64,000 nucleotides of DNA from an uncultured delta proteobacterium. Its GTDB lineage: Bacteria > Desulfobacterota > Syntrophorhabdia > Syntrophorhabdales > WCHB1-27. Position 1 is the stretch's first letter. The number at the start of each line of letters is the position of its first letter. Below the pieces are notes generated by a model that had not been told where the DNA came from, made no database searches, and saw nothing but the letters and a program-made list of their open reading frames with translations. Below, piece after piece: positions 1-64,000 of the stretch. The stretch lies in contig CAWGEZ010000060.1 in assembly GCA_963821605.1 (NCBI GenBank), positions 9,915 through 73,914 of the forward strand, written 5' to 3'. The translations under genes and the position numbers were made by a program.

Positions 1-2
1 GA

Positions 3-755
3 AGAAAGATTGCGCTGGCCAATGTGAGAAGGATAGCTGAAGGTATCCCGGATGCACAGGCGAAGGACGTGGTGCGATCCTGCTTTGAAAAGCTGGGCAT
101 CAACTTTGTCGAGCTTCTCCTGATCCCGTATCTTCCCAGAGAAGATTTCCCAAAGCGATTCCACGTGGAAAACGTGCACCACGTGGAGGAAGCAGCGAGG
201 CTGAACAAGGGCATATTGGCTCTGGTGTTTCATTACGGCAACTGGGAGATCATGGGTATTGCATCATTTCTGATGCAGCAGGAGGTCATAGCCCTGGCCC
301 GACCCCTCAAGGGGCAAAGATTCCTGCAGGGTTTCATAAACCATTTGCGCGCTGCCACAGGCCTGACGGTTATTCCGAACCAGGATACGGCGCGGGACGC
401 CATGAAATACCTGAGAGAGAACAGGATCGTGGCCATCCTTGGCGACCAGAGAGAGAAGCGGTCAAAGGGTGTGTACGTGGAACTGTTCGGTGAGAAGGTC
501 CCTACGTCGAAGGGCATAGTGATGCTCGCCATGAGGACAGGTTCGCCGGTGATGCCCGTCTACTTGAGACGCGAGGGATTCTTAAGATATACGATCGTCT
601 TCGGTGAGCCGATCGAGATGGAGAGAAAAGGGAATATTGAGGAGCTGATCTACAAGAACACCAGAAAAATAAATGTGTTTCTGGAGAGACTGATAGCGGC
701 GCACCCGGATGAGTGGTTCTTGGTGCATCGCCGCTGGGGCCGCGACGCGTACTGA
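3..755 (+). CDS. LpxL/HtrB-family lipid A (Kdo2-lipid IVA) acyltransferase; 5' end lies outside the window
   Basis: The frame is open from base 3 (RKIALANVRRIA...), so the listed start at 24 is internal. The C-terminal motif HPDEWFLVHRRW and the overall pattern are typical of lauroyl/myristoyl acyltransferases. Confidence 0.75.
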   Translation, partial: RKIALANVRRIAEGIPDAQAKDVVRSCFEKLGINFVELLLIPYLPREDFPKRFHVENVHHVEEAARLNKGILALVFHYGNWEIMGIASFLMQQEVIALARPLKGQRFLQGFINHLRAATGLTVIPNQDTARDAMKYLRENRIVAILGDQREKRSKGVYVELFGEKVPTSKGIVMLAMRTGSPVMPVYLRREGFLRYTIVFGEPIEMERKGNIEELIYKNTRKINVFLERLIAAHPDEWFLVHRRWGRDAY

Positions 756-759
756 CGCA

Positions 760-889
760 TATGCCAGGCTGCCTTTTGCGCCTAACTTCGTTGCCCTTCG
801 GCCCGTCCTACTTCGACGTACCACCAGGTACGCCTGCGTAGTCCAGTCCTCGGCTCGCCTCGTTATCCATCAAAATTCAGCCTGGCATA
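760..889. mobile_element. MITE-like intergenic element, family A copy 1 (130 bp, perfect 12-bp terminal inverted repeats)
   Basis: TATGCCAGGCTG (760-771) pairs with CAGCCTGGCATA (878-889). The interior aligns with 19369..19483 in inverted orientation. Confidence 0.6.
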
Positions 890-991
890 AAGATCGGGTA
901 AGTGTTTTGGGCAGATGTCGCTCGTCTTCTTTCATGCTCAGATCTCAATAACCGGGTTTACCCCTGATTCTCCTTGCCTCCTTCTGAGACG

Positions 992-1960
992 TCATCCGCG
1001 GAAAATATTCTGATTGTGCCAAGTAATGAATTCTCTGGCGGGACGGAAATCGTTCCTGATGGGCACATGCACTGGTAGGCCATTCATGGCATAGTAGTCC
1101 CTGCCATTCTCAAACTCCTCACGAATCCTACGGCTGACCTCAAGGCGGTAATCAGGAGTGATCGTCACATACCCCGCATCCAAGAGCCGATGAATGTCTG
1201 ACCTGAGCAGGACACCGTTGCTGACTTTATGGGGTCCACTCTCGCTGAAGGGCTTTATGTGGCCAGCCTCCAACGCGGGCAGAGTTCTTTCTTGCGTTAC
1301 CGCGCACTTCCGCTGGTATGCGTCCGTGACAAGCACCCTAAAGCTGCCTTGCCCAAGGCGTGGAAGTACCAAAACTGGGCTTCCATATTGGGGTCCTATT
1401 TCTCGAATCTGGGTCAATTCAATCGGCTGGAATCTTGCTCGAAGTCGGGCACTGACTTCGGCCCAAAGATCTTTTCCGATGGAGCTCGACAGATCGTATC
1501 CTTTGCCCTGCACGATGTTCGACTTCCAGTCCATTGGTGCCTGAATCCAGTTATCCCGATCGAAGAAAAAGGGTTGTTCCAGCAATATGCATCCAATCTG
1601 ATAATCTTCGGCGGGCACGGGAGATTTGTGGCGGTGTTTCTCGATTTGAATCCGCATTTCTGTTAGTGACCTTGCGCCATTTTTTTCCCCGAAGGTAGCC
1701 CATGCTAGACTGCAAGGTAACAGTGTGCTGTGCGCGTAGAATCCACCACCGACAATGTAGTTGAAGGGGCTGTGGAGCTTAAAGAGGAAGGGCTCCCCTG
1801 GGTCGAGTGCCTGGAACAGATGGCCGCCGCCTGGCTGCCAGAAATTGACCTCATCGATGCTTGGGAGCTTTGACAAGAAGGTGAACCAATCGTTATCAGT
1901 GACGCCGATAAAAGCTCTCACCGGCCCCCCCCGGGATGTACCCTGCCTACAAGGAGCCAA
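992..1960 (-). CDS. HNH endonuclease with a ~200-aa uncharacterised N-terminal domain (predicted restriction-endonuclease type)
   Basis: 322-aa ORF. The C-terminal HNH-like core reads AGHIKPFSESGPHKVSNGVLLRSDIHRLLDAGYVTI. The N-terminal part (FWQPGG...FLFKLHSP.NYIVGGGFY) resembles the PUA/EVE-like readers fused to HNH in modification-dependent nucleases. That resemblance is recognition only. Confidence 0.6.
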   Translation of the reverse strand: MAPCRQGTSRGGPVRAFIGVTDNDWFTFLSKLPSIDEVNFWQPGGGHLFQALDPGEPFLFKLHSPFNYIVGGGFYAHSTLLPCSLAWATFGEKNGARSLTEMRIQIEKHRHKSPVPAEDYQIGCILLEQPFFFDRDNWIQAPMDWKSNIVQGKGYDLSSSIGKDLWAEVSARLRARFQPIELTQIREIGPQYGSPVLVLPRLGQGSFRVLVTDAYQRKCAVTQERTLPALEAGHIKPFSESGPHKVSNGVLLRSDIHRLLDAGYVTITPDYRLEVSRRIREEFENGRDYYAMNGLPVHVPIRNDFRPAREFITWHNQNIFRG

Positions 1961-2306
1961 TCATAAGAAGCTTGAAAACGTTGGTTGCTGCGTTAGCATA
2001 ACTTCTCGCTACTCTGCTCTCGGGTCGGGCGATTTTGTCGATTAGTTACGTAATTTATTATCGCCCATTCGGTCATCTTTCGCTGATCCATGTCGTGCCG
2101 ACAGGCGCTGCACTACTTAACGTACAAAATTATATACCCGTGAGTTGAGTTCGTCAAAGATTCAATTGTGCGGATACTACAGAAAAACAGGGGCCTGAGC
2201 GGTACAAGGCGGGGGCGAGATAGAAGAAATCTGGAATGTGCAGGCTAATTCGGGTAATATATGTTCAGGTGGTAGCCTGAAAAAGAAGCAGGAGTGAGAG
2301 AGGCGG

Positions 2307-3797
2307 ATGGCGAGGGGGCAGAAGGACCTGTTGTTTGGGGATGCTGATGTGAGCACGGCGAAGGCGCGTGGGGGCTACTACACGCCCGAGTCGGTTGTGG
2401 CAACCTTGATTGGTTGGGCTGTGCACGAGACATCTGACCGGCTGCTGACCCCTCCTGTGGAGATGGTCGGTTTATAGCCGCACATCGGAACAGCGTTGGG
2501 ATTGAGCAGGATGCTCAAGCGACTCGTGACGCTGTTGCGCGCGCGCCCTGGGCGCTGGTCCACGAGGGGGATTTTTTTTCCTGGGCGGATAACACAAGCG
2601 AGCGTTTCGAGTGTGCCGTTGGGAATCCGCCATTCATACGGTACCAGTCTTTCAAAGGCAGCGTACGCGACAAAGCCTTATCCTTCTGCGCCAAACATGG
2701 CGCTCTCTTTTCCGGCCTCACCTCCTCATGGGCACCTTTTCTGGTTGCCGCAGCCAGTCTGTTGAAACCATCAGGTCGTATGGCGTTTGTTGTTCCCGCG
2801 GAGATAGGTCATGCGCCGTATGCTGCTCCGTTGCTGGAATTCCTCGTCTCCAAATTCTCGCATCGTGCAGATCGTTGCCATGAGAGAGAAGATTTTCCCG
2901 GAACTGTCTGAAGATTGTTGGCTCCTGTATGCCACAGGATTCGGGCGGATCAACAAATGAAATTTCTTTTTCGCCGATCCGTTTTTTTAAGTTTATGTCG
3001 ACTCCGCCAAGACATGGAGTCGCAGTTCCGGTGGGCGAGTGGCGGACGTCGTGGAATCAGAAATTACGCCCGTTTCTGATGCCTGCAAATGCGCGTGACC
3101 TTTACCTTGCCGCTGTTAATTCCCGTCATGCGAAGCGCTTAGGTGATATCGCCTCCGTGGGTATAGGGTACGTAACAGGTGCCAATGAGTTTTTCCATTT
3201 AAGACCCTCGCATGCTCAAAAGCTGGTATACATGGCGATCTGCTTCTCCCTTCCGTGAGAAATGGCCGCATGCTTCCGTCAGGCCAATTGACCGCAGACT
3301 GCGTCAAAGGGTGGTACAGGTCGGATTTGCCGATGCTGCTTCTTAAATTGTCCAATTCCGTCGATATACCACTTCCGGTCAAAAAATATCTCGAAAGCCA
3401 GGAAGGTCGTGCGGCGCGCGAAACTTATAAATGCCGAAACCGATCGCCATGGTATGTCGTGCCTGATGTGGTAGTGCCCGACTATTTCCTGAGCTACATG
3501 TCTGGCGGCAAACCTAGCCTGGTTCTGAACGCCGCCGGTTGCTCCTGTACGAACTCCTTACACGCCGTCCGGTTGAAGGACCGTGGGGAAGGAAAAAAGC
3601 TGCAGCAGGCTTGGGGGGCGCCGATGGTTGAATTGAGCTGCGAGCTTGAAGGGCACCCTCTTGGCGGCGGCATGCTTAAGTTGGAGCCGCGTGAGGCGGC
3701 TCGAATTCTCATAACCGATACGTCTCGCTCTGCTACGGAAGCCGAGATATTAACCGGTGCTATCGAGACGATGAGGAATTGGAGGCATTGTGCTTAA
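2307..3797 (+). pseudogene. N6-adenine DNA methyltransferase (Eco57I-like gamma class), disrupted by at least 4 frameshifts
   Basis: ATG at 2307 gives MARGQKDLL...GGYYTPESVV. After a 1-nt shift near 2437 the reading continues DPSCGDGRF (SAM motif I), then VGNPPF (motif IV, about 2625). Further frame changes occur near 2866, 2945 and 3220. The last piece is the 3255..3797 ORF. Confidence 0.7.
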
Positions 3798-4706
3798 GCA
3801 AATCTGCCAATGGGAGAGCTTCCGCAGCGCCCTAACCAAATTTGTCACCACAAAGGGTGGGACGGAAAGTGCAGAGCACATCAAGCCGCTTCACTGGTAT
3901 GTTGCGTGTCGGTTGGTTCTTGAAGGGGGCTTTCACCCTGACGAGATAACTCCGCGACCTCCTTTCAAGGTCGCGACGCGGGGCAAGAGCAAGCTCCTCA
4001 CATACGACCCGTCAAGTGCCAAGGGTGGCGAAAGAACAGTTCTCGGCGGACTCAAAACGAAAAGCGTTGACGTTGTTGTCACGAAGAACGGCATGGGTCC
4101 GGTGATAGCAGTGTCGCTGAAGGGGGCCTTGGGTGCATTCCGAAATCTCACGAACCGCATGGAAGAAGCGGTAGGTGATTGCACGAACCTTCATATTACC
4201 TACCCGGCCTTGGTGTACGGTTTCATGGTCGTGCTTAGAGCTAACCGAAGAGTGACAACACCCGCCACTGCCGGTGAAGCCACACAAAAGGTCCGGGAGG
4301 TTCAACCCGCGCACGCTGACACAGCCGTAATAGAAGAAATGGGGAAAGAGCGGCCCGCTGAGATGATTTTCCGCTTTCATTCTGCGCTCAGCGAATTGAC
4401 TGGTCGGCGCGGAATCAGGAATGACGTGAGCAGGTACGAGACCGTGGCCCTTGCCCTGGTGGACCCGAGGAAGGCCTCATTGGGCCAGTTTTGGCCAGCT
4501 TTCCGCCGCCCGATAGTTCGCTCCGGCTTAACTCCTTCTTTAAGACTATCTATCAACGGTACGATGAGCGCTTCGTGTATGGAGCACCCGATCTGAAGGC
4601 AGTTACGTCTCGTGCCGAATGGTCAGAGAAGTCCCCGGTCTTTGAACCTGAGACCATGCGCCAGTGTGGTATTGCAGAACTCGATTTCGATCCAAGACTT
4701 GCCTGA
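3790..4706 (+). CDS. Putative type II restriction endonuclease partner of the methyltransferase (one frameshift near 4495)
   Basis: The start overlaps the methyltransferase stop by 8 nt. DVVVTKNGMGPVIAVSLKG is a possible PD-(D/E)xK-like core. The C-terminus continues in the 4491..4706 frame (FFKTIYQRYDERFVYGAPDLK...). The function is assigned from context, not from a recognised family. Confidence 0.4.
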
Positions 4707-4811
4707 TAGGCTCGGATGCTTCCCAAGCCTTCTAGCCGGTACCTACGCACATGATGGAACCGTTTACGAGTGATCTGTCAGATGCTTTCAGCTTGAAGCG
4801 GACGCCCCAGT

Positions 4812-5231
4812 TCATGACCTCTTCGCCGTGCACGTGCTGTATGGTAACTTCGCATTCCCAGACCGCACACCCGTATCAGGCAACTTCGGCGGCTTGGCCG
4901 AGGTCTGAATCCAGCTCTTGCCTTTTGGTTCATTGATCTGTGCCAACATGCCGCTTGTGTAATCGCCGATATCCTTGTCGGTGAATTCGGTGCCTACATT
5001 ATTACAGAACTGACCAGCGGAGAGGTTTACATCCTGCATCCGGAAGACTGCGCGGATCATCTCCTTGCCCGTGGGGGGCACTTTGGGATCGACCGGCTTT
5101 GGAGCCACAACTGCGGGTTCTTTTGCCGTATCCTTGAGCGGAGGCTCAGGCGCGCGGCCACAGGATATGCTGAACAGGAACAGGGGAACTCCTTTATGCG
5201 GCCACCGTGGCAGGCAAAGAGGCCGTTTCAC
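4812..5231 (-). CDS. Hypothetical lipoprotein
   Basis: 139-aa ORF with a lipobox-like LFLFSISCG near the N-terminus. No family recognised. Confidence 0.35.
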   Translation of the reverse strand: MKRPLCLPRWPHKGVPLFLFSISCGRAPEPPLKDTAKEPAVVAPKPVDPKVPPTGKEMIRAVFRMQDVNLSAGQFCNNVGTEFTDKDIGDYTSGMLAQINEPKGKSWIQTSAKPPKLPDTGVRSGNAKLPYSTCTAKRS

Positions 5232-5435
5232 ATCAGCTAGACCTGCCTAATCGGGCCATTCACTGGTGGGGCGCATCTGTAAAAAAGTCAGAACGAAGTG
5301 GGGCTGTTTCGCTTCCGTTACGCGGCCGCTCGGCTTCGACTCACTGGGCACTCAAAAATGAAAGCGGTTGACACCTCACCGTTTGGGTGATACATAGTTC
5401 TATGGGCTGGAACGCATGAAAAAGTGCGGGGACGC

Positions 5436-5884
5436 ATGCTCGTGAATCGCTTATTCTTCTGCCTTGCCATTTCAACTGTAGTCTTTGGAAGTCTTTTTGC
5501 CTGCCGCGACAAAGGTCCCAACACCGTGGTTGTCTATCTCCAGGGTGCCGAGCGACAATCGGAAGATTTAGACCAAGCGCCGTGAGATCGAGAAGGCGCT
5601 CAATGACATGCTTACGCTCAGCCCGGATGAACTCCGTACTCGGCGGTACGCCAACTATCAGATGGAACCTGGCGCTGGACAGTCATCCGACGTTCTTCAC
5701 AGATACTTCTGTGCCGCCGAAACCCGTGGGCCTTGATGAAAACGGATTTTACCGGGACGTGGTGAAACCCGCAGCACAGGCGGTGATTCAGAGAGCAGCT
5801 GCAAAGAAGTCGAGAAGGCGATTGAATTGGAGCAAGAGCACGATGCAGCCGGGCACCGAAGATGAGGAGGAGGCAAAGCAATAA
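5436..5884 (+). CDS. Hypothetical lipoprotein (needs frameshifts to read through)
   Basis: ATG at 5436 gives MLVNRLFFCLAISTVVFGSLFAC (signal peptide plus lipobox). The reading has to change frame near 5580 to join the 5582..5884 ORF. This is a weak call. Confidence 0.25.
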
Positions 5885-6449
5885 TGGGCAAAATGTGTGT
5901 TTCATCCTGGGCGTGACGTCACGGTCTTCTGTCGCGGGTAAGGGCTACTGTGCCCAGTGCGAGACAGGTCAAAAAGGCGGCGAGGGCGCCCATAGATGAT
6001 GGTGTGAAGCCAAAAGATTGCTTCGTCGTCTACCGCGGCGGGGACAATGGGAGCCTATACTCGGTACAGGGTGCGCCCATTTTGTTGCCCACGAAAAGAA
6101 CTTACGGGCCCTCGGCGGTGTTGAGGGTTGTCTCGAAGGCTTTTTGGTACGAGTTGTTGACTATCTCCCGGGGTTAGAACGAGATTAAGGAGTTGGGCGA
6201 CGTGAACCGGGTGACATTTACGTTACAGCCAACCGAAAGCATTGCGGTATCGTCCGGATTAACATTCCCGGTCCAGGCAGAGGCAGAAGAAGGATTATGA
6301 TCGAGCACGCATCGAGCGCGCACCGCACGGTGCGATAGGCGATTTCACCGTCTATTTCCGGCGGTCGGGGCAGTTTCTTTAGATGAGTGATTTTTTGGTT
6401 TAAGTGAGGTCTTGACCCTGGAGAATAAGGTTACGGAAGGAGAACTGAC

Positions 6450-7110
6450 ATGAATAATACGGGGCATCTCGTGTGGGTCGTTTTCGGGGCGTTGGTGGGG
6501 TTTGGCGCTTCTTTTATCTTTGCGGATCTGCTTGCCTTGCCTCTGGACCTGTATTACCTGATCTATTTTGCGACCGTCATTGCTTTTTTCACGGTGTATG
6601 TTAAGAAGACTGCACTTGAATCTGAAAGCATGGTTTTCCAGACGAGCAGTTTGGGGAATTCTGCTTGGACTGGTTTTTGGAGCTTTGCTGGTACAGAACG
6701 TCCTGTCGAGGCCGGCGACGGAACAATTCACAGGAGCCTACCTGGCCTGGCTGATAGTCTGGAGAGGGTTGGTTTATGGGGCGATTGATGGTTTGCTCCT
6801 TACGGTCTTTCCGTGGGTTGTCACATGGCGAGCCTTTAATGCTGAAGAGAAACCATTCGCAAAGAAACTGGCAGTCGGTTTTTTTGCGTGGCTTCTCATC
6901 CTCGTGATGACCACCGCATATCATGCAGGCTATGCGGATTTCCGGTCAGGAAAGATGATCCAGCCCAATATAGGAAATACCATAATATCTATCCCAACCC
7001 TGGTATCAGCGAATCCCATAGGCTCTCCATTGACTCATGCGATAATGCACATAGCGGCCGTGATCCACTCTCCCAAGACTGAGCTCTTCTTGCCCCCTCA
7101 CCGGGAGTAA
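6450..7110 (+). CDS. Hypothetical multi-pass membrane protein (frameshift near 6620)
   Basis: The two overlapping ORFs 6450..6788 and 6568..7110 are each hydrophobic only in part. Joined, they give about six predicted TM segments. No family recognised. Confidence 0.45.
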
Positions 7111-7218
7111 ATAGCATACAGGGACAACCCGTCCTTATTTTCTTGACATCGTTCATGAACCGCATTAAGTTGCGATACGAGTAAAATAAGAGAGCTATTC
7201 AGAGTTCGAGGAGGAAAC

Positions 7219-7943
7219 GTGAGTGACCGGAAATCATATAGCCCGATAAAAATCGTGTCTGTGGTACTGATCTTGTTCCTGCTGGGTGGGGCAGCCGTTT
7301 TTACGCCCGCTCGTGCAGTCGCTGACGATGCGATGGACGCCCAGCACCTGGCCGAGCGAGCGACGCTTACCCTCGAGACGTTCTCAAGTGCTCCGAGATG
7401 GAGGCGTTTAGAAACCTCATCAAGGATGCCAGAGGTGTTTTTGTCGCGCCCCAGATTTTGAAAGGGGCTTTTATCATAGGCGCATCGGGTGGAAGCGGGG
7501 TATTCGTTGCGCGCGACACGTTGACCGGGCAGTGGGCGGGACCTGCTTTCTACACCATAGGAGGGTTGAGCTTTGGCCTCCAGATAGGTGGTGATGCGTC
7601 CGAAGTGGTCCTCCTCGCCATGACCAGCCGGGGAGTAAATGTGCTTCTCGAAAGCAATGTCAAACTTGGTGCTGACGCCGGTGTGGCTGTTGGGCCCGTC
7701 GGCATGGGGGCGGCGGCATCGACCGCAAATCTGAGCGTCGATATCGTCAGCTTTGCCCGATCAAAGGGGTTGTACGCCGGTATATCCGTCGACGGGGCGA
7801 TCGTGAAGACCCGCAGTGACTGGAACAATGCTTACTATGGCAGCATAATTACGCCGGCAGACATACTTATTAAGAGAACAGTGCAGAATCCTCGTTCGGC
7901 AGGCCTCCTCGAAAGGGTGTCGAAACTGGCTGAAAGTAAATAG
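7219..7943 (+). CDS. SYLF (Ysc84/DUF500) lipid-binding domain protein with signal peptide (frameshift near 7390)
   Basis: RBS GAGGAGG is followed by GTG at 7219 and a signal sequence. The 7398..7943 frame carries the typical SYLF pattern (GAFIIGASGGSGVFVARD...WAGPAFYTIGGLSFGLQIGG...GADAGVAVGPVG...SFARSKGLYAGISVDGA). Confidence 0.75.
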
Positions 7944-7968
7944 CTGATGCACGATATCGCAAAGGACC

Positions 7969-9236
7969 TCAGTCGTTAGCGCTACGCTGTTTGGTTCGTT
8001 TTTTTTCATACATCAACGCATCCGCCCGGGCGATGAGTTCATCAAGAGAAGAGGGGCTGTCAGGGTCATAGCGTGCGACACCTGTGCTCAGAGAAAGCGT
8101 GTACTTTCGCGGTTTGAGCTGATTAACGGCCTCAAGGGCGTCCTGGAGACGATTGATGAGCACGTTTTCTGTTTCATGCGTGGCATCTATTGCGAGGACC
8201 GCAAACTCGTCTCCCCCTAGGCGGCCGATGATGTCTGATTTCCTGAACGTTTCTTTCAGGACAGATGCAACCTCAATGAGCGCGTTATCGCCTTCCTGGT
8301 GACCCAATGCGTCATTGATCTGCTTCATGTTATCCAGATCGGCAAAGAAGAGGAGGGCCTCCTGCTTTGTCCTCTCCGCTATCTTTAACTGTTGCTCGGA
8401 GAGGGCGAAAAAGCCGCGCCTGTTATAGAGGCCTGTGAGGTCGTCAACGAGTGACATATTCTGGAGCCTCTCCTCAAGCCGTTTCCTTTCGGTGACGTCG
8501 CGGATATTGCACTGGATGACCTTCTTGCTTTCCACATCGTGGATGTTGAGAACACATTCTACGGCGATCTCCCGTTCCAAATTTTGTCTCAAGCGGTAGA
8601 TCCTTGTAGCGGAAAGACCCTTTGTCGTGCAATTCCCGAAACGCTGCTTTGCCTGCCTCCGCGTCTTCGAAGAGACCGATCTCCCAGAGTTTCTTTCCCA
8701 AAAGTTCTTCGCGGGTATAGCCCAGCATCTCTATCAGGAATGGGTTCACATCGTCTATCTGCCCGGTGTCGCCGTCGAGGATCAGGATGCCGTCCTGGGC
8801 TGTTTCAAAGAGTCTCCGGTAACGAAGCTCAGAAGCCTGAAGTGCTTCCTCTGCCCGTTTGATGCGCTCCATGGCCTGGACACGCGCAAGAAGTTCCTTA
8901 TTGGAAATCGGCTTGACGATGTAACCATCCGCCCCTACATTCAGCGCGTCCGCCTGGTAGTCGGATGAGACCTGGACTCCGGATATGAGAATTACGAGCG
9001 TACCACGCAACTGTTGATCGCCCTTGATCTGCTTGCATACCTGAACTCCGGTCATATCGGGAAGAACCACATCCAGCAAAACCAGGTCAGGATGGTGCTT
9101 TCGCACGGCTTCAAGGCATTCCTTCCCGGTTGAAGCCACCAGGACCTCGTAGCCCGCCCTTCTCAGAATCTCGCTTGTGAGCGAGAGCAGGTCGCGGATC
9201 ATCGTCAACCACGAGTATCTTGGTGCTTTTTTTCAT
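7969..9236 (-). CDS. Response regulator with REC-PAS-GGDEF domains (diguanylate cyclase); two frameshifts
   Basis: MKKSTKILVVDDD starts at 9236 and then shifts into the 8474..9208 frame (REC then PAS). The 7969..8592 frame carries DDLTGLYNRRGF and RLGGDEFAVL. Confidence 0.8.
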
Positions 9237-9505
9237 AGTAGGCTTCTCTATCCACTCAATATAGTGAGGAAAGCGGGCAGCGTCAACTTCTTGCCAGGAC
9301 GTCCCGCGGGATGAAGAGGTGTGTGGGCTATGGATCTGTTGAATTCCATATAGGTGCTCTTGAGAATATCTGCAGTCCTTAAAGTATGAGGGAGAGCCCC
9401 AAAGTGGCCGGCGCATGGGCACCACCCTGGAGCTCTCCCCCCGATATCAACTCAACAAGAATCCGTAACTATGCCTTTCCCGCTCCCTGGCACGAATCCC
9501 TGACC

Positions 9506-10700
9506 CTAAGGCGTCGGGTTCGGATACACGTGCTTATGGGTTGCAAACTTCGTCGGGGCGATGATGTAATACTTCCCGTCGATATACTGCGCAGCGATCT
9601 GCTTGAAGAAGGAGTGCCCTTTTTTCTGTTCAAAAGACATGGGTCCCATGATCGACTCGAAGTTGACCGCCCAGAGGGATTTCATCAGGTCATCCGGTTT
9701 GAGGGAGGCTGACTTCTCTATGCCCACTTCCGCCACTTCCAGGGCCCCGTAATGGAGGGAGACATCGAGATATTCCTCGGGGTCGATCTTTGCCTCTTTC
9801 AGGATCTCCTGAAACTTCTTCAGATTACCGTAAGGCATCCCCGGCAGCCACTGGTGCTCACCGGTCACGTAATTCGCATCTTTCCCAAGCGCACCGGAAA
9901 ACGATTTGTCAAAATGGGTGAAGTGCCATTCCTTCGGCTTTAACCCGAACTCCTTGGCCTGTTTCTTGAACGTCACCGCAAAGGGGGTGAAGGCCGATAC
10001 GTAGATAACATCCGGGTCTGCAGCCTTCAGCTTCACGAGGATGGAGGTGAAGTCGGTCGTGCCTGCAGGGGCAACCTCTTTGAATACGGTCTTGAAGCCC
10101 CGTTTTTCAGCATTAGGGATGGCCCCCTCGTACACCTCGCGTGTGTGAGGCGTATCTTCCGCCACGTAGCCGATGGTCTTGGCCTGCTTCTCCTGCTCGA
10201 GCATTTCGAAGTAGGCATCTGACCATGCTGTGGACAGGTTGTTCACACCCACGAACCACTTGAATCCGCGCTCGAAGATTTGCGGCGTGTTGGCGGTCGC
10301 CAGTATCATGGGAACGTGATATTTTTCAGGGACGGCTGTCACCGGGAAGGTGATCGGGCTCGATTTGGGGCCGATCAGAAGGTCACATTTGTCGACGGTC
10401 ACCAGACGCTCATAGAATTTGACGGCTGTTGCCTGGTCGCTCTTGTCGTCGTAGATGATCGTCCTGACCGGGAGCTTCTTATTGTAGGCCTTGACGAAAA
10501 GTCCGCCCTGTTTCTTATTCACATAGTTTTCCCAGGCCTTCACCATCTTGTCGAACGGACCGACATCGACCGCATACCTTCCCGTAAGGCAGAGCGTCAT
10601 GCCTATCACGATCTCCTTCTTCTCCTGGGCTGCAGAAGGAAGGATCGTCCCGAAAAAAAGTACCAACCGCCAGAACCAGAACCAAGAATCCCTTTCTCAT
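9506..10700 (-). CDS. LivK-type (branched-chain amino acid family) ABC transporter substrate-binding protein, orphan
   Basis: 386-aa ORF with the typical periplasmic binding-protein pattern. The signal peptide MRKGFLVLVLAVGTFF lies in a different frame (ATG 10700), implying a frameshift near 10650. No adjacent permease or ATPase genes. Confidence 0.75.
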
Positions 10701-11152
10701 AACTCAAGTACCTCCTGTTCTCCATGACGGAGTTGTATAATACGGTGACCATCCGTTGTCCACCGCCGAACCGCCGTTGAAAATGATTGGAGATCCAACA
10801 CGATTCTTCGTAATGATAATACCATATATGTGTGGATCGAGTACGACACGGACATTGGTGAATTGCGTATTGCCATCGTCAGTTATTCCGATTGTATCGC
10901 CATGGTGCATTTTGTCAAGGAGTATTTTGCCCATGAACCGGGGAGATTCCTTAAATAGCTAATAAATTTCAATGTGTTATGATACTGTAGTAAATTTCTG
11001 CAATAAAAATGCCGCGCATATTTTGAACAAAATCTATGCTTCTTTTGGACATCTTCACACTTGCAATGTGATAGAATCGTACACAGTAGAACCTAATAGG
11101 TACTGCTTGTTTATCGGATCCGGTAGCGCGTGGGAAAACAGGTGACTGATCC

Positions 11153-12502
11153 ATGACCCCAGGTCGCAGACTCAGACTCGCTCGGGCTCAAGCGATGTTC
11201 ATGGAGACTTTTGGGCTCGGTCGCACAGTATCGCTCAGCGCCATTATTTTGATCGGCGTGGTTATACTCTTTGCTGTTTTCTGGTTCTTTTATTCAGCTC
11301 CACCCGATACCATCACCATCACGACCGGTCCCGAGGGCAGCATCTTTCAAACGACTGCCGAAAAATACCGCAAGATATTGGCGCGCAACGGCGTGAAGTT
11401 GAAGATCCTTCCGTCTCAAGGCTCGCTGGAAAATCTCAAGAGGCTATTAGATCCCTCGTTCCGGGTCGACATCGGATTCGTTCAAGGCGGCGTGGCCGGT
11501 GGGCTGAATATCGATAAGCTGGTCTCGCTCGGGAGTATTTCCTATGAACCGCTCCTGGTTGTCTATAGAAGCGTCAAGCCGGTGGACTTGCTTTCCCAAT
11601 TGAACGGCAAGCGTCTCGCCATCGGTCCGGAGGGCAGCGGAACGCGATCCCTCGCTTTGACCCTGCTCGCAGCCAATGGCATCCAACCCGGCGGGGCGAC
11701 TGTCCTGCTGGATCTGCACGCAGAAGACGCAGCAAAGGCCCTGATCGAGGGTAACGTAGACGCCGCGTTCTTGATGGGAGATGCCGCCTCGCCCAAGACC
11801 ATGCTTCAAGCTTCTGATGACGGCAGGAATCCATATGTTTGATTTCACGCAGGCTGACGGTTATTCGCGTCGCATCGTCTATTTGAACAAGCTGGAGCTT
11901 CCGATGGGGTCCATCGATTTCGGAAAGAATATCCCCGCGCACGATTTCCACCTGATTGGCCCGACGGTCGAGATCATTGCTCGGGCCAATCTGCATCCGG
12001 CGCTGTCCGATCTCCTGCTTGAGGCGGCGACCGAAGTGCACGGAAGGGCCGGCCTGCTCAAGCGCCAGGGCGAGTTTCCTGCCCCGCTGGAGCATGAATT
12101 TCGCATAAGCGCCGATGCGATCCGCTTCTACAAATCGGGCAAGGGCTTCCTCTATCGTTCCCTTCCATTCTGGGTGGCAAGTCTGGTGAACCGTATCCTG
12201 GTGGCATTCGTGCCGGTGGTTGTGGTGCTGATCCCGGTAATGCGGATCATCCCTGTGCTCTATCGATGGCGCATCGGTTACGCATCTACCGGTGGTATCG
12301 TGTGTTGCTGGTACTCGAACAGGACATGATCGCGCACCTGGGATCCGAGAAACGGGAAGAATTGCTGGGGCGGCTCGATCGTATCGAGGAGGAAGTCAAC
12401 AAGATGAAAATGCCGGCGTCCTTTGGTGACCAGTTCTATGTGCTCCGCCAGCACATCGGTTTCGTGCGTAACCGACTTATGGGCAGCACTCAGTCGAATT
12501 GA
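11153..12502 (+). CDS. TAXI-family TRAP solute receptor-like protein with N- and C-terminal TM segments (two frameshifts)
   Basis: Three consecutive overlapping ORFs (11153..11842, 11781..12329, 12266..12502) read as one protein. It has an N-terminal TM segment, a TAXI-like core (ITITTGPEGSIFQTTAEKY...LAIGPEGSGTRSLA) and a C-terminal TM region plus tail. Confidence 0.6.
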
Positions 12503-12503
12503 G

Positions 12504-13445
12504 TTATGCCTTACCTAAATCTTTTCCCATCGTCTTCCAAAGGAGTTCTTCCATCTCTGATGTTAACTTGGGCATGGCTTCCCCTTCCTTTGATTTGATC
12601 CGCTCTTCGTACAGGGCTTCAAGCTGAGGAAGGAGACCCTTCAGCGCCGGGGCTGCATCCACTCTCTGGCTGATCAGGCTGCGCTGCTCGAGGGCTCTCT
12701 CAAAGTCGTTTTTATCAATAGGGATATCGTAGAGCAGATTCAAAATCTCCATCAGGCTTACCTTGCCCACGTGATCCTCTTCCAATACGGCATACTGGGG
12801 CAAAGAGACGATGAACGAGATCGTTTCTATGCCCAAATCGGGCGCCTTTTGCGAAATCAGGAAGGTGATGGTCGTCGGACCCTCGTAAGTACTCTGCAGG
12901 GCACCCGATTTCTTCAAATCCTGCAGGGCCTCTTGCCCTATTGCCCCTCCATTGACGATTAGGGGTCTGGTGTGAGGAACCACGTCATACATGCTTCCCA
13001 GAAGGATATATTTCTTCGCGTTGAGTCTCTTGAGAAGCTTTAAGACGGAGTCAACATAAACTTCAGAAAGAGCGTGAGGCTCAAGAAGGTGCAGAAAGAG
13101 GAGGTCATTTCCTCCTTCTCTTCTGGCGTAGCGAACGATCATGTTGGGAACGGACACCCTACGAACACCCTCTTCATAATGGAGAGTAGGACGGTATCGG
13201 GTAAAATCGAAGAAGTGACCGGGCCTGGCCAGACGGGCCAACTCCTTGGCCTCGAATTGAGTCTCCAGTTCGTTCAGAACCAGAGTCCCGACATTATTCA
13301 CATCTATCCAGGGCCGAAGAATAGCAAGAGCATAAGGCTCGTTCAATTCCGGAACAGGTTCACTTAATTCAAAAGCGCCGATTCTCACGTATGATTCCTC
13401 CCGCTGCACCATCTTTTGATAATTGCTATAGTCCCCCTGGAACAT
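12504..13445 (-). CDS. PAC2 (proteasome assembly chaperone-like) family protein
   Basis: Intact 313-aa ORF. The pattern ALAILRPWIDVNNVGTLVLNELE...FFDFTRYRPTL resembles bacterial PAC2-family proteins. Recognition only. Confidence 0.5.
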   Translation of the reverse strand: MFQGDYSNYQKMVQREESYVRIGAFELSEPVPELNEPYALAILRPWIDVNNVGTLVLNELETQFEAKELARLARPGHFFDFTRYRPTLHYEEGVRRVSVPNMIVRYARREGGNDLLFLHLLEPHALSEVYVDSVLKLLKRLNAKKYILLGSMYDVVPHTRPLIVNGGAIGQEALQDLKKSGALQSTYEGPTTITFLISQKAPDLGIETISFIVSLPQYAVLEEDHVGKVSLMEILNLLYDIPIDKNDFERALEQRSLISQRVDAAPALKGLLPQLEALYEERIKSKEGEAMPKLTSEMEELLWKTMGKDLGKA

Positions 13446-13702
13446 TATAGAACAAATTCACTATTCTGGGAATATTTTGATAACCTGGTAGGGCGTCGAA
13501 AGTAGAGTACAGGAACTTTTCCGGGTACCCTCCGGGTGAGAGAATAGCGTTCCGGCAGCCACGGATTGTTTGGGCAGCAGGTTGTTGAGTGATCTATAAA
13601 GGACGCCGACCTTGTGGTAGACTACACTAGAGTTATGAGGTGGCTGTTAGAGCGCATTCACCGCTTACTTGAGATGGGCATGAGGTACCGCCGGGAGTCC
13701 CG

Positions 13703-14875
13703 ATGAGACAAGGAACAAGACTACTACCGGTCGAGAACATAATGATGGAGTTTGCGCGTTTGACCGGACTGTCGCCCGCAAGCAGCTCGCCCCGGCGCTA
13801 CCTGTGGACCGACGCTTTCGCGGTCTGCAACTTCTTAAGTCTTTATGAGGAGACCCGGGAAGAAAAATTCAAGGATCTGACACTGCAGCTCGTGGACCAG
13901 GTGCACGTCGTACTCGGCCGGCACCGGCACGACGACTCCCGAACCGGTTGGCTTAGCGGGCTCGATGAGCAAGAGGGGAGGCTGTATCCCACCAGGGGGG
14001 GATTGAGAATAGGCAAGAAGTTGAAGGAACGGAGGCTGACCGAGCCTTTAGACGAGCGTCTGGAATGGGATCGGGATGGTCAGTACTATCATTACCTGAC
14101 CAAATGGATGCACGCCCTCAACCGCGTCACGAAAGTCACCGGAGATTTTACTTACAACCGATGGGCACTGGAGCTTGCGAGATCCGCCCATGCGAGGTTT
14201 GTTTACGCGGCTTCTCCTGGCGGACAGAAGCGCATGCACTGGAAGATGAGCATAGATCTCTCGTATCCCCTCGTATTTTCCATGGGGCAACACGACCCCC
14301 TTGACGGACTGATCACCTATACGCAACTTCAGGCGACAGCCGCGGAAGACCCTGAACGGGCAGCAAAGGAGTTGAGCGCTGAGATTGCTGATATGGCCCG
14401 TATGTGCCAGGGGAAAAACTGGGTCACCGATGATTCCCTCGGCATCGGCGGGCTGCTGTCCGACGCGTTCCGCGTCGCTCAACTGATGGTGAAAGGGTAT
14501 TTCGCGGGTGCCGACCTGCTTGCCGTAGTACTGGACGCTTCTCTCGCAGGCTTGGAGGCGTTCGGCAGGGAGGATACCTTAAGGCTTCCTGCGGATTACC
14601 GCCTTGCCTTCCGGGAGCTGGGATTGTCGATCGGGTTGAAGGCTGTGGAAAGGCTGCCGGGGCTCATTGAGCGAAATGAACGGATCTTTGGTACGGCACG
14701 TGAGCTGAAGGCGCGGACGAAAGCCCTGAAACAATATGAAGCGCTTGCAGAAGCTATCGACAGGTTCTGGCTTGAGCCTGAGCACCAGAAAGTAAGGAGC
14801 TGGACGGAGCATCAAGAGATTAACATGGTAATGCTGGCGACCTGTCTGGTCCCTGATGGATACCTAACGCTTTAA
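13703..14875 (+). CDS. Conserved-looking hypothetical protein
   Basis: Intact 390-aa ORF with coding-like composition. No family recognised. Confidence 0.5.
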   Translation: MRQGTRLLPVENIMMEFARLTGLSPASSSPRRYLWTDAFAVCNFLSLYEETREEKFKDLTLQLVDQVHVVLGRHRHDDSRTGWLSGLDEQEGRLYPTRGGLRIGKKLKERRLTEPLDERLEWDRDGQYYHYLTKWMHALNRVTKVTGDFTYNRWALELARSAHARFVYAASPGGQKRMHWKMSIDLSYPLVFSMGQHDPLDGLITYTQLQATAAEDPERAAKELSAEIADMARMCQGKNWVTDDSLGIGGLLSDAFRVAQLMVKGYFAGADLLAVVLDASLAGLEAFGREDTLRLPADYRLAFRELGLSIGLKAVERLPGLIERNERIFGTARELKARTKALKQYEALAEAIDRFWLEPEHQKVRSWTEHQEINMVMLATCLVPDGYLTL

Positions 14876-14893
14876 TGTGAAGAGGAGGTCCTC

Positions 14894-15461
14894 ATGAGAA
14901 AAACTGTCCTGAGCGGTGCTCTTGTTGTACTTGTTTTATGTCTCGTTACCGGCGCGTTTGCCATGGAGTTCTCCGCGGATATGGTGTCGACCGCGCATGG
15001 GCAGACTACTACTTCCAAGGTATTTGCCAAGGATCAGAAGTTCCGCATGGAACCGAAGGGTCAGCCCACGTACTCTATCGTGAGAGGGGACAAGCAGGTG
15101 GTCTGGATGGTCATGCCGGACCAGAAGTCCTACATGGAGATGAAGACAAACCCGAGCCAGCAGCTGAAGGTAGAAGAGAAGGTGCAGGGCGAGGTCAGCA
15201 GGAAACTGATCGGTGCCGAGACGGTCGATGGGCACCCCACGCAGAAGTATGAGGTGACCTACGCTGAGGGTGGCAAAACCGATAAGCTGTATCAGTGGAT
15301 GGCCACGGATATCAAGTTCCCGGTGAAGATGGCAGCCGTTGACGGGAGCTGGACCATGGAATACAAGAACATCAAGCTGGGCACTCAGCCGGCCAGTCTC
15401 TTTGAACTCCCCTCTGGCTACAATAAGATGGCGGTCGCCCTCGATGCCCGGAGCAGCCTAA
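14894..15461 (+). CDS. LolA-like / DUF4412-type periplasmic protein; 3' end uncertain
   Basis: It has a signal peptide and a beta-rich body ending ...FELPSGYNKM. The listed ORF then runs on as an Arg-rich tail to 15754, overlapping the next gene. This suggests a frameshift near 15440 with a true stop at 15461 or 15498. Confidence 0.45.
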
Positions 15462-15584
15462 GGTGCCGAAGGCACCAGGCAAGACCGGTTCAGAATAAGC
15501 CCACTTCTCCTCTTGGCAGCTCGGATAGGTCAGTCTTTCTCCTCCGTGTCCGGTTGAGGTATAGTGTAGTGACGGATACCGGGC

Positions 15585-16442
15585 ATGAGGGTTGTCGATC
15601 TGATACGACTGGTTCTGCTGGCGTCGATCTGGGGCGCTTCGTTTATCTTTGTGCGCGTCCTTTCACCCGTGATCGGCCCTGTTATGACAGCCGATTTCCG
15701 CGTACTGATCGCCGGGATCTTCCTCTGCATCTACTTCAAAATCGCCGGGATTGAGACGGAATGGCGCCGCCTGTGGAAAGAATACCTGGCGGTCGGTACG
15801 CTCAATTCGGGATTCCCATTTCTGCTCTATGCGTGGGCTGCGCTCTACGTTCCAGCCAGTTACCTCGTGATTATCAATTCGACGTCGCCTTTGTTCGGTG
15901 CTGTATGCTCGGCTTACTGGCTCGGGGAAAGGCTCACGCTCCTTAAAATAACAGGGCTCCTGCTGGGCGCGGCAGGGGTGGCGCTCATAGTCCGTATACC
16001 CTCTCCCGAACTCAATCCCATGTTTGGGTTGGCTCTGCTCGTGTCACTCGTCTGTCCCATCTGCTTCGCCCTTTCAGGGATCTACGTCAGGAAGTCGGCA
16101 GTCTCAACGAAGCCGACTACGCTGGCCGGAGCGAGCCTGCTTGCGACAGGTATGCTGCTTTTTCCTCTCGTGCCCCTGGCCCCTCCACCGGGAACGGTCA
16201 CGCTTTCCGTGGCCATGAACATCCTCGCTCTTGCCATTTTATGCACCGCAGTGGGATATCTGTTATTCTACCGCCTGCTGGCCGACGTGGGACCCACCAA
16301 GGCTCTGATGGTCACCTTCCTGATACCGGCCTTCGGCATGCTCTGGAGTGTCCTCTTCCTGTCCGAGACAGTCACTCCGGCAATGACGGCCGGATGCGCC
16401 CTCATTGTTACGGGCACCGCGCTCGTGATCAGGAAGGGTTAG
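15585..16442 (+). CDS. EamA/DMT-family transporter
   Basis: 285 aa with about ten hydrophobic segments and two EamA-like repeats. Confidence 0.75.
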   Translation: MRVVDLIRLVLLASIWGASFIFVRVLSPVIGPVMTADFRVLIAGIFLCIYFKIAGIETEWRRLWKEYLAVGTLNSGFPFLLYAWAALYVPASYLVIINSTSPLFGAVCSAYWLGERLTLLKITGLLLGAAGVALIVRIPSPELNPMFGLALLVSLVCPICFALSGIYVRKSAVSTKPTTLAGASLLATGMLLFPLVPLAPPPGTVTLSVAMNILALAILCTAVGYLLFYRLLADVGPTKALMVTFLIPAFGMLWSVLFLSETVTPAMTAGCALIVTGTALVIRKG

Positions 16443-16460
16443 AATTATGTTCACTATCTG

Positions 16461-16832
16461 TTAATCGATCCGTTCCAGGCGAGCTTCGACTATGCCGCTC
16501 TCTAAGTCGTCCAAGAATTCACAGGATTCATCTGTGTGGCGCACACTAGGGCAGGCAAGTTCTATCAGCATAGAGAGGCTTTGCTGAAACCACTGAGAGT
16601 CATCTTCTGTGGGAGAATCTCCATCTATGAGTTCGAGGAAGTTGACGGCTCGTACCAGAAGATTCGGGTCCCGGTTCTTGGTGCCGATCAACTCCACGTG
16701 GTTGATGGCAATCTCATAGAATGAATCGGCAAGGCATTCGACCTCCTCAGCATCGATCAGCCTCATCTGCCAGAGCCTGTTTCGTGCGAGTTTGAAACAG
16801 GCAACACGCAGCATGCTCTCATGGAGTTCCAT
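16461..16832 (-). CDS. Hypothetical acidic protein
   Basis: Intact 123-aa ORF. No family recognised. Confidence 0.35.
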   Translation of the reverse strand: MELHESMLRVACFKLARNRLWQMRLIDAEEVECLADSFYEIAINHVELIGTKNRDPNLLVRAVNFLELIDGDSPTEDDSQWFQQSLSMLIELACPSVRHTDESCEFLDDLESGIVEARLERID

Positions 16833-16990
16833 TTCTATGCCCGCTTTTCCTTTGCTATGATTAGTCGTCCGATCATTATCCGACTGAATTTTTATCGGCC
16901 GTATTGGGAAATCCTTTACAAATTAGTACTTTGTTAATACTTTTGTATTAGGCCATTTGCAAAGTACAGCGTCAATGCCTATACTTTTTC

Positions 16991-17449
16991 TTGCGGACCA
17001 TTGACCTAGCGGGGTGCCCCATAAAACGCGTCTCTTTCTTCTTCCTGGCAATCAGCGTTGCATGCCTCCTGCCGGCCTCTTTGCCGGCCCAGGAGGAAGG
17101 CTACCAGCCGACCAACGAAATGAGCGCTCTGGAGATTTCCTTCAAGCAGCAGTACGACCAGCTCGCTATCCAGATCGCGGACCTTCGGAGTCAGATTGAG
17201 GACTTGAGGGGCATTAAGGCCCAAGTGCAGAGCATCATTGATCAGGTGCAGAGCAAGCGCTCGACAAGTTTCTCCCAGGAGACGGACAAGTACCGGCAGC
17301 TTGAAGTGCTGGTGCCTGTGGCGGTCCGCTTCTCTCAGGACCTGGAGAACAAACAGACTCAGATGAACCAGCTCTTCTCCAGAAGGGACGCGGTCAAGTC
17401 AAGAGTCTTACAATGGCGCGGTACTCTCCCACCATGGTGGTTGGAGTAG
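16991..17449 (+). CDS. Hypothetical secreted coiled-coil protein
   Basis: TTG start, a signal peptide (FFFLAISVACLLPASLPAQ) and a Gln/Leu-rich heptad-like body. Confidence 0.4.
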   Translation: MRTIDLAGCPIKRVSFFFLAISVACLLPASLPAQEEGYQPTNEMSALEISFKQQYDQLAIQIADLRSQIEDLRGIKAQVQSIIDQVQSKRSTSFSQETDKYRQLEVLVPVAVRFSQDLENKQTQMNQLFSRRDAVKSRVLQWRGTLPPWWLE

Positions 17450-17468
17450 GAAAAGGAGGGCAAGACTC

Positions 17469-17804
17469 ATGGGGATTCTGATTAGCTGGCTGGTTACGAC
17501 TCTGGCTGTACTTATCGCTGCTTACCTGTTGCCAGGCGTAACCGTAAGAAACTTTTTCGCAGGGCTGTTGACGGCGTTGGTGCTCGGCCTGGTCAATGCG
17601 ATTTTGAGACCTGTCCTTGTGATTCTCACCCTGCCACTGACCGTGGTGACGCTTGGTCTTTTCATTTTTGTCATCAATGCTTTATTGGTGCTCCTCACAT
17701 CCGCCATCGTACCCGGCTTCGAAGTACGCAGCTTCTGGTGGGCGCTTCTTTTCAGCCTTCTATTCTCCATAGTCAGCTTCGTCCTTCACAGGATCGTACC
17801 GTGA
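17469..17804 (+). CDS. 4-TM membrane protein of the phage-holin-4 / YvlD-like family
   Basis: 111 aa with four hydrophobic helices. The motif LVNAILRPVLVILTLPLTVVTLGLF is typical of this family. Confidence 0.55.
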   Translation: MGILISWLVTTLAVLIAAYLLPGVTVRNFFAGLLTALVLGLVNAILRPVLVILTLPLTVVTLGLFIFVINALLVLLTSAIVPGFEVRSFWWALLFSLLFSIVSFVLHRIVP

Positions 17805-17822
17805 TAGCCGGAAGAACAGTGG

Positions 17823-17961
17823 ATAGTGATCAGTGATCAGTGAACAGTCGAGGTGCGCGGTACCTCACATCTTTGGCACTTCACTGAACACAGTTCGCTG
17901 ACCACTGAACATCGTAACTCGAACTCGTAACGTATTCCGGCCACCGATCACTGATCACTAT
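17823..17961. repeat. Long intergenic hairpin (16-bp perfect arms of GATCA/GTGAT words, 107-bp spacer)
   Basis: ATAGTGATCAGTGATC (17823-17838) pairs with GATCACTGATCACTAT (17946-17961). It lies between convergent genes. Confidence 0.65.
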
Positions 17962-19163
17962 ATTTGAACTATATCCAGTGGGATATCGGTCACCCTCTCC
18001 AAACCGTTTTTTCTCACGATAAAATCGACCTCTATCCCTATAGCGCCCTTGCCGGGAAGGGCAAACTTGGGCTCAAAGGCAAAGACCATACCCTCCTCGT
18101 AAAATGGTATGATGTCTCGGGGTAATGACGGGCAATTCGTTGATCTCAAGACCAAGGCCGTGGCCGATGAAAGAGACCTTTCCCTCGCCAAACCCCATAA
18201 AGTAGGCATCTAGATGAGCCTTACTAGCCATGCTTGGCGGCCCTGTTGAATAGCTGCGCAGCATCTACACCTTCCCTGCCATAGGCCGCGGCATCCTCGA
18301 TGATCTCTCTTGAGACTTCGTAGGGCTTTTTGAAGATCTTTTTCATGGTACCAATCACGAAGAGATGCGTCTCATCGGTGACGTATCCGTTGTATCCTCC
18401 ACCGTAGTCAACACAGATCGGGACACCCTTCTCGACGCTTTTCAATGATGAACCGAGGGGCACGGCAGGCGTAACGCCCATGCCCCCAACGGCCACATCA
18501 GAAGGTGACGGCAATGCCCCTGTGTATCCCGCGGTAACCGTGATAGTCGTCATTTCGAGGTTGAACCCCCTCATTCTCAAAAAGCCCTGATGCCCCCGCT
18601 TCCTGCCTTCGGCGACCAGTTCTGCGTCAATGTCTAATTCTCTCGTGCCTTCCCTGATCACACGTTTCGCCTTTGCGAAGACGTGACGCATGATCTCGCC
18701 GGACTTCCTGACCTGCTCAAGCTCAAAAGGGCTCTTTATCTCACGCAATGCTTTGATCAAGGGCGTAGCGTCCACAAACGTCTCAAAACCGATGATCCTT
18801 TTGAACCTTTCAAAAACAGAGACAGGAACCACGTCGAGTTCCATGCCGCCTGTGCCCTTGGTAATCTTCTTGCGGCGCAAAATCTCCTTTATGGCCTTGT
18901 CGTTTTCTATCGGTGTAACAACGAGTGGCGTCTCCAATCTGGCTCGCTCCACGCTCTTCTCAACAAAGAAAATTGGGTCGCGATCAACCGGGACGACAAG
19001 GACACCCTTCTGGACAGTGCCGGTGAAGTAAAACATATCGACGTTTTGCAGAATGACACAAAAATCGATGCCGGCTTCAGCCATATTCCGCTTGAGACCG
19101 TCAATACGCCGCAAGATTTCCTGTTTCGGGGTCAGTTCAATGTTTTCAATACGACTTTGGCAT
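17958..19163 (-). pseudogene. M24-family metallopeptidase (Xaa-Pro aminopeptidase/creatinase-like), copy A; at least 3 frameshifts
   Basis: The pieces are ATG 19163 (MPKS..), 18224..19114, 18073..18264 and 17958..18209. Together they rebuild a creatinase-N plus M24 fold (VDYGGGYNGYVTDETH, GHGLGLEINELP, AFEPKF). Confidence 0.7.
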
Positions 19164-19368
19164 GGTGACTCGCTTTCTTTGCTGCCAGTTCTTCCTTACA
19201 GGATGCTCCTTATCCCACGAGGAGTCCTTCAGGGTCTGCGCTATCGCTACAGGGTGCGTACGCTATCGCTATCGTTCTTCGTGCCTCGTTCTTGGAAAGT
19301 ACAAAACTACATCACCCGTGGGAGAACACCACGTATACCCAGCGAAGCGCAAGCCGTCTGATGGTCCA

Positions 19369-19483
19369 TATGCCAGGTCGAATTTTGATGATTGCCGAGG
19401 CGACCGAGGAGGAGTGGATAGCGCAGCATCCTGTAAGGACGACGTAAGGCAACGAAGGCAGGCGCAAAAGACGACGTGGCATA
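19369..19483. mobile_element. MITE-like intergenic element, family A copy 2
   Basis: It runs TATGCCAGG...TGGCATA. It shares GAATTTTGATG..GAGGCGA.CCGAGGA and GGCAACGAAG..AGGCGCAAAAG blocks with the reverse complement of 760..889. It lies between the two M24 peptidase copies. Confidence 0.6.
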
Positions 19484-19504
19484 TGGACTTTTGACGAAGC
19501 CGTC

Positions 19505-20712
19505 CTAGACATACACGACGTCGATTGGGGAAGTCTACTATCCTTTCCAGCCCCTGCTTACGGACGATGAAGTCCACCTCAATCCCTACGGAGCCTTCAC
19601 CGGGAAAGATGAATTTAGGCTCAAAGGCAAATACCATCCCTTCCTTGAGGACCCTGCTGTGGCGGGAAGTGATAACGGGCAGCTCATTGATCTCCAGACC
19701 CAGGCCGTGGCCGATGAAAGAGACCTGACCTTCCCCGAATCCCATGAAATGATCCTCCAGTTGTGCCCTTTTCACCAGTTGAACGGCCCTGTTGAATATC
19801 TCGGTGCAATCTATGCCTTCCCGGCCGAAGCTCGTCACATCTTCAACGATCTCCCTTGCGACCTCGTAGGCCTTCTTGAAAGGCTCCTTCATGTCGCCCA
19901 CGACGTATACCCGTGTTTCATCCGTTACGTAGCCGTTGTAACCACCGCCGTAATCGACCAGCACCGGCACGCCTCGTTCCACGGGCTTCAGGGAAGAACC
20001 CTGTGCGATGGCCGCTGTCAGCCCGAGTCCTGCATATCGGCACATCCGCATGGGATGGGATTCCGCTGGTTGCACCTGCTGTCACGTACAGATTCATCAT
20101 CTCCTGGTTGAAGCCGCGCATGCGCAGGAAACCTTGATGGCCGTATCTTCTGCCTTCAGCCACGAGTTCCGCATCGATATCGATCTCCCTTATGCCCTCG
20201 CGGACTACATGCTTTGCCTTTTCAAAAATGCGGGCAATGATCCGGCCGGATCGTTTTATCTGCTCAAGCTCAAAAGGAGCTTTTCATTATCCTGAGCTCA
20301 CGGACGAGGGGCGTGACGTCCACAAATCTATCGAAGCCGACAATAGTCTTGAACCTCTCGAAAACAGAAACCGGTACAACGTCCAGTTCCATACCCCCCT
20401 TGCCTTTCAGTATCCCCTTTTGCAGGAGGATCGCCCCTATATCTTTGTCTTTTTTTATCGGCGTGATGTGTCGAGAGGCGTCTCCGCATTCACCCGCTCA
20501 AGGCTCCTCTCCACAAAAAGAAGAGGGTCATCGTCGAGTGGTATCACCATGACGCCTTTCTGTATAGTGCCACTGAAATAGAAGAGGTCGGCATTCTGCA
20601 TGATGACGGAAAAACTGATACCTGCTTCCGCCATTTTCTCCTTGAGGCCATTGATGCGCCGCAGCAGCTCTTCTTTTGGTGTGTAATCAGAAGCCACGAG
20701 ACTTTGCCACAT
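19505..20712 (-). pseudogene. M24-family metallopeptidase, tandem paralogue copy B; at least 4 frameshifts
   Basis: The N-terminus is 20455..20712 (MWQSLVASDYTPKEELLRRINGLKEKMAEAG). The middle fragments lie in other frames. The C-terminal half is inside the 19269..20075 ORF (VDYGGGYNGYVTDETR, GHGLGLEINELP). The probable stop is at 19505. Confidence 0.65.
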
Positions 20713-22396
20713 ACTCCAGTATCCTCCCTATCGCCTCATCCTTGCCGATCTGAACCGGCTCTTTTTCGGTGCGCAGCTTAATGTCGACCATACCTTCTTT
20801 GAGACCTCGCTCTCCGACTGCCACGCGCAGCGGCATGCCGATCAAGTCGCAATCTTTGAATTTTACACCCGGCCTCTCGTTACGGTCATCGAGCACCGTG
20901 TCGATACCCTTGGCCAGCAGACTCTTGTAAATGGTGTCCGCTACCTCCATGCTTTCAGCATGTGATACGTTAACCGGCAATACCTCTACCTCAAACGGAG
21001 CGATGCTGAAGGGCAGCATCATGCCGAACTGATCATTGTTCTGTTCAATGGCAGCGGCAACTGTTCGGCCTATGCCTATGCCGTAGCAGCCCATCACCAT
21101 GTGCTTTTCCTTTCCCTCCTGGTCCAGAAAGGTGGCATTCATCGATTTGCTGTATTTCGTGCCGAGCTTGAAGATATGGCCCACCTCGATGCCGCGCGTA
21201 GCATTATGGAAACCGTCGCATCGCGGGCATCCGTCCCCCACGCATGCAACCTTCAGGTCATAGAAATCCCGGACGCTGAAATCTCCCAGGTTCACGTCGA
21301 CTATATGGACATCCCGCTGATTTCCGCCGACGACAAAGTCTTCCATGCAGAGCACGTCACGGTCTGCATAGAGCGGTATGTTGAGGCCGATGGGACCGGA
21401 AAAACCAAGAGGCCCTCCGGTCACCTGTTCAATCGTCTCCTCATCCGCCAGGGTCAGGAACTCAAGGGAGAGGAGATTCTTCAGCTTTGTCTCGTTCACC
21501 TCCCGGTCGCCGGCCACGAGCACGCCGATGGTGCCCTTATCCGTGGCGTAGAGCAACGTCTTTATCAGCTTGGAGGGTTCGACGCCCAGGAAAGAAGCCA
21601 CATCTTCGACCTTCTTCTTGCCCGGGGTCTCTACCTTCCTGAAGCTGCCGCCCTTCTTGGTGACGGACCTCTCTACGCCGCGCACCTCGGCCCTCTCCAG
21701 GTTTGCAGCGTACTCGCACTTGTTGCAGGAGATAATGGTGTCTTCACCCGTTTCGGCGAGCACCATGAACTCGTGTGAAAAACTGCCCCCGATCTGTCCG
21801 GTATCGGCCTCGACCGCGCGGAAGCGTAACCCGCAGCGCCGGAAGATCTGCTCATAGGCATCGTACATGGCCATGTAGCTTTTCTCCGCCCCTGCCTCGT
21901 CAGCGTCGAAGCTGTAGCCGTCTTTCATGATGAACTCCCGGGAGCGCATCACGCCGAAGCGGGGCCTGATCTCGTCCCGGAACTTTGTCTGGATCTGATA
22001 AAGAATGAGCGGCAGTTCCCGGTACGACCGCACCTCTCTCCTGACCAGATCTGTCACAACCTCTTCGTGTGTCGGAGCCAGGCAGTGCTCACGATCGCCC
22101 CTGTCTTTAAACCTCAGCAACTCCTTCCCGTAAAAATCCCAGCGTCCGCTCTCAACCCACAGCTCTTTCGGCTGCACAGCAGGCATGAGGATCTCCTGGG
22201 CGCCTTTCTTATTCATCTCTTCCCGCACGATGTTCTCCACTTTTCTCAAAGAACGCAAACCGAGCGGCAGCCACGTGTAAATGCCCGAGGCCAGCTTTCG
22301 TATGAACCCGGCCCTCAGCATGAGCCGGTGGCTCAAAACTTCTGCTTCTTTCGGGTCCTCTTTCATAGTGGGCATGAACATCTGCGAAAATAACAT
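20687..22396 (-). CDS. proS: Proline--tRNA ligase (bacterial type)
   Basis: Intact 569 aa. The N-terminus MLFSQMFMPTMKEDPKEAEVLSHRLMLRAGFIRKLASGIYTWLPLG is typical ProRS with an insertion (editing) domain. Confidence 0.95.
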   Translation of the reverse strand: MLFSQMFMPTMKEDPKEAEVLSHRLMLRAGFIRKLASGIYTWLPLGLRSLRKVENIVREEMNKKGAQEILMPAVQPKELWVESGRWDFYGKELLRFKDRGDREHCLAPTHEEVVTDLVRREVRSYRELPLILYQIQTKFRDEIRPRFGVMRSREFIMKDGYSFDADEAGAEKSYMAMYDAYEQIFRRCGLRFRAVEADTGQIGGSFSHEFMVLAETGEDTIISCNKCEYAANLERAEVRGVERSVTKKGGSFRKVETPGKKKVEDVASFLGVEPSKLIKTLLYATDKGTIGVLVAGDREVNETKLKNLLSLEFLTLADEETIEQVTGGPLGFSGPIGLNIPLYADRDVLCMEDFVVGGNQRDVHIVDVNLGDFSVRDFYDLKVACVGDGCPRCDGFHNATRGIEVGHIFKLGTKYSKSMNATFLDQEGKEKHMVMGCYGIGIGRTVAAAIEQNNDQFGMMLPFSIAPFEVEVLPVNVSHAESMEVADTIYKSLLAKGIDTVLDDRNERPGVKFKDCDLIGMPLRVAVGERGLKEGMVDIKLRTEKEPVQIGKDEAIGRILEYVAKSRGF

Positions 22397-22651
22397 GGTA
22401 TACCCCCTCGGAATCTATGACCGGGATAGGAATAGGAATTGGTTTCACTAACTTACTGTAAAACGCGCCTGGATGCAAGCTCGGTGTTTAGTGAATAGTG
22501 AACAGTGTTTAGTGGAGAAAAACCTTACGAGTTACGTGTTCCGAGTTACGGGTTGAAGGCCACTGAGCTCTGCTGGTTTCATATCGACTCATAGGCCGCG
22601 ACCCGTATGCGCAACGTCTAGGTTAGCCTCGTGCCTCAAACCTTTGGCCTT

Positions 22652-23547
22652 TCACCTTTCACCTTGGTCTGTTGACTTGACCGGAATCCGCGATTCGCAG
22701 GGCACGCCCACCTGACAGAATCCGCACGCATAGGACTCAAACCCGAAATGGGAGGCAACGTACTCCTTCGTGGTGCCCGAAACGTAGGCCCTGCATTTTT
22801 CTTTGTCGTGCCCCTTTTCTCTGCTGATGGCGCCGACAGGACAGCGATCCGCGCATTTGCCGCAGGTGCCCTTGGAGAAGAACAGGCAGTAATCCTGGTG
22901 ATTCTTGTAAGGCCTTTGCGATGGCGGGATCTGGATGTGTGCCACCACGGATCCGCAGCGCATAGCTTTGCCGACAGGGGTGATAAGCCCGTCACAGAGT
23001 CCGAATGTTCCCAGGCCGGACGCGAAGGCAGCGTGCCGTTCTGACCAGGTCGAGGAAAGACCGTACCGTTCCGACATTTTTTGAGTCCAGAAAGGGGAAT
23101 CAATAGGGGCCACGGCCTCGTAACCGGCCTCCACAAGCAGTTTCCACGAGCTGCTTGCGCAACTTTGCGTTGAACTCCTCCCCGTACTTTCTCGCCCGCG
23201 CCCATCTCTCAGAAGGGTAGGTAGCCTCTTTCCTGTGGTCCCGCTTCGTTGGACTCTGCCTGGGGCAGTATCCAGCTGATCACGGTCAGTTCGTCAGGTC
23301 TCACGGTGATGGATGGGAATGTCTTCGCAAAAATTTCATGCGGCGTCAGGAAGAAGGGGCCGATATCTTCTTTCATCTGTGCATAGATCGGATCATCGCC
23401 TCGCGAGTACCCGACGAGGGGCTTACCCCACGCCGGGTCGTCGCTCTCATTCTTCAGGCTATTCTCTTTGGAGGCGACAAACCTTTCGATAAATTCCCTT
23501 ATCCATGCTGCCTTGTCATTCCCCTGCATCTTTTTCGTCATCGTCAA
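22652..23547 (-). CDS. QueG / reductive-dehalogenase-like protein with two 4Fe-4S motifs (two frameshifts)
   Basis: Three frames join: 23209..23547, a short middle piece (RKEATYPSERWARARKYGEEFNAKLRKQLVE) and 22652..23134. The last carries CGKCADRCPVGAI and CGFCQVGVPC. Confidence 0.55.
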
Positions 23548-23611
23548 CTCCTCTCCGTTTCACCGGTCCGACTATGGATCCAGACGGCATTACATTATAT
23601 CATGGAAGACT

Positions 23612-23808
23612 ATACCAGTTTGCATTCAAGATGGACGACCCAGCCTTCGGCCGGGTACCCCGGGCGGCAGTAGCGAAGCATCCTGAAGGAGCGAGCGAGC
23701 GGACCCAGGCGTACCTGGGGGTTTGTCGAGGAGGGCGATAGCTGAAGCATCCTGTTATAGGACGCTAGCGACAACGAAGGTATCAGCGACTTGAAGGCAA
23801 ACTGGTAT
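23612..23808. mobile_element. MITE-like intergenic element, family B (197 bp; 12-bp perfect and 18/19 extended terminal inverted repeats)
   Basis: ATACCAGTTTGC (23612-23623) pairs with GCAAACTGGTAT (23797-23808). The interior carries two AGCATCCTG.. words. The right end abuts the MATE stop codon. Confidence 0.55.
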
Positions 23809-25145
23809 TACGCATTGCTCAACCACACCCTGCTCGAGTACCGGCGGTAAATCAGAATGGCCTGCACAGCCTGCGACACGTTCATGGCCCACCAGACTGA
23901 GACCGGCCCGTATCCGAGCAGCACGACAAACAGATAGCAGAGCGGGATTCTCACGAGCCAGACACTCACGGCAATCCGGACGAGCACGCTTCGCGTATCG
24001 CCGGCGCCGCTCAATCCGCCCCCCAGGATCACCCCTGAAGCCATTATCGGCTCGCCGATCATGTTGATGTAAATGTACCAGACGGTTTCTTTGATAACGA
24101 TTTCATTGTGGGAGAGCAGCGGCACGACCCATCGGGCATTGAGGATCACGGCCAGTGACAGGGCTGAGACTATCCCCACGCCTATCACCATGGTCACAAG
24201 GCCGCTCTTGTATGCATCCTCCGGTTTCCGCTCTCCCAGACAGTTCCCGATAACTACCGCATTTGCCATGTTGAATGCGAAAGCAGGAAGAAAGATTGCG
24301 GATTCCAGACGGAGTCCTGTGGTGAGCGCGGCGAGCACTTCGACCCTGTGCTCCGGCAACATGCTAAGGATAAGGAACAGGGCCATGGAACCAAGTTGCC
24401 AGAGGATCTGAAGTGCACCCATGGGCCAGCCTATGGTGAACATTCTCTTAATGAGAACCTGCGAGAATCTCCTCGAGCCAGTCAGCATTACCTTGACGTA
24501 GTGGAGGTTCATAACGCTTCCTACGCAGACGGCCGATGCAGTGGCAACCGCGATGCCTCTGTAACCGAGGGGCGTCTCAAAAACGAGAAACAGATTGAGA
24601 GCGATATTGACCAGACAGACCGTGGTCATAGTCTTCAGAGAAGCTTTAATCATGCCGCAGGATCTCAGCACGCCATTACTATTGATGAGCACATAGTGGA
24701 AGACAAGGCCGGCAGCATATATCCTGATGAACGGGACGCTCAGCTCTTTGAGCTCGGGAGGGATGTTCAAAAAGCCTATGACCCATGGGGCCAGTGAATA
24801 GCCGAGTCCCGCGAGGATCACGCCTGCTGCCGCTGACGAGATCAGGGACGAAAAGACCGCCTCGCTCAGATTATCCCTATCGCCTGACGTGAATAGCCGC
24901 GAAACGACCGACACGGTCCCTACCGTGAGCGCATTCGCAATGACGATAAGAATGAAATATTGCTGGACCACGAAGCCGTAGGTGGCCTGGATATCTTTGC
25001 TTATCCGGCCTGCCACGTAGACATCCGTCATCCCCACGAGGAACTCGAAGAACATGATGAGCGTCATGGGCCAGGCCACTTTCCAACTGTGCCTGATATA
25101 AGCCTGGACGTCCTCTCGCCTCAGTAATGCCCCGACACTAAGCAT
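23808..25145 (-). CDS. MATE-family efflux transporter
   Basis: Intact 445 aa with 12 hydrophobic segments and a MATE-like N-terminus (WPMTLIMFFEFLVGMTDVYVAGR). Confidence 0.8.
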   Translation of the reverse strand: MLSVGALLRREDVQAYIRHSWKVAWPMTLIMFFEFLVGMTDVYVAGRISKDIQATYGFVVQQYFILIVIANALTVGTVSVVSRLFTSGDRDNLSEAVFSSLISSAAAGVILAGLGYSLAPWVIGFLNIPPELKELSVPFIRIYAAGLVFHYVLINSNGVLRSCGMIKASLKTMTTVCLVNIALNLFLVFETPLGYRGIAVATASAVCVGSVMNLHYVKVMLTGSRRFSQVLIKRMFTIGWPMGALQILWQLGSMALFLILSMLPEHRVEVLAALTTGLRLESAIFLPAFAFNMANAVVIGNCLGERKPEDAYKSGLVTMVIGVGIVSALSLAVILNARWVVPLLSHNEIVIKETVWYIYINMIGEPIMASGVILGGGLSGAGDTRSVLVRIAVSVWLVRIPLCYLFVVLLGYGPVSVWWAMNVSQAVQAILIYRRYSSRVWLSNA

Positions 25146-25196
25146 CTTGCTTGTGCACCTACCCTATATATATAATCACGCCGGGTTCTTCACGGC

Positions 25197-26027
25197 TCAC
25201 TGCTCCCCTGCGATGCTGTACCGCCCCTCCTGCTCTCTCACGAATCCCTCCTTCTGAAGGGCATCCAGGGCCTTCCGGGCACGTTCGATGGGTACCTGCA
25301 ACCTCTCGACTATCTCCGCATCCGTTATGTGGTGATGGGCGATGATCGCTTTGAGTACCATGCCCCGGACCTGCCGGTCCGAGCCTTTGAAGGGCGGCTG
25401 TTTCTGGTAATGGGCACTCCTTGGATTAGTGCTTCCATGCGTTTTCTTGAGCATGGTCCCGTAATCCATGAGAGCTGAGTACCACGCGCACGGGTTTTCG
25501 CGGTCGAGGGTCTGCTCCACTATGGGCAGAATCTCGTCATCCCTTACTGCGTCTCTTTCGGAAAAGAAGAAGTGGATGAATACCGTGCGTATGTTTGTCT
25601 CGATGAATACGACCGCTTTGTTAAACGCAAAAGCGAGGATAGCGCACGCGGTGTTATACCCGATGCCGGGAAGAGCCGTGAGAAAATCCACGTCCGCGCG
25701 AAGGCTCCCACGGTGCTCCTTCGTAACAACTTCGCCGATCTTTTTGAGCGATGTTGCCCGACGATTATATCCCAGGCCCTGCCACGCAGCCAGTACATCG
25801 CGCAGCGGCGCATCGGCCAGCGCCCGGAAACTGGGAAACTGCTGCACAAAAATGGGATATTTTTCAAGTACCCGCTCTACCTGCGTTTGCTGGAGCATTA
25901 TCTCGGACACGAGTATCCGGTAGGGGTCCTGCGTCTGCCTCCACGGCAGTTCTCGCCCGTGCTCGCTGTAATAGCTATAGATAGCGTTCCTGAATCTCTT
26001 AATTTCGCGAAGGGTCAACGACACCAT
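25197..26027 (-). CDS. MutY-like HhH-GPD DNA glycosylase lacking an Fe-S cluster loop; start uncertain (26027, 26078 or 26096)
   Basis: ELPWRQTQDPYRILVSEIMLQQTQVERV and LPGIGYNTA (HhH) are MutY/Nth-family motifs. I see no C-x6-C-x2-C-x5-C motif. The C-terminal ~60 aa look like a winged helix. Confidence 0.65.
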   Translation of the reverse strand: MVSLTLREIKRFRNAIYSYYSEHGRELPWRQTQDPYRILVSEIMLQQTQVERVLEKYPIFVQQFPSFRALADAPLRDVLAAWQGLGYNRRATSLKKIGEVVTKEHRGSLRADVDFLTALPGIGYNTACAILAFAFNKAVVFIETNIRTVFIHFFFSERDAVRDDEILPIVEQTLDRENPCAWYSALMDYGTMLKKTHGSTNPRSAHYQKQPPFKGSDRQVRGMVLKAIIAHHHITDAEIVERLQVPIERARKALDALQKEGFVREQEGRYSIAGEQ

Positions 26028-26155
26028 CAACGGCAATTTCGAACTTCGATGTCTCAGTCCTAAATAAAATCCGCTCATCAACACTCTCACCACCAAAACA
26101 GTCTGCGGTACAGACGCGTTGGAGCATTGCTTACCGCTTACTGCTTACTGCTCAC

Positions 26156-27179
26156 TTATTTCTGATGGGCCTTGAGGTAGTCGAGGCAGAACTTCAGCGC
26201 CTCTTCCGCCGGTAGGCCCTTCGCCTTGGCGTTCTTCACGTACTCGTCAAGCGTCGGCCTCACTTTCTCGGCCCACCGGGCGTTCTCCTCCTGTGACAAA
26301 CTGATAATCTTGTTGCCGCGCTTCAACGCAAACTCGCGCCCTTCCTTATCAATGGCGTCCCACATCTTTCCATGCTTTTTCGAGCCACTCCAGGTTGAGC
26401 TTTTCAATGATCGGTTTCACGTCATCCGGGATACTGGCCCACTTCTCTTTGTTCATAGCTATATAGAAGCAGTCTGAGTAAGAGGCGCCGAAGTCTTCAG
26501 TCGTATAGGAAACCACCTCTCCAAGCTTCCATCCATGCAGGGCCTCAATAGGACAGAATATCCCTTCAACAATACCGCGCGACAGGGCATCATAGGCTTC
26601 CGACATAGGCATGCCAACCGGCGCAGCCCCCAGTGCCACCGCAATCCGAGTCGTAACACCCGTAGTGCGGATTTTCATGCCCTTTACGTCTTCCAGCTTG
26701 TAGACTGGTTTCTTTGTGTTAAGTATGCCGGGGCCGTGGCCCTCCAGCCACATGATCTGTGTGCCCTCAAATTCTTTTGGCTTGAACTTTTTGTAAAGCT
26801 CATTTGCCAGTTTGGTCGCCTCATAACCGCTTGTGTAACCGAGAGGAAGGGTCATAACATCCGTGAGAGGGAATCTCCCCGCAGTATACGAGATAGCAGC
26901 ATAGCCGATATCGGCAATACCCTTCATCACCGAGTCATAAATCTGACCGGCCGGCGCCAGCGAGCCGGAGGGGTACATAGTGATCTTGACTCTGCCGTTG
27001 GTTCTCTTCTCAACCTCCTTTGCCCATTGGTCGAGGCTGATTGAGACACGGTGCATCGGCGTTACAAAGGTCGCAAACCTGAGGGCAATTACCTTTGCCT
27101 GCTCAGCTGCTTGAGTTGGGACACAGAGCAATAAGAAGAGCGACACTACCGCAAGTGTACATCCGACATATTTTTTCAC
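26156..27179 (-). CDS. TRAP transporter DctP-type substrate-binding protein, orphan copy (frameshift near 26400)
   Basis: 26349..27179 carries the signal peptide and DctP core. 26156..26407 carries the C-terminus. It is a paralogue of the receptor at 60569..61601. Confidence 0.75.
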
Positions 27180-27544
27180 GTTCTACCTCCCCTCTTTTTT
27201 GGGTCGACTACTTACCAAAAACCTGCCGCGCCTCACCCCACGAAGCTGCGGCCACAATAGTAGCATCGTTGTTATCGCAAGGCAAGACGACGAGCGGTTC
27301 CTGCTATAACAATCCGCGGAAACCTCTCTCTCCGGAGGCGGCAAGAAAGGTGCGGGGTGGCATCGCGGTTTCAGTTGGCTAAGCAGCTGACGCGTGCTAT
27401 ACTTGGTTATGACTCTGTCCCGGTTCGGACGATGACGACGTGGACACCTCTCTCCATCTGATGATCATGTCCCGTACGGGTTCCCTTTTTGTCTCCCTGT
27501 GACGCGACCGCTCGCGTCACGCAACTAAGAAAGAAAAGGTCACC

Positions 27545-30095
27545 ATGAATAAGAAAGGCTTAAAGCTTGTGAGGCCAAACTCTCTCCGTAAACAGGCCGA
27601 AAAGGCTTTAGCAGAGAAGCCCGGCAAGGCCCGTGCGACGAAGGTCGAGAACCTGGAGCGGCTTGTCCACGAGCTGCAGGTGCACCAGATAGAGCTGGAG
27701 ATGCAGAACGATGAACTCCGGAGGGCCCAGGAAGAGATCGCTGAATCTCAAAGCAGGTACGCGGACCTGTACGACTTTGCGCCTGTCGGCTACTTCACCC
27801 TCGATCAAAAGGGGCTTATCAAGGAAGTCAACCTCACCGGTGCCCAGTTCCTCGGCGTGGCGAGAAGGTTGCTGATCGGTAAGTCGTTTTCCCTCTTTGT
27901 TGAGCCCGAGGCTCGGGCCGTATTTGATCAACATCGGATGATGCTCATTAAGACGGGCCAGAGGCAGGCGAGTGAACTGCTCCTGAAACGGAAAGGCGGC
28001 ACCCTGTTTGTTGCCAGGCTGGAGAGTGTACCCGCCACAACCGACAAAGGGGACGCCGTCTGGCGCTCCGTTATCACTGATATCACCGAACAAAAGCGTG
28101 CCGAGTCCCAGTCCTGGCTGACCGCCATCGTGGAGTCATCAGGCGACGCCATCATCGGCCAGACGCCGGACGGCACCATCCTGAGCTGGAATCGCGGTGC
28201 AGGAAGACTTTACGGGTATGCGTCAGATGAGGCCATCGGATGCCCGATCTCCATGCTCGTTCCGCCCGCCCGTCCGGACGAGGTGCCGGAGATCCTCCGC
28301 CGGATCAGGAACGGTGAGGCCGTCAACCACTTCGAAACCGTGCGCGTGAGGAAGGACGGCACGCACGTCAATGTCTCCCTGACCATATCGCCGGTCAGGG
28401 GTGCGGAGGGTACTATCATCGGCGCGTCATCCATCGCGCGCGATATTACCGACCGGAAAAAGGTCGAGGAGGCCTTGGCAAAGGCACACGATGAGCTGGA
28501 AGTTAAGGTGGAGGAGAGGACAGCAGATCTGACCAAGGCCCTGGCGGCTCTCACCGCCGAAGCCCGGGAGCTCGACCGTGCAAAGGCGGCCCTTGAGGAA
28601 AGCGAGACGCGCTACCGCCAGATCGTTGAAACCGCCGATGAAGGCATCTGGGTCGTCGACGCTGGAAACAATACGAGCTTTGTGAACCGCAAGATGGCGG
28701 AGATGCTCGGCTACACTGTGGAGGAGATGATGGTGCAGCCGACCTTCGCGTTCATGGACGAGGAAGGACAAGCCATAGCAGAGGCGAAGATCGAGCGGCG
28801 CCGCAGGGGCGTCAAGGAGCAGTTCGATTTCACATTCCGACGCAAAGACGGCAGGAGCGTATGGACTATCGTTTCTGCGAATCCCATCCTGGATGAACAC
28901 GGAAAGTACACGGGTGCCCTCCGCATGATCACCGATATTACCAACCGGCTCGAGCTCGAGCGGCAGCTCCGCCACTCGCACAAGATGGAAGCGATCGGCA
29001 CCCTGGCCGGAGGCATCGCCCATGACTTCAATAATATCCTTGCAGCCATCATCGGGTTTACCGAGATGGCGTTGGATGATGCGCCGGAAGGCAGTCTCGT
29101 AAGGCGTAGCATGGAGCGGGTGTTCGAAGCCGGCTTGCGGGGACGGGACCTTGTTAAACGGATCCTCGCCTTCAGTCGGAAGAGCGAGCAGGAACGAAGA
29201 CAAGTGGCGCTGATCTCCCTCGTCCAGGAAACGGTGCGATTCCTCAGGGCATCGCTCCCTGCAACCATCGACATTCAGTTTGACAGCAGGAGCGAAACCG
29301 ACCTGGTGTTTGCTGACCCAACCCAGATGGAGCAGGTGCTCATGAACCTCATGACCAATGCGGCCCACGCCATGAGAGAAAAGGGAGGTATACTGGAGAT
29401 AGACATGAGCGATGCTCTGTTCTCTTCTCCCTCCGAAGTGCCCGACCCCGCCATGCAGCCGGGCCCGTACGTAAAGCTCTCGGTGCGCGACACCGGATGC
29501 GGCATGGACAAACCGGTACTGGAGAGGATATTCGACCCGTTCTTCACGACCAAAAAAACTGGGGAGGGCACGGGACTCGGCCTTTCTGTGGTACACGGCA
29601 TTGTGAAAAGCCACCAGGGAGCTATCACGGTCTCCAGTACGCCCGGAGAGGGATCCACCTTCAGCGTCTACCTGCCGAAGACTCATGCTTCCACGGCTCA
29701 GGAAAAAGCGGAGACTGCCCCGATCGAGGGGGGGCATGAGCGAATCCTCTTCGTCGATGACGAGAAGGATGTCGCGGAGACGGGGGAGGTAACACTGCGA
29801 GGTCTTGGGCTATCAGGTGACGGTGATGAGGGATGGCGCTGAGGCCCTCAGGATATTCCGTCAGGCGCCGGATCTCTTTGACCTTATAATCACTGATCAA
29901 GCCATGCCCCGTCTGACGGGGATAGACCTTGCGAAGGAGATTCTCTCGATAAGGCCCGCTATTCCCGTCATTCTCTGCACGGGACTCGGCGACAGGCCCT
30001 CTCTGGACAGGGCACAGGCAGCCGGCATACGCGGTTACATCATGAAGCCGGTCACCAGGCGAGAAATGGCAGCAGTCGGTAAGGCGGGTGCTTGA
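27545..30095 (+). CDS. Hybrid sensor histidine kinase: coiled-coil, 3 PAS, HisKA, HATPase and REC domains (frameshift near 29800)
   Basis: The H-box is HDFNNILAAIIGFTE. The N and G boxes are NLMTNAAHAM and DTGCGMD...GTGLGLS. The REC domain continues in the 29805..30095 frame after ERILFVDDE. Confidence 0.85.
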
Positions 30096-30209
30096 AGGGC
30101 ACAGGGAAGGCTCCGGGAAAAAGAAGTAGCGCGCCGAATTGAGTGGGTTGATTGTATACCCCGCACCAAAAGTCCTTGCAAATCTGATTTGCTGCGTTAT
30201 GCTGCATAC

Positions 30210-33195
30210 ATGGGGAAGGAAAAAAAGCATGTGAAGCAACAAGAAAAGGTTCAGGTGTCCCCAAAGATTAAACCCGGCACTCAGCCCACTCCCGCCCTTG
30301 TTGTCGGAATAGGGGCATCCGCGGGCGGCCTGGAAGCTTTCGAAGCCTTTTTTTCACACATGTCCCCGGGAAGCGGCATCGCGTTCGTGCTCGTTCCACA
30401 TCTCGATCCTTCTCATGCGAGCATGCTGACCCAGCTACTGGCAAGATTCACCGCGATGCCCGTCGCAGAGGCGCAAGACGAGATGCGGGTGGAACCCGAC
30501 CGCGTCTATATCATCCCCCCCAACAAGAGCATGTCGATCTTTCATGGTGCCCTCCAGTTGACTGCGCCTGAACTACCCCGAGGCCACTGGATGCCCATCG
30601 ACTTCTTCCTTCGCTCTCTGGCCGACGATCAGCAGGAGAAGGCTGTCTGTATCATTCTTTCCGGAACCGGTACCGATGGGACGCTGGGCCTAAGGGCCAT
30701 TCAAGGGGCGGGCGGTGTCTCGATCGTCCAGGAACCGGCAACCGCAAAGTATGACGGCATGCCCGCAAGCGCCATCAAAAGCGGTCTCGCCGACTTCGTG
30801 CTCTCCCCTGAAAAAATGGGTGAGCAGTTACTCACCATGAGGAAGACGATCGGCTTCAAAGCGGCTAAACCGCCCGCCGTCCCACTCACGGGGGTGACGA
30901 CAAAGATACTGATGCTCATTAAATCCCGCACCGGTCACGATTTTTCCCTCTATAAGAACAACACCATCCGGCGACGCATCGAACGAAGAATGAACCTTCA
31001 CACCATAGAGGAGCCTTCTATCTATCTCCGCTACCTACAGGAAAATCCTGCGGAAGTGAACGTTCTCTTTAAAGAGCTTTTGATTACGGTAACGAATTTC
31101 TTCAGGGAGCCCGACGCCTTCGACGTCTTGAAGAAGATAGTTCTGCCCAAGCTCCTGGAAGATAAGCCTGAGGATTACACGCTGCGCGTCTGGGTCATAG
31201 GCTGTGCAACCGGCGAAGAGGCCTATTCCCTTGCCATGGTGATCCGTGAATTCATGGACGAAGCGAACAAGGGCTTCAAGGCTCAGATCTTTGCCACCGA
31301 CATCGACGAGGACTCGATTGCGTTAGCACGAGCCGGGCTCTATCCGGCTAACATCGCGATGGATGTCTCGCCCGAGCGGCTCCGCCGCTTTTTTGTGAGA
31401 GAAGAGCAAGGATTCCAGATCAAGAAAGAGATCAGGGAGATGGTGGTCTTTGCCCTGCAGAGCGTGATCAGGGATGCCCCGTTCACGAGACTCGACCTCA
31501 TCAGTTGTCGCAATCTGCTCATATACCTGGAATCGGAGCTGCAACGACGCCTTTTCCCTCTGTTTCACTATAGCCTGAACACGCATGGCGTGCTCTTCCT
31601 CGGCTCGTCCGAGAGTATTGGCGGGTTCGCCGACCTGTTTACCCCTCTTGACAAGAAATGGAAGGTATACCAGGCCAAAGAATCCGGCGCAAGCAAGCAG
31701 GCCATAGCCGCCTTGCCATGGGCGCATGTTTACGAGCCGAAGGAGCCGGCGCGGGAGGTAGCGAGGCCCAGGGATATGAGCATTGCTGAGGTGGCACAGA
31801 AGAGCCTTCTTGATGCCTTCGCGCCTCCTTCTCTCATCGCTGACCAGAAGGGCGAAATACTCTATATCCATGGCAATACCGGAAAGTACTTGCAGCCGGC
31901 CCCCGGCTGGCCCAGTCTCAATGCTATCGAGATGTCGCGAGAGGGGCTCCAGCTGGAGCTTCGATCCGCCTTCCATGCAGCCGTGTCACACAAGAGCGAG
32001 ATGATGGTGCGAGACATCGAGGTAAAGACGGACGCAGGCACCCAGCGCATCGACCTGACGGTCAGGCCGCTGGCCTTCAAGAAGGGAACTGAGGATCTGT
32101 TCATGGTGACCTTCCAGGATATTGCTCCGGCCAAGCCGGAGAAACAGGGAAAGGGGAGGCAGAGGGCGGAAACCAGGGACAAAAGGATCGTGGAGCTGGA
32201 GCGGGAGCTTGTTTACACGCGGGAGAACCTGCAGGCCACCGTAGAGGAGCTTCAGGCATCAAACGAAGAGCTCAAGTCAACGAACGAAGAGCTGCAGTCA
32301 ACGAACGAAGAGCTGCAGTCCACCAATGAGGAGCTCGAGACGTCAAAGGAAGAGCTGCAGTCCGTAAACGAAGAGCTGGTCACGGTCAATACGGAGCTCG
32401 AATCGAAGATCGAGCTGTTGTCCAGAGCAGAAAACGACATGAAGAACCTTCTCGATAATACGAACGTGGGGACGGTCTTCCTTGACCGGCTGTTGCGCAT
32501 CCAGCGGTTTACCCCGGCAGCAACCGGGGTCATCAGCCTCATCCCTTCCGACATAGGCCGGCCACTGGCGGACATTGTTTCCCGGTTTGAAGGGCATAAC
32601 CTCTCTGCCGAGGCGGCTAAGGTGCTCGATACGCTCATCTTCAGGGAGACGGAGATACAGACGGCCGACAAGAAATGGTACCTGGTACGCATCATGCCGT
32701 ATAAAACGGCTGAGAACGTCGTCGAAGGGGTGGTCATCACCTTAACCGACATAACGCAGACGAAACTGGCTGCCGAGGAGAAGGCCCGCAGGGTCTATGC
32801 GGAGGCCGTTATCGACACGGTAAGAGAGCCGCTCCTCGTGCTCGACAACGACTTGCGGGTCGTTTCTGCGAACCGCTCCTTTTACCGGACCTTCCTCGCT
32901 CCAAAAGGAGAAACCGAAGGGCGATATCTTTACGAGATCGGTAGCCGCCAATGGGATATCCCGGCCCTTCGAAAGCTCCTTGGCGATATCCTTTCGTCTG
33001 ACACCGTGTTCGAGGATTTTGAGGTCGAACATGACTTTCCGGGCACCGGCCCGCGAAGGATGCTGCTTAATGGTCGAAAGATCATCCCTGATGGATCTGC
33101 ACCCCCGTTGATTCTCCTTGGCGATTGAAGACGTAACGGGTCAAGCGGGCCACGGAGGCCATGCAGGGTCCTACGGGCCGCAAGGGAAATCGTGA
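30210..33195 (+). CDS. CheB methylesterase - CheR methyltransferase - coiled-coil - PAS fusion protein (frameshift at 33118)
   Basis: It contains GIGASAGGLEA (CheB-like), a CheR SAM-binding region (VWVIGCATGEEAYSLA), a heptad STNEELQ coiled coil and PAS domains. The listed stop at 33128 interrupts the family-typical ILLAIEDVT, and a 1-nt shift extends the reading to 33195. Confidence 0.8.
32259..32405 (+). repeat. Seven in-frame 21-bp tandem units encoding the heptad coiled coil of the CheB-CheR fusion
   Basis: The units encode SNEELKS TNEELQS TNEELQS TNEELET SKEELQS VNEELVT VNTELES. Units 2 and 3 are identical at the DNA level. Confidence 0.8.
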
Positions 33196-33215
33196 AAAGC
33201 AGATGAGGTTTACAA

Positions 33216-35071
33216 ATGAGGAAAGATCAATCTGAGGCTTTGAGGGCCGCAGCAACAAGAAATCCGAACCAGGACGGAAACGGGATGCACTCCGCGAGCG
33301 GGCTGAAAAGGTGCTTTCTGGAAAGCGCAGCCCAATGGCGCGACAGGACGCCCAGAGGGTACTCCACGAGCTTGAGGTGCACCAGATCGAACTCGAAATA
33401 CAGAACGAGGCGTTGCGTGAGGCGCAGGAGACGGCCAGCCAGGCAGAAGGCAGGTATGCCGATCTCTACGATTTTGCCCCGATCGCCTATTTCACGTTCG
33501 ACCGGAACGGGCTTATCAAAGAGGCCAACCTCACCGGCGTCAGCCTGCTTGGCCACGAGCGGAGCCATTTGATCGGCAAACCGTTCGCGGTCTTTGTCAC
33601 TCCTGCATTTATAAACACGTTCTTCCTCCACAGGCAGACGCTCTTCAAAACAGGCGCCAAGCGCACGGACGAACTGCAGCTCGTAAGGAAGGACGGCAGC
33701 ATCTTTTATGCATCGATGACGAGCGTGCCGGTACGGGATGCCGAGGGGAACGTCACGGAATGCAGGTCGGTTGTTACCGACGTCACCGAGCGTAAGCGTA
33801 TGGAGGAAGCCCTGCGGAAGGCGCACGATGAACTTGAACTCCGCGTGCAGGAACGCACGAGAGAACTGGAGAATGCATACCAGAGGCTGACGGAGGAGAG
33901 CAGACTGCGGGAGGGGGTCGAAGAGCAACTCCGCCAGGTTCAAAAGATGGAAGCCATCGGCACCCTCGCAGGCGGCATCGCCCACGACTTCAACAACATC
34001 CTTGCATCCATCCTGGGATTCACGGAAATGGCCGTGGAAGATGTCTCAGACCGCCCGGACGTGGAGAAAAAGCTCAAAAATGTCCTGAAATCGGCCATGA
34101 GGGCACGGGAGCTTGTGAAGCAGATCCTCGCCTTCAGTAGAAAGACCAATTATGCGAGAAGCCCCATATCTCTGTCTCCCCTTATCAAAGAAACTGTCCA
34201 GCTTTTGAGGGCGTCCATTCCTACCACCGTTGAGATCGTACTCAACATGACAGCCACATCGGATACGATCCTTGCAGTCCCCGCGGAGGTCCAACAGATA
34301 CTCATGAACCTGGGTTCCAACGCCAGTCTTGCCATGCAGGAAAAAGGAGGGACTCTCGACATCAGCCTCAACGATATCGATTTCCCTGCTGACTCCCCCG
34401 TGTTGGAGCAAAACGTGGCGCCGGGGGCGTACGTCCAGCTTGTGGTAAAAGATACCGGCGTTGGCATGATTCCTGACGTGATGAACCGGGTCTTTGAGCC
34501 CTTCTTTACAACAAGGGGGGTGGGTAAGGGCACGGGTATGGGCCTTGCTGTTGTGTATGGGATCGTGAAGAGCCTCAACGGGGCGATCACCGTGGAGAGT
34601 GAGCCGGCGGTCGGCTCCACCTTCCGTATATTCCTTCCCAAGGTGAAGACCGAGGTGAAAGCGAAGCCGGCGAAGACGGTTGCAGCCGGAGGTCATGAGA
34701 GGATACTCTTTGTTGATGATGAGGATCTTTTAGCTGAGCTGAACAGCGAGAGGCTGAAGAGTCTTGGCTATGAAGTCGTGACGACGACGAGCAGTCGGGA
34801 AGCACTTGATCTCTTCAAGGCGGAGCCGGAAAGATTCGACCTTGTCATCACGGACTACACGATGCCCCATCTGACCGGCATCGACCTTGCCAAGGAAATC
34901 CTGACTATGAGAGGGGGCATCCCGATTATTCTCTGCACAGGCCACAGCGATTCTGTTTCACCGGAGGTAGCAAAGGAAAAGGGGATTAGAGAATTCCTCA
35001 TGAAACCTCTCTCCAAGCAGGAACTGGCAGAGACGATCCGTCGCGTGCTGGGTAGCAAGACCGGAGCATGA
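33216..35071 (+). CDS. Hybrid sensor histidine kinase: coiled-coil, PAS, HisKA, HATPase and REC domains (frameshift near 33250)
   Basis: HELEVHQIELEIQNEALREAQE...YADLYDFAPIAYFTFD parallels the N-terminus of the 27545 kinase. It also has HDFNNILASILGFTE, DTGVGM, GTGMGLA and a C-terminal REC domain (ERILFVDDE...DYTMPHLTG). Confidence 0.85.
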
Positions 35072-35235
35072 CGGGCCTGTTGGGAAGCCTCCCATTTACC
35101 CAGTTCTGACACAAATCAAACAGAGAGTAAAGAGATAGCCAAGTAGTGCGATAAACATTCAGGCACTGCTTTGCGTGGGCCCCATTCCGAGGAACCACGC
35201 AAAGATTCACAGACTGAGGTATATGAGCGTCTGCT

Positions 35236-35937
35236 ATGCGATATCAACGCCTGTTCAGTGAGATTGCCGGACTCTCCGGGCTGCGCTTCGAGCATGATGT
35301 CCCCATCGAGTACTCGGACGAACGACGCCAGGGGTTGCTCATCACGGTGGATGCTGCCATTTTTCTCGACCCTTCACAGGCGGATGCGCAGTATGCGGAG
35401 GACGGGCGAGGGGTATCTGGAAGAGAGGGGCCAGTAGGGCGAGAGGAGAAGTTGTTCCGTCCAGTGGACAAATCGATAACAGATTTGCTCGGAGACTACC
35501 TTCCCGAGCAGAGAAAGGTCATCATCTATAAAAAAGTGTGTGAGTCGACGGCTGAGCTATTTGGTATCCCATACCAGGTGCTGGAATATCTGGTGGCCCT
35601 GCACGAAATCAGCCACGCCGTCACGCATCTCGGGGAAGAAGGCTTTACCGGCTCCGGGATTATCTGGGAATTTTACCCACACGCCGACCTGTGGGACAGG
35701 GAGCTCTTCGCGCAGATCTATCCGCTCTTTCACTTAGTGAAAAATAATGAGCAGGAAGCGCTCGACGCCTTCAAAGTGCTTTCACGGAATCAACTTGCCA
35801 TATATAATTCATGGCAAATCTATCAACACATTCCGCTGCGGGAGATTAACAAACTGCTGAGCCTGATAAGGCTTAAGCGTTTCTGTCTCTGGATGGACGT
35901 AGGCCCGTCAAGTCCTGACCCCGTCCCATATCCCTAA
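35236..35937 (+). CDS. Hypothetical protein with an HExxH motif
   Basis: Intact 233 aa. LHEISHAVTH could be a zinc-peptidase-like motif. No family recognised. Confidence 0.4.
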   Translation: MRYQRLFSEIAGLSGLRFEHDVPIEYSDERRQGLLITVDAAIFLDPSQADAQYAEDGRGVSGREGPVGREEKLFRPVDKSITDLLGDYLPEQRKVIIYKKVCESTAELFGIPYQVLEYLVALHEISHAVTHLGEEGFTGSGIIWEFYPHADLWDRELFAQIYPLFHLVKNNEQEALDAFKVLSRNQLAIYNSWQIYQHIPLREINKLLSLIRLKRFCLWMDVGPSSPDPVPYP

Positions 35938-36043
35938 TATCAATTCGCCTTCATTTTTGCGAGCTCATGGCGATCTGCCCCGCGTTGCGCACGGCGTGGC
36001 TGCCCATAGCCTTCTCATTCGGAATGCGTGACGATGTTTCAGG

Positions 36044-36490
36044 TCACTTGGCGACCAGGACCGGGCACTGCGCCTCTTTCACCACGTTCTTCGTGACGCT
36101 GCCGATGAGAAATCTGGCTATGCCTGTCCTTCCGAGGGGGGATATCACAACCAGGTCGATCTTTTTTTCCTGCTGCTCCTTCACTATCTCATCTGACGGG
36201 AAGCCTCTTCTGACTTCAGGTATTACCTCCACTTCCTTTGCCTCGGGAAACTTTGCCAACTGCTTCTGAAGGCTTTGTTGCGCAGCAGAGATCATTCCAC
36301 TTTCCATTTGCTGTACCATGTCGTCGCTGAAGCAGTAGTCAGAAGCACACTGGTGCATCGCCTCGTGAATAACATGAAGGAGGTAAAGCTTTGCTTTATT
36401 CTCTTTGGCAATAGCGAAAGCCTGTTTCAGCGCTTTGTCCGAATGCTCGGAGAAGTCGGTTGGTACAAGGATACTCTTCACGTTCAGCAT
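36044..36490 (-). CDS. Universal stress protein (UspA family)
   Basis: 148 aa with ILVPTDFSEHSDKAL...LYLLHV...DLVVISPLGRTGIARFLIGSVTKNVVKEAQCPVLV. Confidence 0.85.
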   Translation of the reverse strand: MLNVKSILVPTDFSEHSDKALKQAFAIAKENKAKLYLLHVIHEAMHQCASDYCFSDDMVQQMESGMISAAQQSLQKQLAKFPEAKEVEVIPEVRRGFPSDEIVKEQQEKKIDLVVISPLGRTGIARFLIGSVTKNVVKEAQCPVLVAK

Positions 36491-36570
36491 CTGCGATCCT
36501 CCTTAAGTTGGTTAAAGAGCATTTTTCTTACTAAAGATAGTGTTCGGGAGGCAGTTTGTCAATCTCGAAT

Positions 36571-36650
36571 AGCGATAGCGAAGCACCCTGTAAGGGTAGC
36601 GCTAGCGAAGCATCCCGTAGGGAAGCATCCTGTAAGGATAAGGACGCTGG
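36571..36650. repeat. Three tandem degenerate copies of the AGCGAAGCATCCTGTAAGG word
   Basis: AGCGAAGCACCCTGTAAGGG / AGCGAAGCATCCCGTAGGG / AAGCATCCTGTAAGGA, lying between the uspA start region and the TPR gene stop. Confidence 0.6.
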
Positions 36651-36661
36651 CCCGGTAGTTA

Positions 36662-37543
36662 CTAGTTCAGTATTTCCTGGCCTGACAGCCCGTGTTCCTT
36701 CAGAAAGTTGTCCGCCTTGCCATGGCCGAGGCCGGCAGCGGTCCTCATGTCTTCGACGGCCTGCCCGATATTTCCAAGCATCAGGTGCGCCATGGCCCGG
36801 TAGTAGTAGACATCCTGGTTCTGCGCGTTTAAGTCGAGAGCCGCGTCAAAATCGCGCGTCGCAAGCTGGTATTTGCCCAGCTTCGCATATGCTATACCTC
36901 TGTTGCAGTAGAGCTCGGGCAGATGAAGCGCTAGGTCGAGCGCAGCCTTGTAGTTTTCGATGGCCTCACCGTGCCTGCCGGTTCTTTGGCAGAGCACGCC
37001 GCGGTTATAATAAACGTGAGCAAAGCCCGGATCGAGTTTCAAAGCCTTGTCGTAATCCTTCAGGGCGTCCTCGAATTCGCCCAGGAGGAATCTGGCCAGG
37101 CCACGGTTGTAGTAAACCTCCGCCGTCTCCGCCTTCAGTGCGATGGCTTTGTTGAAGTCATTTATAGCCAGCCCGGGTTTATTGGCCAATCCGTATGCAC
37201 TTCCCCGGACGATATAACCTTTGGGCTCTTCCGGATGCAAGGCTATAGCCCTGTCGCACGCTCTAATGGCCTCTTCATAGTCAGCGATACAGCAGAGGGA
37301 GTATGCCCGGTCCATGTATAGCTCCTGATCCTCGACCCCCAGCTCGATTGCCCGGTCATAGTCCCGAATTGCTTCCCGGTACAGGCCGAGAAGCGCGTAC
37401 GTATCAGCCCGTTTATGGTATGCGTCTGCGTCTTCAAGTCCGGCTTCGATCGCCTGGGTATACGCGTCGAGGGCTTCCAGATATCGGCCTTCCTCTCTCA
37501 GGACACAAGCCTTTTCAAAAATATTCTGGACGGTCACGTTCAC
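36662..37543 (-). CDS. Tetratricopeptide (TPR) repeat protein
   Basis: 293 aa with about eight consecutive 34-aa TPR units (A..Y..A..L.P....Y.NRG). Confidence 0.8.
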   Translation of the reverse strand: MNVTVQNIFEKACVLREEGRYLEALDAYTQAIEAGLEDADAYHKRADTYALLGLYREAIRDYDRAIELGVEDQELYMDRAYSLCCIADYEEAIRACDRAIALHPEEPKGYIVRGSAYGLANKPGLAINDFNKAIALKAETAEVYYNRGLARFLLGEFEDALKDYDKALKLDPGFAHVYYNRGVLCQRTGRHGEAIENYKAALDLALHLPELYCNRGIAYAKLGKYQLATRDFDAALDLNAQNQDVYYYRAMAHLMLGNIGQAVEDMRTAAGLGHGKADNFLKEHGLSGQEILN

Positions 37544-37655
37544 GGTGCCTCCTGCTTATGAAGAAAGCAAGAATTGTACCACGCCCGTTCCGGGGTTTCG
37601 TTCGCGCTCGCTCCCTGAGCCTTGAAGGACCGTCTGGCTGTCTTAGGATTAATGA

Positions 37656-37973
37656 GTGAAACATGGAGCTCTTCTTGTTCTAGCGCTACTCTCCCTTGTC
37701 TCATGCTCGATTCCGGTCTTAAGAAGTGACCTTCTGGATGAGGGCATCCGTGATGTGTCAATGACCGAGCTTGCTCAGAGCCCTCAACTCTACAAGGGAA
37801 AACTTTTCATACTGGGTGGGGCAATTGTGTCCGCCAGATTGACCGAAGCGGGTTCTCGTTATCCGGCAGATACACTTGTGGGGAAAAGGTCAGACAACTC
37901 GCGTCCGTTCTTCGTGCTTGGTTCTTCGTGCCTTGTTATTAATTGCCAGACCGCTGGGAGAATAAACTTCTGA
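37656..37973 (+). pseudogene. Slp-family outer-membrane lipoprotein, truncated after about 70 codons
   Basis: It has the lipobox LLSLVSCS and the Slp-like motif LYKGKLFILGGAIVSARLTEAGS. After about 37865 the reading runs into the hairpin repeat at 37917..38020 and loses all similarity. Confidence 0.5.
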
Positions 37974-38020
37974 CCCGCGGTTCTTGCGGTTGAACCAAGA
38001 ACGAAGCACGAAGAACCAAG
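37917..38020. repeat. Long intergenic hairpin (15-bp perfect arms)
   Basis: CTTGGTTCTTCGTGC (37917-37931) pairs with GCACGAAGAACCAAG (38006-38020). The flanks repeat the same TTCTTCGTGC / GAACGAAG words. Confidence 0.65.
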
Positions 38021-38029
38021 AACGAAGCG

Positions 38030-38371
38030 CTACGTAACGTCTTCGCGCTTCGGGGGCTGTGTTTTCCTCGCCTCCTCTATCTCTGCCTCGATCTGGCGTA
38101 TTTCCGACTTTATATCCGCGATGGCTGCCATTCTCTCGGCAAGGAAAGGGGCCTCCATGGTGAGCGGCCTTGCCATCGTAAACTCCCCATAAACGTACTC
38201 GCCAATTTCAGCGTAGAGCTTTTGAACCTTCCTCTGGATCTTGATGATGTCCATCTTCCGTTTTGCGATTCTAGCCTGTTTTTCTACATTAAAGGCTATC
38301 TCACCCGCAGTCTCCTTCAGGGTTTTCAAGCCTTCCTCCGTCGTTTTCTTTATGTCGTCCATCAACGTCAT
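38030..38371 (-). CDS. Hypothetical coiled-coil protein
   Basis: Intact 113-aa ORF with charged, heptad-like sequence. No family recognised. Confidence 0.35.
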   Translation of the reverse strand: MTLMDDIKKTTEEGLKTLKETAGEIAFNVEKQARIAKRKMDIIKIQRKVQKLYAEIGEYVYGEFTMARPLTMEAPFLAERMAAIADIKSEIRQIEAEIEEARKTQPPKREDVT

Positions 38372-38390
38372 ACACCCCCCCTTAGAAACA

Positions 38391-38533
38391 GTGTATTAGT
38401 GGATAGTGTTTAGTGTGGAACAGTGTAGTGAAAAGATAAGCTCAAGGCCGAAAGCGCAGACCGCTGAACAGCGGTCCGCGTTCCTCGCGGCGTCTTGACT
38501 GTCTGTTCTCACTAAACACTATACACTAAACAC
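38391..38533. repeat. Long intergenic hairpin (33/31-bp imperfect arms of TAGTG/CACTA words, with an inner GC hairpin)
   Basis: GTGTATTAGTGGATAGTGTTTAGTGTGGAACAG pairs with CTGTTCTCACTAAACACTATACACTAAACAC. The inner hairpin is GACCGCTG-AACA-GCGGTC. Confidence 0.65.
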
Positions 38534-38590
38534 GGTTGGTCAGCACTCGATTCTTCACACAGCCCTAATTATAGTATACTATTACGATAG

Positions 38591-40726
38591 ATGGTCAGAT
38601 TCAACGACATTGTTGAAGAAATTCTTAAGTACAATCCGCAGGCTGATGTGGACTTGCTCGAACGGGCGTACGTCCTGTCCGCCAAGGTCCATAGAGGAAC
38701 GGTAAGGCTTTCCGGCGAACCCTACCTTATTCATCCCCTTGAAGTCGCTTACATGCTCACCAAGATGAATCTTGACGTTCCCAGCGTGGTATCGGGGCTT
38801 CTTCATGACACGGTGGAAGACTCCTATCTGACTAAAGAAGAAATAGAAGAATATTTCGGGTCTGAGATCGCCGGGCTTGTTGATGGTGTCACGAAAATCA
38901 GCAGGATTGAGGAGCAGAGCTCTGAAGAGTCGCGCGCTGAGACCCTCCGGAAGATGATCCTGGCGATGAGTAAGGACATACGGGTAATCCTGATAAAGCT
39001 GGCCGACCGATACCATAACATGCAGACCCTGCAGTTCCTTTCCCCGGAAAAGCAGACTGAGATAGCCCGTGAGACTCTCGATATCTACGCGCCTATAGCG
39101 CACAGGCTCGGCATCGAGTGGATCAGGGGGGACCTCGAAGACCTTGCCTTCAAGTACATCGATTCGGCTGAATACAAAACGATAAAAGAGAGCATCGCCA
39201 AAAGAAAGAAGGAGAGGGATACTTACATCACTGAGGTCAAGGAGACTCCTCAAGAACCGGCTGGCAGAGTTCAACCTGAAGGCCGAGGTATCCGGGCGGG
39301 CAAAGAGGCTATACAGCATTTACAGGAAGATGCTCCAGGAGGAGCTAGGTCTCGATGAGATTTCCGACATCACGGCGTTCCGCGTTATCGTGGGCAGCGT
39401 GAAAGAATGTTATGAAGCGCTTGGCTACATACATGCGCTCTTCAAGCCGATTCCTGGAAAATTTAAGGATTATATTGCCCTTCCCAAAGCCAATATGTAC
39501 CAGTCGCTTCACACAGCAGTCATCGGGCCGCGCGGGGAAAAGATAGAGATCCAGATACGAACCCCGGAGATGCACAAGATCGCGGAAGAGGGGATTGCGG
39601 CGCATTGGAAGTACAAGGAAGGCAGCGTCTTTAATCCCAAAGAAGATAAGATGTTCGGCTGGCTCAGAAGGGTTATCGAGTGGCAAAAGGAGCTGAAGGA
39701 TAGCAAGGAATTCCTGGAAATATTCAAGATCGACCTGTTTCCGGACGAAGTCTACGTATTCACTCCCAAGGGGGATGTCAGAGAACTGCCAAAGGGGGCA
39801 ACTCCGGTTGATTTCGCGTATGCGATTCATTCGGAGTTGGGCCAACGGTGCGTTGGCGCAAAGGTGAACGGCAAACTGGTGCCGCTTCGGACGCAGCTCC
39901 AAAGCGGCGATACCGTGGAGGTGCTCGCAAACCCCACCCATAAGCCGAGCAAGGACTGGCTGAAATTCGTTGTCACGTCAAAAGCCAAAACGAAGATCAG
40001 ACAATGGATCAAAGAGGAGCAGCGGGAAAGAAGCATTGAGTTGGGTCGGGCGCTCATCGATAAGGAACTGGCCAAGCACGGCTTGAACTTCTCAAAAATG
40101 TTGAAGTCCGGCGAACTGCAGACGCTGGCCAAGGAATTCAGCTTCGAGACGACCGATGACCTGTTTGCAGGCGTGGGTTATGGCCTGTACACAGCGCTGC
40201 AGGTGCTCGGAAAGGTCATCCCGAGCCCCAGAAAGTCAGTAAAATCAGCAAGATCATAAGCTCGATCAAGAAAGGCAGGGATGACGCGGTCAAGATCAAG
40301 GGTATTGACGGACTGGTGGTCAGGTTCGCCAGATGCTGCAACCCCATACCGGGCGATACTATTCTCGGGTTCATCTCGCGCGGAAGGGGGCTGACAGTCC
40401 ATCTTGCCGACTGCCCTAATGTGCACGCGTACGACGATCAGAGAAAGGTGGAGGTTTCATGGCAGGACAACAAGGAATACGCCTACCCGGTCAAACTGCG
40501 CGTGCATGGCGGGGACAAAAAGGGTCTGCTTTCGGAGGTTACGAACGTCATTTCTGCAGGCAAGGCGAACATCCTGAATGCCCAGGTCATGACCTATCCC
40601 GACCGGACAGCCACGAGCATCTTTGAGATTGAGATAGTCAATGCCTCGCAGCTACAGAAGATCGTCAAATCGATTCAGAAGATCAAGGAGGTGAGGTCAG
40701 TCGAAAGAATGCGGACCAATGCCTAG
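38591..40726 (+). CDS. relA: Bifunctional (p)ppGpp synthetase/hydrolase RelA/SpoT (two frameshifts, near 39241 and 40225)
   Basis: HD domain ([21 protein letters not shown]), synthetase domain ([13 protein letters not shown] in the shifted frame, IQIRTPEMH), TGS domain and a C-terminal ACT domain. The three ORFs join to about 711 aa. Confidence 0.9.
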
Positions 40727-40914
40727 CTTGCTTTGGTGATGAGCCCTTTCTTGATGCACTTCGTGCATACCCGCGCCTTCATCGTCGAGCCATCTTTGAC
40801 AATTCTCACGCTCTGTAGATTGGGCAACCACTGCCGCTTGGTCTTGTTGTTTGCGTGGCTTACGTTATTGCCTACCTGCTTTCCCTTCCCGCATATATCA
40901 CACACCCGCGCCAT
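40723..40914 (-). CDS. rpmB: 50S ribosomal protein L28
   Basis: The internal start gives [34 protein letters not shown] (63 aa). The upstream part of the listed ORF is not coding. Confidence 0.9.
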
Positions 40915-41120
40915 AATAATCTCCCGTACTTGATTGCTGCGTGATGCGCCTGAATGAGCGCTCCATGAGCAGTATGAAGGCATAAGTCTACTCGGTAATC
41001 TGATCTATGTCAATAGCTTTGAGGGGTCGGCCGCGGGGCGAACCCTGCACGTTTGATCCGTGCAGGACCTCGAAAATGCGCATATTGGCTCGCGACCCCA
41101 AGCGCACGGCACGGGGTGTT

Positions 41121-41199
41121 TGTGATAATATGCACAATATTCTATTGACAAAGCGCTTGAATTGCAATACAACTTTACCTAATTGTGACGTCGGTAACA
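41121..41199 (+). promoter_or_regulatory. acs upstream region with a sigma70-like promoter flanked by two CRP/FNR-type half-palindromes
   Basis: TGTGATAATATGCACA (41121-41136); TTGACA (41145-41150), 17 nt, then TACAAC (41168-41173); TGTGACGTCGGTAACA (41184-41199). These were compared only with the TGTGA-N6-TCACA consensus. Confidence 0.3.
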
Positions 41200-41237
41200 A
41201 TATCCTTGGAATTAAATACAACCATGAGGAGGCAGGT

Positions 41238-43223
41238 ATGGCAGAGGAAAAAACGATTACCAGCATGAGTACGGAAACGCGGACCTTTCCGCCGAGCGCG
41301 GAATTCGTGGCGCAGGCCTACGTTAAGAGCAGGGCTGAGTACGAGAAACTCTACAAGCAATCGATGGACGACCCTGCGGGGTTCTGGGGTGGAATCGCGT
41401 CAGAGCTGCACTGGTTCAAGAAGTGGGACAAGGTGAACGAAGAAGACTTTGCGAATGCAAACATCAAATGGTTCATCAATGGCAAGACGAATATTGCTTA
41501 CAACTGTCTTGACTACCAGATCGAGAAGGGAAGGGGCGACAAGGTAGCCATCATCTTCCAGGGCGAGCCGGATGAAGATGCGAAGAAATACACATACAAG
41601 GACATGCTGAGAGAGGTCTCCAAGTTTGCCAACGTGCTGAAGAAAAAGGGCGTAAAGAAAGGTGACAGGGTCGCCATATACCTGCCCATGATCGCTGAGT
41701 TGTCCATCGCCATGCTTGCCTGCGCAAGGATCGGCGCAGTCCACACAATCGTATTCGGCGGGTTCTCCGCAGAAGCCTTGAGAGACAGGATAATCGATGC
41801 AGGAGCACACGTTCTGGTCACGGCCAACGGCTACTGGAGATCAAGCAAACAGGTAAGCTCGAAGGCATCCGCAGACACGGCCATGGACCTCTGCGAAAAG
41901 GCAGGGCATAAGGTTGACACGGCCATCGTGGTCAAGAGGCTCGATAAATTTGACGTGCCCATGAAGGCCGGAAGAGACACGTGGTGGAACGATGAAATGG
42001 CCGCCCCGGACATCACCGACAAGTGTCCGGCGGAGCAGATGGATGCTGAGGATCCCCTCTTCATCCTCTATACGTCAGGATCGACCGGTAAGCCGAAAGG
42101 CGTTATGCATACGATCGGCGGCTACATGGTCTATACGTACATTACATTCAAATGGATCTTTGATTACAAGGAAAAGGAAGTCTTCTGGTGCACCGCTGAC
42201 ATCGGCTGGGTAACCGGACACTCTTACATTGTTTACGGTCCTCTCGCCAACGGCGCCACATCGATTATCTTCGAGAGCGTTCCTACCTTTCCGCAGCCTG
42301 ACAGGTTCTGGCAGATCGTCGAGAAGTTCAAGGTTAATATTTTCTATACAGCCCCGACAGCCATCAGGGCCATCATGAGGGAGGGTGATGAGTGGCCGAA
42401 AAAGAGAGACCTTTCCTCACTGAGAGTTCTCGGGTCCGTGGGTGAGCCGATTAACCCCGAAGCATGGATCTGGTATCACAAGTTTATTGGTAATGAACGG
42501 TGCCCGATCGTGGATACATGGTGGCAGACGGAAACGGGCGGCATTCTGATTACTCCGCTTCCCGGCGCATGGTTCACGAAGCCCGGCTCAGCAACACTGC
42601 CCTTCCCGGGCGTTGCAGCAGAGTGCATAAGACAGGATGGAACGCCGTGCGCTGTCAATGAGGGCGGCTACCTGGTAATAAAGAGATCGTGGCCGGGTAT
42701 CATGAGAAGCGTGTACGGCGAGCCGGAGAGATTCAAACAGACGTACTTTGTGCAGTATCCCGGCGTCTACTTCACCGGTGATGGCGCCAGAAAAGACGAA
42801 GACGGCTACTTCTGGCTCATGGGACGCGTTGATGATGTTGTTAATGTATCCGGCCACCGGATTGGCACTGCCGAGGTGGAGAGTGCGCTTGTGTCACACA
42901 AGTCAGTTGCAGAGGCGGCTGTCGTGGGATTCCCGCACGACATAAAAGGCGAGGATCTTTACGCATTTGTCATCTTGAAAGCCGGATTCAACCCGAGCGA
43001 CGATCTCAAGAAAGAGCTCGTTGCGCACGTGAGAAAAGAGATCGGACCGATCGCCTCTCCCGGGAAGCTGCAGTTCTCACCCGGCCTGCCGAAGACGAGA
43101 TCCGGTAAGATCATGAGAAGAATCCTGAGAAAGATCGCATCCGGCGAGATCGATCAGCTTGGCGATACCACGACCCTGGCCGATCCGTCAGTTGTCGATG
43201 AGTTGGTGAAGAACAGGCTGTAA
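41238..43223 (+). CDS. acs: Acetyl-CoA synthetase (AMP-forming)
   Basis: RBS GAGGAGG is followed by ATG at 41238. The 661-aa protein carries [20 protein letters not shown] and [10 protein letters not shown]. The listed ORF start at 41007 is an upstream in-frame run. Confidence 0.95.
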
Positions 43224-43245
43224 GCCGTAAAGAACGGTTATGAAA

Positions 43246-43273
43246 AGGGGCGCCTTTCTTGGCGCCCCTTTTT
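43246..43273 (+). terminator. Rho-independent terminator of acs
   Basis: AGGGGCGCC-TTTCTT-GGCGCCCCT followed by a T-run, 23 nt after the acs stop. Confidence 0.8.
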
Positions 43274-43440
43274 GTTACGAGTTACACGTTACAGGTTGAC
43301 AATAACCTATTACAGGTTACAGGCAGCCCATGTTACGAGCAATGAATGTAACCGCGCCGAAGGCGCGCTAACCTGTAACAGGTCTTATTGTAACCCGCAA
43401 CGGCCCGGTGCAACCGGGCCTAACGCGAAGCTACGCTCCG

Positions 43441-43953
43441 CTACCCCCCATCCACCATGGACTTCTGTTTCGTATAAAACCAGCCCACCGGGTCGGAGAG
43501 ATATTCAATGGAGTCCATGATCCTGAGGTAGTGATCTCTCTCTTCGTGAGAGATCGTCAGATAAAAACGTTTTTCGTAGGAGTCCAGGGCGTGAGTTGCG
43601 AGGTTTTCGTAATACTTGACGCTCTTATCTTCGATTTCAAGGCCAAAGCGCAGGGCATTGAGGTCATTCTCGGAGGCTTGTGCCTTTTCCTGGAGAGACT
43701 CCTGAAAGACCTTTTCAAGTTTCCCTACGCCTGCTACCGTCGTGATCCATTCCTTGAGAGGCTGCTCCTTCTTCATCTGTTCGTAAATCTGGAGAATCCT
43801 GTCAATGTGAAAATCCTCCTGCCTGGCCAGTTCCTCGAATATCTTTTGCGCAAGTGCATTTTCACCGCCGGTCGCTGCTTTGAGATAAAATGCCTTGCCA
43901 TCTCTCTCCATTTGAATGGCCAACTGCAGGCTCTGCTCTTTTGTCTTATCCAT
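43441..43953 (-). CDS. Ferritin-like / rubrerythrin-family protein
   Basis: 170 aa with two E..H-type half-sites (ERDGKAFY...QEDFH and EIEDKSVKYY...HEERDH). Confidence 0.65.
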   Translation of the reverse strand: MDKTKEQSLQLAIQMERDGKAFYLKAATGGENALAQKIFEELARQEDFHIDRILQIYEQMKKEQPLKEWITTVAGVGKLEKVFQESLQEKAQASENDLNALRFGLEIEDKSVKYYENLATHALDSYEKRFYLTISHEERDHYLRIMDSIEYLSDPVGWFYTKQKSMVDGG

Positions 43954-44058
43954 GTTTACCCCCTTTAAAGAACCGTTACACGTCCTTACAGGATGCTACG
44001 CTATTACAGGTCACCCGTTAAAACCTCAATCAATAATTCAGAACGAGATGGTTCTGAT

Positions 44059-44358
44059 TCAGCTCGCTCGTGGCCCACGCCCCGTGAGCCTGTTCTCTCT
44101 TGTTCCCATTTTCTTCAGCGCAACGTTGGCCGCAATCAGTATTGGGTCCCATACGGTTGCAAACGGTGGAGCATACCCTAGATCGAGTCGGGCAACGTCT
44201 TCAATCGTCATTCTAGCATAAAGAGCCGTCGCAATCGTATCAATACGGTGTGCCACCCCTTCCTGCCCGACCATCTGGGCTGACGCACTGGCTGCGGACA
44301 TACCGGCGGCCACTCCACCGATGACTACCAGTCGCTCTTTTCGCGATTCCACAGTCAT
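44059..44358 (-). pseudogene. Internally deleted remnant of a pyridine nucleotide-disulfide (CoA-disulfide/NADH oxidase-type) oxidoreductase
   Basis: The N-terminal FAD fingerprint LVVIGGVAAGMSAA is fused directly to a C-terminal dimerisation-domain sequence (TIEDVARLDLGYAPPFATVWDPI). About 350 expected codons between them are absent. Confidence 0.55.
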
Positions 44359-44547
44359 GCCTCCCTATTTTCATATAGTAGTAATTCCAGTTGGACATAT
44401 CAACCTCGTAGCCGGACGATTTGACCGCACGCCTTTCCGCGCCTTATAATAGATTTCCACGGGCAAGTCCGTGCCATTGGATCACAGACGCGCGACACGA
44501 GCCCCGGTAATAACGCGCTACCATTTCTGAACAGGGAGGTTCCCAGT

Positions 44548-45091
44548 ATGAAGACGGTGATTCTCTTCGGCAGTCCGCGCAAGAAGGGTAATACGCGCCA
44601 GCTTGTCAACACCTTTTCTGAGACTATGAAGAAGAAGGGCCATGACGTAAGGCTTCTCAATCTGAATGAGATGAATGTGCGTCCCTGTCAGGGATGTCTC
44701 GTCTGTGCAAAAGAAGGTAAATGCAGGATCAACGATGACATGAAGGACATACGCAAGTATATGCTTGAATCAGACCTTCTGGTCTACGCCACTCCCACTT
44801 ACTGGTGGGGCCCGTCGGCTCAACTGAAAGTGGTGATCGACCGGTCGGTTGCCTTTTTCGATGAAGACATGGAGTCGAGAATCAAGGGTAAGAAGGCTGT
44901 CACGCTGATTACCTGTGCGGACAAATCCCTCGACACGTTCACGCCGGCCCTTGACGCAATTCAGAAGAACTTTCGATGCTCTTTCTGTCAACTACCTGGG
45001 AGGTGTTGAGGAGGCAGGGTGTGAAGAGACAGGAAAGGTGAGCAAGAAGGCATTGGAAAGAACGAGGAAGCTGGCTCAGTCTTTAACATGA
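44548..45091 (+). CDS. Flavodoxin-like NAD(P)H-dependent FMN reductase / iron-sulfur flavoprotein family (frameshift near 44975)
   Basis: MKTVILFGSPRKKGNT...CQGCLVC...LVYATPTYWW. The C-terminus reads on as FDALSVNYLGGVEEAG... in the +1 frame to a stop at 45091. Confidence 0.7.
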
Positions 45092-45875
45092 AAGACGATA
45101 CGAACGGACTCTCCTATTTTGTGACCAAGAAGGTGGGCAAGGCCATCTGGGATTACCGGATGATTCAAGACGGCGATCGGATTTTGCTTGCCGTCTCGGG
45201 CGGAAAAGATAGCCTTTCACTTGCTCAGAATCATGAAGGAGCGGATGAAGTTCGTTCCGATCAAGTACGAAATAATCGCCTGTCACGTGGACATGGGCTT
45301 CGAATGGGTCAGAAAAGACGTACTCATCGAGCACTTTGAGAAAGAGGGTGTTAGATACGTCGTGACTCAGCCGACCGATGCCTTGTACAAGGAGGGTGAG
45401 ACCTTTGGCTGCTTCTGGTGCAGTTGGAGCAGGCGCAAGCGATTCTTCGCGCTGGCCAAGGAACTGGACTGCTCCAAAATCGCTTTAGGCCACCACCTTG
45501 ATGACATCACTGAAACCCTCCTCATGAATCTCTTCTTCAACGGAGAGATATGCACGATGAGACCTTACCAGGAAATGTTCGGAGGGAAACTCGCGCTCAT
45601 CAGGCCCCTCGCCTACGTGGAGGAGCAGGAGCTGGCAAGACTTGCCGAAAGTCTTGAGCTTCCCGTCATCAAGTCGCAATGCCCGTATGCCAAGACGTCG
45701 AAACGGAGACTCGCGAAAGGTATGATACAGAGAGGCAGAGCAGCACAGCAAGCACGTTAAGAAGAACATATTCAGAAGTCTCCAAAGAGTGCGGCCGGAA
45801 TACCTGCTCGGGTACGAGAACATAACGGTAATACCGCGCGCAGCGAAGCCTTCGACCAACCCCAAGCGCGACTAA
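45088..45875 (+). CDS. ttcA: TtcA-family PP-loop tRNA 2-thiocytidine-type thiolase (two frameshifts)
   Basis: It has the PP-loop LLAVSGGKDS, CFWCSWSRRKRFF and LGHHLDDITETLLMNLFFNG. The C-terminus HVKKNIFRSLQRVRPEYL lies in a shifted frame. The start overlaps the previous stop (ATGA). Confidence 0.75.
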
Positions 45876-46005
45876 TCTCAGCCAAATTGTCAACCAAGGC
45901 TGTGAACCGACTTGCTGCGCGTCGCCTAATGTAATGTACAGACCGTGAGCGCCAGAGAGCGGAGAAAATGGTGCGGCCCGGCCTACTCAATGTTTTTACA
46001 CGTTC

Positions 46006-46801
46006 TTATGTGTCAGCGTTCTTAAAGAGGTAGCTGAACCAGAAGTTTTCGGCGCACGTATCGATCAACGTCAACCTTTCCTTTAGCCGCTCTGCGATCC
46101 TGTGACCTTCGGTGGCGAGAAGACCTGAAATAACGTAATGCTTCTTCGTGTAGAAGGCATCGAGTCCTGTTATCTCGTCGATCGCTGCATAGTGCATGTT
46201 GGCCACGAGAAGTTCGGCTGGAAGATGCAACGAGGTCGGGGGCATTGCCCATGATGATGTGCATCCGCTCTGCCACGCTGTTAAGGGTCCTGTTCCCTCG
46301 TGCCGTCTCTATTGAAAGGTTGTTGTTGTCAACGGCGTAGGCCGTCCTTGAGCCCATCTTGAGACACGCGATGGAGAGTATGCCGGTGCCTGTACCAAGG
46401 TCGAGAACAGTTCCCGGTGCAGACCACGTGAATAACTTCTGCAGCAGCACGAGGCAGCCCTTGGTGCTCGGGTGGTATCCTGACCCGAAGGCCATACCCG
46501 GGTCTATACAGATCCGAAGGCCGTCACCCTCAGGCGACGGATTCCATGGGGGATGGAGCGTAATATGACCGACCGTGAGCACGCCGAGCGTCGTACCCGA
46601 TTCCCAGTCCTCGTGCCGGATGACTAATTCAGAGCGGACGGGCAGGGGCAGTTGCTCCAGAAGAGACCCCTTTGGTTGCTTGAAGAAAAGGAATGAATAC
46701 CTCGATTCTTTCCAGAAACCGATGTAATCCGCGTCGATAATCTTCGGGATCTCCCTGCTCAGGTCTCCCTCGAATTCGTAAATGTAGATGAGATCGTACA
46801 T
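46006..46801 (-). CDS. prmA: Ribosomal protein L11 methyltransferase-like (PrmA) (frameshift near 46240)
   Basis: IDPGMAFGSGYHPSTKGCL, VLDLGTGTGILSIA and VDNN are PrmA motifs. The tail lies in the 46006..46245 frame. Confidence 0.75.
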
Positions 46802-46808
46802 GCTTAAA

Positions 46809-46964
46809 CAGTGGTCAATGGTCAGTGAACAGTGAACTGTCTAAGGTATACTACAATGACGACAGGAGAGGCCAGAACGGAATCCAAACGAGGGTAATCG
46901 ACATTAAATTACTGCGGTATCCTTATCTGCTTTCGGATCTGCCTTGACTGCTCACTGACCACTG
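46809..46964. repeat. Long intergenic hairpin (CAGTGGTCAGTGA.CAG arms)
   Basis: CAGTGGTCA(ATGGTCA)GTGAACAG (46809-46832) pairs with CTGCTCACTGACCACTG (46948-46964). It lies in the divergent prmA / thiS-like intergenic region. Confidence 0.55.
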
Positions 46965-47022
46965 TAGGCGCCGGTTCTTTGCCGCCTTTGACTTCGGCCC
47001 GTGGTTATGCTATCTAATTGCC

Positions 47023-47211
47023 ATGAAAGTAGCGTGGGAAGGCAAAGTATACGAGCTGGAAAAGCCATTGACAGCGGGCAAACTTCTGGAAAAATTTTCG
47101 TTGAATCCGGAGGCCCATATCGTTGTGGCGAACGAAAAGCTGGTGACTGAAGACTGCAAACTCTCTCATGAGGATAGTATAAGAATCATCAGGGTGATAT
47201 CAGGCGGATGA
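47023..47211 (+). CDS. ThiS/MoaD-fold sulfur-carrier protein ending in Gly-Gly (TtuB-like)
   Basis: 62 aa ending ...IRVISGG followed by the stop. The stop overlaps the next start (ATGA at 47208). Confidence 0.7.
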   Translation: MKVAWEGKVYELEKPLTAGKLLEKFSLNPEAHIVVANEKLVTEDCKLSHEDSIRIIRVISGG

Positions 47212-48180
47212 AATGCAGGGTATGCGGCAAGGAAGCAAGCCATCCGTTTGAGTGCCTACAATACAGCTCTCTGCGCTGACGATTTTCTGGCATTCTTCGA
47301 GAGAAGAGTCACGCGTGCCGTACAGAAGTATCACCTCATCGAATGTACTGATTCGCCTCTTGTAGCGGTCTCCGGCGGTAAGGATAGTCTCTCCCTTTGG
47401 TATATCCTCAATAAATCCGGCTATTGTGCTGACGGCATATACATCGACCTGGGGATCGGTGATTATTCACGCGTCTCCTTCGAAAAGGCGAGGCTGATGG
47501 CTGATCGCCTTGGACGAAGGATCTACAGATTTTCGTTGCCTGCACTCTTTCAGAAGGGGATCGGAGATCTGTCAAAAGCTATGAAGAGGGCTCCTTGCTC
47601 TCTCTGCGGCGTGTTAAAGAGATATCTTATGAACAAGGCGTGCATTGACTGCGGCTACACAGTGCTTGCGACCGGGCATAACCTTGACGATGAGGCATCA
47701 GCACTCTTCGGTAACCTTCTCTATTGGAAAGAGGAATACCTGTACAAGAAGAACATCTCGCTGGAAGGAAGAGGCGATTATCTCGCGAAGAAGGTCAAAC
47801 CGTTTTTTTTGTGTTCCGAGAGGGAAGCGGCAGCATACGCTATGCTCCGCCGCATAGACTATGTGTACGAGGAGTGCCCCTATTCGGTCGGAGCCAAAAC
47901 CTTGCTTTACAAGGAGCTTCTCAATAAAATAGAGGTAACTTCTCCGGCCACAAAGATCAGGTTCGTCAAGGGTTACCTCGAGAGAGCAAAGGAGCAGGAG
48001 GCGCGGCCCGATCCGCGAAAGGTGCGCTCGCTGCGGCTATCCGTCCTATACGGAGACCTGTAACGTTTGCCGACTCATTGAGCGGTTCGGGACAGGGGAA
48101 GCGCTTCGCATCGAATGTTACGAACCGGCACAGACTGCCCTTACGCCTGATACCTCGACCGAGGCGGACGCAGCACAATG
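47208..48180 (+). CDS. ttuA: TtuA/Ncs6-type PP-loop tRNA 2-thiouridine synthetase with terminal zinc fingers (two frameshifts)
   Basis: MKCRVCGKEA is the N-terminal CxxC finger. It then shifts into the 47248..48063 frame, which carries VAVSGGKDS, PCSLCG, GHNLDDE and ECPY. A shift near 48025 gives CARCGYPSYTETCNVCRL, with the stop at 48180. Confidence 0.7.
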
Positions 48181-49571
48181 ATCCAGATAGACAGTTTTTC
48201 CGAGCTTGTTTTTAACGTTTACGAGGCATTTACGGTGGCTTTGCTTCTTAAGGATGAAGAGCGCTTTCGCTGTCTCTCTTCGGTTACTTTCGCCAAGAGT
48301 TTTGACCGGGACCGAACTATCCCCATCGAAGGGACACTGCCCGGATGGGTGCTCAAGCATAATGAGCCCCTGATCATTCCCAACTTCGACAAAGACGAAT
48401 CGACGCTCGGGTATTATGGGTCCGAAGAGGGCATCAAGTCCTTCATGGCCTACCCCCTTGAGGCCCCGGGGGTCATCGTGGTGGATAGCAAGAAGCGTTA
48501 CGTCTTCACGGACCGGGAGAAGAAACTGCTCGGTCACTTTGTGTTGATGATAGGGAAAGAACTGGAGAAGGAGAAAAGGCTGCAGGAGCTTGAAGAGAAA
48601 AACGAGGATCTCTCCATTGAGCGCAGAATTATTCGGTCTTTTCTGAAGCCAGGATTGTCGGAGGTATCACTGGAGGAAGTGCTGGAAGAGTGCCTCACCC
48701 TCTGTCAAGGAGACTTCTGCTTCATCGGAGTTGAACGAAATGGTAAGCTTGTCATCGTTGATTGCGCAGGGACCGAAGCGAACAACCTCCGGCTGAAAGA
48801 GTGCCCTATGACAGGGACTGTTGCCTCGATGGTTTTCGAAGGAAGGAAAGAGTTCTTACTCCCGCACGGCAGCGGCTATCTCAGGGAAAAACCGCTTCTG
48901 TTTTCCGACGATGGCTTGAAGGCAAAACAGTTTTTTGGATTTCCCCTTCTGTTCGATGAAGAAGCATTTGGGACTTGCGGGCTTCGTTTCTCTTTCCGAT
49001 GTGGGGCTGAGAGATGGCGTTATAGGCCTGTTGAGGGACATCTCATCGTTATTGTCCCTCTATTTTATACGCGAGCTGGACCAAAGGAACTATCGAAAGA
49101 GGCAAATCGGTTGATCCGGTGACAGGAGCGCTCCTTTTTGCCCCCTTCTTTAAAAAGATAGAGGCGTGGATTCAGGAGAGGAAGGATTTTTCCCTGGTAT
49201 CGGTAAAGGTGCCGGGATTTCATGCGTACAACCGGCTGCTCGGTGTGGAGGCTACGGATCGCGTGCTCCGGAAAATCGTCCAGAGTGTCGAGCAGTGCCT
49301 CGGCAGGACGGCTCTCGTGACGAAAGCGGAAGTGAGCCATTTCTACGCGGTCACACGAGACCCCCAGGCTCTGGAGGCGGAAAATATGACGCGCGTATTG
49401 AACTACACGATACTGAGCGCCATGGCAGATAGCCGGATCGAAACAAAAGGAGCATTACAAATCGGCGTGGTTGAGTTCCCTGGAGACGGTGAGAGTCTCT
49501 GGGCACTCCTGGACCGGGCTGACGAACGGGGAGAACGACAGTCCTACATGAACAGGGGGGCACGAGCATGA
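48178..49571 (+). CDS. GAF-GAF protein with a degenerate GGDEF-like C-terminal domain (at least two frameshifts)
   Basis: There are two GAF-like segments (48178..~48560 and ~48640..~49000). DPVTGAL...VKVPGFHAYNRLLGVEATDRVL aligns with the start of a GGDEF fold, but SHFYAV replaces GGDEF. Start and stop overlap the neighbouring genes by 4 nt. Confidence 0.5.
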
Positions 49572-50606
49572 GTTTTATTTCAAAATTGATGGGTATGGTT
49601 TCATCATTTTCCACGCATTGCGCCATGGACCTTGGCACGGCCAACACGCTGATTTATCTGAAGGGCGAAGGCATCGTGCTGAACGAGCCGTCGGTCGTGG
49701 CTCTTGAAAGGGACACCGGGAGGGTTATTGCCGTGGGCCGAGAGGCAAAAGAGTACATTGGCAAAACACCCCCGCACATCAGCGCAATCCGGCCGCTCAA
49801 AGACGGAGTAATCGCGGATTTCGATGTGGCCAAGGCGATGATCAAGTATTTTCTGAACGTGGTCAAAGAGACGCGGAAGATTTCGAAGCCCAAAATGGTG
49901 GTCTGTGTGCCGTCCGGAATAACGCAGGTTGAGAAGAAGGCGGTCGTTGATGCCTGCTTTCAGGTTGGTATCCGGGACATCCATCTGATCGAAGAACCGA
50001 TGGCTGCCGCAATCGGGGCTGAACTGCCCATAGAGCTCCCCAGAGGAAACATGATTTGCGACATCGGCGGCGGTACGACAGAGGTGGCGATTATCAGCCT
50101 TTCTGCAAACGCGTACAGCGAATCCTTGCGCGTAGCGGGTGATGAGATGGATGAAGCCATTGTGAGGCATCTGCAAAAGAAGTATCAGGTTGCTGTGGGA
50201 GTGAATGCGGCGGAGAGAATCAAGATGGAGGTCGGTTCAGCTTACCCGGGCGCTGCGTCCGGATCAATGAACGTTGTGGGCAAGGATCTCGTCAACGGCA
50301 TTCCCAAGACCATTGCCGTTACCGCGGACGACGTGAGGGAGGCAATAGAAGAGCCGGTAGAGGCGATCATAGATGCGGTGAAGAGGGCTCTGGAGAAACT
50401 TCCGCCGGAGCTCGTTTCAGACCTGAAGGACTCGGGCATGGTGCTGACTGGCGGCGGTGCACTTCTCAAGGGGCTGGATAAGAGGATATCGGAACGGACG
50501 AGCCTCGAAGTCCACGTGCCTGAGGATCCGTTGATCTGCGTCGTCATGGGAAGCGGCAGGGCGCTGGAAGAGATACAGCGCTATCAAGAAGGTGTTTATC
50601 AACTAG
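49568..50606 (+). CDS. mreB: Rod-shape-determining protein MreB (frameshift near 50582)
   Basis: MDLGTANTLIYLKGEGIVLNEPSVVA, ISAIRPLKDGVIADF and DIGGGTTEVAIISL are MreB motifs. A 1-nt shift restores the typical C-terminus ...KKVFIN plus stop at 50606. The listed ORF instead runs into a repeat. Confidence 0.9.
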
Positions 50607-50649
50607 CGCAAAACCTGTTCCTTACAGGATGCTACGCTACCGGTTACGG

Positions 50650-50744
50650 GTTACGAGTTACAAGTTCAAGAAGATGTTTCCAGATTAGCGCGCCTTCGAC
50701 GCGGTTCTGTGCATTGCCCGTAACGTCTCGCTGTAACTCGTAAC
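50650..50744. repeat. Long intergenic hairpin (GTTACGAGTTAC arms)
   Basis: GTTACGAGTTAC (50650-50661) pairs with GTAACTCGTAAC (50733-50744). It lies directly after the restored mreB stop. Confidence 0.55.
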
Positions 50745-51658
50745 TTGTAACATATTTTGACCCTGTAGCCCAACGTACTAATCAGTTGTTCCTATGAAAA
50801 ATAGCCTTCTGGTGTGTTGACTTTTCTTCAGGCTCTGCTAACCTTATAGATAAGATGGCAATCAGCCGACTAAATAAGCAATCCGGACCCACCGAATCCT
50901 GCCCATGACGCATGCGACACCGCCGGTCAGTTCGGATGCGGGAATGTAAGATCTTACCCTTCAGACAGACGCGTCTTCGGGGATTCTCCGGGGCCGGCGA
51001 ACTTGCCAGCGACTGCGCGATCGTCTGAGCCTGACGATAGAGGAGAGCCTCGAAGCAAGGAGGAACTTTCTGGCAGTCTGTCTTCCGGAATACCCGGAGA
51101 CGAACTCCTGTCACGGTCCTCTTCTCTCCGCCCGGTGGTTGAAAAGGGTGTTGCTTCTGAGCACCTTTACCGCCTGGACAGCCGCCGCAATAGCAGTTGC
51201 AATCGCCCTCGACTAAACTCAGCTACCTGACATTGCCACGTATCAATCAGGAAAACCCATTAGTGCACGTCGATAGGAATACCCAGGTGCGGACTGATTG
51301 CTTATGTATGCGTGAAGAATTGCCGATAATATGCTTGAGAGATTCTATACGGGGAGAGGATGAAAATAAGCAGTCTGTCTGGAGGTCATGGGACTCTTTG
51401 ACATTATGGCTCGGCATGGCGCGGCGCTCGTGCACGAGAAACCCAGAGTGCACAGAGACCCAAAAATGGTGAAGGTAAACAACTCCGGAGCCAAGGAAAA
51501 GAGCGGGACCTCGACGGACAAGAAACAGGACTCGACCAATAAGGTTAACAAAACGCGACACGGCCCGATAGCCGGTAGTGTGCCCTCAGGGCCGCATCTT
51601 CGATTCGGGGTTCTTTAGACCGTCCGTCAAAACCGCGAAAGCTTCTGTTTACTCTGCT

Positions 51659-52830
51659 CTAGTACAGGAACATCGGCTTGCCCAACATGTTCCTGATCTT
51701 GGCCCGGTAGTTCTGCGCGTCGTAGAGGGCGGTGATGTCTACATGTTTTTTTGCGGCGATCACGAGTTCAATAGGTACGGTTGTATAAATGCCCTGATGA
51801 AGCGCTACCATCCGTCCCATGTGACCAAGAGCCACCTGGTCCAGGGCGAGATTGCCATACGAGACAGCGACCATGCGGTCGAGGGAGTCAGGGCGCCCCG
51901 GAACGCATAATGTAGGCGAGTTGCTGGTAGATGATGTTGACGCCCGTTCTCTTTCTTGATCTCTTCGGCCACGATCGCGCCAATGCCGCCAAGCTTTTTG
52001 TGACCGTACGCGTCTTCCTTGCCGGTTTCGATGATTGCACCACCCACGGGGTAGGCGCCTTCCGATATGGTCAGGACTGCGTAGTTTGACGGGTTTCGGG
52101 AACGATCGTCCACAAGAAATCCGCAAAGGCGGTCCAGGTCAAAAGGCACTTCTGAAATGACCGCGCGATCCACATCCGCCAGGTATGCGGCAAACAACGA
52201 TGTCTCGCCTGAGTTACGTCCGAAAAGTTCCACGACGCCTATGCGCTCATGCGAGCCCATGGTGGTGCGCAGTGCGTGGATGGTGTCGACGGAACGCGTG
52301 ACGGCTGTTGAGAAGCCTATGCAGAAATCCGTGCCGAAGACATCGTTGTCCATGGTCTTCGGGATGGCGACGATCTGGACACCCTCCTTGTGCAGACGAC
52401 AGGCGAAACTGAGTGTGTCGTCGCCGCCTATGGGTATGATGGCATCGAGCTTCAGGAATTCGATCACCCTGAGTATATGACGGGTACAATCGATTTTACC
52501 TTTGTCTATTGGGGTGCGGTCTTCCGCACGAACATATTCGGGTACCTCGTCCGGCTTCATGCTGCTCGGGTTTGTGCGTGACGTATGAAGAAATGTGCCA
52601 CCTGTTCGGTCGATGGTCCGAACAGTCTCTTCGGTGAGAGGAATGATATGCCGATTCGCCGATGGCGGATCGTCCGGGTTGACACAGAGAAGGCCCTGCC
52701 AGCCTGTCCTGATCCCGATGATATCGATGTCATGCGGGGGGGCCTGCGAGACAACCACCTTGATGGCAACGTTCAGACCGGGGACGTCTCCTCCACCCGT
52801 AAGGATGCCAACGCGTCGTCTTTCTGCCAT
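51659..52830 (-). CDS. pfk: 6-phosphofructokinase (ATP- or PPi-dependent) (frameshifts near 51910 and 51960)
   Basis: VGILTGGGDVPGLN, IPIGGDDTL, PKTMDNDV and a C-terminus in the 51659..52126 frame. Confidence 0.85.
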
Positions 52831-52908
52831 AGTGACCTCCCCTGGCGAATGTAACTGCTAACATCCATGGCCCGCATGTCCCACCTTGAATGGCGGCGGG
52901 TTGTTGAA

Positions 52909-52937
52909 AGTATGACCCGAGGTACACTGTTTGTCAA
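52909..52937 (-). promoter_or_regulatory. Putative sigma70-type promoter upstream of pfk
   Basis: On the minus strand: TTGACA (52937-52932), a 17-nt spacer, then CATACT (52914-52909). It lies about 80 nt upstream of the pfk ATG. Confidence 0.35.
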
Positions 52938-53020
52938 GCAGTGTCACCCTTCGTTATCCTATTCTATCCGGCTATTCTCAGCATGGGGACCACAGTCTAA
53001 TGGGCATCCTTCCGCCCACT

Positions 53021-53660
53021 TCACAGCCAGCTTACTGATTTTGCCAATGTAGGATATTCGACGGAAGGAGGTTGATAGTTGTCTGCCGGATATCCCAGCG
53101 CGCATCCATCAAGCGCATATTCCCCGGCGGGAATATTCAAGAAGTCTGCAAAAATCCGGGTCGCTATCCATTTGCGTCGTTGCACTGACAAGTTGAAGGC
53201 CAATACCGAGTGACGTTGCTTTCAGCCACATATTCTGCAGGCAGTAGCTCAGCGATTGCGCGGCAATTGGAGGCATTCCTTTTCTTTCTCCGACAACAAC
53301 AAAATACGGTGCATTACCGACACCGGGTACGCCTTGTTGTCCGATTCGCTTCATATTCTGCACAAAAGGAACAGGTCCCACCTTCTTTTCAAGTTCATCG
53401 GCAATCTTTGCCATCCGATTCTTGAGAATATCCGCTGCGGCTTCCATGGCTGATGACGAGCTTCGAATCACGAATACCTTTCTAAAGTCAGGTTTCCCGG
53501 CAACTGCAAGTGCTCCAAATGGAGCTAACAGGCCCGCTTGGATTATTGCTTCAATAGCCTCTTTTCCTGGCGGGATAGGGCTAAATGCTCTTACTGAGTG
53601 CCGTGCTCTTACAATGACATCGAGGGCTGCACTATGTTCGGGGGTGATGTTTTCAAACAT
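53021..53660 (-). CDS. Nitroreductase-family protein (frameshift near 53130); possible distal cassette
   Basis: RHSVRAF, the GLLAPF pattern and LKATSLGIG are nitroreductase-like. The C-terminus lies in the 53021..53203 frame. Confidence 0.65.
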
Positions 53661-53688
53661 GTTGTTCTCCTTTCATGTGTCATATCTT

Positions 53689-53750
53689 GGCTACGCCTAA
53701 TATGGCCATCACCGGGCGCGGTACGCGATCCGGTGCATGGCATCGTTACG
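53689..53750 (-). repeat. attC-like site 7 (after RHH-mazF unit)
   Basis: Minus strand: GCGTAAC-GAT-GCCATGCACCGG-loop-CCGGTGATGGC-CATATTAGGC-GTAGCC. R'' overlaps the mazF stop. L'' has one extra G relative to L'. Confidence 0.5.
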
Positions 53751-54081
53751 CAATGATCTCGTTCAGACCTTCAACTACCTGAATCATTTCTTCCTGAGAG
53801 GCCTTTCCTATAACCTTTCCGATTCTCTCCACGGAAAGGGTTCGGATTTGACTAATCTTCACCCATGACTGCTTTGGTAGATTGCCGGTTCTAAGTTCAA
53901 ATGTTAAAGGGAATCCCGCTTTTTGGTGCTGGCTTGTGATTGCGACGGCTATGACAGTTCCGGAACGTTCGTTAAAAATATCGTGGCTGAGGATCAAAAC
54001 AGGACGACGCCCGGTCTGTTCGCGACCTCGCGTGGGATTTAAGTCCGCCCATCGAATCTCCCCCCTTAGTATTCGGGCCAT
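53746..54081 (-). CDS. mazF: MazF/PemK-family type II toxin (mRNA interferase)
   Basis: 111 aa: GEIRWADLNPTRGREQTGRRPVLILS...TVIAVAITS. Confidence 0.85.
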   Translation of the reverse strand: MARILRGEIRWADLNPTRGREQTGRRPVLILSHDIFNERSGTVIAVAITSQHQKAGFPLTFELRTGNLPKQSWVKISQIRTLSVERIGKVIGKASQEEMIQVVEGLNEIIA

Positions 54082-54308
54082 TGGCTCACATCCTCGGTCA
54101 GTCCTTCCTCGGCCATTGCTTTCTCAGCCACGCGGTCGAGCCTAGCACATTCGATCGCGAGTCGGCTTCGTTTCAGTCGCAGCAGCTTTTCACTCACTGC
54201 TTCCTGGATGACCTGGCTGCGGCTTTGATACACATGCCTCTTGACCAACCCATCTAATTCGCCAATGAATTCCTTATCCAGTGTAATTGCTATCTTTTCT
54301 TTAGCCAT
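54066..54308 (-). CDS. Ribbon-helix-helix (CopG-like) antitoxin of the downstream MazF
   Basis: MAKEKIAITLDKEFIGELDGLV...SRSQVIQEAV. It overlaps mazF by 16 nt. The start is taken at the internal ATG 54308, behind RBS GGGAGGG. Confidence 0.7.
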   Translation of the reverse strand: MAKEKIAITLDKEFIGELDGLVKRHVYQSRSQVIQEAVSEKLLRLKRSRLAIECARLDRVAEKAMAEEGLTEDVSQWPEY

Positions 54309-54329
54309 TCTCCCGCCCTCCCGATAATA

Positions 54330-54348
54330 GTATGACATTATATCATAC
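54330..54348 (-). promoter_or_regulatory. Palindromic operator overlapping a TATAAT box upstream of the RHH-mazF pair
   Basis: The minus strand reads GTATGATATAATGTCATAC. This is GTATGA / TCATAC arms around TATAAT, 20 nt upstream of the antitoxin ATG. Confidence 0.45.
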
Positions 54349-54384
54349 CATCAAGCATGCGAGCAACTACTCGGTCGATTCTGA

Positions 54385-54441
54385 GCCGAACATGAAAATC
54401 AGCGGGGGCTGTGAGACCTCCGCTGCATTGCCTTGCTGGGC
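54385..54441 (-). repeat. attC-like site 6 (after SnoaL unit; R'' unclear)
   Basis: Minus strand: ...AATGCAGCGG-AGGTCTCACAGCC-CCCGCTGATTTTCAT-GTTCGGC. It is homologous to sites 2 and 3. It lies 75 nt after the stop, and the R'' box is not obvious. Confidence 0.4.
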
Positions 54442-54516
54442 GGTCATCAAAATGTGTCACTTCATCACATTTCAACATTTCAAGAGCGTCTCGGTCGCCC
54501 AGGCCAACCGCGACCA

Positions 54517-54867
54517 TCAGCCTTTGGACAAAATCTTTGCGGCAAACGACTGGGTAACGATTTTGCCGCCCTGAACGACGAAGGTGTCTGTCGCCAGGTC
54601 GTAAGTGTTGTCGGCCGTCTCGGCGGTCCACAAAATATAGGCGTAGTCACCTTTGATGGACTGGTGCCTCAATTCAAACGAAGAACCAGGCTTTGCGAAC
54701 TCTGCCAACAAATGCTCGAATAACGGTCTGATGGCGTCGACTCCCAGCAACGGCCCGTCAGGCGTGAACAAGATTGACATGGGAGTGTAGTCGGAGAGGA
54801 TGCCATTGAGGTCGCCCTTGCCAAAGCACATCAAATGGTTGTCCAGGACTTCTTTCGTCGTCTTCAT
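54517..54867 (-). CDS. SnoaL-like / NTF2-fold protein
   Basis: 116 aa from the internal ATG 54867 (MKTTKEVLDNHLMCFGKGDLNGILSDY...ILWTAE...TDTFVVQGGKI). Confidence 0.65.
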   Translation of the reverse strand: MKTTKEVLDNHLMCFGKGDLNGILSDYTPMSILFTPDGPLLGVDAIRPLFEHLLAEFAKPGSSFELRHQSIKGDYAYILWTAETADNTYDLATDTFVVQGGKIVTQSFAAKILSKG

Positions 54868-54929
54868 TGCTACTCCTCGTTTCGTGGTTGCTGTTTTATA
54901 GAATGTAGACACTCATTCGGTATAAAATT

Positions 54930-54988
54930 CCTATACCCAGATTGGCGTCACCTGATCTTGGGCCGATCTGCGGCATCATCTGTTAGCC
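54930..54988 (-). repeat. attC-like site 5 (after methyltransferase unit; degenerate R')
   Basis: R'' GGCTAAC overlaps the stop. The internal GATCGGC...GTGACGCC is homologous to site 4. The 3' end reads GTATAGG instead of GTTRRRY. Confidence 0.35.
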
Positions 54989-55540
54989 CTTTTCTAATAT
55001 CACTGCCCTATTAGGAAATATTCTTGGCCTTTCAACAGGTATGAGGCCTGTATCCCGTGCTTTTCTGATGGTCCGCTCAAATGCCGTCTTTGAGGTATGC
55101 AATGGCGGCTCGACGATGAGAACTTGTCCGTTTGGCTTAAGTATTGATATTATCTCGTTGAAAAAGTCTTCCTGATTGGGAATTTCGTGAACCATATAGA
55201 ATGCCAGAACAAAATTAACACGCTCTGACAAACCCAACGTGTCCTTTTCGCACTTATGCAGGGTGATACGCTCTTCAAGTTCTGTTCCCTGAATTTTCTT
55301 TCTTAGTTTCCGAAGCATCCCTTCCTGCAAATCTGCAGCAATGACCCTACCTGATTTGCCAACCATCTGGGCTAGTTCAATGGAGAAAAAACCTGGGCCG
55401 CAACCTACATCCAGGACTGTCATTCCTTCTCTGACATAGGGTCCGAGTATTTTGTGAGGGTTTTGTAACCATCTTCGGATTCTATTGTCGAGACCACTTG
55501 CTAACGTAACCGGGCATACACGATTCTTTTCATCGGCCAC
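54983..55540 (-). CDS. Class I SAM-dependent methyltransferase
   Basis: 185 aa. Motif I is VLDVGCGPGFFS, followed by VIAADLQ. Confidence 0.8.
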   Translation of the reverse strand: MADEKNRVCPVTLASGLDNRIRRWLQNPHKILGPYVREGMTVLDVGCGPGFFSIELAQMVGKSGRVIAADLQEGMLRKLRKKIQGTELEERITLHKCEKDTLGLSERVNFVLAFYMVHEIPNQEDFFNEIISILKPNGQVLIVEPPLHTSKTAFERTIRKARDTGLIPVERPRIFPNRAVILEKG

Positions 55541-55560
55541 TATGCCCGTCTCCTCTCTGT

Positions 55561-55626
55561 GGCTAACGCCTGCATAACCGGGAGGCGACGCCGTTTGTTG
55601 CCGATCCGGTTCATGCGGTGTTAGCC
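55561..55626 (-). repeat. attC-like site 4 (after GNAT unit)
   Basis: Minus strand: GGCTAAC-ACC-GCATGAACCGG-ATCGGCAACAAACGGCGTCGCCT-CCCGGTTATGC-AGGC-GTTAGCC. The R boxes are perfectly complementary. L'' has one extrahelical G. Confidence 0.65.
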
Positions 55627-56127
55627 ACTTGCACTAAAGCCTTCATGGAATACTACCGTACCGCTGGTCTTGCTCTCCTCGAACGGCAACGCAAGAAAGT
55701 ACTGTTGTGGAACGCCGTCAATAAATAAGTCCGTGAGATTTCTAAAGCCGAACCTTTCATAGTAACCAGGGTCGCCCACGAGCACGCAACCTTTTGCACC
55801 CAATGCCTTTAGCAAAGAAAGACCTTCATAAACCAGGGATTTTCCAATACCCTGCTTCTGTAATTCTGGTACGACAGAGATGGGACCAAGACCATACCAA
55901 TCAGGGCTACCATCGGAAATGGTCACAGGCGAAAATGCTATGTGGCCTACCACCTTCTTCTCAACTTCTGCAATCAGCGAGATTGTGAGCGCTTTTGCAT
56001 CTCGTAATGCGCAAATAATGAACTGCTCCGTGTGGTTACTAATGGCAAGACTCTCAAAAGCTGCTTTGGTGATTTCGGATATTGTTTCAACGTCTGACCC
56101 GATTTCATTCCGAATAATGATGTTCAT
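55621..56127 (-). CDS. GNAT-family N-acetyltransferase
   Basis: 168 aa from ATG 56127. The acetyl-CoA site is VVPELQKQGIGKSLV. It looks YhbS-like overall. Confidence 0.8.
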   Translation of the reverse strand: MNIIIRNEIGSDVETISEITKAAFESLAISNHTEQFIICALRDAKALTISLIAEVEKKVVGHIAFSPVTISDGSPDWYGLGPISVVPELQKQGIGKSLVYEGLSLLKALGAKGCVLVGDPGYYERFGFRNLTDLFIDGVPQQYFLALPFEESKTSGTVVFHEGFSASG

Positions 56128-56161
56128 GTCTGACTCGCACCCCATGGCTTATTTACTGATG

Positions 56162-56218
56162 GCTCAACATGAAGTTCAGCCGGCGCTGCAAGCGATCGGC
56201 TGCAACGGCTCGTTACCC
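56162..56218 (-). repeat. attC-like site 3 (after phd-parE unit)
   Basis: Minus strand: GGGTAAC-GAGCCGT-TGCAGCCG-ATCGCTTGCAGCG-CCGGCTGA-ACTTCAT-GTTGAGC. R'' spans the parE stop codon. Confidence 0.6.
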
Positions 56219-56512
56219 GCCGCCGCTTTCAGGTTCTTGAGGTAACTGAGCGCTATGCCATGCGGCAACGATCCATACAGTTTCATCTTTGATTCTGTAG
56301 AAGAACCGATATGGCCTCACAATCACTTCACGAAAAGGGAGATCCGAGAACTCCGGAACCAATCTCCCGGATTCTGGAAACTTTGTCAGGCGAGAAAGCG
56401 TCTTCTCTGCCCTCTTGCGGAAACTTATGGCACCCGAAGGGTTATCCCGGTAAATGTAAGCAATTGCTCCAAGAAACTGGCGGCGGCCCGTCGGGGTGAA
56501 AAGAACTCTCAA
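56213..56512 (-). CDS. RelE/ParE-family type II toxin
   Basis: 99 aa with ...PESGRLVPEF....REVIVRPYRFFYRI.DETVWIVAAWH. Confidence 0.8.
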   Translation of the reverse strand: MRVLFTPTGRRQFLGAIAYIYRDNPSGAISFRKRAEKTLSRLTKFPESGRLVPEFSDLPFREVIVRPYRFFYRIKDETVWIVAAWHSAQLPQEPESGGG

Positions 56513-56790
56513 GGCCTTGAAGTCTCAAGAAACCGGTCGGCTTCTTTCAAAACGTCGTCAAGTTCATAGCCGACGCCCGCCCCTATTTCTTTCTCACCAA
56601 GAGCCAGTAACCGTAAGATGTCAAGCTCATGCTGGAACTCTTCATAAACCTGCATGCTGACCATGACTGCGGCCGCTCGTCCGCGCTGGGTGATAAAGAC
56701 AGGTTCTCTGGACGATGAAACGCCTTTGACAACATCGCTCGCGTTTTGTCTCAGGTCGGAAATAGGTATGATCTTTGGAGCCTTAGGCAT
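56509..56790 (-). CDS. Phd/YefM-family antitoxin
   Basis: 93 aa: IPISDLRQNASDVVKGVSSSREPVFITQRGRAAAVMVS. There is a 4-nt overlap with the toxin. Confidence 0.8.
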   Translation of the reverse strand: MPKAPKIIPISDLRQNASDVVKGVSSSREPVFITQRGRAAAVMVSMQVYEEFQHELDILRLLALGEKEIGAGVGYELDDVLKEADRFLETSRP

Positions 56791-56808
56791 TGCTTGTACC
56801 TCCTATGA

Positions 56809-56845
56809 TACTATTAATAGTACTACAGGCGGGTACCGTCGTCAA
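56809..56845 (-). promoter_or_regulatory. Putative promoter plus palindromic operator of the phd-parE unit
   Basis: Minus strand: TTGACG (56845-56840), a 17-nt spacer, then TACTAT (56822-56817). The perfect palindrome TACTATTAATAGTA (56809-56822) covers the -10 box. Confidence 0.5.
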
Positions 56846-56868
56846 GATTTCTGCCTCAGTCTTCTTAC

Positions 56869-56927
56869 GGGTAACACCATGATCAGCAGCGAGTATAACG
56901 AGTCGGCTGCATCAATTTGGCCCGCTT
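56869..56927 (-). repeat. attC-like site 2 (after antitoxin-mazF-like unit)
   Basis: Minus strand: AAGCGGGCCAAATTGA-TGCAGCCGACTCG-TTATA-CTCGCTGCTGATCATGGT-GTTACCC. The L boxes are homologous to sites 3 and 6. The R'' box is poor. Confidence 0.45.
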
Positions 56928-57251
56928 CTAATGGATGTCTAGTTGAACCTTGATGGCTTCCTCTACCTTGTGCATGTCCTCCTGGGATAGGATACTAGCG
57001 CGTTTGAAAAGCCGCTCTTTGCTGACCGTTGCGAGTTGGTCCGCCATAGCCTTACTTTTCTTGCCTTCAAAAACGACTGCGCCCTCACTCGGGTAGAGCT
57101 TGTCCACGTTGCTGGTGAGAGGAACAACCTGGACTCGGTTGAGGAATCGGTTGGAGGCATCATTGCTTACAATCACTGCAGGTCGCTTTTTCCTCACCTC
57201 TCCGCCTATAGAAGGATCAAAGTTAACCCACCAAATCTCACGCCGCTTCAT
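56928..57251 (-). CDS. MazF/PemK-family type II toxin, second copy
   Basis: 107 aa: [28 protein letters not shown]...VQVVPLTS. Confidence 0.85.
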
Positions 57252-57466
57252 GCTATGTCCTTAAAGGTGGCCTCGGCCCACTCAACGGCCTCCTTCTCTC
57301 TTTTTTTGTCCTTCGCCATATCGGCGTATGCCGATGCCAGGTTGGGACGAACGACATGCGGACGAACCAATTCTTGCACGAACCTGCTTATTTTGCGAGG
57401 ACCAATGGTCTTGTGGAGTCCTTCGTAGACCTCTTCATCCACCGTTATGGTCAGCTTCTTCTGCAT
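57248..57466 (-). CDS. Antitoxin partner of the second MazF-like toxin
   Basis: 72 aa beginning [17 protein letters not shown] (RHH-like start). There is a 4-nt overlap with the toxin. Confidence 0.6.
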
Positions 57467-57482
57467 TGCACGCCTCCATTAT

Positions 57483-57517
57483 ACGTATACTATACGTGTA
57501 GTTGAGCGGCGTGTCAA
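57483..57517 (-). promoter_or_regulatory. Putative promoter plus palindromic operator of the antitoxin-mazF-like unit
   Basis: Minus strand: TTGACA (57517-57512), a 17-nt spacer, then TATAGT (57494-57489). The perfect palindrome ACGTATA-G-TATACGT (57483-57497) covers the -10 box. Confidence 0.5.
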
Positions 57518-57586
57518 TTGCTCATTGTTTTTGGGGCCAACGAAAAGCTCACCTGCGCGGCGGACAGGAAGAGGGGTATGGGAAAG

Positions 57587-57641
57587 CCTTAACGGGATGA
57601 ACCAGATATTCTCCCGCGTCAGGTGCAGCGCCTTGTTCGCT
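57587..57641 (-). repeat. attC-like site 1 (after hicBA unit)
   Basis: Minus strand: AGCGAAC-AAGGCGC-TGCACCTGA-CGCGGGAGAAT-ATCTGGTTCA-TCCC-GTTAAGG. R'' overlaps the hicA stop. Confidence 0.55.
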
Positions 57642-57865
57642 CACAAAAGCTGTTTCAACTGTTCTATTGAGATCTCACAATCCCGGAGGATTTGAGCCAA
57701 CAGCCCTCGACCAATTGTTTCACCGCTATGAACTGGCACTGTGGTACATCTGCCGTCAGAATGCTGAAGGAAATGGTGGCTGCCTTTCTTGCGAATGACC
57801 TCGAAGCCCGTTTTCCGAAGAGCCTTGACGAGTCGTTGGCCCGTAACGGCAGGAAGAGTGCTCAC
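57641..57865 (-). CDS. hicA: HicA-family toxin (mRNA interferase)
   Basis: GTG start at 57865. The 74-aa protein carries GQRLVKALRKTGFEVIRKKGSHHFL. Confidence 0.8.
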   Translation of the reverse strand: MSTLPAVTGQRLVKALRKTGFEVIRKKGSHHFLQHSDGRCTTVPVHSGETIGRGLLAQILRDCEISIEQLKQLL

Positions 57866-58071
57866 GCGTTGACCGCCACACGTTGAACGCCTATGAATTC
57901 GGTGGGTATCGGGTCCTCCACCTCGAGGCAAAGCTCAATTGCCTCTTTTACTCTTTTCATAAGGACGTCAAGTGACTTTGCCTGTGTATGACATCCCCGT
58001 AAGGCGGGTACCGATGCTACAAAATATCCGTCCTCGTCTTTCTCGATAACTACGCTGAATTCTCTGATCAT
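57862..58071 (-). CDS. hicB: HicB-family antitoxin (short UPF0150 type)
   Basis: 69 aa: FSVVIEKDEDGYFVASVPALRGCHTQAKSLDVLMKRVKEAIELCLE. There is a 4-nt overlap with hicA. Confidence 0.8.
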   Translation of the reverse strand: MIREFSVVIEKDEDGYFVASVPALRGCHTQAKSLDVLMKRVKEAIELCLEVEDPIPTEFIGVQRVAVNA

Positions 58072-58309
58072 TTCCTTAATCCTCCATACCTTATAATATC
58101 ACAGAGGAAACGTCGCTTCATCTTTTCTTTAGCGAACAATTAATATACGGTGCCCGTCTTTTCTGACATCTTATACCGTTGTCGAAAAAATGCAATAACA
58201 AAATGTTCAGCAAAAGCAATAACTTAACTTATGGCTACTTGGCAATTGGTCGATAATATCAGGAAAGGCGGGGTTGGTTTTTCCTGGCACCCCATTATAG
58301 CCCATTAGC

Positions 58310-58447
58310 ATGGACCTGAAAGATATTCTCCCCGAGTTCCAGACGTTCCTCCGGGAACGAAGAATAGTCCACCAGAATAGTATACTCTGCTACGCTGTTT
58401 GGGCCAGCAAATTCCTGGGCTTCGCTCTCATGAATCACAACCCGTGA
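58310..58447 (+). pseudogene. Remnant (45 codons) of an integron-integrase-like tyrosine recombinase N-terminus
   Basis: MDLKDILPEFQTFLRERRIVHQNSILCYAVWASKFLGFALMNHNP followed by a stop. The F..FL...(9-12)...Y..W...FL.F pattern resembles the N-terminal SAM-like domain of IntI-type recombinases. It is divergent from the cassettes, and nothing downstream in any frame continues it. Confidence 0.4.
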
Positions 58448-58651
58448 TTGACCGCGTATACTGAGGGCTGCGCGGCGCGCTACGTGAACAACAGTTCGGT
58501 ACCGGCCGGGCGAGTTTCGATGGATACCGCGAAGACAAGGGGCCGCCGACCGGAGGCGTAGCAGCGCTACGTTGAGGACCGTGCGCGAAGGCGATAGCGA
58601 AGCATCCTGTAAGGACAAAGGTAGGCGCGAAAGGCGCCCGGCCGCTTCCCG

Positions 58652-59959
58652 CTATCTCACGAGATTAGACAGACACAGCACCGTCCAATACGGCGACACC
58701 ATCAAGCATATAATCGATAGAATATATGACGGGATATAATAAAGCCCGCCCCGAAAGACCGTTGCCAGCGGAATATCTTTTGCCATGCCTGCGACCACGT
58801 AGCAACATATCCCGATCGGTGGCATGATGGAACCCATGGTCGTCACGATGGTGATGACCTGGCCGAACCAGATCGGGTCGTAGCCCATGTGCGTGACGAT
58901 GGGATAGAAGATGGGCAGGGAGACGAGCAGGAAGGCGAGCGCGTCCATCACGCAGCCCCCGATAATGTAACAGAACAAGACTATCCAGAGGAGGATCCAG
59001 TTCGGGAGAGCCAGTCCGCTGATCCAGTCCGCGGCCTCAAACGGAAGCCGGGTAACCGTGAGAAAACGGCCGAAAATAACGGCCCCTGCCACGATCATGA
59101 AGACAAGACAGGAGATGCGCAGGGTGTCGACGATGGATAAGATGAAATGTTTCCATGTCAGCTTCCGGCGCACGAGGCAGATGATAAGGCCGAGGGCGCA
59201 GCTTGCTGCGGCTGCTTCGGTGGCAGTGACAACACCTGTAAAGAGGGCGTACATGATGATGGCAAAGAGGATCAGGATATCGATGATGTCCGGAAGTGCC
59301 TTGAACCGTTCCCGCCATGAGCTTTTGTCGCCGGCAGGTCCCCAATCCGGATGGCGCCAGCAGATGTAGCCTACGGTCGCTGCAATAAGAACAGTCAGTA
59401 TGGCGCTCGGTATTACGTTGCCGAAAAAAAGTTTGCCTATGGACTGGCCGGTGTATAGCCCGTACACGACGAGCACGATGCTCGGAGGGATCAGAACACC
59501 GAGGGTGGCCCCGGCCGCAACAGAACCGGCGTTAAGCATGGGGTGATAGTTATATTTTCTCATGGCCGGGATCGCCACCTGGCTCATGGTGGCTGCTGTT
59601 GCGGTGTTACTGCCGCTTATGGCTGAAAAGGCTGCGCACGCCATGATGGTGGTGATGGCCAGTCCGCCCTTGTAATGACCGAACCATTTGTAGGTCGCGT
59701 GATAGAGCCCGTCGTTGTAGCCCGCGTAGTGGACAAATTCGCCCACGAGAATAAACATGGGGATAACGGTGAGCCCGTAATTTGAGAAAATGTTCCACAT
59801 GTCCGTACCGATCATGCCGAGAGCTGCCGGCAGAGAGGTCACATAAGCAAATCCCAGGAATCCGACAATGGCCATGGTGAACCCTGCAGGTATCCTGAAC
59901 AGAAATAGCACGGCAAACATCACCACGATCCCGTATACACCAACGATAGGGCCTTGCAT
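58652..59959 (-). CDS. dctM: TRAP transporter large permease
   Basis: Intact 435 aa, polytopic, immediately downstream of dctQ. Confidence 0.9.
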   Translation of the reverse strand: MQGPIVGVYGIVVMFAVLFLFRIPAGFTMAIVGFLGFAYVTSLPAALGMIGTDMWNIFSNYGLTVIPMFILVGEFVHYAGYNDGLYHATYKWFGHYKGGLAITTIMACAAFSAISGSNTATAATMSQVAIPAMRKYNYHPMLNAGSVAAGATLGVLIPPSIVLVVYGLYTGQSIGKLFFGNVIPSAILTVLIAATVGYICWRHPDWGPAGDKSSWRERFKALPDIIDILILFAIIMYALFTGVVTATEAAAASCALGLIICLVRRKLTWKHFILSIVDTLRISCLVFMIVAGAVIFGRFLTVTRLPFEAADWISGLALPNWILLWIVLFCYIIGGCVMDALAFLLVSLPIFYPIVTHMGYDPIWFGQVITIVTTMGSIMPPIGICCYVVAGMAKDIPLATVFRGGLYYIPSYILSIICLMVSPYWTVLCLSNLVR

Positions 59960-59961
59960 GC

Positions 59962-60448
59962 TTACTCCTCTCCCGGGGCGAATATGTTCTTCAGGAAGTC
60001 AACAAAAGCGGTAAGGGATACCACTGCAAACGCAAGGGCGACGGCAAAAACGAAGGGATGATAGATCACCTTCAAGGTCTCTGAGACCTCGTGGGATACA
60101 TATATCTTCATACCCCAGACGAAAATCTGCCAGGAGACAATGGCGAAAAATAGCGTGATCACAAGGTAGGCGAAGGTATCGACGCCCTTCTGCAGTTTTT
60201 TTGGAAATCGCTCCGTGAGAATTTCCACGATAATGTGGTCCTTCCTTCGCTGGGTGTAACCAAGGGCAAAGGCTATGACAATAGCTCCAAGGAAGGCTAC
60301 GATCTCGTAAGCCCCGCGAAAGGGCAGATGAAATACCCTGAGCACAACGTTGCCGGTGGCAAGGGTCATGAGCGCAAGAACGGCAATGCCGCCGAGGATC
60401 ATAAGGACCTTGTTAAGAATGTTGGTTAACAGTTCGAGATATCTTCAT
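59962..60448 (-). CDS. dctQ: TRAP transporter small permease (frameshift near 60415)
   Basis: About 160 aa with 4 TM segments. ATG 60448 (MKISRTVN..) joins the 59962..60402 frame. Confidence 0.8.
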
Positions 60449-60568
60449 CCCAGTCCTCCACTAATGGGACACCCGCAAGGCGGGTACCCTGCTCACCGTG
60501 CGATCTGCTCGTCATGGAAAAGGCGCCCGGATGGCATTACTCCGGACACCTTTTCCATGAACGCTCAG

Positions 60569-61601
60569 TTACTTGAACTGTTTTTCGTATTTGTCCTTAA
60601 GCTTGTAAATATCGCTGAGGACCTGTTCCCCCGGAGTCCCCTGCGGGGTCACCCTCTTAACATACTCGTCCATCATGGGCTTGACGAGTTTCGGGATTTC
60701 AGTATACTCGGCGGCCGGCAGCCGAAAAACCTGGTGGCTATATTTTTCCTTTGACCAGGCAAGGGCCTCCTTGACGTGGTCATCCACGTATTTGCCCGTC
60801 CAATCCGCCTGCTCTCGCCTCAAGTCATCCAACACCTTTTTGACGTTAGCGGGCATAGCATTCCATTTGTCCTTGTTCATGACAACGGCGAAGGTAACAA
60901 CGAAGAGGTTCGCCTCAGTTGCGTACGGGCAATAAGCAGCGAAGTTGAAGTCCTTCAGTATCTCCATCGAGGAAACGATGCCCTTCACTACGCCTTTCTG
61001 GATGGCCTCGGGTGTTTCCGACTGGGGCATGGCGACAGGGGTGCCTCCGAGACGGGTGATGACTTCCGCCCCCGTACCCGAAACACGCAGCTCCATCCCT
61101 TTTAGGTCTTTCAGCGATTTTACCGGGGTCTTGGTCATGAAGTCTGCCGGCGGGCAGGTGAACAGGGTTAAGATCTTTACTTTTTCGAATTCCTTTGGAT
61201 ACTTTTCAACGAGATCGTAGAGGGCAAGACTGGCAGCCCTGGCACTGGTGAAGCCGATGGGAAGATCGACTGCTTCGGAAACAGGGAAGCGCCCCGGCTG
61301 ATAGCTCATCGCAAAGTTCCCGATATCTGCTGTGCCGGTGATGACGCCGTCAAATATGTTCTTGGCAGGGAGAAGCGTGCCGCCCGGGAACGTCTTTACC
61401 GAAACGGCATTGTTGGTTCTTTTCTCCACTTCCTTTGCCCATCTCTCCATCTGGACACACGGGAACGTTGTCGCCGGAGGAAAATTGGCGTACGTCAAGG
61501 TTATCTTCTGCTGGGCCCCGGCCAGACTCGGGTGCGACAAGGCTTGCACCCATCAGCAAACTGATCCCCAAAAACATCACGAGCGTTTTTTTGAGAAGCA
61601 T
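60569..61601 (-). CDS. dctP: TRAP transporter DctP-type substrate-binding protein (frameshift near 61545)
   Basis: The signal peptide MLLKKTLVMFLGISLLMGASL lies in the 61350..61601 frame. The body is 60569..61549. It is a paralogue of 26156..27179. Confidence 0.85.
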
Positions 61602-61644
61602 AACTACCCCCTTTTAGTTAGTCATGGGCCCTACCCAGGCCCTT

Positions 61645-61678
61645 ATACCGATTCGCCTTCATTCATGCAAACTGGTAT
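61645..61678. repeat. Collapsed family-B terminal inverted-repeat pair (34 bp)
   Basis: ATACCGATTCGC-cttcattcat-GCAAACTGGTAT. The right arm is identical to the family-B repeat. The left arm has 3 mismatches. Confidence 0.4.
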
Positions 61679-61701
61679 TAACCACCATAGCCTTCTGCTA
61701 G

Positions 61702-62145
61702 TCACGCCTTGCGTTCTGCTTCCTTTACCTTGCTTATGTCAAAATCGCCGTCGAGAAGCTCTGTAAGCACGCCACAGAGTTTGTTTGGCTTGTGTATGAA
61801 GGCATAACGATTGCCGAAGAGAGCGCGGGGCCTCTCGTCGATCAGGTCGACACCCTTTGCTTTCAGCTCAGCTAGCGCTCCGTCGAGATTATCCACCTTG
61901 TATGAGATGAGGAAGACCCCTTCCCCCCTCTTTTCGATAAACTTTGCAACTTCGCCTTCGGGGCCTGTCGATTCCATGAATTCCACCGCTACCTCGCCGA
62001 CATAGTAGCGCGCGACCTTGATAGACTCGGACTCTGCAACGTATTCAACTGTCGGCACCAGACCGAAATTCTCCTCGTAGATCTTCTTCGTACGCTCCAG
62101 GTTTTCAACCGCAAAACAGATGTGGTCTATCTTCTCGATCTTCAT
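61702..62145 (-). CDS. VOC-family protein (methylmalonyl-CoA epimerase / glyoxalase-like)
   Basis: 147 aa: IDHICFAVENLERTKKIYEENFG...VAVEFME...GEGVFLISYKVDNLDGAL...FIHP. Confidence 0.7.
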   Translation of the reverse strand: MKIEKIDHICFAVENLERTKKIYEENFGLVPTVEYVAESESIKVARYYVGEVAVEFMESTGPEGEVAKFIEKRGEGVFLISYKVDNLDGALAELKAKGVDLIDERPRALFGNRYAFIHKPNKLCGVLTELLDGDFDISKVKEAERKA

Positions 62146-64000
62146 TTTGCCCTGCCGGACTGTCCTCCGGCCTCACTTGCAGCCTTCTTCTTAGAAGGGT
62201 TCAAGGTATTTTGCCTTATCTCGCTCGACCCTGGCCCTCGAACCCTTGAACCCTGTTTCTCCTCCAGCGCTTTCACTATCTTGTCGGGTGTAATGGGAAA
62301 CTCGTGGATGTACGTCCCGATCGCGTTGCAGATGGCCGCAGCATAGCCTTGCGCCGCGGACATGGCTATCGACATGGCGGCTTCTTTTGCGCCGTAGGGA
62401 CCGTTGGGGTCATGCGACTCTACAATGATGTTGTTGATCTTCGGCATGTCGCAGGCGAGCGGCAGCTTGTAGTCAAGCTGGGTGGGGTTGAGGACCCTTC
62501 CGCCGTCGAAGATGTGGTACTCGGTGAGCATGCCTCCCTGGCCACCCATCGCCAGCCCCCCCTCAAACTGGCTCTCGATGATCTTGGGATTCAGGGCGTA
62601 GCCAACGTCCTGGGCTGCCCATGCTTCAAGTACCGTGACGTGGCCGGTTTCCGGGTCCACCTCCACCTCCACGATGGTCGTACCGAAGGAAAAAGCTTCA
62701 GAGAGCTGGCCCGAAGGATTTTCCACCCACTCGCGCCGTGAGTCCACTTTCGGCCAGTAGGCGCCTTGTCCGCTGATCGACTGGCCTCTGGAGAGCCCCA
62801 TGCGGACAGCGCGCGTCAGGGACAGGCTGCGCTCGGGCTCGCCTTTGACCATGATCTTTCTGTCTTTCGCGATCAGGTCTTCCGGTTTCGCCTCCAGCGC
62901 CTTTGCGGCTATAACAAAGAGTTTCTGCTTTGCATCCTGCAGCGGCGAGTCGTACCGCGTTTCCCCCGACAAAGGTGGAGACCATGGAATAGGAGCCCGG
63001 ATCGCTGGGCGTTACTTCAGTGTCCGCGGAGATGAGCTGGACGTCCTCGGGTGCAAGGCCCAGTTCTTCCGCGGCAATCTGCACGAGCATGGTTTCATTG
63101 CCCTGCCCGTTATCGACAACGCCGGAAATAACCGTGATGCCGCCGTCTTCGTTGAATTTGATGAATGCCTCCGACCCGCCCCTGATACCCATGGGAAATC
63201 CCGTCTGAACGGAGTTGCAGCCGATGCCGATGCCATGGAAGGCAGGCAGCTTTCCCCATTTCTCTTTCCAGCGTGCTGCCTCTGCCGACTTTACGATGGT
63301 CTCGGTCATACCGCAGCTTCCCACGTAGGACTTTGTCGGCGTGGTATCACCCGGCTGCCGGGCGTTGCGCAGGCGCATGGTCACGGGGTCTATGCCCAGC
63401 TCTTCGCCCAGCATGTCGAGCTGCAGGTCCACGCCGCAGGCGAAGGCCCTGCCGTGGCAGCGGTACATGCCCCGGATAGGCTTATTGGTGAGTACGCGGT
63501 AGCCGTTATAGCGGACATTCTCCATGCGGTAGGCCTGCTCCATGCACAAGAAAGGCACACTGGTCGCGATGGGTCCCGTGCTCGAATAGGCCCCGCCATC
63601 CATGTAGCAGGTGACATCGCGGGCCTGGACGCGCCCTTCGCGGTCGACCCCGGTCTTGATGATCGCCTTCATGCCGTGTGCCTGACGCGTTGCTATCGAG
63701 TTTTCTTCCCGTGTGTAGACGATCTTGACGGGACGGCCCGACTTCCGGGCGAGAAGGGCACACATCACGTCCGCGGGAGAGATCTCCGACCTTCCGCCGA
63801 ACGCTCCGCCTATGGTGATCTTGCGCACGCGCACCTTGTTGAGCGGCATTTTGAGCACGTTCGCCAGCGGCTTCGCCTTGAGGTGAGGACCCCCATTCGG
63901 CATCCAGATTTCCAGGTTGCCCGCATTGTCGAACTGGGCGACCACGGCGTACGGTTCAGCCTGGAAGTACGATTCCTCGGGAGCATCAAAGGTATCTTCT
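62142..64000 (-). CDS. Molybdopterin-binding subunit of a xanthine dehydrogenase / aldehyde oxidoreductase-family enzyme (4-hydroxybenzoyl-CoA reductase alpha-like); N-terminus outside the window; frameshift near 62960
   Basis: The ORFs 62698..63945 and 62142..972 join. GGAFGGR, the GQG..T pattern (DNGQGNETM) and the C-terminal Mo-binding domain are typical of this family. Confidence 0.75.

Follow-up and report, generated by a model that had tools for sequence, protein, structure and literature searches.

A chromosomal integron very probably degraded to a CALIN in an uncultured Syntrophorhabdales bacterium

IntegronFinder defines a CALIN as a cluster of attC sites that lacks an integrase. In such a cluster two or more attC sites are arrayed on the same strand and no functional integrase is close by; the cassettes have unknown functions or functions other than resistance, and CALINs have been proposed to arise when a complete integron loses its integrase (PMC4889954). 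In the IntegronFinder survey, a recognisable intI pseudogene was found in 15 of 279 CALINs (PMC4889954). Sedentary chromosomal integrons, e.g., the Vibrio cholerae superintegron, harbor tens to hundreds of cassettes, among which toxin-antitoxin cassettes are interspersed, and their attC sites are mutually related. The attC sites of class 1 integrons (59-base elements) have the layout R''-UCS-L''-VTS-L'-UCS-R'.

The locus described here is found in a 64-kb stretch of DNA (the window) from an uncultured Syntrophorhabdales host. The interval 52950-58137 on the minus strand is very probably an integron cassette array that has lost its integrase, i.e., a chromosomal integron degraded to a CALIN, and as such is a further clear example of a well-known element type rather than a new type. 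The array is composed of eight small gene cassettes, four of which carry toxin-antitoxin pairs, with attC sites between them; the cassettes are head-to-tail, same-strand units of 540-790 bp, each with a terminal attC (Table 1). The G+C content is 45-52% in the array and 55-60% in the flanks. The initial annotation had proposed a minus-strand array of integron-type cassettes, an observation confirmed by Pfam, a geometric scan and two covariance models, and its list of genes, including the nitroreductase, agrees with the Pfam assignments. Its interpretation is likewise supported, since all three checks it suggested (attC covariance models, folding and comparison between relatives) gave favourable results. 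It had missed the integrase remnant and attI and had left open a distal border that can in fact be placed; its upper coordinate, 58137, is the exact attI crossover G.

Table 1. Features of the cassette array and its flanks in the window (R1 and R2, covariance models described in the text)
Feature	Position	Strand	Content
Proximal flank, outside array	58652..59959	-	dctM of TRAP transporter operon (Pfam DctM)
delta-intI	58310..58447	+	45-codon remnant: first ~39 codons joined to last ~8 codons, native stop
attI / promoter region	58131..58309	-	crossover between G58137 and T58136; core GTTCGCT 58137-58131
Pc candidate	58169-58142	-	ATGTCA-16-TATATT; consensus match only
Cassette 1	57541..58136	-	hicB 57862-58071, hicA 57641-57865; Pfam HicB_lk_antitox, HicA_toxin
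attC S1 (cassette 1)	57535-57641	-	107 nt; R'' AGCGAAC, R' GTTGGCC
Cassette 2	56875..57540	-	putative antitoxin 57248-57466, mazF/pemK 56928-57251; Pfam PemK_toxin
Cassette 2 own promoter-like site	57517-57489	-	consensus match 11/12
attC S2 (cassette 2)	56869-56923	-	R'' decayed to GGCCAAA, R' GTTACCC; R1 22.1 bits, E 0.003
Cassette 3	56168..56874	-	phd 56509-56790, parE 56213-56512; Pfam PhdYeFM_antitox, ParE_toxin
Cassette 3 own promoter-like site	56845-56817	-	
attC S3 (cassette 3)	56162-56218	-	R'' GGGTAAC, R' GTTGAGC; R1 32.3 bits, R2 25.2 bits
Cassette 4	55567..56167	-	GNAT acetyltransferase 55621-56127; Pfam Acetyltransf_1/7
attC S4 (cassette 4)	55561-55626	-	R'' GGCTAAC, R' GTTAGCC; R1 48 bits, R2 27.6 bits
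Cassette 5	54928..55566	-	SAM-dependent methyltransferase 54983-55540; Pfam Methyltransf_31/25/11; 3' border uncertain
Decayed attC S5 (cassette 5)	~54922-54989	-	R'' GGCTAAC intact, mismatched stem, R' TTTTATA; read by eye
Cassette 6	54391..54927	-	SnoaL-like protein 54517-54867; Pfam SnoaL_2
attC S6' (cassette 6)	54385-54441	-	R'' GCCCAGC (AAC -> AGC), R' GTTCGGC; R1 24.1 bits, R2 26.1 bits
Cassette 7	53701..54390	-	RHH antitoxin 54066-54308, mazF/pemK 53746-54081; Pfam RHH_1 (weak), PemK_toxin
attC S7 (cassette 7)	53695-53751	-	R'' GCGTAAC, R' ATTAGGC (GTT -> ATT); R1 27.2 bits, R2 17.2 bits
Cassette 8 (last)	52950..53700	-	nitroreductase 53021-53660, frame broken near 53110-53200; Pfam Nitroreductase
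Distal flank, outside array	51659..52949	-	pfk gene (Pfam PFK) and conserved promoter TTGACA-17-CATACT, 52937-52909

Both strands of the window were scanned for attC geometry in its canonical form, in which a 5' arm of a box ending in AAC, spacer, 3 bp, one bulged base and 6 bp is followed by a second arm of 6 bp, 3 bp, spacer and GTT, each spacer having 4-6 nt; at most one mismatch was allowed over the two triplets. Eight matches were found in the 64 kb, six of them in the minus-strand interval 52910-57641, one behind each gene unit, and the bulged base is G in all six; the chance expectation from first-order Markov simulations is 1.6 +/- 1.2 matches per 64 kb on both strands. The two covariance models were built without any window sequence, R1 from only nine attC sites in arrays beside intact IntI in three related loci (L003, L001 and L038) and R2 from only eight classical, experimentally known class 1 attC sites (plasmids). 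With R1, five matches were obtained at E <= 0.003 (48, 32, 27, 24 and 22 bits for S4, S3, S7, S6' and S2, respectively; E-values are rough, the models being short-calibrated), all on the minus strand and within the array, and the next, unrelated match scored 10 bits. The four best R2 matches in the window are four of these sites (27.6, 26.1, 25.2 and 17.2 bits; next 12.5 bits). All significant matches of both models in the 64 kb are confined to the minus strand of the array, and in 1.35 Mb of related control loci R1 had no match outside integron arrays. In addition, R1 picks up the plasmid attC sites of aadA1, aac(6')-IIa, aadA13, OXA-2, OXA-10-type (OXA-101) and aacA4.

The site geometry is canonical: the unpaired spacer has 4-5 nt, and the arm bearing AAC in the coding strand has bulges at positions 16 and 23 with a 6-bp stem between them. 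This arrangement agrees with the extrahelical-base geometry of attC described in PMC5027507 and also with that of the aadA1 site. Together with the model matches, it upholds the layout from R''..AAC to GTT..R' given in the initial annotation. The sites fold into bipartite stems of R and L boxes, with extrahelical bases, and are not terminators; for S4, DNA folding gave z = -5.1 on the window minus strand, which is the coding strand of the cassette, and z = -7.0 on the plus strand; for S7, z = -3.9. The best L-helix in the window is that of S1 (3 bp-bulge-6 bp-bulge-5 bp), which over its whole length aligns to the long attC sites found in L003, L001 and L038, and whose length departs from the 55-66 bp first given for the sites. 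Five of seven R'' boxes had been said to overlap a stop codon, which holds: R'' contains the stop at sites 3, 4, 5 and 7, and at site 1 the two share a single base. Direct reading further reveals that cassettes 1, 2, 3 and 5 each begin with six bases (TTCGCT, TTGGCC, TTACCC and TTAGCC) complementing exactly the R'' of the same cassette; in cassette 4 this match has a 1-nt indel.

Ahead of the array, the integrase of L001 (DATFYE010000146) used in a tblastn search has its sole window match at 58310-58426 (56% identity, E 2e-9). At the DNA level, 58310-58425 aligns to the 5' end of L001 intI and 58424-58520 to its 3' end and the downstream DNA. The intact L001 integron integrase (11555-12829; TIGR02249, 414 bits, cutoff 265) is located directly after the orthologous dctM in this sister genome, and this flank is common to L001, L002 and L003 (CAWGRP010000019; 96-97% amino acid identity). 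A repeat element of ~140 nt is found behind the window dctM, at 58480-58655. Conservation of the attI region with L001 extends as far as ..TATTAATTG|TT, where the homology stops. The sequence comparison, made with L001 on the dctM side, shows that an ancestor very probably had a complete integron, located between dctM (a TRAP-transporter gene) and pfk, with intI on one strand, followed by attI and by cassettes on the other strand. Each cassette would have been captured by IntI-mediated recombination of the folded attC bottom strand (window plus strand) with attI, the crossover being at G|TT; capture of this kind would explain the head-to-tail units, each ending in attC. Later, in the window genome, an internal deletion of ~1.13 kb took away all but 45 codons of intI. 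Proximal cassettes may be read from a Pc-type promoter next to attI, and two of the four toxin-antitoxin cassettes (2 and 3) have promoter-like sites of their own upstream. The toxin-antitoxin cassettes are expected to stabilise the array via post-segregational killing, as in other chromosomal integrons.

With no integrase encoded in cis, excision, reordering and capture of cassettes would no longer be possible unless an integrase elsewhere acts in trans. That the array is still an active integron, served in trans by an integrase from elsewhere in the genome or by the 45-residue remnant together with another recombinase, is unlikely, even if S1, S3 and S4, the only sites in which both conserved triplets are kept, have intact AAC/GTT and canonical geometry, roughly one in two CALINs of the IntegronFinder survey resides in a genome encoding IntI elsewhere (PMC4889954), and the 96.8% identity of the hicBA cassette to a copy in another array points to recent exchange. 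The whole catalytic domain is absent from the 45-residue fusion; within the 64 kb, IntI matches this stub only, and no integrase is found among open reading frames of at least 250 aa. Moreover, five of the eight sites are altered in crossover triplets or stems, whereas the seven L003 sites obtained in a strict scan, beside an integrase, all have perfect triplets. The sites of the window seem, from sequence, to be decaying. Broken reading frames are frequent in the assembly, and sequencing error could thus account for some of the single-base "decay" in the triplets, but not for the 1.13-kb intI deletion. The initial annotation regarded sites 5 and 6 as degenerate. This description fits site 5, of which R'' and a decayed stem are left and which neither model matches, but the hairpin taken as site 6, at the stop codon, is replaced by a palindrome 76 nt beyond the stop (S6').

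The degraded-integron reading is also supported by polymorphism of the locus among relatives. Three relatives with the same dctM flank have an integron integrase and/or wholly different cassettes (L001 and L003 have no cassette in common with the window), and in relatives of the P0248 and P0241 contigs ordinary genes, with no integron, are found between dctM and pfk. The hicBA cassette shares 96.8% identity with L096:81-585, against just 84% for the adjoining pfk flank; the homology begins exactly at the crossover G, and the cassette follows attI in the window and attC in L096. Copies of the GNAT cassette, with 84-89% nucleotide identity, are present in L084-L089 and also in L082/L083, where an integron integrase (452 bits) precedes them; their homology begins at window 56164-56169 (predicted cassette start, 56167). 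These occurrences in other arrays, with nucleotide homology starting at G|TT, suggest that both cassettes are mobile. A homologue of the nitroreductase, intact copies of which have 212 aa, is found in L094 in an unrelated gene context and with no detectable attC, which makes the status of this gene as a cassette less secure.

The distal border, left open initially, can be placed at about 52950 by comparison with relatives, since the pfk flank is 84% identical at the nucleotide level to L095-L098 from 52949 downward, where the homology begins. As stated originally, there is no convincing site after the nitroreductase: an R''-like GGATAAC is present at 52953-52959, but the 3' site is not significant in either model (R2 8.3 bits, E 8.6) and no attC survives. 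The hairpin at 52910-52959 passes the geometric filter, but it is situated within the conserved pfk promoter and is probably not an attC. The limits of cassettes 5 and 8 are in part inferred, S5 being missed by both models and the site behind the nitroreductase falling short of significance.

It is highly improbable that the cassettes arrived by secondary-site insertion or rearrangement (e.g., IS-mediated splitting of a larger integron elsewhere) at a place that never held an integron. Both processes have been proposed as sources of CALINs (PMC4889954), and IS elements break up the arrays of relatives (IS66 in L003, IS3 in L001), but there is no IS in or beside the window array, the arrays of L095-L098 likewise abut pfk, and the intI remnant and attI, in place after dctM as in L001 and L003, already contradict this scenario. 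Hardly any credence can be given to the idea that the palindromes are intrinsic terminators or REP-type hairpins in a toxin-antitoxin-rich island of other origin: such genes do cluster in non-integron islands, sites 1 and 5 with their flanks fold no better than shuffled sequences (z about 0) and one hairpin proved to be part of the pfk promoter, but a terminator scan placed no T-tailed hairpin at any array site, there is no tRNA gene or other integrase at the borders, and the idea is already contradicted by the model matches in both training directions, specific for this strand and interval, by the integrase remnant and attI that head the array, and by cassette junctions where homology breaks exactly at G|TT.

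The preferred reading, a chromosomal integron degraded to a CALIN, can be compared with four kinds of known system. The complete integrons L001, L003 and L082/L083 have the same attC family and the same divergent intI / attI / cassette layout, and L001 and L003 also the dctM flank; these relatives still have intI, whose product has 424-453 aa and an additional SAM-like domain at its N-terminus, and the GNAT cassette is the only one common to L082/L083 and the window. The class 1 attC sites (aadA1, dfrA14, blaOXA, aacA4) share with the window the layout given above and extrahelical bases 16 and 23, covariance models cross-detect both ways, and the arm sequences are similar (AAGCCGACGCCG in aadA1, AACCCGACGCGG in the window). 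However, Tn402/3'-CS context and resistance genes are absent here, and position 16 is a top-strand G (bottom-strand C) in most window sites, as in dfrA14 and OXA-101, whereas G is the commoner bottom-strand base.

With sedentary chromosomal integrons the array has in common its chromosomal location, mutually related attC sites (a shared ..G-NANCNG-A-CNCGG.. arm), interspersed toxin-antitoxin cassettes, two of them with promoter-like sites, and a cargo of small enzymes and hypothetical proteins. It differs in its destroyed integrase and decaying sites, and in its host, an anaerobic syntrophic Thermodesulfobacteriota lineage. The term "sedentary", used in the initial annotation, is looser than the evidence permits, because the cassettes number eight and the array is not a fixed feature of the lineage (relatives are without it or have other cassettes); "chromosomal integron degraded to a CALIN" describes it accurately. 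The locus shares the properties of CALINs listed at the outset, except that its origin is directly visible in the 45-codon fusion of both intI ends next to an intact attI, a stub that the survey criterion of >50% profile coverage (PMC4889954) would miss.

The run of small minus-strand genes between pfk and the dctPQM operon is an integron from which the integrase gene has been deleted, i.e., eight cassettes (1 to 8, counted from the dctM side) with an attI site at 58137. The initial annotation had described an integron-type cassette array here; this array is real and was rightly interpreted, and the description can now be sharpened to that of an integrase-deleted integron. Pfam searches bear out the proposed gene series. 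Four cassettes can be described as putative type II toxin-antitoxin modules, where HicB/HicA, Phd/ParE and RHH/PemK are known families of adjacent small pairs, while in the fourth pair the toxin is a PemK and the 72-residue partner gave no match in the Pfam search. The G+C content is 45-52% in the array interval as compared to 55-60% in the flanks. Relatives of the locus were found via DctM and are metagenome-assembled genomes labelled Syntrophorhabdales, Syntrophorhabdaceae or "delta proteobacterium".

Features of the cassette array and its flanks, in window coordinates (R1 and R2, bit scores of two attC covariance models)
Feature	Position	Strand	Evidence
hicB/hicA, 72-aa putative antitoxin/PemK-MazF, Phd/ParE (cassettes 1-3)	53021-58071 series, first units	minus	Pfam
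GNAT acetyltransferase, SAM-dependent methyltransferase, SnoaL_2 protein (cassettes 4-6)	53021-58071 series, middle units	minus	Pfam
RHH/PemK-MazF, nitroreductase with frame broken near 3' end (cassettes 7-8)	53021-58071 series, last units	minus	Pfam
S1, attC after cassette 1	57535-57641		alignment
S2, attC after cassette 2	56869-56923	minus	R1 22.1
S3, attC after cassette 3	56162-56218	minus	R1 32.3; R2 25.2
S4, attC after cassette 4	55561-55626	minus	R1 48; R2 27.6
S5, site after cassette 5	~54922-54989		
S6', attC after cassette 6	54385-54441	minus	R1 24.1; R2 26.1
S7, attC after cassette 7	53695-53751	minus	R1 27.2; R2 17.2
intI remnant	58310-58447	plus	pairwise alignment
TRAP transporter operon dctPQM (flank)	58652-61549		
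pfk (other flank)	51659-52830		
mreB (after pfk)			

The suggestion that the palindromes following cassettes 1-7 are attC sites is supported by their geometry and by two covariance models that are independent of the window. Both strands of the whole window were scanned for a pattern derived from the aadA1 attC: an R'' with AAC at its end, a spacer of 4-6 nt, 3 bp, a single bulged base in the 5' arm and 6 bp, followed by the mirror arm, another spacer of 4-6 nt and GTT, no more than one mismatch being allowed across the two triplets. It yielded eight sites, six of which are minus-strand sites within 52910-57641 and have G as the bulged base. Simulated sequence gave 1.6 +/- 1.2 such sites per 64 kb, and a scan of 1.35 Mb of related loci gave 64 matches, i.e., the background rate, with clustering only in the array of L003 (CAWGRP010000019). 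This architecture-specific scan replaced a ranking of AAC..GTT pairs by constrained minimum free energy, which was uninformative because the energy grows with segment length, the highest ranks going to long stretches of coding DNA.

In the strict scan, S1, S3, S4, S6' and S7 show the 3 bp-bulge-6 bp arrangement and have spacers of 4-5 nt; S2 shows it with a single mismatch in the stem. These five strict-scan sites also have an unpaired A at top-strand position 23, as does S2 when read by eye. Both the AAC and GTT triplets (consensus RYYYAAC / GTTRRRY) are intact in S1, S3 and S4, one triplet change each is seen in S2 (AAA), S6' (AGC) and S7 (ATT), and S5 has TTT. No L-helix in the window is better than that of the 107-nt S1 (3 bp-G-6 bp-A-5 bp), a site that matches the long attC sites of relatives end to end, while S5 has kept its R'' box, GGCTAAC, with the stop codon within it, next to a mismatched stem. 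The window sites have the bipartite stem and extrahelical bases of attC sites. In published descriptions of attC, positions 16 and 23/24 of the L'' arm are extrahelical and separated by a 6-bp stem, and the unpaired spacers are five to six bases long (PMC5027507; PMC4889954). The bulge and spacer pattern of the window sites is the same as that of the class 1 aadA1 attC. A terminator scan identified no T-tailed hairpin at any attC site. Searches of Rfam with gathering and with relaxed thresholds gave no family for the window or for the attI/remnant region, and Rfam is therefore unusable as an attC test.

The covariance model R1 was trained on nine attC sites taken from arrays in L003, L001 (DATFYE010000146) and L038, of which the L003 and L001 arrays reside directly beside integron integrase genes, and R2 on eight class 1 attC sites from clinical plasmids; neither training set included window sequence. 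Because MAFFT misaligned full-length attC sites of unequal length, the variable terminal structure was trimmed to a 4-nt loop, giving gapless alignments; S1 therefore exceeds the model window and is supported by alignment instead. With filters off, R1 gave five window matches at E <= 0.003 (the model E-values are rough), all on the minus strand and each after a cassette, and the next, unrelated match reached 10 bits. The top four window matches of R2 were S4, S6', S3 and S7, followed by one at 12.5 bits; S2, S5 and a hairpin at 52910-52959 fell below significance with R2 on the window, and S5 was matched by neither model. Applied to 80 control loci, R1 found only its training sites and two more sites within the same arrays, and on four clinical plasmids it identified the attC sites of aadA1 (40.2 bits), aac(6')-IIa (37.9), aadA13 (28.0), blaOXA-2 (27.7), blaOXA-101 (20.6) and aacA4 (17.1). 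The array holds six recognisable attC sites.

The hairpin that immediately follows the stop codon of the SnoaL gene, previously taken as the attC of cassette 6, was ruled out because the models place the attC 76 nt farther. This hairpin (GGTCGC-N11-GCGACC, 54480-54520) is found inside cassette 6, 40 nt before its attC; it is G+C-rich, has a DNA fold z of -2.8 and lacks a T-run in the terminator scan. Beyond cassette 8 the initial annotation had noted no convincing site, which agrees with our results: the last, putative cassette (nitroreductase) has no surviving attC. The 52910-52959 hairpin passes the geometric filter only (no R1 score; 8 bits with R2) and resides within the conserved pfk promoter, TTGACA-17-CATACT. 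It was not counted as an eighth attC because the pfk-flank homology with loci L095-L098 starts at 52949 and the hairpin is unconserved there. On this comparison, the array ends at about 52950.

A nitroreductase homologue in L094, with no attC in its surroundings, is 94% identical to that of the window and has the same frame break, which is either real or a systematic error. Split or oddly ended genes are found at 38591-40259, 18224-20075, 51659-52830, 53021-53660 and 49568-50743: RelA/SpoT and an M24 peptidase each appear as two ORFs, the nitroreductase is broken, the pfk C-terminus is out of frame and mreB has a long, odd tail. These broken genes suggest an indel-rich (long-read) assembly rather than mass pseudogenisation, and single-base differences in the attC triplets could therefore be errors.

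On the dctM side, nucleotide homology with the closest relatives ends at about 58488. In L001 the gene next to dctM is found on the opposite strand and encodes a 424-residue protein that matches TIGR02249, "integron integrase", with 414 bits (cutoff 265); L003 harbors a frame-broken integrase homologue at the same position. In the 64 kb, tblastn matched intI at 58310-58426 only, with no other integrase match, and there is no integrase among the 20 ORFs (chiefly of at least 250 aa) scanned with Pfam. Pairwise alignments showed that 58310-58425 corresponds to the first ~39 codons of intI and 58424-58520 to its last ~8 codons, the stop codon and downstream DNA. Both ends of the gene are fused in the window, and therefore about 1.13 kb has been deleted within intI. 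The functional adjacent intI of a complete integron is reduced to a 45-codon remnant, and the array is for this reason not a complete integron.

Upstream of the remnant, blocks conserved between the window and L001 run to TATTAATTG followed by TT, where the similarity stops. The crossover G is base 58137, which is also the upper coordinate of the array in the initial annotation, and the boundary of cassette 1 common with locus L096 falls on the same G. The predicted attI is thus placed at the head of cassette 1, with the crossover between G and TT. Just upstream, the segment 58169-58142 matches a sigma-70-like promoter at 9 of 12 positions (a consensus match only). As read from these alignments, the anatomy is that of a complete integron minus its integrase.

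The integron integrases of the group are 424-453 residues long (L001:11555-12829 and L082:2073-3434, both minus strand), and TIGR02249 matches them only from residue 103-139 onward. Ahead of this match they have a second Phage_int_SAM_4-like domain (30.6 bits in L082, 17.8 bits in L001), and it is from this additional N-terminal domain that the window stub comes.

After the dctM stop codon (58480-58655), a ~140-nt repeat with inverted ends (GGCCGGGCGCC... ...CGCCCGGCCGG) is found, which is also present at L001:11360-11510, L002:7585-7745 and L003:11300-11450, and, in a different place and in the opposite orientation, at L004:18390-18480. A diverged copy is located at 755-895, after an ORF ending at 755, and a 24-nt piece recurs at 19417, 36572, 36618, 43982 and 50619. 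Rfam gave no match for the repeat, which may be a MITE/REP-like element or else a structured RNA. Elsewhere, at 43208-43338, a strong G+C-rich hairpin with a T-run is found downstream of a 738-aa ORF ending at 43223. Roughly six copies of GTTAC(A/G), spaced apart as in GTTACGAGTTACACGTTACAGG...ATTACAGGTTACAGG, come after it and look like an array of putative binding sites beside a terminator.

Close homologues of the GNAT protein number in the hundreds. One of these, 87% identical, is found in L082/L083 within an array of same-strand genes that follows an integron integrase (452 bits), and another in L084-L089, where the array at this chromosomal site has no integrase. The GNAT nucleotide homology starts at 56164-56169, the predicted cassette start being 56167, and ends at 55620, the last R'' base, in L082-L089 and at 55595, 26 nt into the attC, in L081. 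For hicBA, L096:81-585 is 96.8% identical to window 58137-57633, with 84% identity in the adjacent pfk region; the identity begins in both at the G of GTTCGCT, and the cassette is preceded by an attC in L096 and by the attI in the window. Furthermore, cassettes 1, 2, 3 and 5 each begin with six bases (TTRRRY) that exactly complement the unit's own R'', and cassette 4 does so with a 1-nt indel, as expected if each unit once circularised through its own attC. The units thus qualify as gene cassettes in the sense of one or two ORFs with an attC, self-complementarity and recurrence in different arrays, on the strength of the self-complementarity of cassettes 1-5 and of the exact boundaries of the hicBA and GNAT units in other arrays; on this measure, cassettes 6-8 are putative. 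Past mobility of at least two cassettes, hicBA and GNAT, is demonstrated by these comparisons.

A GNAT cassette that is 89% identical is found at L081:3652-4224, alone between MFS transporter and FMN reductase genes; of its attC, just the first 26 nt are present, and it may be an example of insertion outside an array. At L096:575-600 the hicBA attC has shrunk to AGCGAAAAATTGTTCGAAC, essentially R'' joined to R' without the L-box and variable structure, and a brnT/brnA-type pair follows directly.

None of the window's cassettes is found in L001 or L003, and L095-L098 have different cassettes adjoining pfk. In the P0248 contig the synteny xdh-voc-dctPQM ... pfk ... mreB-GAF is whole without an integron, the place of which is taken by rubrerythrin, PAS, aminotransferase and saccharopine-dehydrogenase genes; a saccharopine dehydrogenase gene also adjoins pfk (93% identical) in the P0241 contig. 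A second chromosomal integron site is seen in related metagenomic contigs beside a 4HBT/DUF4442 thioesterase gene. Here, the integrase is present in L082/L083 and absent in L084-L089, and therefore integrase loss seems to recur in the group.

We infer that the cassettes were captured at attI through recombination of the bottom strand (the window plus strand), and that the array is now frozen in cis. Its attC sites would be decaying, both triplets being left only in S1, S3 and S4; all seven strict-scan sites of L003 have both intact. Expression may start from the Pc-like promoter candidate at 58169-58142, and the toxin-antitoxin cassettes 2 (57517-57489) and 3 (56845-56817) appear to be preceded by promoter-like sites of their own. 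By analogy with what is reported for chromosomal integrons, we would expect the four predicted toxin-antitoxin modules to keep the array at its site. A more speculative proposal, which we consider rather doubtful, is that the integrons of the Syntrophorhabdales group represent a distinct integrase lineage, with IntI proteins of 424-453 residues that have a second, N-terminal copy of the SAM-like DNA-binding domain, the source of the window stub. On this proposal the window, compared with L001 and L003, would be a natural time series of the fate of attC sites and cassettes after integrase loss, in which triplet decay would start within the divergence time of close genomes and toxin-antitoxin cassettes would keep the array in place.

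An ORF-level annotation would give only toxin-antitoxin and hypothetical genes at this locus, while the recognised array accounts for the patch of low G+C, the tight packing of genes on one strand and the interrupted dctM-pfk synteny. The known workings of integrons are unchanged by the locus. With it, an anaerobic, syntrophic lineage of Thermodesulfobacteriota joins the organisms for which cassette exchange is documented, two cassettes being common to different arrays; our literature search found no paper describing integrons in Syntrophorhabdus.

By the definitions of IntegronFinder the array is a CALIN, i.e., a cluster of attC sites lacking an integron-integrase (at least two attC within 4 kb and no integrase), where six model- or alignment-supported sites are spaced 0.5-1.3 kb apart and intI is destroyed. 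The term "sedentary chromosomal integron", used in the initial annotation, does not apply: Cury et al. (2016) reserve it for integrons found in all genomes of a species or having >19 attC sites, and this one has eight cassettes and same-flank relatives that carry other cassettes or no integron. The locus bears on the open question of the source of the many integrase-less attC clusters, as an unusually clean comparative case of the birth of a CALIN, in which the intI deletion is visible and the intact counterpart is found directly after the same dctM in a sister genome. Integrase loss was proposed by Cury et al. as one origin of CALINs, and of the 279 CALINs that these authors surveyed, no more than 15 had an intI pseudogene that could be recognised nearby (PMC4889954). 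Their pseudogene criterion, >50% profile coverage, would miss a stub of 45 codons such as that of the window (PMC4889954).

Follow-up and report, generated by a model that had tools for sequence, protein, structure and literature searches.

The window, the whole stretch of 64,000 nucleotides analysed here, very probably contains the head of a sedentary chromosomal integron in which one internal in-frame deletion destroyed the integrase gene. The source genome is a MAG of 71 contigs, 73% complete. The ancestral gene would have encoded a long-form IntI of ~424 aa, with an extra N-terminal four-helix domain, a core-binding domain and a catalytic domain carrying the IntI-specific insert; its transcription would have been divergent from attI and convergent with dctM. 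Codons 40 to ~417 would have been removed by a ~1.13 kb deletion, probably between short direct repeats, which fused codon 39 to the last six codons and left an ORF with 45 codons. Still intact are attI, the platform between attI and intI, and at least five attC sites. Because attI and attC were kept without an integrase, the cassettes would be stranded in a CALIN-like array, and an IntI supplied in trans would be needed for their mobility.

The initial annotation had described a plus-strand ORF of 45 codons at 58310..58447 as a truncated integrase-like N-terminus. Its coordinates, length and translation were all confirmed, as was the distance of 173 bp from the stub ATG to the junction base 58137; a TAG at 58298-58300 is a stop four codons 5' of this ATG. 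ORFs of such size are common by chance (119 ORFs of at least 30 aa overlap 54000-64000), and the case for the stub therefore rests on homology and context; it is homology, and not length, that places it beyond chance. The 45-aa peptide by itself had no match in Pfam or NCBIfam, and Pfam was blank for Phage_int_SAM_4 (PF13495) both in the peptide and in residues 1-102 of the IntI from a same-genus genome, G001. The homology was visible only via six-frame searches of related genomes and a family profile. In the six-frame search, which covered 60 related genomes, open frames of 424-446 aa were found to begin with sequence matching the peptide, the best match being the 424-aa IntI of G001 (~55-56% identity over residues 1-39/40). 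When the peptide was compared by hhalign with profile A3, which represents the IntI N-terminal extension and was built from 15 proteins, columns and residues 1-42 were aligned (98.75%, E 1.5e-16). The proposed origin from an integron integrase was borne out by this match and by the intact G001 gene. The HMM and tblastn comparisons proposed along with it were blank in Pfam and NCBIfam and positive in the six-frame search and the family profile.

58310..58447, plus strand: stub ORF, 45 codons, MDLKDILPEFQTFLRERRIVHQNSILCYAVWASKFLGFALMNHNP.
58310..58426, plus strand: putative former intI codons 1-39, matching helices 1-2 of the extra four-helix domain at the N-terminus, from hhalign and G001 identity.

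Two full-length long-form IntI proteins, searched by tblastn against 57000-59000, recovered residues 1-39 alone, in agreement with the annotated absence of a downstream recombinase frame. A TIGR02249 search of the contig that holds the window (C60) gave no match, and PF00589 with the R-K-H-R-H-Y residues was not found in the 45-residue ORF. The IntI-specific additional domain (I2 helix or IntI patch) is absent from the window, and the IntI patch is present in the syntenic intact relative, P0001 of G001. The exact 45-aa product is absent from other assemblies on record. Descent from intI was indicated by homology, by the intact gene at the dctM locus and by the kept 3' end. Judged by its sequence, the stub ORF is an integron-integrase remnant and not an IntI. 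Nothing is left of the catalytic residues, of the IntI-specific insert or of the canonical DNA-binding domain, so the stub product would be unable to recombine DNA.

The intact relatives contain two N-terminal domains. The G001 protein P0001 matched TIGR02249 (NCBIfam) with 414 bits over residues 103-419, the cut-off being 265 bits; Pfam identified PF13495 at 106-188 and PF00589 at 206-405, and left residues 1-102 blank. The canonical SAM-like domain of the IntI core therefore corresponds to residues ~103-190 of the intact relative, and the extra N-terminal domain of the long form, to which the peptide belongs, to residues 1-~95. The extension profile was aligned by hhalign to the canonical domain of the same proteins (90%, E 1.5e-6), and against PDB sequences it matched residues 5-64 of VchIntIA (2a3v; E 9.9e-6). 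The long-form extension thus appears to be a diverged copy of the SAM-like/core-binding domain, a link to the SAM-like fold made solely by profile-profile and profile-to-PDB comparison. The initial annotation had noted by eye a resemblance of the peptide to the SAM-like domain of integron integrases; since the extension appears to be such a diverged copy, the likeness would be real but would concern a paralogous extra domain, not the canonical core domain.

For a relative, residues 1-210 were modelled with AlphaFold (mean pLDDT 87.7); the model contains two tandem four-helix units, with helices at 8-17, 22-42, 47-60 and 66-95 in unit 1, and at 105-119, 123-144, 153-165 and 171-188 in unit 2. 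By this model, the stub would span only the first two helices of unit 1. A fold search with the two-domain model matched VchIntIA, XerA and Cre; these matches may come from either domain and say nothing more about the extension by itself. Long-form intI was confirmed at 580 or more loci, in Syntrophorhabdus, Nitrospirota, Omnitrophota, Syntrophales, Scalindua, Lentisphaeria, Prosthecochloris and others; among the matches listed, the closest relatives came from Syntrophorhabdus MAGs, a hint at the affiliation of the organism behind the window. Planctomycetota and Chlorobiota are among the phyla with long-form IntI proteins (420-445 aa), and the second N-terminal domain has no Pfam or NCBIfam model. 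Deltaproteobacterial 'clade 15' IntI proteins have been reported to be ~120 aa longer; the authors termed them a gene fusion and suspected that they function (Nemergut et al. 2008, PMC2426708).

The stub lies next to a recognizable attI site and platform.

58131..58148, minus strand: attI core, GTATATTAATT/GTTCGCT on the minus strand, crossover after G58137.
58149..58309, plus strand: integron platform from attI to the intI start, with the conserved box CTTGGCAATTGGTCGATAATATCAGGAAA at 58238-58266.

The motif YAAC/AATTAATATAC (intI strand) was found 150-200 nt 5' of intact long-form intI in G001, two Syntrophorhabdus MAGs, Omnitrophota, Smithellaceae and other MAGs. It is common to intact long-form integrons of several phyla, so it was assigned as the attI of this integrase clade. 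The boundary was marked from both sides: homology of the hicBA cassette to other arrays begins exactly at 58137/58138, and platform homology to contig C39 of G001 begins at 58136. The attI is beside the intI start and the first cassette begins from G/TT, as in an integron platform. The platform shares 69-73% identity with two other G001 integron heads and 86% with the heads of the metagenome contigs L125 and L132 (58297-58135), and its box is near-identical to that of a Syntrophorhabdus MAG. A weak promoter-like match (ATGTCA-16-TATATT) was found on the minus strand at 58169..58142, and the platform may have a promoter or regulatory role. Another box, GGCAATTGGTCGATAATATCAG, ~50-70 nt ahead of the ATG, is common to the Syntrophorhabdus-like group.

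The lesion was located by comparison with the intI locus of G001, using piecewise alignments. The G001 locus consists of dctM, a REP-like repeat, intI (424 aa; convergent with dctM), attI and cassettes, in that order. The window has the same order, but with 45 codons in place of 424.

58424..58426, plus strand: putative deletion junction, codon A39, common to the N- and C-terminal alignments.
58427..58447, plus strand: putative last six codons and native stop of the former intI, from the 24-nt match to the G001 gene end.
58448..58487, strand not assigned: spacer 3' of intI, globally aligned to the spacer after the intact G001 intI.
58488..58650, strand not assigned: composite REP-like dispersed repeat, imperfect terminal inverted arms at 58498-58519 and 58628-58649.
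58652..59959, minus strand: dctM (TRAP transporter large permease; PF06808, E 3e-85), convergent with the former intI.

The divergence of the stub from the cassettes, described earlier as the canonical intI/attI layout, matches the G001 order, and the undeleted state sought in related genomes was found there as a 424-aa IntI between attI and dctM. This intact gene and the attC sites described below also bear out the earlier reading of an integrase-less, CALIN-like array created by deletion. The N-side alignment extends to codon 39 (...FLGFA in the window, ...FLRFA in G001), and the C-side alignment pairs ALMNHNP* of the window with ALMNRGR* of G001. When 58424-58447 was compared ungapped with the 1.7 kb G001 locus, its best match was the last 24 nt of intI, with 17 of 24 positions identical; the next best match had 14 of 24, and 17 was reached by 6 of 2000 shuffles. 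The match includes a 10-base identical run and a coincident stop codon, and is colinear with the spacer, of which 40-50 nt align before the repeat and dctM follow in matching order. The stub thus ends in 24 nt that correspond to the final 24 nt of the intact gene, and colinear spacer, repeat and dctM come next, which argues for an internal in-frame deletion. The stub would keep its native start and native stop, and ~378 codons (~1.13 kb) would have been lost. The sequence TGCGC is present at both breakpoints in G001, and a microhomology-mediated deletion, over these 5 nt, is a plausible mechanism. The stub and the G001 intI share 56% protein identity, against 91% DNA identity for the flanking dctM; the two heads are therefore possibly not strict orthologues, and the deletion size is an estimate.

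The differences by codon position were also compared. Between the stub and intact genes they fall mostly in the third position (7/8/23, 11/9/22 and 10/12/27), whereas between the stub and another stub they are even (9/9/9). This pattern fits a gene that would have been long constrained and would now be drifting.

A simple 3' truncation, from about codon 45 to just beyond the old stop, with the likeness of ALMNHNP* being coincidental, is a quite improbable alternative. After FL.F, other stubs and intact relatives show F-[AV]-[NSQ]-[QKR]-N, loosely like FALMN, and hhalign carries the N-terminal alignment to residue 42, as this explanation would expect. However, the 24-mer matches the G001 gene end best (17 versus 14, with 6 of 2000 shuffles), and the 10-base run, the shared stop and the colinearity all point to the gene end. 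The retained 3' piece is short, with 17 identities in 24 nt, and the N-terminal domain of paralogous stubs goes on with the loosely similar F-V-(S/N)-Q-N; there is a small chance that the breakpoint lies a few codons further on.

The role of the repeat was reconsidered. The initial annotation had placed a repeat containing GCGATAGCGAAGCATCCTGTAAGGAC at 58591-58616, followed by the dctM stop, and this arrangement was found as described; the claim that the ORF was cut off at this dispersed repeat did not hold. The ORF ends at what would be the native intI stop (17/24), and the repeat block beside dctM is also present in the four sister genomes G001, G002, G003 and G004. The block would thus be an older, ancestral intergenic element that did not truncate intI. 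Its high-copy core has four matches in the window (at most 3 mismatches; 0 expected). The source genome contains 54 repeat matches and 122 BLAST HSPs, and a 17-nt core is present in 322 copies (at most 2 mismatches) in 4.5 Mb. An Rfam search of the region identified no family. The dctM gene is present in all six genomes of the genus, the window copy having 83-91% nt identity to the five others, and is the chromosomal anchor of the locus.

Some side observations concern these repeats. CCTGTA[AG]GGAC...AAAG REP-like elements were found at or near the downstream edge of three different intI stubs: L125 (~1950-2035, reverse strand), L030 (~3200-3300, contig C175 of G001) and the window (58591-58625). 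Such elements may be involved in some deletions, or may simply be common 3' of intI. Inverted repeat copies at 50548-50642 and 58592-58650 also flank the cassette region and a pfk-like stretch, with arms of 37 nt (78% complementary) and 17 nt (94% complementary); given 322 copies of the core, this flanking may be due to chance.

The cassettes were identified with an attC covariance model, R1, based on seven attC-like sites, all outside the window (five from other contigs of the source genome and two from the G001 integron). The model replaced a home-made scan, based on AAC...GTT stems and their folding energy, that had not told attC sites from background. In the 64-kb window the model found five attC sites (E 3.9e-9 to 5.4e-4), all on the minus strand and all in gaps between small minus-strand genes; nothing comparable was found elsewhere in the 64 kb. 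Folding of the best two is far more stable than that of shuffles (z -4.1 and -3.2).

57537..58137, minus strand: first cassette, hicB-hicA (Pfam HicB_lk_antitox and HicA_toxin).
57535-57641, minus strand: attC of the first cassette, 29.7 bits, E 6.6e-5.
56869-56922, minus strand: weak sixth attC, E 0.15.
56162-56218, minus strand: attC, E 5.4e-4.
55561-55626, minus strand: attC, E 3.9e-9.
54385-54441, minus strand: attC, E 1.8e-4.
53695-53751, minus strand: attC, E 3.2e-7.
53695..56922, minus strand: rest of the array, with antitoxin/PemK, Phd/ParE, GNAT, methyltransferase, SnoaL-like and antitoxin/PemK (Pfam).

A nitroreductase gene is next after the cassettes. The strongest evidence for the cassette boundaries comes from the hicBA matches. 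The 600-bp hicBA unit is 91-99% identical in eight other metagenome contigs, with homology running from 58137/58138 to 57537-57539; in these contigs other attC sites come before it and other genes after it. They are among at least 21 contigs of other assemblies that code for the exact HicB protein. The presence of hicBA at differing positions in at least eight other arrays indicates recent cassette traffic in the community, although this genome has no integrase. In L125 and L132, one additional cassette lies between attI and hicBA, and intI was deleted straight after the ATG; contig C34 of the source genome carries a cassette with 91.6% identity to the extra one. Type II TA pairs make up 4 of the seven to eight cassettes. 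TA cassettes in chromosomal integrons work against array loss, and by analogy the four TA cassettes would oppose loss of the present array.

It is highly improbable that the stub was kept for use, whether as a small attI-binding or IntI-interfering protein, or as DNA with a cassette promoter or regulatory site. The frame, start and stop survived the deletion, the platform and the first ~36 codons are the part conserved among several decayed heads, and the Pc promoter lies inside intI in class 1 integrons. However, the frame would be kept by chance in 1 of 3 cases, and sister stubs lack a start codon, are frameshifted or contain stops. The L125 and L132 heads keep nothing past the ATG, the head on contig C5 of the source genome has no ORF at all, stub-stub substitutions are even across codon positions, and promoter-like matches are weak. 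Moreover, the N-terminal peptide was the query by which the stubs were recovered, and ascertainment therefore accounts for part of the extent they share; for the same reason, similar stub lengths were rejected as a sign of selective retention. A function of the stub itself is unlikely.

The least credible explanation is an assembly artefact, in which the contig would be collapsed or chimeric across the repeated platform or REP and the true genome would hold a full-length intI: the MAG is fragmented (71 contigs, 73% complete) and platform and REP sequences are repeated in these genomes, but the junction lies in unique sequence with microhomology of at most 5 nt, far below assembler k-mers, the assembly contains no second copy of the platform, the stub or the missing intI middle, and independent assemblies carry other natural deletion alleles of such heads. 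Contig L131, which parts from the window at 58215, was considered as a sign of a chimera and rejected; it differs also 3' of the cassette and its flanks are missing from the source genome, so it represents a different array.

An internal deletion in intI also fits into a wider pattern of integrase decay in the genome and the genus. No intI above the TIGR02249 cut-off was found in the source assembly (73% complete), and the intact paralogue for which the initial annotation had proposed to look elsewhere in the genome did not turn up in it. The assembly contains 15 attC hits on 9 contigs. Contig C5 has a head (~4330-4460, attC at 5106-5168) where a perfect attI, GGTATATTAATTGTTAGC, is accompanied by the platform box and a cassette, with no trace of an intI ORF. 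Contig C13 encodes a 55-residue C-terminal IntI fragment (TIGR02249 positions 260-314, 91.6 bits) that is 86% identical to the frameshifted dctM-adjacent intI of G002. This fragment was considered as the missing half of the stub and rejected, since it belongs to another IntI type and the window ORF has its own 3' end. On C13 (L010 1402-1668 and ~1757-1780), an attI-like GCGTATATTAATTTGTTAGGCC and a cassette whose attC is good come ~100 bp after the fragment, on the same strand; this co-orientation could reflect an inversion or an integron of the inverted type.

The dctM locus differs among the sister genomes. G001 has the intact intI (L018 346-1620), and G002 has a long-form intI of a different subtype (L121 9860-11153, contig C19) with at least one frameshift, whose C-terminal end also appears altered. 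In G004 and G005 no intI was found within 8-12 kb of dctM, and the G003 contig ends too early to tell. Three further N-terminal stubs in G001 have lost the start or contain a frameshift or a stop. The lesions in the G001 and G002 heads differ, and integrase decay is therefore recurrent in the lineage. In total, at least three heads without integrase were found in the source genome and at least three stubs in the sister genome. The integrase has been lost repeatedly, attI and the platform have been kept, and hicBA-like cassettes occur at new positions; it is therefore possible, though rather unlikely, that such heads are maintained as docking and expression sites on which rare intact long-form integrases of the population act in trans, in which case the stub or platform might hold a needed promoter or regulatory site.

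A second short ORF was seen in the window at 44059-44358 (minus strand). It had been read at first as the two end parts of a flavoprotein joined in frame, and it gave a weak Pyr_redox_dim match over residues 27-68 (E 1e-3), under the Pfam cut-off. Two in-frame N- and C-terminal fusions in one window are worth a look.

A CALIN is a cluster of attC sites lacking an integron integrase; such clusters are common, and loss of intI is one of their proposed origins (Cury et al. 2016, PMC4889954). As in that definition, which asks for at least two attC sites on the same strand spaced by less than 4 kb, the window has five covariance-model sites at 53695-57641, no TIGR02249 match on contig C60 and no functional intI at the locus. 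The locus is a CALIN-like array made by integrase loss, which is a known kind of decay. In the same survey, intI pseudogenes were recognized by IntI_Cterm or PF00589 hits that spanned over 50% of that profile's length, and were found near 15 of 279 CALIN (PMC4889954). Unlike those pseudogenes, the window stub has no C-terminal part, so the published test would miss it, and attI and the platform are still there. Inactivating stops, frameshifts or large indels were reported for about a third of intI genes (Nemergut et al. 2008, PMC2426708). The parent of the stub would be a long form, like the clade 15 IntI of that study; the near-total in-frame deletion, with 45 codons left, differs from its pseudogenes, and the IntI-patch criterion would not find the stub.

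Similarities were also seen to better known systems. Sedentary chromosomal integrons are rich in TA cassettes, as in the Vibrio superintegrons (Richard et al. 2024, PMC13108822). Compared with the superintegrons, the window array is likewise chromosomal, TA-rich and at a conserved locus; it differs in being small, with heterogeneous and partly degenerate attC sites, no integrase and an uncultured anaerobe as host. The domain family of the stub is homologous to the N-terminal core-binding domain of VchIntIA (IntI4; PDB 2A3V), and the intact long-form relatives have the full IntI core as VchIntIA does. However, VchIntIA has one N-terminal four-helix domain, the parent family of the stub would have two in tandem, and the stub would retain two helices.

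In summary, the comparisons suggest that this locus would be a well-anchored example of a CALIN arising from a complete chromosomal integron by one intI deletion. The leftover is too small for the C-terminal pseudogene test, and therefore some of the 95% of CALIN without a recognizable intI pseudogene may hide such stubs. The long-form IntI with a duplicated N-terminal domain and a conserved attI motif, from which the stub would have descended, is widespread in uncultured anaerobic phyla.
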